From a virus (Duplodnaviria > Caudoviricetes): DNA of 31,130 bases. The position numbers were made by a program, and so were the translations under genes. The stretch's first letter is position 1. The number at the start of each line of letters is the position of its first letter. Shown one piece after another: positions 1 to 31,130 of the stretch. The DNA lies in the IMG/VR virus record IMGVR_UViG_3300037045_000341, positions 1 to 31,130 of that record. One strand, written 5' to 3'. The notes under the pieces were generated by a model. That model was not told the origin of the DNA. It saw only the letters and a list, made by a program, of their open reading frames with translations, and ran no database searches.

Positions 1-1680
1 CTATTTTACGATGTCGCAGAAGTACGTGGCGCGTGCGTGCACGTTGTCCGCGGTGACATCGATCGTGCGATATCCAGCCGTATGGTTGGAATTCCAAAGC
101 GCGTCGTCGTTCGGCTCGTAGAAGCTCTTGCGTCTCCAGCTGAAAGCCGAGTCGGGCATGGATGCGGTCACCTCCTCTCCGTTGAGCAGCACCCTCGCGC
201 GCAACGTGGTGTTCATCGCCTCTCCGGGTTTGAACACATCCCCGTTGGATGACTCGACCACCGTCACGTAGGCCTCCCCCTGCTCCCCCTGGTCACCCTT
301 GCGGGGCCGTCCCATCGCGTTCTCCGCGATGTCGATCCGCTCGACCGATTCGGTGTAGCCGATGCCGGACACCCCCTCGGCCGTGTAGCGGGTTATCCCG
401 GTGGCCTCATCGGTCTCGCGGCTCAGCACCCGCATGAAGGCGTCCAGGCTGCTCACCGCCGTCTCCGTTATCCGAAGCAGCGTGCCGGGCTCGATCACGA
501 TGCGGGAGCCGAACGAGTAGGACTGCTTTCCCACCGTCTGGCGGCTCGCCAGGATCCTCGCCAGGCGCAGCGCGCTGCCCGCGTCCCCGATGACCTTCGC
601 GGTGTAGGTCCTCGGCCTGGCCCCCGCCACCACCTGCTGGCTGTAGGACCTTCCCCGGTACCAGATGTCGGCCACCACCGAGAACGCGGTGACGGTCTGC
701 GCGGACGCGGAGGTGGACCGGATGTACGCCGAGCAGTCGTCGGCTCCGAAGTCGGCGTGGACCGATACCTGAAGCGACTCCGGGCTGAACGCCACCCGGG
801 CGTTTTGACACGCGAGCAGCGTCCCGCCGTCGGAATGCTCCGAGATGTCGTACGGAAGCCGGTATCCCGCGGCATCCGCCCCGGAGGGGAATATCCCACC
901 GGCTGCGAGCGGGGAGCCGCCATCCGGCATCTCGGTGGCGTACACGGCCGCCCCGCCACGGAAGAGCACCGGCCGCCATCTGACCACCGTGCCCTTCTGC
1001 GAGCTGTCGGACCGCGTGAGCGAGAGCTCGGTGAGCAGGTCCCCGGTGCCGATGCTCAGCTGCGGCACGATCGTCTCGGGCGAGATGTCGATGATCTCGA
1101 ACCTGCCGTCGGCCGTGGCGCGGTAGGTCAGGCCGTATTCATACAGGGCCTCCTGCAGCCGGTCGGACACATAGTCCCCGTTGTCCAGCGAGTAGAACGG
1201 GATGCTCTCGGACCGGTCGAAACCCACCAGCACGTCCGAGGCGGCGATGCCTGCCTCGCCGAAAAGCCTGTGGATCAGCGACGTCCCGGGTGAGGCGCGG
1301 TCGATCAGTGTCAGGCCGGTCCACCGCACGGTGTCGAACACGTACCGCTCCAGCGTCGCCGACATGTCCAGCACCGACAGCGACAGCGGGTCCATGCGCT
1401 TCAGCGTCACCCGGCTGGTGGCGTACGGCCGCACGATCCCGCGCATGACGCTCACACCGTCCCTGAGGAGCCTGGCGGGGACATCGCCCTCGGCGAGCAT
1501 CAGGCGCGCCGACAGCCCTATCGCATGGTGGACCTTCAGCTCCACCGTCTGGATCTCGTGGCTGCCGTCACGGCCGATGCACACGCGCGGCACGTAGCCG
1601 TCCGCGAGCAATATCCGGTCGGAGAAGTCCTCCCAGCCGGAGCCGAAATCGAGCAGTAGCGTGTAGGTGGAGCCCCCCAT
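1..1680 (-). CDS. Phage minor tail / tail-tip protein
   Basis: Directly downstream of tape measure, coupled by TGATG overlap (ATG at 1680 preferred over 1695); short Gly-X-Y stretch KGDQGEQGE near the C-terminus. Confidence 0.7.
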   Translation of the reverse strand: MGGSTYTLLLDFGSGWEDFSDRILLADGYVPRVCIGRDGSHEIQTVELKVHHAIGLSARLMLAEGDVPARLLRDGVSVMRGIVRPYATSRVTLKRMDPLSLSVLDMSATLERYVFDTVRWTGLTLIDRASPGTSLIHRLFGEAGIAASDVLVGFDRSESIPFYSLDNGDYVSDRLQEALYEYGLTYRATADGRFEIIDISPETIVPQLSIGTGDLLTELSLTRSDSSQKGTVVRWRPVLFRGGAAVYATEMPDGGSPLAAGGIFPSGADAAGYRLPYDISEHSDGGTLLACQNARVAFSPESLQVSVHADFGADDCSAYIRSTSASAQTVTAFSVVADIWYRGRSYSQQVVAGARPRTYTAKVIGDAGSALRLARILASRQTVGKQSYSFGSRIVIEPGTLLRITETAVSSLDAFMRVLSRETDEATGITRYTAEGVSGIGYTESVERIDIAENAMGRPRKGDQGEQGEAYVTVVESSNGDVFKPGEAMNTTLRARVLLNGEEVTASMPDSAFSWRRKSFYEPNDDALWNSNHTAGYRTIDVTADNVHARATYFCDIVK

Positions 1681-4574
1681 CAGCGCCCTCCCCACGCGGG
1701 AAGCCGCCCGGTGCGCTGCGCCATCGAGATGCCCTCGTACACCGCGTCGGTCAGGTCCCGCCCCGTGTACGTCGGCGCGTTGACGTTGATGACCAGCGTG
1801 CTCTCATGGGTGCCAGCGCCGGTGAACCCCATGCTCTCGGCCCTGGACAGCGGCAGCACCATCTCGGGCTCGCCACCCTCGCCGATGATCGCCGAGGTCG
1901 GTTTGTACGCGATGCCGCCAGCGGCCAGCGCGGTGGCCGGGGTGTACTGCTGGCTCGAGATCACGCCGATCTGCGCGGCCGTCACCCCCGCGATCACCGC
2001 GGCGGCGATCGTGCCGCCGATGGGCCCGAGCGTGGCGTAGCCCTGCAGCACGGCCTGGGCCCCCAGTATGAGGGCCTGGGCGATGCTCTGGCGCTTGGTG
2101 TTCTCGAAGGCCGTCTTGGACACCGCGTTCTGGATGTCCGCCTTCTGCTTCTCCAGTGCCGCCACCCGGGATGCGGATGCCTCCTCGGAGGCCGTCTTCT
2201 CGTCGTCGAGGGCCTGCTGGGCGGCGATGTAGTCGCCGTATTCGATGAGGCCCCAGGCGTACCTGTCGGCCAGCGCCTGGCCGCGCTTGTCGTACTGGCT
2301 CTGCACGGCCTTGGTCTGCTTCTCCTGGAGCTTCTTCTCCGCGGCGATCTGCCTCTCCAGAATCCCCACCTGGGCCTTGGCCGCGTCCGCCTGCGCCTTC
2401 ACCATCGTCTCGTAGAACGAGATGCCGAGATCAGCCATCGCGCCGAAGTTGTCCTGGAGGAACGATGTCACCGACGCCACCGCGTCCTGGGCCTCGATGG
2501 CCCACTTCTTGATACCCGTGGTGGGGATCCTGGCCTCGAAGGCGGCCTCCAGCTGCTCGCGTATCGTGGGGAGAACCTCCCCGACCGCGCCAGGGATGGC
2601 GTTGATCCCGGCCTGCAGCCCCGTGATGATGAGCCCCAGGCTCTCCCGCTGGGCGTCGGTGAGGTCGGCCTGCCGCTGGTAGGCGGTGGCGATGTCGAGC
2701 GCGGCGAGCAGCCTCTGCCGCTCCTGATCGGCGGTCTCCCGCGCGTACGAGGCGTTCTTTTCGAGAAAAGCTTCCACCCCGGATGGCGCCTCAGGGGCGG
2801 CCGGTTCCTCGAATCCCGCCAGTGATTCCTTCAGTCCGGTGACGATCCGCGCCATGCCCTGGCGCTGCTCCTCGGTGAGGGTGTTCTGCAGCAGATAGGC
2901 CTCGGCCGTGGCCAGCGCGAGCGCAAGCCGCTCCTGCTCCTGCTCCTTCGTCTCGCGTGCGTAGGTCGCGTTCGCGGCCAGAAATGTCTCCATGTCGGTC
3001 TGCCCGTCACGCAGCTTGTAGTCAAGAGCCAGCTGCTCGTCTATGAGCGTGTTCGACCGCTCGTACATCGCCAGAAGGTCCCTGCTGTGGCTGACCTTCG
3101 CCATCGCCTCCACGTTGGAGGCCTTCAGCGCCTCCAGCTCGGCGATGCGGTTCTCGAGTATCATGCGCTGGTATCCCGCGGTCTGCGTGACCAAAGCGAG
3201 CGCCTTGTCCTGGGCGTCGAGCGCGGCCTTGTTCAGCCCGTCGCCAGCGGCCAGGGTGGGGGATACTCCGGGAATCGCACCTGCGGCCCTCGCGGCCAGC
3301 TTCTCCTCGGCCGGGGTGAGCGGCTGCTCCAGGCGCTGCTTGGCCATGGCCGACATGTACGCCTGCCCGTAGGCGGTGGCCGCAGCGTACCCGGCCTCCC
3401 TGGCCCGCGCGTTCAGCTCGGCCACCATGGCGTCGTAGGCCTTCACCTCCGCCTCCATGCCGGGAAGCCAGGCGGGCACCGAGCCCATGTAGCCGACCCC
3501 GGGCATCGATGTGGCGATCTTTTTCCGCAGTCCCTCCACCTCGGCGCGGCGGTCCTCGCCCGTGTGGGCCATCAGGTCGGCGGTGCTCATGTCCTTGGGG
3601 CTCGTCACCCCGGACCTCTGGTTGGCCTCCGCTATCCTGTCGTTCACCTCGCCGAGCTTTCTCAGCAGCCAGTCCATGGCGGGCGCCATGCCGTCGACTA
3701 TCGAGGCCCCGAGGCCCTCCTTGATATCCCCGATGGTGTTCTTGATCTGCTGGATCTTGTTCACGTCGATCTGGCCCTGGGCCCGCGCGAGGCCGCCGTA
3801 GGTCCTCGTCAGCTCCTCCAGGATCACCTTCTGGGCCCCCGCGGCATCGCCCTGGGCGGTCAGGCGCTTGATCGTCTCCTGCTGCACCGGGTTGAAGGTG
3901 ACCATGCTCTCCTTGAGCAGGGTGATCCCTTGCACAGGATCCTCCAGGGCGCGCGCGAGCTTCTTGGCGTTGGTGTGAACATCGGTGCCCAGCGCGACGG
4001 CCATGTCCAGGGCCGCCTCGGTGGCCACCGGCATGATGTCCTTGCCGATCTTGCCCGTCTGCACCATCATCTGCTGGATGGTGAGGATGGCCTCGTCGCC
4101 AAAGGTGGTGACGGCCTGCAGGGCTCCCGCGTAGTCCTTGAGGTCGCCCACGGTGTAGACCGACTCCTGGCCGGTGGCCCGGATGGCGGCGGCGAGCGAC
4201 GCCTCGGCCTGCGCCTGGACGGCGTGCAGCGCGACCATCTCCCTCGCGCTCGATATGACCATCCCGATGGACAGGCTCACCCCGGCCGCGGCGAGCCCGG
4301 CCTTGATGAGGTTCGCGGCCATCGACTGGGCGGTCTGGGGCACCTTGGTCTTCTCCAGGCCGTCGGCCTCGGTCTTCACCTTCTTCACACCGGAGGCGGC
4401 CTTGGCCGTGGCGTCGCCGCCAAGCTCCCTGACCTCGTCGTTCAGCCTGTCGACGCCGCTGGCTGCCTCGGTTGCTTTCACATCGAGGTTGTCGACTTCC
4501 GCGATCACCTTCTTGATGCCGCTCACGGCCTCGCCGGTGTCGCTGCTGATCTTGACTCTCAGGTCCTTGGCCAT
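1680..4574 (-). CDS. Tail tape measure protein
   Basis: 964 aa, Ala-rich and helical; follows tail chaperones; C-terminal ALAAGGIAYKPTSAIIGEGGEPEMVLPL motif typical of tape measures. Confidence 0.93.
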   Translation of the reverse strand: MAKDLRVKISSDTGEAVSGIKKVIAEVDNLDVKATEAASGVDRLNDEVRELGGDATAKAASGVKKVKTEADGLEKTKVPQTAQSMAANLIKAGLAAAGVSLSIGMVISSAREMVALHAVQAQAEASLAAAIRATGQESVYTVGDLKDYAGALQAVTTFGDEAILTIQQMMVQTGKIGKDIMPVATEAALDMAVALGTDVHTNAKKLARALEDPVQGITLLKESMVTFNPVQQETIKRLTAQGDAAGAQKVILEELTRTYGGLARAQGQIDVNKIQQIKNTIGDIKEGLGASIVDGMAPAMDWLLRKLGEVNDRIAEANQRSGVTSPKDMSTADLMAHTGEDRRAEVEGLRKKIATSMPGVGYMGSVPAWLPGMEAEVKAYDAMVAELNARAREAGYAAATAYGQAYMSAMAKQRLEQPLTPAEEKLAARAAGAIPGVSPTLAAGDGLNKAALDAQDKALALVTQTAGYQRMILENRIAELEALKASNVEAMAKVSHSRDLLAMYERSNTLIDEQLALDYKLRDGQTDMETFLAANATYARETKEQEQERLALALATAEAYLLQNTLTEEQRQGMARIVTGLKESLAGFEEPAAPEAPSGVEAFLEKNASYARETADQERQRLLAALDIATAYQRQADLTDAQRESLGLIITGLQAGINAIPGAVGEVLPTIREQLEAAFEARIPTTGIKKWAIEAQDAVASVTSFLQDNFGAMADLGISFYETMVKAQADAAKAQVGILERQIAAEKKLQEKQTKAVQSQYDKRGQALADRYAWGLIEYGDYIAAQQALDDEKTASEEASASRVAALEKQKADIQNAVSKTAFENTKRQSIAQALILGAQAVLQGYATLGPIGGTIAAAVIAGVTAAQIGVISSQQYTPATALAAGGIAYKPTSAIIGEGGEPEMVLPLSRAESMGFTGAGTHESTLVINVNAPTYTGRDLTDAVYEGISMAQRTGRLPAWGGR

Positions 4575-4575
4575 C

Positions 4576-4874
4576 TCACATCATCCTCGGGTGGTATATG
4601 CGGTCCAGCGGCTCCAGAATTTTCACGACCTGGGAGAGCCTGGCCGGTATGGCGGCCCACCCACCCTGGTACGGCCACCCCATGATCTTGAATTCCCAGA
4701 AGAACTGAAGCGCGCTCTCGCACAGCTCATCCTCCGCAAGGATGCCGGGAATGTCGTCGAGACGGACCTCGATGCCGCTTTTCAGCACCGCGGTGCGCTC
4801 CGGATCCCCGTACACCCGCTTGAAGTCCGCCGTGTACCCCTCCGCGAGGAGGCTGTAGTGGCGCGCTATTTTTT
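4576..4874 (-). CDS. Tail assembly chaperone, -1 frameshift extension (lambda gpT analogue)
   Basis: The -1 frame opens at the A9 run (IARHYSLLAEGYTADFKRVYGDPERT...) and ends 1 nt before the tape measure start. Confidence 0.8.
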
Positions 4875-5204
4875 TTTACCCTCGTAGGAGATGCTGCTCT
4901 CGTCCAGGATGTGGCTGGCAACCTCGTAGTACAGCGGATAGGTGCCTGCGATGCCCGGGACCTCCGCGACCTTGGGCGCCGCGTCCTTCCCGTCGATCTC
5001 GAAGGCCACGTTGCCCAGGACGTCCACCTGCTCGCGCCAGATGCGCGCCCAGGAGCTTTTTCCGTACACCCCGGCCAAAATCGCCTCGATCTGCTCGCCG
5101 GTGAGCAGCCGGTACTCCACGAACGGCCTGTCGGCGTCGGCCTGATCGGAGCTGTCGAGGCACTTCGGCTCGTATCTCCCCTTGGTCGCGATCGTGATCC
5201 TCAT
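4866..5204 (-). CDS. Tail assembly chaperone (lambda gpG analogue)
   Basis: 112 aa between tail tube and tape measure; ends GGT AAA AAA AAA TAG; SD TAAGGAG. Confidence 0.85.
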   Translation of the reverse strand: MRITIATKGRYEPKCLDSSDQADADRPFVEYRLLTGEQIEAILAGVYGKSSWARIWREQVDVLGNVAFEIDGKDAAPKVAEVPGIAGTYPLYYEVASHILDESSISYEGKKK

Positions 5205-5228
5205 CTGGTCTCCTTATGGAAAAGACAT

Positions 5229-5246
5229 CGGGGCCGTGCGGCCCCG
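5229..5246 (-). terminator. GC hairpin after major tail gene (partial terminator or mRNA stabiliser)
   Basis: CGGGGCC-GTGC-GGCCCCG perfect stem just after the tail tube stop; weak U-tract (ATGTCTTT on minus). Confidence 0.5.
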
Positions 5247-5250
5247 GTGG

Positions 5251-5658
5251 TCATGCCCCTGGCGCGCCTTCGGCGGGAGCCCCGTCGAACGTGAAGTTCG
5301 CGCTCCAGGTCGCCTTTCCCGCCGCGGGGGTGCTCATGTTGAAACTGGTGAACACCGCCGAGCCCGTGTACTCCTTCGTCGCGGACTGCACCAGGTGCAG
5401 GTCCCCACGCACCTCGTCCTCGCCCAGCCAGCTGGTGACCAGCGCGGCGCGCGCGGTGTCGGCCGCCGCGATCGAGCCGCCGATGCTTCCCGTGGCCCCC
5501 TTCTTTCCGCCCTGAGCCCCCGGCCAGTCGGTCCCGAGCTTGAGCACCTCCAGGGCCTCCTGGGAGAGGTCAAGCGACCAGGTGTCGCAATACAGCACCT
5601 CGGCGGTCCCGATCTTCACCGCCCCGTCCTTTCCCGTCAATACAGTCGTGTTCGCCAT
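5251..5658 (-). CDS. Major tail tube protein
   Basis: 135 aa beta-rich (GKDGAVKIG...WSLD...ATWSANFTFDG); lies between tail terminator and chaperone. Confidence 0.85.
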   Translation of the reverse strand: MANTTVLTGKDGAVKIGTAEVLYCDTWSLDLSQEALEVLKLGTDWPGAQGGKKGATGSIGGSIAAADTARAALVTSWLGEDEVRGDLHLVQSATKEYTGSAVFTSFNMSTPAAGKATWSANFTFDGAPAEGAPGA

Positions 5659-5675
5659 TCAATCCTTCCTTGTAT

Positions 5676-5825
5676 TCAATCCTCAAGCCTCTGGAGGACC
5701 GTCTCCTTGATCTTCTTCCCGTCGCGCCTGACCACAACGGGAACCATCACACCGCCGCATTTCGGGCACAGCCGGGGGGTCTTGAACTCCTCGATCCTGT
5801 GCCCGCATTTCGTGCACCTCACCAT
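5676..5825 (-). CDS. Small zinc-ribbon protein (49 aa, not in ORF track)
   Basis: MVRCTKCGHRIEEFKTPRLCPKCGGVMVPVVVRRDGKKIKETVLQRLED; two CxxC motifs; SD GGAGG; fills the intergenic gap. Confidence 0.75.
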   Translation of the reverse strand: MVRCTKCGHRIEEFKTPRLCPKCGGVMVPVVVRRDGKKIKETVLQRLED

Positions 5826-5827
5826 GC

Positions 5828-6292
5828 TCAGCTCCTCCACGCGATGACGTCGATGTCGATGTCCATCTCCACGAACAGAAAGAACAGGCCGTTGCGGGTG
5901 GCATCGCGCGCTTTTGAGAACGTGGCGGTCTTCACCTCAGCGATGTTTCCGCCGAAATGCGGTTCGTCCCGCAGCACCCCGTCGATGACAGCCTGGTACC
6001 TGCACAGCCTGGCGTAGCCGATATCCGGATCCTCGCAGGTGAACACCACCGCGATATCCGTCTCCATGGTCTCAAACGCATCGCCGTCCCCGCTCCTGTA
6101 ATCCTTATCGCTCTTGATAAGGAACGCGGGATGCGCATGCAGCCCACCCACCACATCCCGGTACCCGATGTCCCATTCCTGGATCTGAGGTAGATCGATA
6201 TCCGTCTGCCCGCCTATCCTGGACGGAAGGGCCTCTTGGAAAAACTGCAGCAGCGAGGCGAGAACCTCATAGGTGTCGAAATGCCCAATCAC
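5828..6292 (-). CDS. Tail terminator / tail completion protein
   Basis: 154 aa acidic protein at the syntenic position before the tail tube; GTGA overlap with upstream gene. Confidence 0.65.
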   Translation of the reverse strand: MIGHFDTYEVLASLLQFFQEALPSRIGGQTDIDLPQIQEWDIGYRDVVGGLHAHPAFLIKSDKDYRSGDGDAFETMETDIAVVFTCEDPDIGYARLCRYQAVIDGVLRDEPHFGGNIAEVKTATFSKARDATRNGLFFLFVEMDIDIDVIAWRS

Positions 6293-6717
6293 ATCACCTC
6301 CAGCCTGCGGCCCATCCGCTCGAGATTCTCCTCAACCAGCCTCATGTAGTTGTCACCGGTGGCATAATTCCTAGATCCCCGGGTCAAAAAATCCCTGCGG
6401 GTGCCTTTCCACCGGTACAGATAGTTCAGATGCCCTTTCACTCCGACACCGAAATCAACGAACCACCCGCGCTCTCCTTTTGCAGCCTGGTAGGCCCTGG
6501 TGCTGCCATGCGTCTCTCCGGTGATCTGGCCAAGCGGGTCCCCGGTGAGAAAACCGCTCCGTATGTACGCGGCCATGTCATGCGCGACGTCCCCCATGGA
6601 GTAGGACATGATCTTCGGAAGCGCGTCACCGAACCGGTTCATGCGTTCCAACAGCTGGCCGTCGATCTCTATGCGCAGGACATTGTGACGTTGACGGGGT
6701 TTTCGCTTAACGCTCAT
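6289..6717 (-). CDS. HK97 gp10-like tail component / neck protein
   Basis: 142 aa basic protein with GQITGETHGS stretch; syntenic position; ATGA overlap. Confidence 0.6.
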   Translation of the reverse strand: MSVKRKPRQRHNVLRIEIDGQLLERMNRFGDALPKIMSYSMGDVAHDMAAYIRSGFLTGDPLGQITGETHGSTRAYQAAKGERGWFVDFGVGVKGHLNYLYRWKGTRRDFLTRGSRNYATGDNYMRLVEENLERMGRRLEVM

Positions 6718-7289
6718 CTGACCATCCCCCTCCGGTATTGGCTAAGCAGCAGCCTGGCGAAATCAGTCGGCGCGGTCGTCTCCAGCGTCTCGGTCCCGCC
6801 CTCGGGCATCGTCCGGCTCGACACCCCGGACGAGGTCCCGGCCAGCCGTCGCTTCATCATCTGCATGGTGTCCACGCATGCGGCCTCGATATCTTCAGGA
6901 ACATTGGCATATCCAGCCTCGTACACCACCCGCACGCAATCAGCCATGTCGGGCAGTACGATTCCATACAGGGTGACGATACCGGTCGACGGATCGACCC
7001 GGTACGACCCCGGCTCCAAAGCGGTATTGAAAACCCTGGACCTGTCCACCGACAGGGAGACGATCGAGACCACGGGAGCCTCGTCTAGAACAAGGCGGTC
7101 GTGGCCGTTCCCGTCGATGTACTGCGTGACCGTCCTGAGGTGGATGTCCCGGCCGAGAAACCCTAGGCAAGCCCTGGAAGCGGCGCTGATCAGCACGGCA
7201 TAGGCGGCCTCGATCTTCGAGCCTGCCGGGATATCAAGTCCATACGCGCTTCTGAGCCGCTCCAAGGTGACAAGATCGGTCTGGGACAT
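6714..7289 (-). CDS. Head-tail connector / adaptor (gp6-like, long form)
   Basis: LVTLERLR start, ISAASRACLGFLGR, VVYEAGYANVPEDIEAA, LLSQYRR end; directly after capsid. Confidence 0.85.
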   Translation of the reverse strand: MSQTDLVTLERLRSAYGLDIPAGSKIEAAYAVLISAASRACLGFLGRDIHLRTVTQYIDGNGHDRLVLDEAPVVSIVSLSVDRSRVFNTALEPGSYRVDPSTGIVTLYGIVLPDMADCVRVVYEAGYANVPEDIEAACVDTMQMMKRRLAGTSSGVSSRTMPEGGTETLETTAPTDFARLLLSQYRRGMVR

Positions 7290-7301
7290 CCTTCAATCCT
7301 C

Positions 7302-8411
7302 CTACGCCGCGGCCATCTTGAGGATCTTGAACGCATCGGCGAGCAGGACATTGCCGTCCACACGCTCGGTGGCCTTGATCCCCTTCTGGTCGGTCTCGGC
7401 GTACAATTCGTTCAGAACGCTCACCTTCAGACCCTGGCGGTCGACGATCTGATAGAAATTCAGGTTCGCCGCGATCACAGCCCGCTTCCCAGCGGCAGCT
7501 GCATCCACATCGCCGAGTGTGACGATCGGCAGATCCTCGATCTGCTTCAGCTCGGCCTGGGGCGGGAAGTAGTACTGCCCGTTCTCGTCCTTCAGCAGCG
7601 ACACCTGCAGCTTGGTCGCCGAGTTCATGATCAGCACAGACCCGTCCTTGTAATCCCCCAGAGCCGCGATCAGTGTCTTGATCTCATCAAGAGTGATGAC
7701 AGTCGCCGACAGCGCTGTCACCGCGTTGGCTGCCACCGCCGTAAGGATTCCGGTGATATGGTTCGCACCCTTGCCGGTGCCCTTGATGATCTCGGTATCC
7801 TCTTTCTTGGCGAAAGCCCTGGCCACGTTGTCGGTCAGCCAACCGAGCGCGTCCACAGCCACATCGGAGAGGAACTCCTCGGAGACCTTGACCAGCACAC
7901 CCAGCTTGTAGGCCGAGAAAGTGACCATATCCAGAGAGGGTTCGTCCTCAGGAATAGGCTGGGCCTCCCCGACGTATTCAGCAACGACCTGGTCAGCGTC
8001 CACAGCGATGGTGAAATCACCCGCCAGAGACATCCTCCGGCAGCGGCCGCGCAGCTTTCCATAGCTCTCGCGCTTGAGCAGGATGCTCGAGGCGACGGTG
8101 GAGGGAACGATACCTGTGTAGGTGGATCCCACCGCGACGGCTTCCTTGATCTTGGTGATGAAGTTCTTCGCCTCGTCATCGATTTTCCCGGAACTCTCCT
8201 CGAGCTCCCTTCTGGCACCTTCATCAAGCGAGCCTTCGCCTGCTGTGCGCTGGGCCTCGGTGATCGCATACTCGACCTGCTGGATCTCCTTGACCTTTGT
8301 TTCGTATGCCTTCACATCCTCATCCTTGAAGGATTCGGTCATGATCTTGAACAGTCCGGCCCGTTCCTTCCGAAGAGCCGCCAGTTTCTCCAACAATGCC
8401 TTCAAATCCAT
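7302..8411 (-). CDS. Major capsid protein, HK97 fold with N-terminal coiled-coil scaffold domain
   Basis: Start MDLKALLEK at 8411 (ORF-track upstream extension overlaps the protease gene); AEYVGEAQPIPE, VKVSEEFLSD, ERVDG. Confidence 0.93.
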   Translation of the reverse strand: MDLKALLEKLAALRKERAGLFKIMTESFKDEDVKAYETKVKEIQQVEYAITEAQRTAGEGSLDEGARRELEESSGKIDDEAKNFITKIKEAVAVGSTYTGIVPSTVASSILLKRESYGKLRGRCRRMSLAGDFTIAVDADQVVAEYVGEAQPIPEDEPSLDMVTFSAYKLGVLVKVSEEFLSDVAVDALGWLTDNVARAFAKKEDTEIIKGTGKGANHITGILTAVAANAVTALSATVITLDEIKTLIAALGDYKDGSVLIMNSATKLQVSLLKDENGQYYFPPQAELKQIEDLPIVTLGDVDAAAAGKRAVIAANLNFYQIVDRQGLKVSVLNELYAETDQKGIKATERVDGNVLLADAFKILKMAAA

Positions 8412-8412
8412 G

Positions 8413-9060
8413 TTAGTTCTCCTTGTTTTCCAGCGCCTCAAGGCGCTTGTATAATTCGACACGTTCAACGATCTCCTTGGACGGCTCCTCGGTTTCCTCC
8501 GGCAACGGTTCGCCGGATTCCTGATCATCCTCAACGCTCTCGTTCTTCGCTTTATCACCCCCAGGGGTGGCATAGGTCTCGTTCGCAGGGTCCACGACGA
8601 AATCCAGATACCGCACCAGCTCGTAGGTGGTGGAATTCACCACCCCGTCCTTGTCGGTCTCACCGTACCCGACGCAGGAAACCCCGATACCGACCCCGCT
8701 CTTGTGGATCGCCTCGAGCTTGGCGCTATATCCAGGATCCACCATGAAGATGTCCACCCACAGCTGATCCCCTTCGATGCGGGGATTCTTAGAGACAGCC
8801 TTGACATCTGAATACGCCTTCCCGTAATCGTTCCCATGGGAATCGTAGGATATCGTGGCCTTGTTCTCAGCCACGATCCGCTTCGCCAGCTCATCGGTAT
8901 ATACCCGCCCGTTCAGATTCAGCTTGCCGATGTTCCAGACCGGCGAGGTCCATGCGCTCACCGCGCCGGATTCCTCGGCAAGCCGCTCATCAGGCAGCCG
9001 TCTCATGGTCGTGGCCACCGCATGTTCCCGCAGCAGCATCAGTTTCCCTTTCCCTGGCAT
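8413..9060 (-). CDS. Prohead maturation protease (T4 gp21-like motifs)
   Basis: SD GAGGTG before ATG 9060; NLNGRVY, GVSCVGYG, DFVVDPA; between portal and capsid. Confidence 0.8.
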   Translation of the reverse strand: MPGKGKLMLLREHAVATTMRRLPDERLAEESGAVSAWTSPVWNIGKLNLNGRVYTDELAKRIVAENKATISYDSHGNDYGKAYSDVKAVSKNPRIEGDQLWVDIFMVDPGYSAKLEAIHKSGVGIGVSCVGYGETDKDGVVNSTTYELVRYLDFVVDPANETYATPGGDKAKNESVEDDQESGEPLPEETEEPSKEIVERVELYKRLEALENKEN

Positions 9061-9067
9061 GTTCACC

Positions 9068-11032
9068 TCACTTACCCGGTGCAACCGAGCATTCGCATCC
9101 GCCATGGAACGGTGGATGCTTCATCGACCTGCTGATGTGCAGCACGTTTCCCTCACCGTCCCCGATATCATCACCCTTGGCCAGGATTGTCCCGTTGACC
9201 TCCACGACCTTTCCGTCCAGCTGCTTGCAGAACTCGCACGCCGTGCTGGCGGCCACCACATGCATGTACGACACTCCCATCGCTCCGTAGAGGTACACCG
9301 TCAATGCATTCGAGGATCTGTTGGATTCCTCGGCGGACTCCCTCGCGGGAATATCCGCAAGCCAGGACTGCGTCATGGATTCGACCGCATCCGGCACCTG
9401 GTCATCCGGCAACCCGGCTATGGTCTTCTCAAGGGACTGCTGCCTGCTCACCGCGTGCCGGTCGGCGCATCCATACCCATAGGATTTGACAAACCTGTCG
9501 AACGCATCCTGGTCGATATCCCCCCCGGTCCTCACCTGTCGCGCCACGATCGGCTGGATCCGCTTCGCGATATCGCCGAAAGCGGCGACATACTGGTCGC
9601 CGAAGTCATGGGCCACTTTCTCCGTCGCCATCCTGAACTTCTCCAGGATGTCGGCCGGTCCGGCGTTCGAGGCGAGCAATGCCTGCAGCGAGTCGATCTC
9701 CTGCTTCAATTGCCGTCTGACCAGACGCTCGATAGCCTTCCGCTGCGATGCCGCCACGGCGGCGCGCTCGGCCATGTAGGAGAGATCCTCCAACCGGGAC
9801 ACGCTCTCGCGCATGCGTCTGGCGTCGAAGCGCTCCTTCTCCTCCTTGGCGGAAATGGCCTGGTAGGTGTAGGGATTGTACGTCGCGGCGATGGACCGGG
9901 GCACATAGTTCATGGGAACCATGTACAGATCGCCGTGGGGTATGGGATCCATGTCCTCAAGCGACCGGACGTCATTGGCGCACATCCATCCGTCGGACAA
10001 GGCGTTGTGGTAGTACAGGCTGCGTGTGTTCGCGTCTCCGCGCATCAGGCCGTTGAGGTTCAGCTTCACATACTGGCTGTGGTCCGTACCGAACAAGGCC
10101 AGATCCATCCCGTTCTGCCAGGACACCGCCCGAGGGAGTATCGCGTACTGCACCAGGTCGATACCCCGCTGCTCCGCGTTCGCATACGTCTCACGCGTGG
10201 AGCCACCCGCGAACGCCTCAGGTACGCCGAAACGCCGCGCCACCTCCGCGACCGTCCACTTCTGGGCCTCGATGAACTCAGCCTGGCGGGAGTTGACCGC
10301 TATGGGGGTGTAGTCGTAGTTGTCATTGAGCACGGCGATCTTGTACGCGTTCTCGCTTCCGGAGAATCCGGACATGAAGCTCGCGCGGACCTCGTCCTTC
10401 TGATCCTTGGTGGTGTTCTTCGGGACCTTCACGATCCCCCCGAGCATGGTGCCCCGCCTGAAGTAGTTGGCCTGGATCAGCTTGGCCGACTCGGCGGTCG
10501 ACAGGTCTTTTTTCGCATAGTGCAGTGGAGACATCGGGATGATCCCGTTTGTGGTGACGTTCATGAGCACCAGCATGTCCTTCCGCTCTATCACCTCGGC
10601 GGTGGTCGAATACACATAGGCGAGACGGCCGTCCTTAGCTGTCGGAGTCACCAGGGTCGACGCGATCGGATACAGCGCCATGGGATGCCCGGTAAGGGAG
10701 CGGCCGATCTTCGCGTACGCCACGCCGTGCAGCTCATAATTGAACGACATCGTGAAGAAGAAAGAGTAGGCGTCCATATAGGGGCATGGATTCCGAAGCA
10801 GGATGGCCTGAGGTGTGTCCCGCACCACTTTCCGCGAGCCATCATCCAGGCGGCGGTACGCGTGGATCGGAAGGCTTCCGAACGTCCGCCCCAGGTTCAT
10901 CACGCAGACCCAGAACGACGAATTCTCCAGCGAGCGGTCGGCCGAGAACGACATGAGGTCCGTCCAGGTGAATGGACGTGACCCTACGGAGATCGAATCC
11001 TTGATCCTTCTGAAGACGCTCCCTATACCCAT
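9068..11032 (-). CDS. HK97-family portal protein fused to a C-terminal MuF/SPP1 gp7-like domain
   Basis: Portal motifs LLRNPCPYM, GVAYA, EVARRFGVP, NDVRSLEDMDP; C-terminal ACEFCKQLDG...HPPFHGGCEC. Confidence 0.9.
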   Translation of the reverse strand: MGIGSVFRRIKDSISVGSRPFTWTDLMSFSADRSLENSSFWVCVMNLGRTFGSLPIHAYRRLDDGSRKVVRDTPQAILLRNPCPYMDAYSFFFTMSFNYELHGVAYAKIGRSLTGHPMALYPIASTLVTPTAKDGRLAYVYSTTAEVIERKDMLVLMNVTTNGIIPMSPLHYAKKDLSTAESAKLIQANYFRRGTMLGGIVKVPKNTTKDQKDEVRASFMSGFSGSENAYKIAVLNDNYDYTPIAVNSRQAEFIEAQKWTVAEVARRFGVPEAFAGGSTRETYANAEQRGIDLVQYAILPRAVSWQNGMDLALFGTDHSQYVKLNLNGLMRGDANTRSLYYHNALSDGWMCANDVRSLEDMDPIPHGDLYMVPMNYVPRSIAATYNPYTYQAISAKEEKERFDARRMRESVSRLEDLSYMAERAAVAASQRKAIERLVRRQLKQEIDSLQALLASNAGPADILEKFRMATEKVAHDFGDQYVAAFGDIAKRIQPIVARQVRTGGDIDQDAFDRFVKSYGYGCADRHAVSRQQSLEKTIAGLPDDQVPDAVESMTQSWLADIPARESAEESNRSSNALTVYLYGAMGVSYMHVVAASTACEFCKQLDGKVVEVNGTILAKGDDIGDGEGNVLHISRSMKHPPFHGGCECSVAPGK

Positions 11033-11156
11033 GCCGATATTTTAGGGCATCGGTGGGGCCCGGGCCACTTCACGTGCTCCCGTCGGGTGGTAGTCCATGG
11101 TCGTTTTGGGAAATCGGGAGGGTGGATATCGCGGATCCCATGCGTACGTACGCGCT

Positions 11157-11196
11157 TTAGAAGAAAAGCACCGCCTCAGCCACATCCTCGACAGCC
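11157..11196 (-). repeat. Second copy of the terL 3' end (encodes AVEDVAEAVLFF*)
   Basis: 33/40 nt identical to 11724-11763, with perfect 18-bp core GCCACATCCTCGACAGCC. Confidence 0.9.
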
Positions 11197-11301
11197 GTAC
11201 CTTGAGCAGCGCAGGATTAGGTCCTTCTTATTGTCCTGAGTTTTTTTCCCAATCAATGCAATTCTTATTAACCGGATTATCAAGAATCACCACTAAATCT
11301 C

Positions 11302-11330
11302 TTGACATAATTCATAGCCTTTTGTAAATT
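11302..11330 (+). promoter_or_regulatory. Sigma70-type promoter of moron gene
   Basis: TTGACA-N17-TAAATT upstream of SD AAGGAG and ATG 11384. Confidence 0.75.
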
Positions 11331-11383
11331 ACATGTATGTACGTATGTACGTAAGATGAGTCGTATTTGATAAGGAGTTATTC

Positions 11384-11647
11384 ATGGGGTACATAACACC
11401 AGGACTTGTTCAGTCACCTAGAGGAAGAATATCTGATTTGACAATCATCCACGATGACGGTGAGACAAGTTGGTCATTAGCGAAAATGACTTGGGATGGA
11501 AAGGAAAACAGATATGCAATGAGATGGAATGGAAGTGATGATGATCATGGGATTGGGAATCCTCAATCAAGAGGTGTTCCAACGTGGTTCATTCTACCAG
11601 ATAATATCGGAGCTCTTATTGAAAAGAGTCTCAATATCTTAAAATAA
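11384..11647 (+). CDS. Moron-encoded hypothetical protein (87 aa)
   Basis: Low GC, opposite strand to the late operon, own promoter, SD and hairpin; Trp-rich RWNG...GNPQSRGVPTWFILP. Confidence 0.85.
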   Translation: MGYITPGLVQSPRGRISDLTIIHDDGETSWSLAKMTWDGKENRYAMRWNGSDDDHGIGNPQSRGVPTWFILPDNIGALIEKSLNILK

Positions 11648-11662
11648 CAATTCAAATCAATA

Positions 11663-11693
11663 TACCAAGGATTCAAATTCTGGATCCTTGGTA
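11663..11693. terminator. Hairpin between convergent moron gene and terL
   Basis: TACCAAGGATTCA-AATTC-TGGATCCTTGGTA, 13-bp stem with one G-U pair. Confidence 0.7.
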
Positions 11694-11723
11694 GTATCAT
11701 AAAAATTGATAACGATTATATAC

Positions 11724-13466
11724 CTAGAAAAATAAAAGCGCCTCGGCCACATCCTCGACAGCCTCGCCGCACTGCCGTCTGGCCAGGTCGTAGCTCATGA
11801 TGCCCGCGATCACAAGGTCGACGCGCTTCTGCGACCTGCCGTGGTTGGGCTTGCGGATCTTCGTGTTCCCGTTTGTATCCGTCTCCGCTTCGGCGCAGTC
11901 CATCATCCAGGTCATCACAGGATTGCCGCCTCCGGTGAGCGATCCCACCAGGTACGCCTCCTGGAACTGGTCGGTCGGCAGGGACATGTTCTTCATCGCC
12001 TGGCTGTACGTCGACGCCAGATCGCCGAACCAAGGTCCGAGCTTCGCCTCCATGATCTCCAGCTTCCATGAGTCGCAGGCCATCTCCGGAATATCATAGA
12101 CCGCCATGCAGCTTCTGATATGCGCCCCCACCATCACATAGTCGACTACCGGTCCCGGTGTGGGGATCACATGGCCGTCGCGTATCCAATCCCGCAGCGG
12201 TTGCCTCAGCTGCCGGGTGAGCGCGACAACGCGGTCCTCAGGTATGAACGCCCAGTACACCTGCTTCCATTGCTCCCCGGGCGATACGGGAGGGAAGGTG
12301 AGCACGAACGCCGTGAAGTCGCTCGAGCTGGAAAGGTCCAGGCCGCCATAGGCGATGCGGCCTTTCAGCCCGTCGATGTCGAAAGGCACGCAGCACCTGT
12401 CGAGCCATGCGTCCATGTTGGCCCACCGCGACGATCCCAGCGTCCATTTGTTCAGGTTCTTGATCCGGAAATCCACCATGTCCGCCTCGGTAAGGCGGCA
12501 CTTGTCATAGCGGTCCCTGAACGTATCAGGATCCACAGCGCCCGGCACCCCGTAGTTGGGGTTCGCCTTTTCCCAAGTGATCGGATCATCGTCCCGGTCT
12601 CCTTCGTCGGGCTCGTAGATGCTGATCCAGTACCGGTCCGATTCCTCCACCCCACACAATATCTGACGGCACTTCTCGTATTCCTGATGGCATACGCCGC
12701 CTATCTCGATCCCGGCCGTGGTGATGATGAGCATGAGCGCGGTCGGGTCCGCGACACGTCCGGAGTCGATCGAGTTGTACAGGCTCTTGTCCTTGTGCTG
12801 GTGATACTCATCCAGCAGCAATCCATGAGGCAGCTTGCCGTCTTTCGGATTCGCGCTGATGCCCTTCACGAATGCTCCGTCCATGTCGATCTGCTTGTTG
12901 TTCTTGGTATCGGAGACGACCGCCTTCGATCCGTACCACCCAAACTTCAGCATGTTCGCCGCAGCGGTGAAGGACTCCTGCACCTGTTCCAGGGACGATG
13001 CGGCTATGTACACGCGCGCACCCCGGTAGTCGTCTCCGAACGCCAGGTAGTTTGCGACCCCACCTCCGATGGTGCTCTTGCCGTTCTTGCGGGCGACCTG
13101 CCAGTAGCCTGTGGTGAACCTCCGTATTCCAAGGTTCTTCACAGACACCCAGCCGAAAAGCGTCGCGATATCGAACACCTGCCAGGGTTCGAGTTTCAGG
13201 GCTGATTCAGCGACGCTTCCAGAGGGAAACCGGAGGTTCGACTGCATCCAGCACAGCACCTTGTGGGCGGCCTTCCAATTGAAGGTCCAGTCCCAGCCGT
13301 CCCGGGCCCTCTCCAGGTCGGAGATGTGGCGCTCCACCTTCTTGATCTCCGCGAGACCTGCCCGTCTGGTCCCTCCCAGAATAGAGGCGACATAGCTGTC
13401 GAACAGCTCACGCTGACGAGCTTCCATCTTGCGGCGCAACTCAGCGGACACACGCTTTCCGCTCAT
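11724..13466 (-). CDS. terL: Terminase large subunit
   Basis: LEPWQ, Walker A VARKNGKST, Walker B LLLDEYH, ITTAG, WEKANPNYG, nuclease GGLDLSSSSDFTA. Confidence 0.97.
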   Translation of the reverse strand: MSGKRVSAELRRKMEARQRELFDSYVASILGGTRRAGLAEIKKVERHISDLERARDGWDWTFNWKAAHKVLCWMQSNLRFPSGSVAESALKLEPWQVFDIATLFGWVSVKNLGIRRFTTGYWQVARKNGKSTIGGGVANYLAFGDDYRGARVYIAASSLEQVQESFTAAANMLKFGWYGSKAVVSDTKNNKQIDMDGAFVKGISANPKDGKLPHGLLLDEYHQHKDKSLYNSIDSGRVADPTALMLIITTAGIEIGGVCHQEYEKCRQILCGVEESDRYWISIYEPDEGDRDDDPITWEKANPNYGVPGAVDPDTFRDRYDKCRLTEADMVDFRIKNLNKWTLGSSRWANMDAWLDRCCVPFDIDGLKGRIAYGGLDLSSSSDFTAFVLTFPPVSPGEQWKQVYWAFIPEDRVVALTRQLRQPLRDWIRDGHVIPTPGPVVDYVMVGAHIRSCMAVYDIPEMACDSWKLEIMEAKLGPWFGDLASTYSQAMKNMSLPTDQFQEAYLVGSLTGGGNPVMTWMMDCAEAETDTNGNTKIRKPNHGRSQKRVDLVIAGIMSYDLARRQCGEAVEDVAEALLFF

Positions 13467-13885
13467 AGACCGAGCTCATCCTCCAGGGGGTCCTTCGTGT
13501 TTTCCTCGGATCGTTCCTTGTCGGTCAGCTTCATGATACGTCGGGCCGCAGGTGTGGCTCCGAACAGCCTCAGGACCTTGGTGTACTGGTCGAAAGCCTT
13601 GTTCATCGTCGTCAATTCGCCCTGTTTCTGGCTGTTTCCACCACGTTCATCGATGTATTGCGCCATGGTCCTGGTGCCGTTCAGCGTGATGGCGTCGTAC
13701 ATGTCCCGGTAGATACCATAGTTCAGGCATGCCCCCTCGAGCACGTTCAGGTCGAGTGTCGTCACGAGCTTATCCTCAACCAGTATCTTGAGTAACCTGG
13801 TCCATTCCACCCTGGCGTTCTCAGCGAAATACTCGGGAGCGCGGGGTATCTTGGCCAGCAGCCCGGCCTTATGTTTCCTCGCCAT
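13463..13885 (-). CDS. terS: Terminase small subunit, P27 family
   Basis: APEYFAENARVEW...FGATPAARR; directly upstream of terL with ATGA overlap. Confidence 0.9.
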   Translation of the reverse strand: MARKHKAGLLAKIPRAPEYFAENARVEWTRLLKILVEDKLVTTLDLNVLEGACLNYGIYRDMYDAITLNGTRTMAQYIDERGGNSQKQGELTTMNKAFDQYTKVLRLFGATPAARRIMKLTDKERSEENTKDPLEDELGL

Positions 13886-14372
13886 CGGCGCATACCCCCT
13901 TATGTTTTTCCCCGTGTGTGTTGATTGTCCTTACCGGCGCGGTCGCGCCCGGGGCGGCGTTTTTTGAACCCTCCCCCCGGGTCCTCTCACGTAATTCCTT
14001 CTTGGCAAAGTACTCATCGACCTTCCGCCGGTCATCCTTCCCCTTGCGCGTGTTGCACGAAACACACAAGGCTTGATAATGATCTGTATCGAGATCGAAC
14101 CGTCCGTACAGGTCCAGCATGATCTCAGCCGGGGTGTCGCGGTGATCGGTGACCGCCGCGGCATCCCCGCAGATGACGCACAATGGATGCTCGGCCAGGA
14201 ACCGCTTGGAGAACTCACGCCAGCGCGAGTCGTACCCGCGTGCCTGGGAGCTCGGCCGATCGTCGGCGCTGTCCGAGAAGCCCCTCGCGTGCCGCCTCGT
14301 GCACTGGTCGCAGTATCCGCTCCTGTTATGGTGGAAGTTCGGGCACCCGAACGTCTTGCACATCCTCTTCAT
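13869..14372 (-). CDS. HNH endonuclease (packaging cofactor, HK97 gp74-like)
   Basis: Start MKRMCKTFGC at 14372; RGYDSRW, HPLCVIC, VTDH, YQALCVSCNTRK. Confidence 0.9.
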   Translation of the reverse strand: MKRMCKTFGCPNFHHNRSGYCDQCTRRHARGFSDSADDRPSSQARGYDSRWREFSKRFLAEHPLCVICGDAAAVTDHRDTPAEIMLDLYGRFDLDTDHYQALCVSCNTRKGKDDRRKVDEYFAKKELRERTRGEGSKNAAPGATAPVRTINTHGEKHKGVCADGEET

Positions 14373-14563
14373 CGTCTCCCCTTCCTGATCTCGGGCACCA
14401 GGGCCTCGATCGCCACACGCACACGCGCCGGAAGCTCCAGCCATCCATCGGTCATGGAGAACCGCGCGATATCATGCCGCGCCACCCTCCGCCGCTCGGC
14501 GGCGAGCGCGCGCCCGGGCCGACGTCTTCCACCCTCCAGGCCGCGTCTATCGGCGTCATTCAT
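14369..14563 (-). CDS. Hypothetical protein (64 aa)
   Basis: ATGA overlaps at both ends. Confidence 0.6.
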   Translation of the reverse strand: MNDADRRGLEGGRRRPGRALAAERRRVARHDIARFSMTDGWLELPARVRVAIEALVPEIRKGRR

Positions 14564-14892
14564 CGGACGCTCCGTCGTGGTGGCTCCTCACCATACCCGG
14601 CCTCATCCAGGTTCGACAGGTCCTCCTTCAGCCGGGAGAACTCGAAGCCGTCCTGGAATATCAGGTAGCGGTCCTGGAACGTCGACAGCCTGGTCATCAC
14701 CGACCCGGGATGCATGCCGACCTTTCCCGCGATCTCCTTCGCCGTGATCTTGCGCGGCCAGAAGGGGATGGACTCCGCTATGCTCCTGTTCAGATCGGTG
14801 AGATCGTCATGCCGCACATGCCACCTGATGGGGGTCTGCACCCGTGAGGTGACCCTGCTCCCCCCAAGACTGATGATCCTTCCATCCATCAT
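14560..14892 (-). CDS. Winged-HTH protein, possible late transcription regulator
   Basis: SD AAGGAGG, ATGA overlap with loader stop; ITAKEIAGKVGMHPGSVMTRL. Confidence 0.6.
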   Translation of the reverse strand: MMDGRIISLGGSRVTSRVQTPIRWHVRHDDLTDLNRSIAESIPFWPRKITAKEIAGKVGMHPGSVMTRLSTFQDRYLIFQDGFEFSRLKEDLSNLDEAGYGEEPPRRSVR

Positions 14893-15686
14893 ACCGCCTC
14901 CTTCGCCCGCGGGACACCGGAGCCATGGCCGTACCGCCGCCAGGCGGTGACCAGGCACTCGGTGGTGAGCTTCCTCAGGATCGCGTCATCGAAGTAATTG
15001 GTGAAATCGGCCGGGTTCAGGTTGGTCGCGACGATCGTGCGGCTCATGCCGTTGTGGCGGTTGGTGATGATCTCCCCGAGGATCCTGGTCTCGTGCTCGG
15101 TCCACGCAGACCGGCCGATCTCATCGATCCCCAGGACATCGACATCCGAGTACCGCGCGATCACCTGGCTTTCGGTCATACAGTCCTTTCGGCCCAGGTA
15201 GGTCTCCCGTATCTGCCGGTAGATCACCGGCTCGGAGACATACAGCGCGCTATGGCTCAGCCGGACCGCCTCCTTCAGCGTCGCCACCATCAGGTGCGTC
15301 TTTCCCCGCTCGGTGGGACCGCAGAGCGCCACCGCCGACACCGTGCCGCTGGCAAGGGCCTTGCAACGCTCCACCGTCCTGGCCATCGCATCGCCGTCGC
15401 TGATGAAGCTGTCGAACGAGCATTCGGCGAACCGCGGAGCCACCCCGATGCTCCTGGTCATCTCAAGCAGGCGGTGCCGCGCGAAACCGCTGGCGATCTC
15501 CAACCGGTCCAGATCATCACGGCAGGCATGGCATCCCATCTCGCCCGATACCGACTCCACCCCGTCGTACACGTAGCCGTACACCCGGGCCTCGTATGGG
15601 CCATGCTTCGGACATACCCGGGGAACCGTCCTCAGCAGTCCGATCGCATCCGATCCTGGAACCATCCTCCGTAGGAAATCGTTCAT
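14889..15686 (-). CDS. DnaC/IstB-like helicase loader ATPase
   Basis: CPKHG...CHAC Zn motif, RFAECSFDSF, Walker A GPTERGKTHL, Walker B LGIDEIG, TIVATNL. Confidence 0.9.
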   Translation of the reverse strand: MNDFLRRMVPGSDAIGLLRTVPRVCPKHGPYEARVYGYVYDGVESVSGEMGCHACRDDLDRLEIASGFARHRLLEMTRSIGVAPRFAECSFDSFISDGDAMARTVERCKALASGTVSAVALCGPTERGKTHLMVATLKEAVRLSHSALYVSEPVIYRQIRETYLGRKDCMTESQVIARYSDVDVLGIDEIGRSAWTEHETRILGEIITNRHNGMSRTIVATNLNPADFTNYFDDAILRKLTTECLVTAWRRYGHGSGVPRAKEAV

Positions 15687-15688
15687 TG

Positions 15689-16702
15689 TCAGGCCTCCTT
15701 GCCGTGGCTTTTGAAATACTCCTGCCAGTCGGCCTCGTTCGCCAGGCGGCGTTGCGACGGTTTGTTCAGGTTCGTGCTGAACCTGGTCTGGCCTTGGAAC
15801 CGCTCGGGAAACAGCCCCCGGTACCCGGCCTCGATCGACTGCCTGATGCAGGCCACCCGCTCGCGATCGCCAGGCAGCGTCGAGAGCTTCTCGATGGCGA
15901 GATCGACGGCCCGCTGCGTCATCGGGTTCCTGGTCTCCCGTCGGAACGCTATGAAATCACCAAGTGCCTCGCGGTAGATTCCCTGGATAACCTGGGGGAT
16001 GGTTGGATCGTCGGTTTTCCGTCCCTTGGAGACCGGATTGCCGCTTTGGGGGATAATAGGGGGTATTATGTGTCTTGTGATTGTATCTTGTGTATGTATC
16101 ATTTGTTCGGACAGATTTGTCAAACGGTCCGTCATTTCTGTCAAACCGTTTGACAGTTCTGTCGCACCCTCAGACCCTGAATCCCCACCGTTGGACACTT
16201 CTGACCGACCCTCGGGAGCGTCCTGGGAACCGGATGAAACCAAAACCACCCCGGAGCTCCCGACAATACCCCCCTCGGCGAAGACTCCACCCTCAGGATG
16301 GGTGATACCATGTGACAATTCTGTCAGACCATCGGCGCGCTCTTTCGCCGCCTGGGTGGCCATGGCGGCCACATCGTCTATGAGCGACATGTACACGTTC
16401 TCCCGAAGCCGGAAATACGAGTACACCCCGCCCTCGCGGACTATGCGGCGCTCCATCACCCCAGCTGCCTCAAGCCGGTCAAAACGCCTGGACACCGTCC
16501 GTTGGGACCCTCCGACAACCGGAAGATCATCAAGTACCCCCGAGAAGTTCACCCAGGTGAAGGTGCGGCCGTCTATCACCATCGACCGCATCCGGCCGGT
16601 GGCCTGGTACTCCACAAACCACCTCAGTAGCATCGCCTCGTCCATGCCGAGGCCGAGCTGCAGCAGCCTCCGCTGGCTGTATCCAAGTATGCTGAATCTC
16701 AT
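15689..16702 (-). CDS. Phage replication initiator
   Basis: N-terminal wHTH (SQRTVSRRFDRLEAAG), repeat-containing linker, C-terminal FIAFRRE...IRQSIEAGYRGLF; directly upstream of loader. Confidence 0.8.
   Translation of the reverse strand: MRFSILGYSQRRLLQLGLGMDEAMLLRWFVEYQATGRMRSMVIDGRTFTWVNFSGVLDDLPVVGGSQRTVSRRFDRLEAAGVMERRIVREGGVYSYFRLRENVYMSLIDDVAAMATQAAKERADGLTELSHGITHPEGGVFAEGGIVGSSGVVLVSSGSQDAPEGRSEVSNGGDSGSEGATELSNGLTEMTDRLTNLSEQMIHTQDTITRHIIPPIIPQSGNPVSKGRKTDDPTIPQVIQGIYREALGDFIAFRRETRNPMTQRAVDLAIEKLSTLPGDRERVACIRQSIEAGYRGLFPERFQGQTRFSTNLNKPSQRRLANEADWQEYFKSHGKEA
16109..16326. repeat. Iteron-like repeats (candidate replication origin)
   Basis: Five TGACA-N4-TGTCA-like units at 16109, 16130, 16151, 16193, 16313, next to an AT-richer tract at ~16050-16105. 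Confidence 0.7.
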
Positions 16703-17007
16703 TGCCTGACCTCCTGGAACAGCGATGGCTGCGGATCCACCGGTTTCCTGCCGCTATCGGCCACCGCGGGCGCGGGGACGATGGGAAGCCGCTTGAGGTA
16801 CTCGCTTTTTCCGCTTGAGCTCTCCATGCCGCACATGCCCTTCACCTCGCGGTAGCGCCTCGCCACCGTCTCCTGCAGCGGTTTGCCCGCATAGGCGTGG
16901 GCCTTCAGCTCGGTGAGGGTGTCGTTGTAGATCTGGTATCCGAGCACGATCTGCCCGGGATAGTACCGCGAGCACACGTTCACCACAGCCTGTCTGATGC
17001 TGATCAT
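16699..17007 (-). CDS. Hypothetical protein (102 aa)
   Basis: SD-like GGAGG/AAGGA; ATGA overlap with initiator. Confidence 0.7.
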   Translation of the reverse strand: MISIRQAVVNVCSRYYPGQIVLGYQIYNDTLTELKAHAYAGKPLQETVARRYREVKGMCGMESSSGKSEYLKRLPIVPAPAVADSGRKPVDPQPSLFQEVRQ

Positions 17008-17040
17008 CCTTCATTCCTCCAGTGCCTATCCCGTCCAGTA

Positions 17041-17625
17041 TCAGAACGGGATGTCGTCGTCGAAATTTTCAGGTCCCGGTCCCTGGTATCCGGAATTCCT
17101 TCCCGGAGGGGGATCGAACCCCTGGCGGCCGCGTTGGTCACCCTTGAAACCCCGGTCATCGAAACTCTCCTGCCGTGCCTGACTATGGCCCTTGTCCTGG
17201 CGCGGTGAATCGCGCTTACCCGTATCCTGCCTGGGGCTCATCTGGCTGCTGCGATCGCGCTGGCCATTGCCACCGCCACCTTCATTGGAGCCTCCGCTCT
17301 GGCTTCCGCCCAGAAGGGCGATCGAGCCAACCACCACGGTGATCCGTGTCTTGGTCTGCCCGTCCTGATCCCAGCGGTCCTGACGCAGCTCGCCGCTGAC
17401 GGCCACCTGGCGGCCCTTGACCAGGTACTGCTCCAGATTCGTCGCGCTCTTGCCGAACAGGATGCAGTCGATGAATGAGGCGGTCTGCTCCCATTGGTCG
17501 CCGCGCTTGCGGCTTCCATTGACCGCGATAGAAAGCCTGCCCACGGGCGCGCCATTGCGGGAGTACTTGATCTCCATATCCCGCGTCAGCCTCCCGGTGA
17601 TCGATACCACATTGATGTCGTTCAT
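17041..17625 (-). CDS. ssb: Single-stranded DNA-binding protein
   Basis: INVVSITGRLTRD, KGRQVAVSGELRQDRW, Gly-rich linker, C-terminal DDDIPF; start placed after SD GGAGG (17628 or 17637 possible). Confidence 0.97.
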   Translation of the reverse strand: MNDINVVSITGRLTRDMEIKYSRNGAPVGRLSIAVNGSRKRGDQWEQTASFIDCILFGKSATNLEQYLVKGRQVAVSGELRQDRWDQDGQTKTRITVVVGSIALLGGSQSGGSNEGGGGNGQRDRSSQMSPRQDTGKRDSPRQDKGHSQARQESFDDRGFKGDQRGRQGFDPPPGRNSGYQGPGPENFDDDIPF

Positions 17626-17640
17626 CATTCCTCCCATACC

Positions 17641-17727
17641 TTACAGATCTCCCTTGCCGGTGGTATGATTGATTAACCAAAAACAAATCGCCAGCACGGC
17701 AAAGGAGAAAATCACATACAATCTCAA
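17641..17727 (-). CDS. Putative 28-aa single-TM peptide
   Basis: MRLYVIFSFAVLAICFWLINHTTGKGDL; TTG start overlaps upstream TGA (TTGA); fills the gap before ssb. Confidence 0.4.
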   Translation of the reverse strand: MRLYVIFSFAVLAICFWLINHTTGKGDL

Positions 17728-18359
17728 TCAAGCCGCTGGCAGATCGCGCTACGGCCCCTGTCATGCCCCTGCGAGTAGATCCAGTACGCGGACCCGTCCT
17801 GGAGCGCGAGTTGCGACATGGTCTGCCTCCTGCTGTCCTTGCGCACCCCGGAAATGCGCGAGTCCGCGAAATCGTCCACCTCTTTGGGTACGATCACCAT
17901 CAGGGTCTTGGACTGCTCAGAGAGGCGGCTATCGATACCTCCCAGGAATCCGTCGATAAACACGTCGTACACCCCGGTGGTGGTCCGCTTCGGATACTGC
18001 CTGCGGTATTCCCGGACCGCGGCCCTGGCATACCGATCCCCCATGCCATATAGATGCGAATGGACGCTGATGACGATCTCCACATCGCTGGCCGCACCGA
18101 AGAACACCGGCCTGGTCCCGCGGATCGCGCTCCTGCAGCGAAATGCGCCCGCGAGTATTCCCGCGAGCCGGTACCGCCAGAAACGCCCCTCCGATAGTGT
18201 TGAACATGCGTTTATTATCCGGGATTCCTCCTCGGTCAAGACTACGCCGTACTTGACCATCAGCCGCTGGGCGGCCAATGCGGCGGCCTCGGCTTCGGCC
18301 GGGTTCGCGTTACCCTCAGCCAGCTTCAGCAGCTTCCTCACTCTTTCAGCGACATTCAT
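17724..18359 (-). CDS. DUF2786-family phage protein
   Basis: ERVRKLLKLAEGNANPAEAEAAALAAQRLMVKYG N-terminus. Confidence 0.8.
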   Translation of the reverse strand: MNVAERVRKLLKLAEGNANPAEAEAAALAAQRLMVKYGVVLTEEESRIINACSTLSEGRFWRYRLAGILAGAFRCRSAIRGTRPVFFGAASDVEIVISVHSHLYGMGDRYARAAVREYRRQYPKRTTTGVYDVFIDGFLGGIDSRLSEQSKTLMVIVPKEVDDFADSRISGVRKDSRRQTMSQLALQDGSAYWIYSQGHDRGRSAICQRLD

Positions 18360-18679
18360 GACAGGCTTCCTCTCGCATCAAGCGACGCACGATCCGTCCT
18401 CGCGCCACCTTTCAGATGCCACGCCATGATCCGCTTCTGGTCCTCGAACCCAAGGCCTTCCCAATGGCCTCCACCATCCTTGGCGAATATCACGCTGCCA
18501 TCCAGGCCGGACGGACCGGCGATCATCACCACCCCGGGTACCGGGTAGTCGTAGGATTTGACGTCGGCCGCTCCACCCAGGAGCTTCTCCACGTTTTCCC
18601 TCACGTTTCGGATCTCCATCAGATCCGGGGTGATCTGCCTTGGATGGCGGATCATGACGGTGATTGTATAGGCACCCAT
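18356..18679 (-). CDS. Hypothetical protein (107 aa)
   Basis: SD AAGGA; ATGA overlap with next gene. Confidence 0.65.
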   Translation of the reverse strand: MGAYTITVMIRHPRQITPDLMEIRNVRENVEKLLGGAADVKSYDYPVPGVVMIAGPSGLDGSVIFAKDGGGHWEGLGFEDQKRIMAWHLKGGARTDRASLDARGSLS

Positions 18680-18727
18680 CGCGCACTTCCTTCGATCGTG
18701 GGAACCGATCGGTGATATAAGGGCCGC

Positions 18728-19546
18728 CTACGCGGCCTGATCGTCCATCGCCGGAGGAGGAGAATTGAACCCCTCCACATGCTGCTTGAACCGTCTCTCC
18801 TGGGCTTCCCAATACACAGGATCGATCTCACAGCCCTCGAATCCGAACCCCATGTCATGGCACGCTATGCGAAGCGATCCCGACCCCACATGCGAGTCGA
18901 AGACTGTCGCGCCCTGCAGCGCATACCTGCCCAGCAGCCACTTGTACAGGGACACCGGCTTCTGCGTAGGGTGTATCCTCGGGTTCTTCCTGCTCCCGTT
19001 GGGCACCGCGCTGAAGATCTTCGCGTTCGAGTTGAAGCTGCACCATGCGTATTCTCCCATAGCCATGGAGAAGTTCTCGCTGATGGTCGGCTTCCTCCAC
19101 ACCACGAAGCACCGCGTCGGGGGGAGCCCGAAATAGTTGCCGCCCCAGATGATCTGGTTCTCCGATATCCGAAACAGCTCCTCGAAATACTCCGGGCCCG
19201 GGGCGAAATCCCAGTGTGAGATGTCGTTGCCCGCCTTCCCGTCCTCCGAACCATATTTTTTCATCCAGATCCCGCCGGAGCGGTGGACCTTGATGACCGG
19301 ACTGTCGACCGTGGCAACGGTGTCACCGTCGGTGATGTGGTAGCGGTCGAACCGTCCTCCGAACCTGCTCCTGGATTTTCCAGCCCAGGAAGCCTTTCCT
19401 CCCCCGCCATATGGGGGATCCACAATAGCCAGTGCGTAATGCTTGTCAGGAATCCCCTTCATGAATTCCATGCAGTCGCACAGATGAACCTCGTTTATCA
19501 CTTGCCTGTCCTTCGGGGCCATGCCCCATTGCTTCCCGCTGCGCAT
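18728..19546 (-). CDS. Orphan DNA methyltransferase, beta-class N4-C/N6-A
   Basis: DCMEFM, IVDPPYG, IIWGGNYF, IHPTQKPVSLY, FDSHVGSGS, GCEID; true start may lie further downstream. Confidence 0.93.
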   Translation of the reverse strand: MRSGKQWGMAPKDRQVINEVHLCDCMEFMKGIPDKHYALAIVDPPYGGGGKASWAGKSRSRFGGRFDRYHITDGDTVATVDSPVIKVHRSGGIWMKKYGSEDGKAGNDISHWDFAPGPEYFEELFRISENQIIWGGNYFGLPPTRCFVVWRKPTISENFSMAMGEYAWCSFNSNAKIFSAVPNGSRKNPRIHPTQKPVSLYKWLLGRYALQGATVFDSHVGSGSLRIACHDMGFGFEGCEIDPVYWEAQERRFKQHVEGFNSPPPAMDDQAA

Positions 19547-19794
19547 CGGACTCCGTCCGACTCAAGCCATAGTACGGATCGGGGGCGCACTCGAATCAGA
19601 GGGCGCCACCGCGATCACCAAAGGAAAAGAACAATAGACTACCACCTCCTTGAAATCCCCCGCCGGGGGCGGCCCACCGGCCGCGGGCTCCACATACCCA
19701 TGGCCTGGTGGCTTTGTGAATCTATCCGGTATCCGGTTGGATCCACCTCCATGACCGCCCCCGCGGGTTGTCTTAAAAAACAATCGATACGATT

Positions 19795-19823
19795 TTCAAA
19801 AACTCCTCCGGCTGTGGTATGCT
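19795..19823 (+). promoter_or_regulatory. Candidate promoter for the plus-strand Zn-finger gene
   Basis: TTCAAA-N17-TATGCT with extended -10 TGn. Confidence 0.45.
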
Positions 19824-19870
19824 TGGTATTGCGAACAACAAGGCCGACAGGCCGAAGGAGTGATCTACCT

Positions 19871-20050
19871 ATGAATGGATTGAAATGTCCAAATCAGAAC
19901 TGCCCGTCAAACAAACAACCCCCCTATGAACCGTTCTCTCTTGGCTACAATGTCATCGGGGGACCGGCTGAACCGAACACGGCATTCGTTGTCTGGTTCT
20001 GCAAGTGCTGCGGCACGGTCATCTCGATAACGGCAGCCAAGCAGAGTTAA
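19871..20050 (+). CDS. Small Cys-rich (Zn-binding) protein, 59 aa
   Basis: SD AAGGAG; MNGLKCPNQNC...WFCKCCG; C-terminal part of ORF-track 19283..20050. Confidence 0.65.
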   Translation: MNGLKCPNQNCPSNKQPPYEPFSLGYNVIGGPAEPNTAFVVWFCKCCGTVISITAAKQS

Positions 20051-20475
20051 CCTTCCGCGCTCCTTACATACACAAACCTCTCATTCCCCACAGCATCCCT
20101 GATGGTTTCCCGATGGAAGGCAGGATCGTTGGCGTGTGATCTCTCCAGTACGAATCCCAGGTCCCCCTTGTCACGGGTGACCACATCCACCTTGAATCCA
20201 TCCAGCTTCAGAGAAAAGGAAAGCTCCGGACTCTCCCTTTGAGCTGGGTCCTTGTATTCGATGACGCACAGGTTGGATCGGATACCCTGCCTTCCACAGA
20301 TGGCGCCCCTATTGATCTGGTTGAATAGGTTGACGAAATAATCGGCAACCTCCTGGGGAGGAGTGAATCCAACACCTGCGAGATTGATTGCGGGGACATC
20401 GAGCGTCAGGAGCTTCGTGTCGGCGCAACCTGCGAACTCATCAATCACGACTTTCATGAAATCCTCCATCGTCAT
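20047..20475 (-). CDS. Hypothetical protein (142 aa)
   Basis: Protein-like composition, in early-operon orientation; stop overlaps convergent gene (TTAA). Confidence 0.7.
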   Translation of the reverse strand: MTMEDFMKVVIDEFAGCADTKLLTLDVPAINLAGVGFTPPQEVADYFVNLFNQINRGAICGRQGIRSNLCVIEYKDPAQRESPELSFSLKLDGFKVDVVTRDKGDLGFVLERSHANDPAFHRETIRDAVGNERFVYVRSAEG

Positions 20476-20489
20476 CCCACAGGGGAATA

Positions 20490-20717
20490 TCAGCCCTCGA
20501 CCTCAATCAATTCGCTGTACCGCTGCCGGGGTGTCTCGATGGGGGGAACCTTGCGGGCCTCCATCCATTTGTCGATCTCAAGCCGGTCGAACAGAACGCA
20601 GGCGCCCTGCTTGATGTGCGGTATCTGCCTGAGATGGACATACCGCCTTACGGTGTTCGCTGACAACGTCGTGTACGCGGCGCAATCCCTGGTCCGCATG
20701 TATCTACGTACTTCCAT
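20490..20717 (-). CDS. Excisionase-like HTH_17 DNA-binding protein
   Basis: SD AGGAGG; YMRTRDCAAYTTLSANTVRRYVHLRQIPHIKQGACVLFDRLEIDKWM. Confidence 0.85.
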   Translation of the reverse strand: MEVRRYMRTRDCAAYTTLSANTVRRYVHLRQIPHIKQGACVLFDRLEIDKWMEARKVPPIETPRQRYSELIEVEG

Positions 20718-20880
20718 GGTTGATCCTCCTGGCTTCGAGCCATTTCTCAAATTCCTTATCGTCAATGCGCCATACGGTTCCGACCCGGTAGGCCGGTAGT
20801 CCCTGGAAGTGGATCCAGTGGATAACCGTCCTTCGGTTCACCCTCAAGCGCTTTGAGGCGTCAGTGATTGATATGAGCAT
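20704..20880 (-). CDS. Second excisionase-like HTH_17 protein (58 aa, not in ORF track)
   Basis: MLISITDASKRLRVNRRTVIHWIHFQGLPAYRVGTVWRIDDKEFEKWLEARRINHGST; SD GGGGA. Confidence 0.85.
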   Translation of the reverse strand: MLISITDASKRLRVNRRTVIHWIHFQGLPAYRVGTVWRIDDKEFEKWLEARRINHGST

Positions 20881-21067
20881 CTAGAAATTCCCCTGAACTG
20901 GTTTTATCAAGATTTGGCATCGCTGAATTCAAAAAGAAATCCAATGCCTGCTCATAGATATCCTGTAAGGGTTTCCCAGAGAGGGCGCGATATAAATCAG
21001 CTTTTCGCTTTGTTTCCAAGCTGATCCAAGCTCCAATCTTAAATTTATCACCATTTGATTTGCTCAT
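20861..21067 (-). CDS. Ribbon-helix-helix-like regulator at the cro position
   Basis: KFKIGAWIS strand followed by two helices (LETKRKADLYRAL, LQDIYEQALDFFL); first gene divergent from cI. Confidence 0.65.
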   Translation of the reverse strand: MSKSNGDKFKIGAWISLETKRKADLYRALSGKPLQDIYEQALDFFLNSAMPNLDKTSSGEFLDAHINH

Positions 21068-21073
21068 GTAGAC

Positions 21074-21102
21074 ACAATAACACTATATAGTGATATTTAC
21101 AA
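21074..21102 (-). promoter_or_regulatory. Early lytic promoter (PR-like) with operator in the spacer
   Basis: Minus strand TTGTAA-N17-TATTGT with TGn extension, 6 nt before ATG 21067. Confidence 0.65.
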
Positions 21103-21144
21103 TAGAAGATTATAAGTTTATTCTTTTATATCACTGTTTAGTGA
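21081..21144. promoter_or_regulatory. Two repressor operators, CACT-N4-AGTG
   Basis: CACTATATAGTG (21081-21092) and TCACTGTTTAGTGA (21131-21144); both share an ATATCACT half-site. Confidence 0.7.
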
Positions 21145-21169
21145 ATACCATATATATAGGGAGTATTGT

Positions 21170-21892
21170 ATGATTATTATGATAGAATTTTGGGATCGTT
21201 TTGAATCACAAATAAAAACATTATCTCTAACCAAAAAAGAGGTTGCTGCACTAGCTGGTATAAATTATGGAACCTTTGTCAACTATGCCACAAATAACAG
21301 AATCCCAAAGACAGAAGAAGCCATAAAGATCGCTCGCGCAATAGGGACTAGTGTTGAATATCTAGTATTTGGTGAAGAATCAGATATTGACCAAGAAGAA
21401 TTAAATTTTAAGAAGGTCGATACTACACCATCTCCTATCCATACCATGAATGGGTGCGTCACCCCCAATAAAGAGGAACCAACCATTTTGATACCACTCG
21501 CCCCGCAGAAGATAGCAGCCGGGCAGGGGGAGGAGTTCCTTCCACCGTCTGAATACCTGGGATATGTCCGGATCCTGGAACGCATGGCCAGGGGTATCGA
21601 CCCTCTTTCCTTGATGGCCGTCACAGTCAAGGGCGATTCCATGACCGGGGTGCAGATATTCGAGGGGGATGTGGTGATATTCGCCCGGGACCATATCAGC
21701 GAGAACGGGATATACATCATCTCTCTTTACGGGGATCTGAAGGTGAAGAGGCTAGAGTTCCGATCGGGGGAGCAGCAGATATTCATCCATAGCGAGAACT
21801 CGAGGTATACAATGGAGGTCGTCTCCATGGATAGTGAGAATCTACAGATCCTGGGGAAGGTCGTGGGGTGGATACATTGTCATCCTTATTAA
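21170..21892 (+). CDS. cI: CI-like repressor (HTH_XRE + S24 autopeptidase)
   Basis: TKKEVAALAGINYGTFVNY HTH; AAG cleavage region; VKGDSM (Ser), VKRL (Lys), ILGKVV. Confidence 0.95.
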   Translation: MIIMIEFWDRFESQIKTLSLTKKEVAALAGINYGTFVNYATNNRIPKTEEAIKIARAIGTSVEYLVFGEESDIDQEELNFKKVDTTPSPIHTMNGCVTPNKEEPTILIPLAPQKIAAGQGEEFLPPSEYLGYVRILERMARGIDPLSLMAVTVKGDSMTGVQIFEGDVVIFARDHISENGIYIISLYGDLKVKRLEFRSGEQQIFIHSENSRYTMEVVSMDSENLQILGKVVGWIHCHPY

Positions 21893-21905
21893 ATAATAGC
21901 TTTTA

Positions 21906-24173
21906 CTATTGTGGGTATTGGTTATTATAAGCAACGATGACTTTCTCTGGCAAATTAACTAACAACAGCTTTCTTAGATCACCAGGTTCAATTTTCTGAA
22001 GGCCTCCGGCATAAACTCTTGTTTGATTAGATATATTTTTTTTTGCCGAATCATTTAAAATATCTATAATTTTATTATATAATGTCTGATCAGAAGTAAG
22101 CAAATCAGCTAGCCACTTTTTAGGATATAAAAGTAAGTAAGTATTTAAAGCTATTGCTCTTGATTTATTTTGTATAAAATATAAAGGAGGTAAATTACTT
22201 TTATTCCTACCCATATACGTTAGTAAAAATGGAGGGACTTCCCTCGTTTCTTGTTTATACCAAGGTCGTCTGGATTTTATCAGAGTTCTATCAATTATTG
22301 GCTTCTCATTATTGGTGCTTATTTTCGCTTCTTGCAGATAATCGTAGAATTGTGGATAATTTTTCAATATTTCTGCTTCATCTAATTCACAATCAATTAC
22401 AACAAGCTGCGGGTTAACCTTTGGATATCCATCATCATCAGATTCAACAATTAAAGATTTCAAATACCTTGCTTTAGGTAATATTGGTTTTAATGCTATC
22501 TCTGGAATCGCTCTCATTTTTGCTTCCGAACGTTGCATAACAAAAAATGAATTGGCTCCTGTTGCTATTCCTCTCGATATATTAAAAAGGTCATCAAATT
22601 TTATGATTTTCTTATTTGGAGACAATAGGTATGGCTTATCGATATTAAACAACTTTCGCCAATTATTAAAATCATTTTTAAATTCTTCAAGCATTACCTC
22701 CTTAGTAAAATTTGGCTTAATGATTGAGTCCCCATAAGTAATTTTTATTTTTTCAGACTCTCTTGGAATCCTCTTTCTAAATGTTATTATTGTTGTTGAA
22801 ATGTTTATAGTAACAAATTGTGGCTTACTATCATCATAGACATGTATGCTAATCAATTGTACCTTATTCGTTAAATACTGCCGAATAGCTTCACCATACC
22901 TAGTCTGAAGAAAGAAACTGGGTAATAACCATACTCCAATCCCATCTTGACTTAACCATTTATCCATGATCAATAGATGATAAACAAATAGACCAGCATC
23001 GCCTTTGACGTTTATATCCATCTGTCTTTCCACGAGTCTTTGGATCTGTTTCTTATATTCTTGAGGAATATGATCATGGCGATTGTAAGGAGGGTTAACT
23101 AGCATCAGGTTTCGCTGTGAGCCTAAAACAGTCTTTGGTGAAAGAGCGTCTCCATAGATTACTGACAATCCAAGATGCTTGCATCGGCTATAAGCTTCTT
23201 TAGCCATATTGACATCAATATCAATGCCTACAGCAGAACTAATTTTATAATTTTTATTCTCTCTTTTATTGACTTCTTCGATCTCATCTTTCAAGCTCAA
23301 GAATAGAGCTCCAGTCCCGACGGCAGAATCACCAAAATCAATCTTCCTAGTATCATCCCCAAAAGCTTCAATTGCACAAATTGCCATATCTTTGGCATAC
23401 TCTGGTGGTGTCACATAGATAGCGTCTTCAACCGGTTTTTCCACCATATGTTCTGGTATTAGATTAGAAAATAAGTTTGGCTGTTCATCACTTTTCTCAA
23501 ATTCATTATTACTCTGATCATAAAATTTTGCTTTAAAACCACTTCCATTATCTGTATATTCAGATTTAATATCAATTATTTCTTCATGTTCTCTCAAATA
23601 TTCTTTGACTTTAAGCAATATTCTCTTTATTAATAATAATTTATCCGTATTGGTATTCAATGATTCCAGGGGAAGAAGATCCTCATTTATGAAAACACTA
23701 GAAAACAGAGTCGAATAATCTGAAGTTGTACTTTCTATTTTCACGCCAATTTTGTTTTTTGTTAGTCGTAATGGTGGGATAAAAGGTATTCTAAAATACC
23801 AATTAATTGTTTCTAGGCATGCGGATAATTCCTTTGCATATTCAATATCAGCACCCTCATAAAGTGTGATATGCAATCTACTATATGGATAGTCTGGTTT
23901 ATACTCGATTGCTCCCATTTCTTCGGACTCACATCTAATAAAAACAACATAAGGAGGCTTATCATTTTTGAGATTAAAGCTTTCTGGTTCTATCAAATCC
24001 AGATATGTTATCTTTTTTTCTTCAATGTAAGCTAGTTTCTCGTTGAATCCATCAAAAGTTCTAATTGTTATATGAGCAACAGACTTACTATTTGGTTTAC
24101 TAATAAGCTTAATCAATGAAAGACAATTCTCAATGTATCCGTTGTTATTTAAAAATAGGGCATAATAATTCAT
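21906..24173 (-). CDS. 2H-phosphoesterase domain fused to gamma-class N6-adenine DNA methyltransferase
   Basis: HIT at residues 34 and 101; YVTPP, DSAVGTGAL, GIDID, VNPPY, RGIATGANSFF, RVYAGGLQKIEP. Confidence 0.85.
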   Translation of the reverse strand: MNYYALFLNNNGYIENCLSLIKLISKPNSKSVAHITIRTFDGFNEKLAYIEEKKITYLDLIEPESFNLKNDKPPYVVFIRCESEEMGAIEYKPDYPYSRLHITLYEGADIEYAKELSACLETINWYFRIPFIPPLRLTKNKIGVKIESTTSDYSTLFSSVFINEDLLPLESLNTNTDKLLLIKRILLKVKEYLREHEEIIDIKSEYTDNGSGFKAKFYDQSNNEFEKSDEQPNLFSNLIPEHMVEKPVEDAIYVTPPEYAKDMAICAIEAFGDDTRKIDFGDSAVGTGALFLSLKDEIEEVNKRENKNYKISSAVGIDIDVNMAKEAYSRCKHLGLSVIYGDALSPKTVLGSQRNLMLVNPPYNRHDHIPQEYKKQIQRLVERQMDINVKGDAGLFVYHLLIMDKWLSQDGIGVWLLPSFFLQTRYGEAIRQYLTNKVQLISIHVYDDSKPQFVTINISTTIITFRKRIPRESEKIKITYGDSIIKPNFTKEVMLEEFKNDFNNWRKLFNIDKPYLLSPNKKIIKFDDLFNISRGIATGANSFFVMQRSEAKMRAIPEIALKPILPKARYLKSLIVESDDDGYPKVNPQLVVIDCELDEAEILKNYPQFYDYLQEAKISTNNEKPIIDRTLIKSRRPWYKQETREVPPFLLTYMGRNKSNLPPLYFIQNKSRAIALNTYLLLYPKKWLADLLTSDQTLYNKIIDILNDSAKKNISNQTRVYAGGLQKIEPGDLRKLLLVNLPEKVIVAYNNQYPQ

Positions 24174-24193
24174 AAGTATCCTATATTATCACT

Positions 24194-25159
24194 TTAGTAG
24201 ACATCAGATCTATCACGCAAGTTTGTATTATTTTTTGCCACTAACCCCATTAAATCATGAATAACAATTTGATGGAATTTCTGAGCTTGCATCCATGCCA
24301 TCTGTTTATTACTACCTTGATTCCACCAAGTAGGATCTTCTTGCCTTAAACGTAAAAACCATTCATATTCCACCTTTATTTTATCGATAGTTGATTTTAA
24401 CTCATCAGTATGTTCGCTAAAGATTGTTGGAATCTTTTCCAACCGCTCAAAAGGCGTCATGTTTATACAATCCATAACATAAGCTGGTGTAACTTTATTC
24501 TTATACATACAGGCAAGCATCGAGAAACAAGTAATTAATCTAGCATACTTTAATTTTAATCGTTTCCAATATTTCTTATTCTCTTCGTCAGCTTCATCAC
24601 GACGATATTCATAATTTAAGGTTAAAGTATACCAGTATCGTAGAATATCATTCATTAGGTAAAGTGGAAAGAATTCCTCACTGTGTTCATCATAGTCAAT
24701 AAAATATTTATTTACTACTTCTTTAACCAATTGATTATAGGCCAAAATGTTAAATATTGGCTTGCTCTCAAGCATTAATAGCATTCTTGCTGTAAAGCTA
24801 TTATTATAATCCTCCTCTCTGCTTCCGATATCTAAAAGATTATGTTTTGAAATAAAGTCCCAATAATGTCCATTTTTGCTTGGCTCTTTGTACTTCAGAA
24901 CTTTAGAAATTTCATAAACCTTAGAAAAAAAACAATATTTATCAAGTTTGAATTCACTTATTTTTCTAAATTCATCGGAACTCATCATTATAAAGAATAA
25001 ATCTAAGTCCGAATCATGCGACATTTCAAACCGCCCTAAAGAGCCACACACAAAAATACAAATATTATACCTAGTACATAGGGATTTCCCCAATTCCATT
25101 TTAAGAATTTCAATTTTATTTATTGATTCTTGTTTTAATTCATCCATTAAAAGACTCAT
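24194..25159 (-). CDS. Pol-beta superfamily nucleotidyltransferase with helical C-terminal domain
   Basis: IFVCGSLGRFEMSHDSDLDLFF (GS...DxD); SD GGGAG. Confidence 0.88.
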   Translation of the reverse strand: MSLLMDELKQESINKIEILKMELGKSLCTRYNICIFVCGSLGRFEMSHDSDLDLFFIMMSSDEFRKISEFKLDKYCFFSKVYEISKVLKYKEPSKNGHYWDFISKHNLLDIGSREEDYNNSFTARMLLMLESKPIFNILAYNQLVKEVVNKYFIDYDEHSEEFFPLYLMNDILRYWYTLTLNYEYRRDEADEENKKYWKRLKLKYARLITCFSMLACMYKNKVTPAYVMDCINMTPFERLEKIPTIFSEHTDELKSTIDKIKVEYEWFLRLRQEDPTWWNQGSNKQMAWMQAQKFHQIVIHDLMGLVAKNNTNLRDRSDVY

Positions 25160-25178
25160 AATTATCTCCCAAAAGACT

Positions 25179-25685
25179 CTAATTTTTTTTTATCGTTTTC
25201 TTCCAATATTCAATATTTTTCCGTTGGACCCTTTCCAATTCAGCACTGTATTGAAAAATTTTCTCTTTATCTAAACGACCTGCTAATGCATCAAGAATAA
25301 AATTATCCCTTATAATATTTAACTCTATATGAATAACGACATTTCGCATCCAATATTCTTCATAATTAAAATAAGAAGAAACCGCGGTAGTAAAAGTTAT
25401 TAACGAGCTTATAATAAGGCCAAGAATGATCTGGTAATTTATATCTATTGTATCCTTCAGGCCAAGAATGATAGTACTTGCCATCGCTAGAGACAATATA
25501 AGGATTTTAAGAAATCTTACAATTCTTCCAAATTTCTTATCTTGAGAACAAAAATAATTATGATATTTTATAATTAAATCAAATACACCTTTCGCCTCAC
25601 TATCTAAATCCTTATACCAAATCTGCATAGTATATTTATCTACATTACTTAATATATTCTTTAGTCGCATTAGTATAAACCTCAA
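25179..25685 (-). CDS. SLATT (DUF4231-like) two-transmembrane protein
   Basis: Two hydrophobic helices followed by SYFNYEEYWMRN and a helical tail; start may be ATG 25670 or 25628. Confidence 0.78.
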   Translation of the reverse strand: MRFILMRLKNILSNVDKYTMQIWYKDLDSEAKGVFDLIIKYHNYFCSQDKKFGRIVRFLKILILSLAMASTIILGLKDTIDINYQIILGLIISSLITFTTAVSSYFNYEEYWMRNVVIHIELNIIRDNFILDALAGRLDKEKIFQYSAELERVQRKNIEYWKKTIKKN

Positions 25686-25865
25686 TAATCAACAATAATT
25701 TTATAGTCTCTCCAGTATCACAGGCTTTATCATTTCAAGTCAATAAAAATTTTCAGAATTATATTGTAGAATCAATTTTCAGATAATTGCAAAATTTGTC
25801 AGCTAATAATCGCCCTTTTCAACGGGCTGAAATTTCGTATTCAAGTCTATTCTAAATTCTCCTCA

Positions 25866-25894
25866 TTGTATTAACCTTGAAGATCTCTTATTAT
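25866..25894 (+). promoter_or_regulatory. Candidate promoter of the endonuclease-MT-A70 operon
   Basis: TTGTAT-N17-TATTAT upstream of ATG 25927 (AT-rich context, chance match possible). Confidence 0.4.
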
Positions 25895-25926
25895 TGTTTT
25901 CAACGCTATAAACCGGGGATTCAAAC

Positions 25927-26592
25927 ATGGAACACTGGATGGAATTAATACCTGAGCATGTTCGGGAGAAATATGAGCTTCATAATTACAACAGCGCCGT
26001 GGAGATTCTTTACCAGGCATATCCAGAACATTTCCATAACATTATGGATGCCCTCTCTCATTTCTCGATCTCCATTCAGGATATACTCCAATCAGGAGGA
26101 AACGAGTCTGAAGTCCCCAAAAAGCTTGCTAGTGTCATGAACCCTCAAGGTTGGACAGAAACCAAGATTTCCGGAGATTTGCTTGTGACCCTCCAAAAAA
26201 GAAAGCACCAGAATGATGGCTTCGATTTGAATGAGATTCGCATTGAGGATTTCATCGACGGCCACAATATCGATTTTGTCAAAGACAAAGTGGCTGTTGA
26301 TATTGAATGGAATAGCAAGGATCAGACGTTTGACAGAGATCTTTTTGCGTTCAGAACCTTCTATGAATGTGGTATCATTGCCTGTGGGGTGATAATAACC
26401 AGGAGCGCTGAATTGAATCCAGTATTTGCTAGTTTGGGAAGTTCGATCAGAAAGAAATACGGAGCAAGCACCACTTGGATGGGAAAACTGACTTCAAGGC
26501 TGCAATCAAGGAGACATGGTGGTTGCCCTTTGCTCGTAGTAGGAATCACACCAAGAACGATTATCGACCACCAGGGAGTTCAAACCAATTGA
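25927..26592 (+). CDS. BglII/BstYI-family type II restriction endonuclease
   Basis: SGGNES, HNIDFVKDKVAVDIEWNSKDQTFDRDL, KYGASTTWMGKL, GGCPLLVVGI. Confidence 0.88.
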   Translation: MEHWMELIPEHVREKYELHNYNSAVEILYQAYPEHFHNIMDALSHFSISIQDILQSGGNESEVPKKLASVMNPQGWTETKISGDLLVTLQKRKHQNDGFDLNEIRIEDFIDGHNIDFVKDKVAVDIEWNSKDQTFDRDLFAFRTFYECGIIACGVIITRSAELNPVFASLGSSIRKKYGASTTWMGKLTSRLQSRRHGGCPLLVVGITPRTIIDHQGVQTN

Positions 26593-27227
26593 TGCCAGAA
26601 ATGAAAGAGCAATACCACATAGAACACGATCTGATCTCATTCTGCGAAGGTCGGAAATATAAAACGATCCTCGCCGATCCCCCCTGGCAATTCCAAAATA
26701 GAACTGGGAAGATGGCCCCGGAACACAAGAGACTGAACCGATACTCGACAATGACTCTTGATGAGATCAAGGCCCTGCCGGTGAATGATATCGCCGACGA
26801 TCAGAGCCACCTGTATCTTTGGGTTCCCAACGCGCTCCTTCCAGAAGGACTTGCGGTGATGAAGGCCTGGGGGTTTAATTATAAAACCAATGTGGTCTGG
26901 GAAAAAATCAGGAAAGACGGCCAACCCGATGGTCGTGGTGTAGGTTTCTATTTCCGTAATGTGACAGAGATTCTTCTTTTCGGGATCAAGGGCAACAACA
27001 ACCGGACCTTACAACCTGGAAGAACTCAAGTAAATTTAATCCGGACTATGAAACGGGAGCATTCTCGGAAACCTGATGAATTTATCTCACTTGTTGAGAG
27101 CTGCAGCAACCCGCCATATATTGAGCTTTTCGCTCGGGGAGAACGTGAGGGGTGGACGCTTTGGGGAGATCAAGCCAATGAAGCATATGCTCCTGATTGG
27201 CCGACGTATAAGAATTGCACACACTAG
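26592..27227 (+). CDS. MT-A70-family adenine methyltransferase
   Basis: TGATG coupling to the endonuclease; ILADPPW, HLYLWVPN, AWGFNYKT, REHSRKP, IELFARG, GWTLWGDQ. Confidence 0.93.
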   Translation: MPEMKEQYHIEHDLISFCEGRKYKTILADPPWQFQNRTGKMAPEHKRLNRYSTMTLDEIKALPVNDIADDQSHLYLWVPNALLPEGLAVMKAWGFNYKTNVVWEKIRKDGQPDGRGVGFYFRNVTEILLFGIKGNNNRTLQPGRTQVNLIRTMKREHSRKPDEFISLVESCSNPPYIELFARGEREGWTLWGDQANEAYAPDWPTYKNCTH

Positions 27228-27403
27228 TCAAGAAGATCTTTCGATTCGCTCAGCATTTTGAAATTTGCTTTATAAAAATTGCAAAAGTTTTGTTGTACGG
27301 AACAGCGGTCTTGTATAGCGTAACCACGGTCTTATTTGCGCGGAAAATTCATCTGGCTTCCCACGCTAAAGGATTCTGATATGAATTACTCACTTTCATA
27401 AGG

Positions 27404-28234
27404 TTATAACTGGCAAATATTTCTTGAAAAAATTAATAATTCATTTCCAGCTTTAGTCGCTCCAGCGCTATAGTTTAATAGGATTTTTTCCTTTGTATAT
27501 TGCTGGTATAGTTCATGTATAAGTTCGCAATCGTCATATGTAAGTATCCATTTGAAGGGTAGTGTCCGAATTACATTTGATAGTTCAGCATGGTCACTTT
27601 CAGTATAAAAATTTTCATACAAAAAGGCTCCCTTCTTTACATACGGAGGATCAATATTCAGTAGCGTATTATCGATCTCATATTTATTAATTGTTTTTGC
27701 TAAAAAAACAGATGCGTCTTGATTGTATAATTCTATATCTTCTCTATGTTTGCCAATGATTTTTATTCGATCAATAAGATTTTTTTTTGAAAACCTAGCA
27801 TCAATTTTATAATTCCCGATTTGATCAAAACCACCTATCGGACCTCCTTGTATAATCCCTGATACATTGGTCCTATTAAGGAAAAAAGTAGCGAATCCAA
27901 CTTCCAGCACTGAATAATGGCTGGGATTTTTGTAGAATGTCTTTTGGATTTGCCATGTATTAATGTTTACTTCAGAATCTTGAATAAGCTCTATGAAATC
28001 ATCTGTAGAATCAATACACGATTTCCAGAAACAATAAATATGATAATCGAAATCATTGAGAACAATCTTTGAGACTTTTTTATTATGCAGCAGTTTGAGA
28101 GCCAATCCGGCCCCACCCGCAAACGGTTCAATATATATCCCATTTGTTGTATGCCTCTCAATAATTGGTGTAACTGTATTGTATAATACTGACTTTCCAC
28201 CAGGATATCTCAACGGGGATAGGAAAGAGGCCAT
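27404..28234 (-). CDS. Dam-like (D12 class) N6-adenine DNA methyltransferase
   Basis: SPLRYPGGKS, YIEPFAGGAG, FFLNRT, IDPPY, WILTYD. Confidence 0.93.
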   Translation of the reverse strand: MASFLSPLRYPGGKSVLYNTVTPIIERHTTNGIYIEPFAGGAGLALKLLHNKKVSKIVLNDFDYHIYCFWKSCIDSTDDFIELIQDSEVNINTWQIQKTFYKNPSHYSVLEVGFATFFLNRTNVSGIIQGGPIGGFDQIGNYKIDARFSKKNLIDRIKIIGKHREDIELYNQDASVFLAKTINKYEIDNTLLNIDPPYVKKGAFLYENFYTESDHAELSNVIRTLPFKWILTYDDCELIHELYQQYTKEKILLNYSAGATKAGNELLIFSRNICQL

Positions 28235-28299
28235 GCTTTTCTCCTTTCTACATCAATCTATCACTGAATTCATTATAAAGGTATAGTTAAAAAATAGGA

Positions 28300-29805
28300 T
28301 TACGCGATTAAATAATTTATTAATGCCAATAGTCCCCCCTTGGGCAAACTCAATAATTTATCTGTTGAAATGATGTAGTTGCTTGGATCATGTATAACCC
28401 AGTTAAGAGGAGCGGCTGTAGATTTGTAGTCTGAGAAATTATCATACAAATAATCTCGGATTTGAGAATCAGAAATAAAGTTTGCTGCACTTGATCTATT
28501 TGTGTACGTATTGATTATTTCACTTAATTTTAGTTCTTTCCCGTGGGATATCTGATCCCATATATTTTTACCTGTATTTAGAGTATTGTGAGTTTTTGAA
28601 TAGTATTTAAAGGATTGTTCAAGAAGACATCTTGTCAAGTATGCTCCGCAAACTGGCAGGTCTGCAATTAAACGTCGTTGAGAGAAGATTGAAATCTCCC
28701 TGCAAAGCCGTAATAATCCATGGCATAGTTGATTTGTTGGATCCAGATGGGAAGAATCAAGACCAGCAAAAAAATATGGTAGTTGTCTACTAGTGGTTTT
28801 GGGCGGAGGACTATTGGATCCAGGAGAGTATGGAGGAGCTGAGCTGTCGTCTGCTTCGGTTGTACTTGTATAATCTGCTGGAGGATCAGGTTGCATGTCT
28901 TGGCTTGGGCTTTTATCTTGCGTTTCTGCTGATGATTGATTCTCGTTGGACTTACTTAATTCTGGAATTATATCTCTAAGTAGAGCGATGATATCAACAT
29001 CCATTATTGAGGACCTTGTATTCAACGTGTTGTCAATAAATGCTTTTCGTGTGAACTCAGTAATTAACTTATCTAATCTTTCTTTTGTTATATACTTTGT
29101 ATTTGAAACGAGATTAAAGTCCTCGTCAAATGAAAGATTTAACAATGATGTTGCCTCTTTAGTCCTGAAAATTCGGATTAGCTTATCAGGTTCTATGGTG
29201 AGTAATGTCAATTTTTCTCGTTCGTTTTTACTCCATGTATTGGAGGAAATCCCCCGATCTAGAATTTTATAATTGCAGATAAACCTTTTCGTATCGGAAG
29301 GTGATAACATCAAAATATCAGCGATCTCACGGGCAGATTTACCTTGTAGATAATAATCATATGAAATTCTCCATTTGGATACCGATGACCATTGCCTAAC
29401 ACCTTCTATATGGCGTGCTGCAAGATACGGCATGGCTCTCTCTCGCGAATCCACTAAATCAACGGGGATGGAGGAAATTTCATCGACTAGAGCTGTGTTC
29501 GGATACGGAAAGAGTCTATCATAAGCCCTTGGCACTAGGCTCCTGTCAAGGAACATTTGATATATAGCTGTACGCCTATTTCCCTCAAGAACTATATTTT
29601 GGTTATTCTCCGTAACAACAACAAGTCTCTCTCCTGGGAGTAGCACACCCATATCGTTGATTTTTTTAGCTAAAGAAAGAAGATCTTCATTCAACAGCAT
29701 ATATTCACGTATGTCTTCCTGACTTGAACTGACGGTCACTTTAAAACGAGGATTTTTCTCATCGAGTTTTAAATTTAAAGGGGAGAGCGTTGTAGTTTGA
29801 AACAT
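28300..29805 (-). CDS. ParB/Srx-like N-terminal domain protein with HEPN-like C-terminal domain
   Basis: LKLDEKNPRF and IVLEGNRRTA (ParB-like); Pro/Ser linker; C-terminal TRCLLEQS...LNWVIH. Confidence 0.7.
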   Translation of the reverse strand: MFQTTTLSPLNLKLDEKNPRFKVTVSSSQEDIREYMLLNEDLLSLAKKINDMGVLLPGERLVVVTENNQNIVLEGNRRTAIYQMFLDRSLVPRAYDRLFPYPNTALVDEISSIPVDLVDSRERAMPYLAARHIEGVRQWSSVSKWRISYDYYLQGKSAREIADILMLSPSDTKRFICNYKILDRGISSNTWSKNEREKLTLLTIEPDKLIRIFRTKEATSLLNLSFDEDFNLVSNTKYITKERLDKLITEFTRKAFIDNTLNTRSSIMDVDIIALLRDIIPELSKSNENQSSAETQDKSPSQDMQPDPPADYTSTTEADDSSAPPYSPGSNSPPPKTTSRQLPYFFAGLDSSHLDPTNQLCHGLLRLCREISIFSQRRLIADLPVCGAYLTRCLLEQSFKYYSKTHNTLNTGKNIWDQISHGKELKLSEIINTYTNRSSAANFISDSQIRDYLYDNFSDYKSTAAPLNWVIHDPSNYIISTDKLLSLPKGGLLALINYLIA

Positions 29806-30296
29806 TCAAATATTCTCCATTATATAGCTGGATGTGTAGTTATACAGCCATTATTTTTCACCATGAATGATATAAAGTCAATTAATTTATTTTAATGTAA
29901 TGAATTTTAGTGCTAAATAATAAATAGATTACACTTGTGAAATTCATTGGTTGAGAAACCGCTAAAAATCTAGCAGCTTTTTGTGGCAAGAGACTCTAGA
30001 CTTCCAATCCTTAGGTAAGGAAAATCATCAAAATATAATTAAAAATTGTTTGGTTCTGGATAATGCTATCAATGCCCGTCGGAAGGTTTCTATAAAAGAG
30101 ATCCTCGAGGAACTGTGTTTAATACGCAATATAGTGATGACCTTTCTTCCTTTCACATCATATAGCAGTCTCCTATTGTATCAAAAAAATTCAAGACTAT
30201 ATATTTGAATAAACTTTGATTTTCTTATATTGACCATGGTGCTTTAACTATTTTTCCAAAACACCATATCTATACATCTGTTCAGGAGTCTCACGG

Positions 30297-30320
30297 AAAA
30301 AGTGATACAAAAAGTGATAC
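30297..30320 (+). repeat. Tandem 12-bp repeat AAAAAGTGATAC x2 (candidate integrase arm sites)
   Basis: Exact direct repeat, ~425 bp from the att core. Confidence 0.55.
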
Positions 30321-30608
30321 CAAAGCCGATCTCAAAAGGGTACCACCCTTGATTAGGAGTGTGATACTATCTCTATGCTTTATAGTATTTAAGTATCATC
30401 CGATACCCTTTATTGTTCCAGCGGTAGCCGTCTCCTAAAAAAGGGGTTGCTCCACTATCATAGATAATAGCTGCAAGTACTTTCTCGAGATATTCCTCCT
30501 CTATATGTAAAAATTCTTATCTTGTGAGTATCGGGTTATATTAATTCTGGTGATCTCAGCTTTCTTCCAAAATCAATGAACTTAACACCTGTTTAGCGGT
30601 CTAGAAAA

Positions 30609-30632
30609 AAAAAGTGATAGCAAATGTGATAG
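30609..30632 (+). repeat. Tandem 12-bp repeat AAAAAGTGATAG/CAAATGTGATAG (candidate integrase arm sites)
   Basis: Same GTGATA core and 12-bp period, ~110 bp from the att core. Confidence 0.6.
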
Positions 30633-30743
30633 AAAAACCATATATTATATATGAATAACCATGATCTATAATATAAATCTATTTCTATATATAGAAAGCT
30701 TTTTATATATATTCTTACCATGTATATTATTGCTCTTTTCGCA

Positions 30744-30785
30744 TTGACATGGTAGAAGTCGTTGGTTCAAACCCAATCAATCCCA
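30744..30785 (+). tRNA. 3' fragment of tRNA-Val(GAC); prophage attachment core (not a full tRNA)
   Basis: Anticodon loop TTGACAT, GGTAG, variable AAGTC, T-arm GTTGG-TTCAAAC-CCAAT, acceptor strand CAATCCC-A; no D-arm or 5' strand upstream. Confidence 0.88.
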
Positions 30786-30828
30786 AAAGGCAACTAACTA
30801 CAATATATAGAGTTAGTTGCCTTTTTTT
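30785..30828 (+). terminator. Rho-independent terminator of the original tRNA locus
   Basis: AAAAGGCAACTAACT-N11-AGTTAGTTGCC-TTTTTTT. Confidence 0.9.
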
Positions 30829-30953
30829 GTCAACTTGAAATAGTAGTGATTTTTTTTGCCGAATTTCTGTCCACAATCCAAGTCCCCTGTGGTTTCAGTT
30901 CCCGGGAAGCCTCCGAAAAAGTACTGGTTTTAAAGAATTCCTTAGGAAAACCT

Positions 30954-31130
30954 TCAAAATAGATGCCTTAAAGAGGTATGGGAAATGCTGAAAAGCCTTT
31001 TTTCGGAGCTCTCCCTGGAACCAAAACCAATGAAGCAACCGCATTCACGAAGCATCACCTTGCAGGTACCGGCGTCGTTGAAATCAGTGTCACCGACCAT
31101 GATCACCCGCTCGGGGCTATACTGCTCCAA
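30954..31130 (-). CDS. 3' end of a host gene, possibly a HAD-family hydrolase (partial)
   Basis: Open frame from window end LEQYSPERVIMVGDTDFNDAG...; MVGD..ND resembles HAD motif IV. Confidence 0.4.
   Translation of the reverse strand: MEQYSPERVIMVGDTDFNDAGTCKVMLRECGCFIGFGSRESSEKRLFSISHTSLRHLF

Follow-up and report, generated by a model that had tools for sequence, protein, structure and literature searches.

Several described anti-phage systems share components with the locus reported here. Hailong (HalA and HalB) places a nucleotidyltransferase (NTase) beside a membrane effector, as does our locus, and the 2H fold is used by phages against CBASS. Clover (the CloA dGTPase and the CloB NTase) likewise includes an accessory pol-beta NTase within a defence operon, according to the available part of its preprint, and the legend of Extended Data Fig. 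1a names patatin among the effectors beside CloB homologues (bioRxiv 10.1101/2025.07.09.663793). Metis, in the accessible sections of its preprint, is like our locus in coupling defence with adenine methylation and in having a clean-up enzyme; its type II form also has a membrane effector (bioRxiv 10.1101/2025.11.05.686725). DRT10/UG17 combines a reverse transcriptase, an ncRNA and SLATT; the portion of the preprint at hand proposes that SLATT answers an accumulating nucleic-acid product kept low by a nuclease, and calls it an open question how SLATT detects its signal (bioRxiv 10.64898/2026.04.29.721553).

We analysed a window of 31,130 nucleotides, the whole stretch from positions 1 to 31,130 of IMG/VR virus record IMGVR_UViG_3300037045_000341. 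A low-GC prophage cassette in this window comprises three co-directional minus-strand open reading frames, which encode a SLATT protein, an NTase and a 2H::methylase fusion (Table 1). This arrangement had been described in the initial annotation and is confirmed by the coordinates, with intergenic gaps of 19 and 20 nt, and by a GC content of 0.314, compared with 0.614 for bases 1-20000 of the window. The cassette occupies a defence hotspot of the prophage, with a repressor on one side and two further defence loci on the other. The CI-like repressor is convergent with the fusion and ends 13 nt from its stop. The initial statement that the operon lacks a nuclease holds for the three genes but not for the vicinity, where a divergent BglII-family nuclease and MT-A70 pair starts at 25927. 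We rejected this pair as a cassette member; it is divergent, and no such pair was noted beside related loci. Promoter and terminator counts were near shuffle level (29 vs 23.1, sd 4.7).

Table 1. Coordinates of the cassette genes, their domains and the flanking context genes in the window.
Feature	Position	Strand	Details
SLATT two-transmembrane protein, predicted membrane effector	25179..25685	-	NCBIfam SLATT_1; 168 aa from TTG
Pol-beta NTase with helical C-terminal domain, GlnE/DrrA-like predicted fold, predicted writer	24194..25159	-	321 aa
2H phosphoesterase::N6-adenine DNA methyltransferase fusion	21906..24173	-	single open frame, 755 aa
2H domain, predicted eraser	23574..24173	-	residues 1-200; H34-x-T36, H101-x-T103, Y105
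Variable linker, low confidence	23433..23546	-	residues 210-247; pLDDT <50; aligns poorly among homologues
Gamma-class adenine methyltransferase and target-recognition region	21966..23417	-	residues 253-736; without partner nuclease in cassette
Context, outside cassette: CI-like prophage repressor	21170..21892	+	Pfam Phage_CI_repr and Peptidase_S24
Context, outside cassette: BglII-family nuclease and MT-A70 methylase (+), PD-Lambda-5 A/B pair (-)	25927..29805		Pfam, PADLOC

The SLATT assignment made initially is upheld by a profile score above the curated cut-off (NCBIfam SLATT_1, NF033634; 56.7 bits against 41, E 2.4e-15) and by two transmembrane helices, seen as hydropathy peaks at about residues 55 and 86. 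The Pfam DUF4231 match is below its cut-off (E 2e-4). Across 14 loci, 41 positions are conserved in at least 13. Translation probably begins from the ATG at position 25667 (162 aa) rather than from the TTG, because GAGG lies upstream and 162 aa matches the length of most homologues (about 154-167 aa).

The NTase carries the GS...DxD signature first noticed by eye of a model reader: G39-S40 and D51/D53 are invariant in 40/40 and 18/18 aligned homologues, and the full set of invariant residues in homologue alignments is G39, S40, R43, D51, D53 and D117. Its Pfam NTase matches, weak ones to DUF294 and GlnE among them, all fall below the gathering score. The predicted fold (AF2 model, pLDDT 89.9) matches GlnE and DrrA protein adenylyltransferases along its length. 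DrrA (Z 13.3, rmsd 5.3, 266 aligned residues) and GlnE (Z 12.2 and 11.9) are the best whole-length matches (Z 11.9-13.3, 263-266 aligned, rmsd 4.8-5.4, 8-13% identity), and for helical proteins Z values of this size indicate fold, not function. The initial annotation had instead likened this protein to the signal makers of CBASS and Hailong. That comparison found no support in the fold as a whole: DrrA and GlnE head the matches listed in two fold searches and no CD-NTase is among them, although such lists cannot exclude a family. CD-NTase-like PDB entries gave E values of about 0.3 over 32 positions only, the best E value in a PDB sequence search was 0.36, and no PADLOC cyclase model matched at E up to 0.1. 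No longer, fused NTase form was present among 7992 candidates, which is weak evidence. Self-priming on the C-terminal tyrosine was rejected, as this position is Phe or Leu in many homologues.

The third gene holds both HxT motifs and the NPPY methylase motif in one frame (H34-I-T36, H101-I-T103, N360-P-P-Y), as initially reported. The HxT motifs are about 70 residues apart, and both histidines are invariant in 73/73 alignment rows. We predict a 2H phosphoesterase on the basis of homologues and predicted structure: standalone 2H homologues exceed the PF13563 cut-off in 4/4 genome loci, and the domain matches 2'-5' RNA ligase-family clusters (PF13563) in a structure atlas (TM 0.61, 164 residues). 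Searches with the window domain gave no Pfam match and, among PDB sequences, no solved relative, with ribosomal protein noise only. At least 59 full-length fusion relatives occur among the 150 cluster representatives listed (50% identity clusters); H34 is kept in 58/60 and H101 in 60/60 full-length fusions. The AF2 model of the fusion has a pLDDT of 89.1 and a pTM of 0.88, and the latter suggests that 2H and methylase pack against each other in a fixed arrangement.

PADLOC MTase_II (PDLC03328) matches residues 253-736 of the fusion (E 2.3e-87), and fold matches include CamA and M.BseCI (E about 1e-23 to 1e-22). A glycine loop, FGDSAVGTG (280-288), precedes NPPY (360-363) and the target-recognition region follows, which is the gamma-class order. 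Motif I has S283 where 51/60 relatives have Pro. Plasmid methylases share 35-40% identity with the methylase part of a related fusion, and standalone methylase relatives lie behind a XamI nuclease in 3/4 plasmid loci opened. No XamI-like nuclease was found among the flanking window genes scanned; elsewhere in the genome it was found in 0/5 relatives' genomes, but 14 controls were likewise 0. GTCGAC, which we take to be the XamI target, occurs 12 times in the window, an uninformative count. Viral scans yielded 0/288 candidates with a close NTase alignment, 0/9 with a 2H alignment and six loci with a fusion alignment, which match the methylase part only. GenBank phages gave no match, and plasmids gave none to solo 2H.

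We identified 40 related loci (L001-L040), some of them near-duplicates. The co-occurrence across genomes that had been proposed as a check is evident: this 2H family directly follows the NTase in 35/40 loci (including L030), and SLATT is upstream in 25/28 close loci. Within a well-supported NTase clade (n=30), 28 members have a 2H neighbour. Over 14 loci, the pairwise identities of each component track those of the other two (rho 0.55-0.65; the pairs are not independent). The genes travel together, but the fixed unit is smaller than the initially proposed three-gene set: only NTase plus 2H is constant, since some pairs come without an effector and the methylase may be of either the Type II gamma or the Type IIG kind. 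Effector-less pairs of NTase and solo 2H are found at L008-L011, L032-L034, L040, L070 and L072, and standalone 2H occurs in Pseudomonadota and Campylobacterota loci. Many solo pairs lack both methylase and effector, so the methylase is dispensable for the core. Carriers of 2H include a XamI-type methylase and a Type IIG enzyme (PDLC03603, E 2e-125). The Type IIG-fused form is a subclade nested inside the SLATT clade, and SLATT is kept through the carrier swap. Related 2H fusions to GNAT-PIN and to Argonaute TIR-APAZ, like most distant methylase fusions, are known here from the proteins themselves. At L039, which lacks SLATT, a patatin of the CBASS type (PDLC00757, E 1.4e-99) lies downstream of the fusion.

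We tentatively read the cassette as a guard that acts by abortive infection. In this reading the NTase would be constitutively active and make a short nucleotide product, presumably a short oligonucleotide, either free or assembled on a protein tyrosine, and the methylase-tethered 2H would cleave this product and keep it low. The methylase would act as a tripwire, either as bait for anti-restriction proteins or as a labile carrier. Once a phage interferes with the methylase, the product would accumulate and SLATT would open. In two-gene versions, the same product may act directly on a host target, in the style of a toxin-antitoxin pair. The observed basis is the domain identities, intact catalytic motifs, conserved gene order, exchangeable 2H carrier and defence-hotspot position; from these we infer an anti-phage role, constitutive writing, an oligonucleotide product, 2H cleavage, a methylase tripwire and a SLATT response.

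Degraded and reduced loci bear on the polarity of this circuit. Effector-less NTase and 2H pairs seem able to function on their own, and this is easiest to explain by an NTase product that is itself harmful. These two-gene pairs fit the initially suggested option of a toxic NTase with a 2H antidote as well as they fit the signal option. At L072, one assembled locus, the NTase has lost its catalytic N-terminal core and 2H is intact, the usual order of toxin-antitoxin decay. At L020, the NTase frame is open (with K202E) and outlasts SLATT and the 2H fusion, both of which contain stops and frameshifts; this fits a harmless or protective NTase better than a toxic one. Further observations speak against the guard: the patatin swap is seen at a single locus, many solo pairs do without a methylase, and the closest NTase folds are protein-tyrosine adenylyltransferases. 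We know of no 2H enzyme that takes a single AMP off tyrosine.

A broader form of the guard is conceivable but rather unlikely. NTase and 2H eraser would ride on unrelated defence carriers (Type II methylase, Type IIG, TIR-APAZ, GNAT-PIN) as tripwires; phage attack on, or engagement of, the carrier would flip the nucleotide balance, and an effector open to exchange, SLATT or patatin, would kill the cell.

Inverted polarity, a reading absent from the initial annotation, is in our assessment a serious rival to the guard, though itself unlikely. Here the NTase would make either a small nucleotide or an oligo-AMP modification of SLATT that holds the effector shut; the methylase, on sensing a DNA mimic or phage DNA that lacks methylation, would switch on 2H, which would remove the brake. 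The constitutive defence nucleotide signals named in the available part of the Clover preprint (Clover, Hailong, Panoptes) are all inhibitory, which favours this polarity over the guard (bioRxiv 10.1101/2025.07.09.663793). MNT antitoxins, in the accessible part of the source, AMPylate their toxin, and MNT is among the NTase fold matches (Z 8.8). The antidote-like persistence of the L020 NTase, the defined docking suggested by the fusion's pTM and a Clover-like layout on an E. coli plasmid, where a distant NTase relative comes after an HD-domain protein, point the same way. Effector-less pairs, however, hold no operon target to inhibit, and if 2H were a toxin that the NTase holds off, L072 should not persist, an argument from one locus.

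It is improbable that the genes are uncoupled passengers, with NTase-2H a mobile pair, of the writer-eraser or the addiction kind, whose terminal gene fused by read-through to whichever defence gene it came to precede, and methylase and SLATT independent of it. Consistent with this idea, 2H comes second in the pair and forms the N terminus of every fusion examined, with at least four unrelated carriers; the linker is disordered, and at L013 the fusion is split over two frames. Yet the methylase fusion recurs in the at least 59 full-length representatives (<50% mutual clustering identity), in which both active sites are intact, and SLATT survives the carrier swap within one clade. Moreover, at L036 and L038 a different 2H directly follows the NTase, and a divergent 2H::methylase is nevertheless retained alongside.

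Metis-like sensing seems less probable still. The methylase would mark host DNA, phage degradation would free methylated adenine nucleotides, the NTase would convert these into a SLATT signal, and 2H would clear the basal level. Variants with their own methylase are predicted in the available part of the Metis preprint (bioRxiv 10.1101/2025.11.05.686725), and the methylase motifs are conserved despite the nuclease-free cassette. A PUA-calcineurin and HAD pair does lie downstream of the fusion at L030 and L031, but these loci are one lineage and the pair is about 0.9 kb away; the cassette itself has no PUA, HAD or recognised MisC-like component. This model also leaves 2H fusions to non-methylase carriers unexplained and does not account for why 2H and methylase should be covalently joined. 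A GlnE/GlnD-like regulatory circuit outside defence, with reversible nucleotidylation of a protein of the host or the prophage, for instance the methylase, would suit the whole-length GlnE fold likeness and the weak DUF294 and GlnE matches but is very unlikely given the rare, patchy distribution in genome samples, the low GC in a prophage hotspot, the SLATT and patatin partners and neighbours that include restriction, TOTE and transposase genes.

The cassette is a compact candidate defence system that joins an NTase, a built-in predicted eraser and a predicted SLATT effector. If the methylase tethering is functional, it would link restriction-modification to nucleotide signalling, and the guard, if true, would put a 2H enzyme to work on the host side of immunity. 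Its broader, portable form would represent a general means of wiring restriction-type immunity into nucleotide signalling and would involve a novel signal or mark.

By composition, the cassette is not PDC-M70, CBASS, Clover or Metis, and it is likely a new, unnamed candidate anti-phage system. PADLOC, the check proposed at the outset, contains no matching system, and no paper on this composition was found in a literature search outside two key surveys (Burroughs 2015 and Nicastro 2023). The NTase matches PDC-M70A (94 bits over 6-219, E 2.3e-27) and belongs to the same broad family, but a genuine M70A reaches 495 bits and has PDC-M70B as its partner, and M70 NTases fall outside the 2H-linked clade. 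None of the 7 island proteins scanned matched PDC-M70B, and we rejected membership as this partner is absent.

In contrast to Clover, the cassette has no dGTPase, and no HD domain was found by Pfam among the cassette and flanking proteins scanned; the available part of the Clover preprint describes no eraser or methylase. L041 was rejected as Clover, its HD protein (~350 aa) appearing shorter than CloA, for which the accessible text gives residues past 460. Unlike in Hailong, the effector is SLATT by NCBIfam and a 2H::methylase is added; HalB matches the NTase model in part (Foldseek E 0.045, TM 0.22 of query). The GlnE adenylyltransferase/removase and the Legionella DrrA AMPylase domain, the best whole-length folds, differ in their low identity to the NTase, which stands in a defence context with a separate predicted 2H eraser. 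The methylase part is related to those of XamI-family Type II restriction-modification, but the cassette has no nuclease and 2H is fused at the methylase N terminus. For Metis, the available sections describe neither an NTase nor a 2H or SLATT protein; sensing falls to PUA or MisC and erasure to a HAD, and the cassette has no Pfam match to PUA, calcineurin or HAD. DRT10/UG17, as far as the available text describes it, works without a methylase, with a reverse transcriptase as writer and a host exonuclease as eraser; its logic is that of the guard.

Three minus-strand genes, separated by 19 and 20 nt, encode the SLATT protein, nucleotidyltransferase (NTase) and 2H::methylase fusion of the initial annotation. 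Their GC content is 31%, against 61% across the contig's first 20 kb. The contig, recorded as viral, encodes a terminase, portal, capsid and tail tube as well as a CI-like repressor; the cassette is flanked by the repressor on one side and by two other defence loci on the other. One of these, in which the gene for a BglII-family nuclease overlaps that for an MT-A70 methylase, is a restriction-modification pair separate from the cassette. In the lysogeny switch region lie two small genes for HTH_17 (excisionase-like) proteins and an ORF of 68 aa. With a further phage-borne N6/N4 methylase, the methylase genes on the contig number four and belong to different families.

Positions of the cassette, its neighbours and features of other loci
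Sequence	Feature	Position	Strand	Remark
Window	SLATT gene	25179-25685	-	Start probably at 25667
Window	NTase gene	24194-25159	-	
Window	2H::methylase fusion gene	21906-24173	-	
Window	BglII-family nuclease and overlapping MT-A70 methylase	25927-27227	+	Divergent from cassette
Window	PD-Lambda-5 A/B pair	27404-29805	-	E 8e-24 and 4e-109; second defence locus, same hotspot
Window	HTH_17 genes and 68-aa ORF	20490-21067	-	Divergent from CI-like repressor
Window	Further N6/N4 methylase	18728-19546	-	Phage-borne
L024	SLATT in frame at end of 549-aa ORF	2067-3716		ORF probably a read-through from a disrupted upstream gene
L030	PUA-calcineurin and HAD pair	11102-13564		
L031	PUA-calcineurin and HAD pair	11177-13536		
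L041	HD-domain protein	4131-684		Across origin; missing from plasmid's gene table
L041	NTase relative	711-1706		
L056	3'-5' exonuclease gene before NTase of 2H-linked clade	5288-6990		Prophage; no 2H
L071	Histidine phosphatase, distant NTase, unrelated 2H	1147-3482	-	Single run
P0250, P0290-P0298, P0266, P0300	2H-family fusions: Argonaute TIR-APAZ; GNAT-PIN (~900 aa); 480-aa protein			

The domain assignments held up. The first protein scores above the NCBIfam SLATT_1 cut-off and has two hydrophobic segments, and the pol-beta motif of the NTase (G39-S40, D51-x-D53) is invariant in 40/40 close and 18/18 wider homologues. The third protein has two HxT motifs in its N-terminal domain and a gamma-class adenine methylase at residues 253-736. 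A Pfam search of the window's 2H domain itself gave no match; an Atlas model of this domain matches 2H clusters (TM 0.61), and solo (unfused) 2H homologues exceed the PF13563 cut-off in 4/4 genome loci. Both catalytic sets are retained among 60 full-length fusion rows (H34 in 58, H101 in 60, N360 in 60, Y363 in 55). A related fusion matched 20 plasmid methylases, and a XamI-family nuclease lies directly upstream of the methylase in three of the four loci opened. The fusion's methylase therefore likely derives from a Type II restriction system whose nuclease is absent here. The model of the fusion (pTM 0.88, disordered linker 210-247) hints that the 2H and methylase domains pack in a fixed arrangement.

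Scans with an NTase alignment pattern yielded 11 genome loci (113 candidates) and 29 metagenome loci (220 candidates); since the NTase was the query and about six pairs are near-duplicates, counts over these 40 loci are interdependent. The cassette's 2H family directly follows the NTase in 35 of the 40. Two loci (L036, L038) have a different 2H (2H-SAK) downstream of the NTase and a divergent 2H::methylase; no 2H follows the NTase in L029, which carries a deletion, in L028, where the contig ends, or within 537 bp in L035. Nineteen loci have a gamma methylase after the 2H. A predicted full Type IIG enzyme takes its place in L017 and L023; L019 has the same methylase domains, and L026, L027 and L037 start alike and are cut off. 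SLATT lies upstream of the NTase in 25/28 close loci (the exceptions are two contig edges and the L029 deletion), including 7/7 of the closest genome loci, six labelled Bacillota. The proposed co-occurrence is supported, with NTase and 2H rather than all three genes as the fixed core: four Pseudomonadota/Campylobacterota genomes encode an NTase and solo 2H with no effector. One locus, L039, combines NTase, 2H::methylase and a patatin matching a CBASS effector model (E 1.4e-99), in a view spanning only ~360 bp upstream of the NTase.

In a 38-row NTase tree (fragments, frameshifted rows and duplicates excluded), 30 NTases form a 100/100 clade, 28 with a 2H neighbour. Within it, the 21 SLATT-associated rows form another 100/100 clade, in which Type IIG rows are nested, so the carrier was swapped and SLATT retained. 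The wider NTase family occurs in 8/400, 2/401, 1/401 and 1/401 genomes of four GTDB samples (centres counted); two new matches, L070 and L072, are solo NTase and 2H pairs. More distant NTases are paired with other phosphoesterase-type genes (exonuclease, histidine phosphatases, HD protein), and L071 is likely an independent pairing of the NTase family with a 2H. Among the 150 listed of 169 2H representatives, 72 are gamma-methylase fusions, 73 short and 5 other long proteins. Ninety-six longer homologues include nine with GNAT (weak PIN), four Type IIG-like and two without a methylase family; in a single representative the fusion partner is an Argonaute TIR-APAZ protein (E 3e-132). These distant fusions were analysed as protein sequences. 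The 480-aa fusion has a C terminus that is GIY-YIG-like by eye and has no profile match.

Over ~265 residues, the NTase model (pLDDT 89.9) aligns with the AMPylase domain of DrrA (Z 13.3) and with both GlnE domains (Z 12.2 and 11.9; rmsd 4.8-5.4 throughout); Foldseek found no match at E 0.001. This predicted likeness leaves the product unfixed. A short oligonucleotide, free or protein-linked, is the likely product, as it would reconcile the GlnE/DrrA fold with the chemistry of 2H enzymes and with a patatin that responds to nucleotides.

We tentatively favour a guard circuit, each step of which, from writing through killing, we infer. The NTase would constantly write a nucleotide product, the 2H tethered to the methylase would erase it, and phage disturbance of the methylase carrier would open SLATT. 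Effector-less NTase and 2H pairs argue for this polarity, because in them any effect has to come from the product. In L072, the NTase catalytic core is lost and the solo 2H intact, fitting 2H as antidote. The inverted polarity, in which the NTase product keeps the effector shut, is less probable. It has a strong precedent in the signals of Clover, Hailong and Panoptes, all described as inhibitory in the Clover preprint (bioRxiv 10.1101/2025.07.09.663793). It is also favoured by L020, where a frameshift disrupts SLATT and stop codons interrupt aligned regions of the fusion, one just past the first HxT motif; the NTase, which carries K202E, keeps an open frame, fitting a harmless or protective NTase. 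The two sets of lesions point in opposite directions, each from one assembled locus.

Weaker than both polarities is an uncoupled read-through fusion, which we consider improbable. Metis-like sensing is more doubtful still. In L030 and L031, a PUA-calcineurin and HAD pair, the type I Metis composition, lies ~0.9 kb downstream of the 2H::methylase. Non-defence regulation is very unlikely for a cassette in this setting.

No PADLOC 2.0 model matches the cassette's 2H or SLATT at E 0.1, and the cassette corresponds to none of its systems. The PADLOC candidate PDC-M70 differs in that its partner is missing from the cassette and its NTases fall outside the 30-row clade; L043 and L045 are true PDC-M70 pairs on rhizobial plasmids, the latter with a split 5'-nucleotidase gene upstream. 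Hailong HalB covers the NTase model in part only (Foldseek TM 0.22). A Clover-like layout occurs in L041, a 4.5-kb E. coli plasmid (NZ_CP092257.1) encoding an HD-domain protein and a distant NTase relative. Literature searches, mainly of open papers, did not find the combination; the Burroughs 2015 and Nicastro 2023 surveys are the likeliest places for such a neighbourhood, and their supplements may bear on its novelty. NTase-plus-effector defence is already known; the eraser fused to a restriction-type methylase, of which the literature searched holds no description, is likely new.
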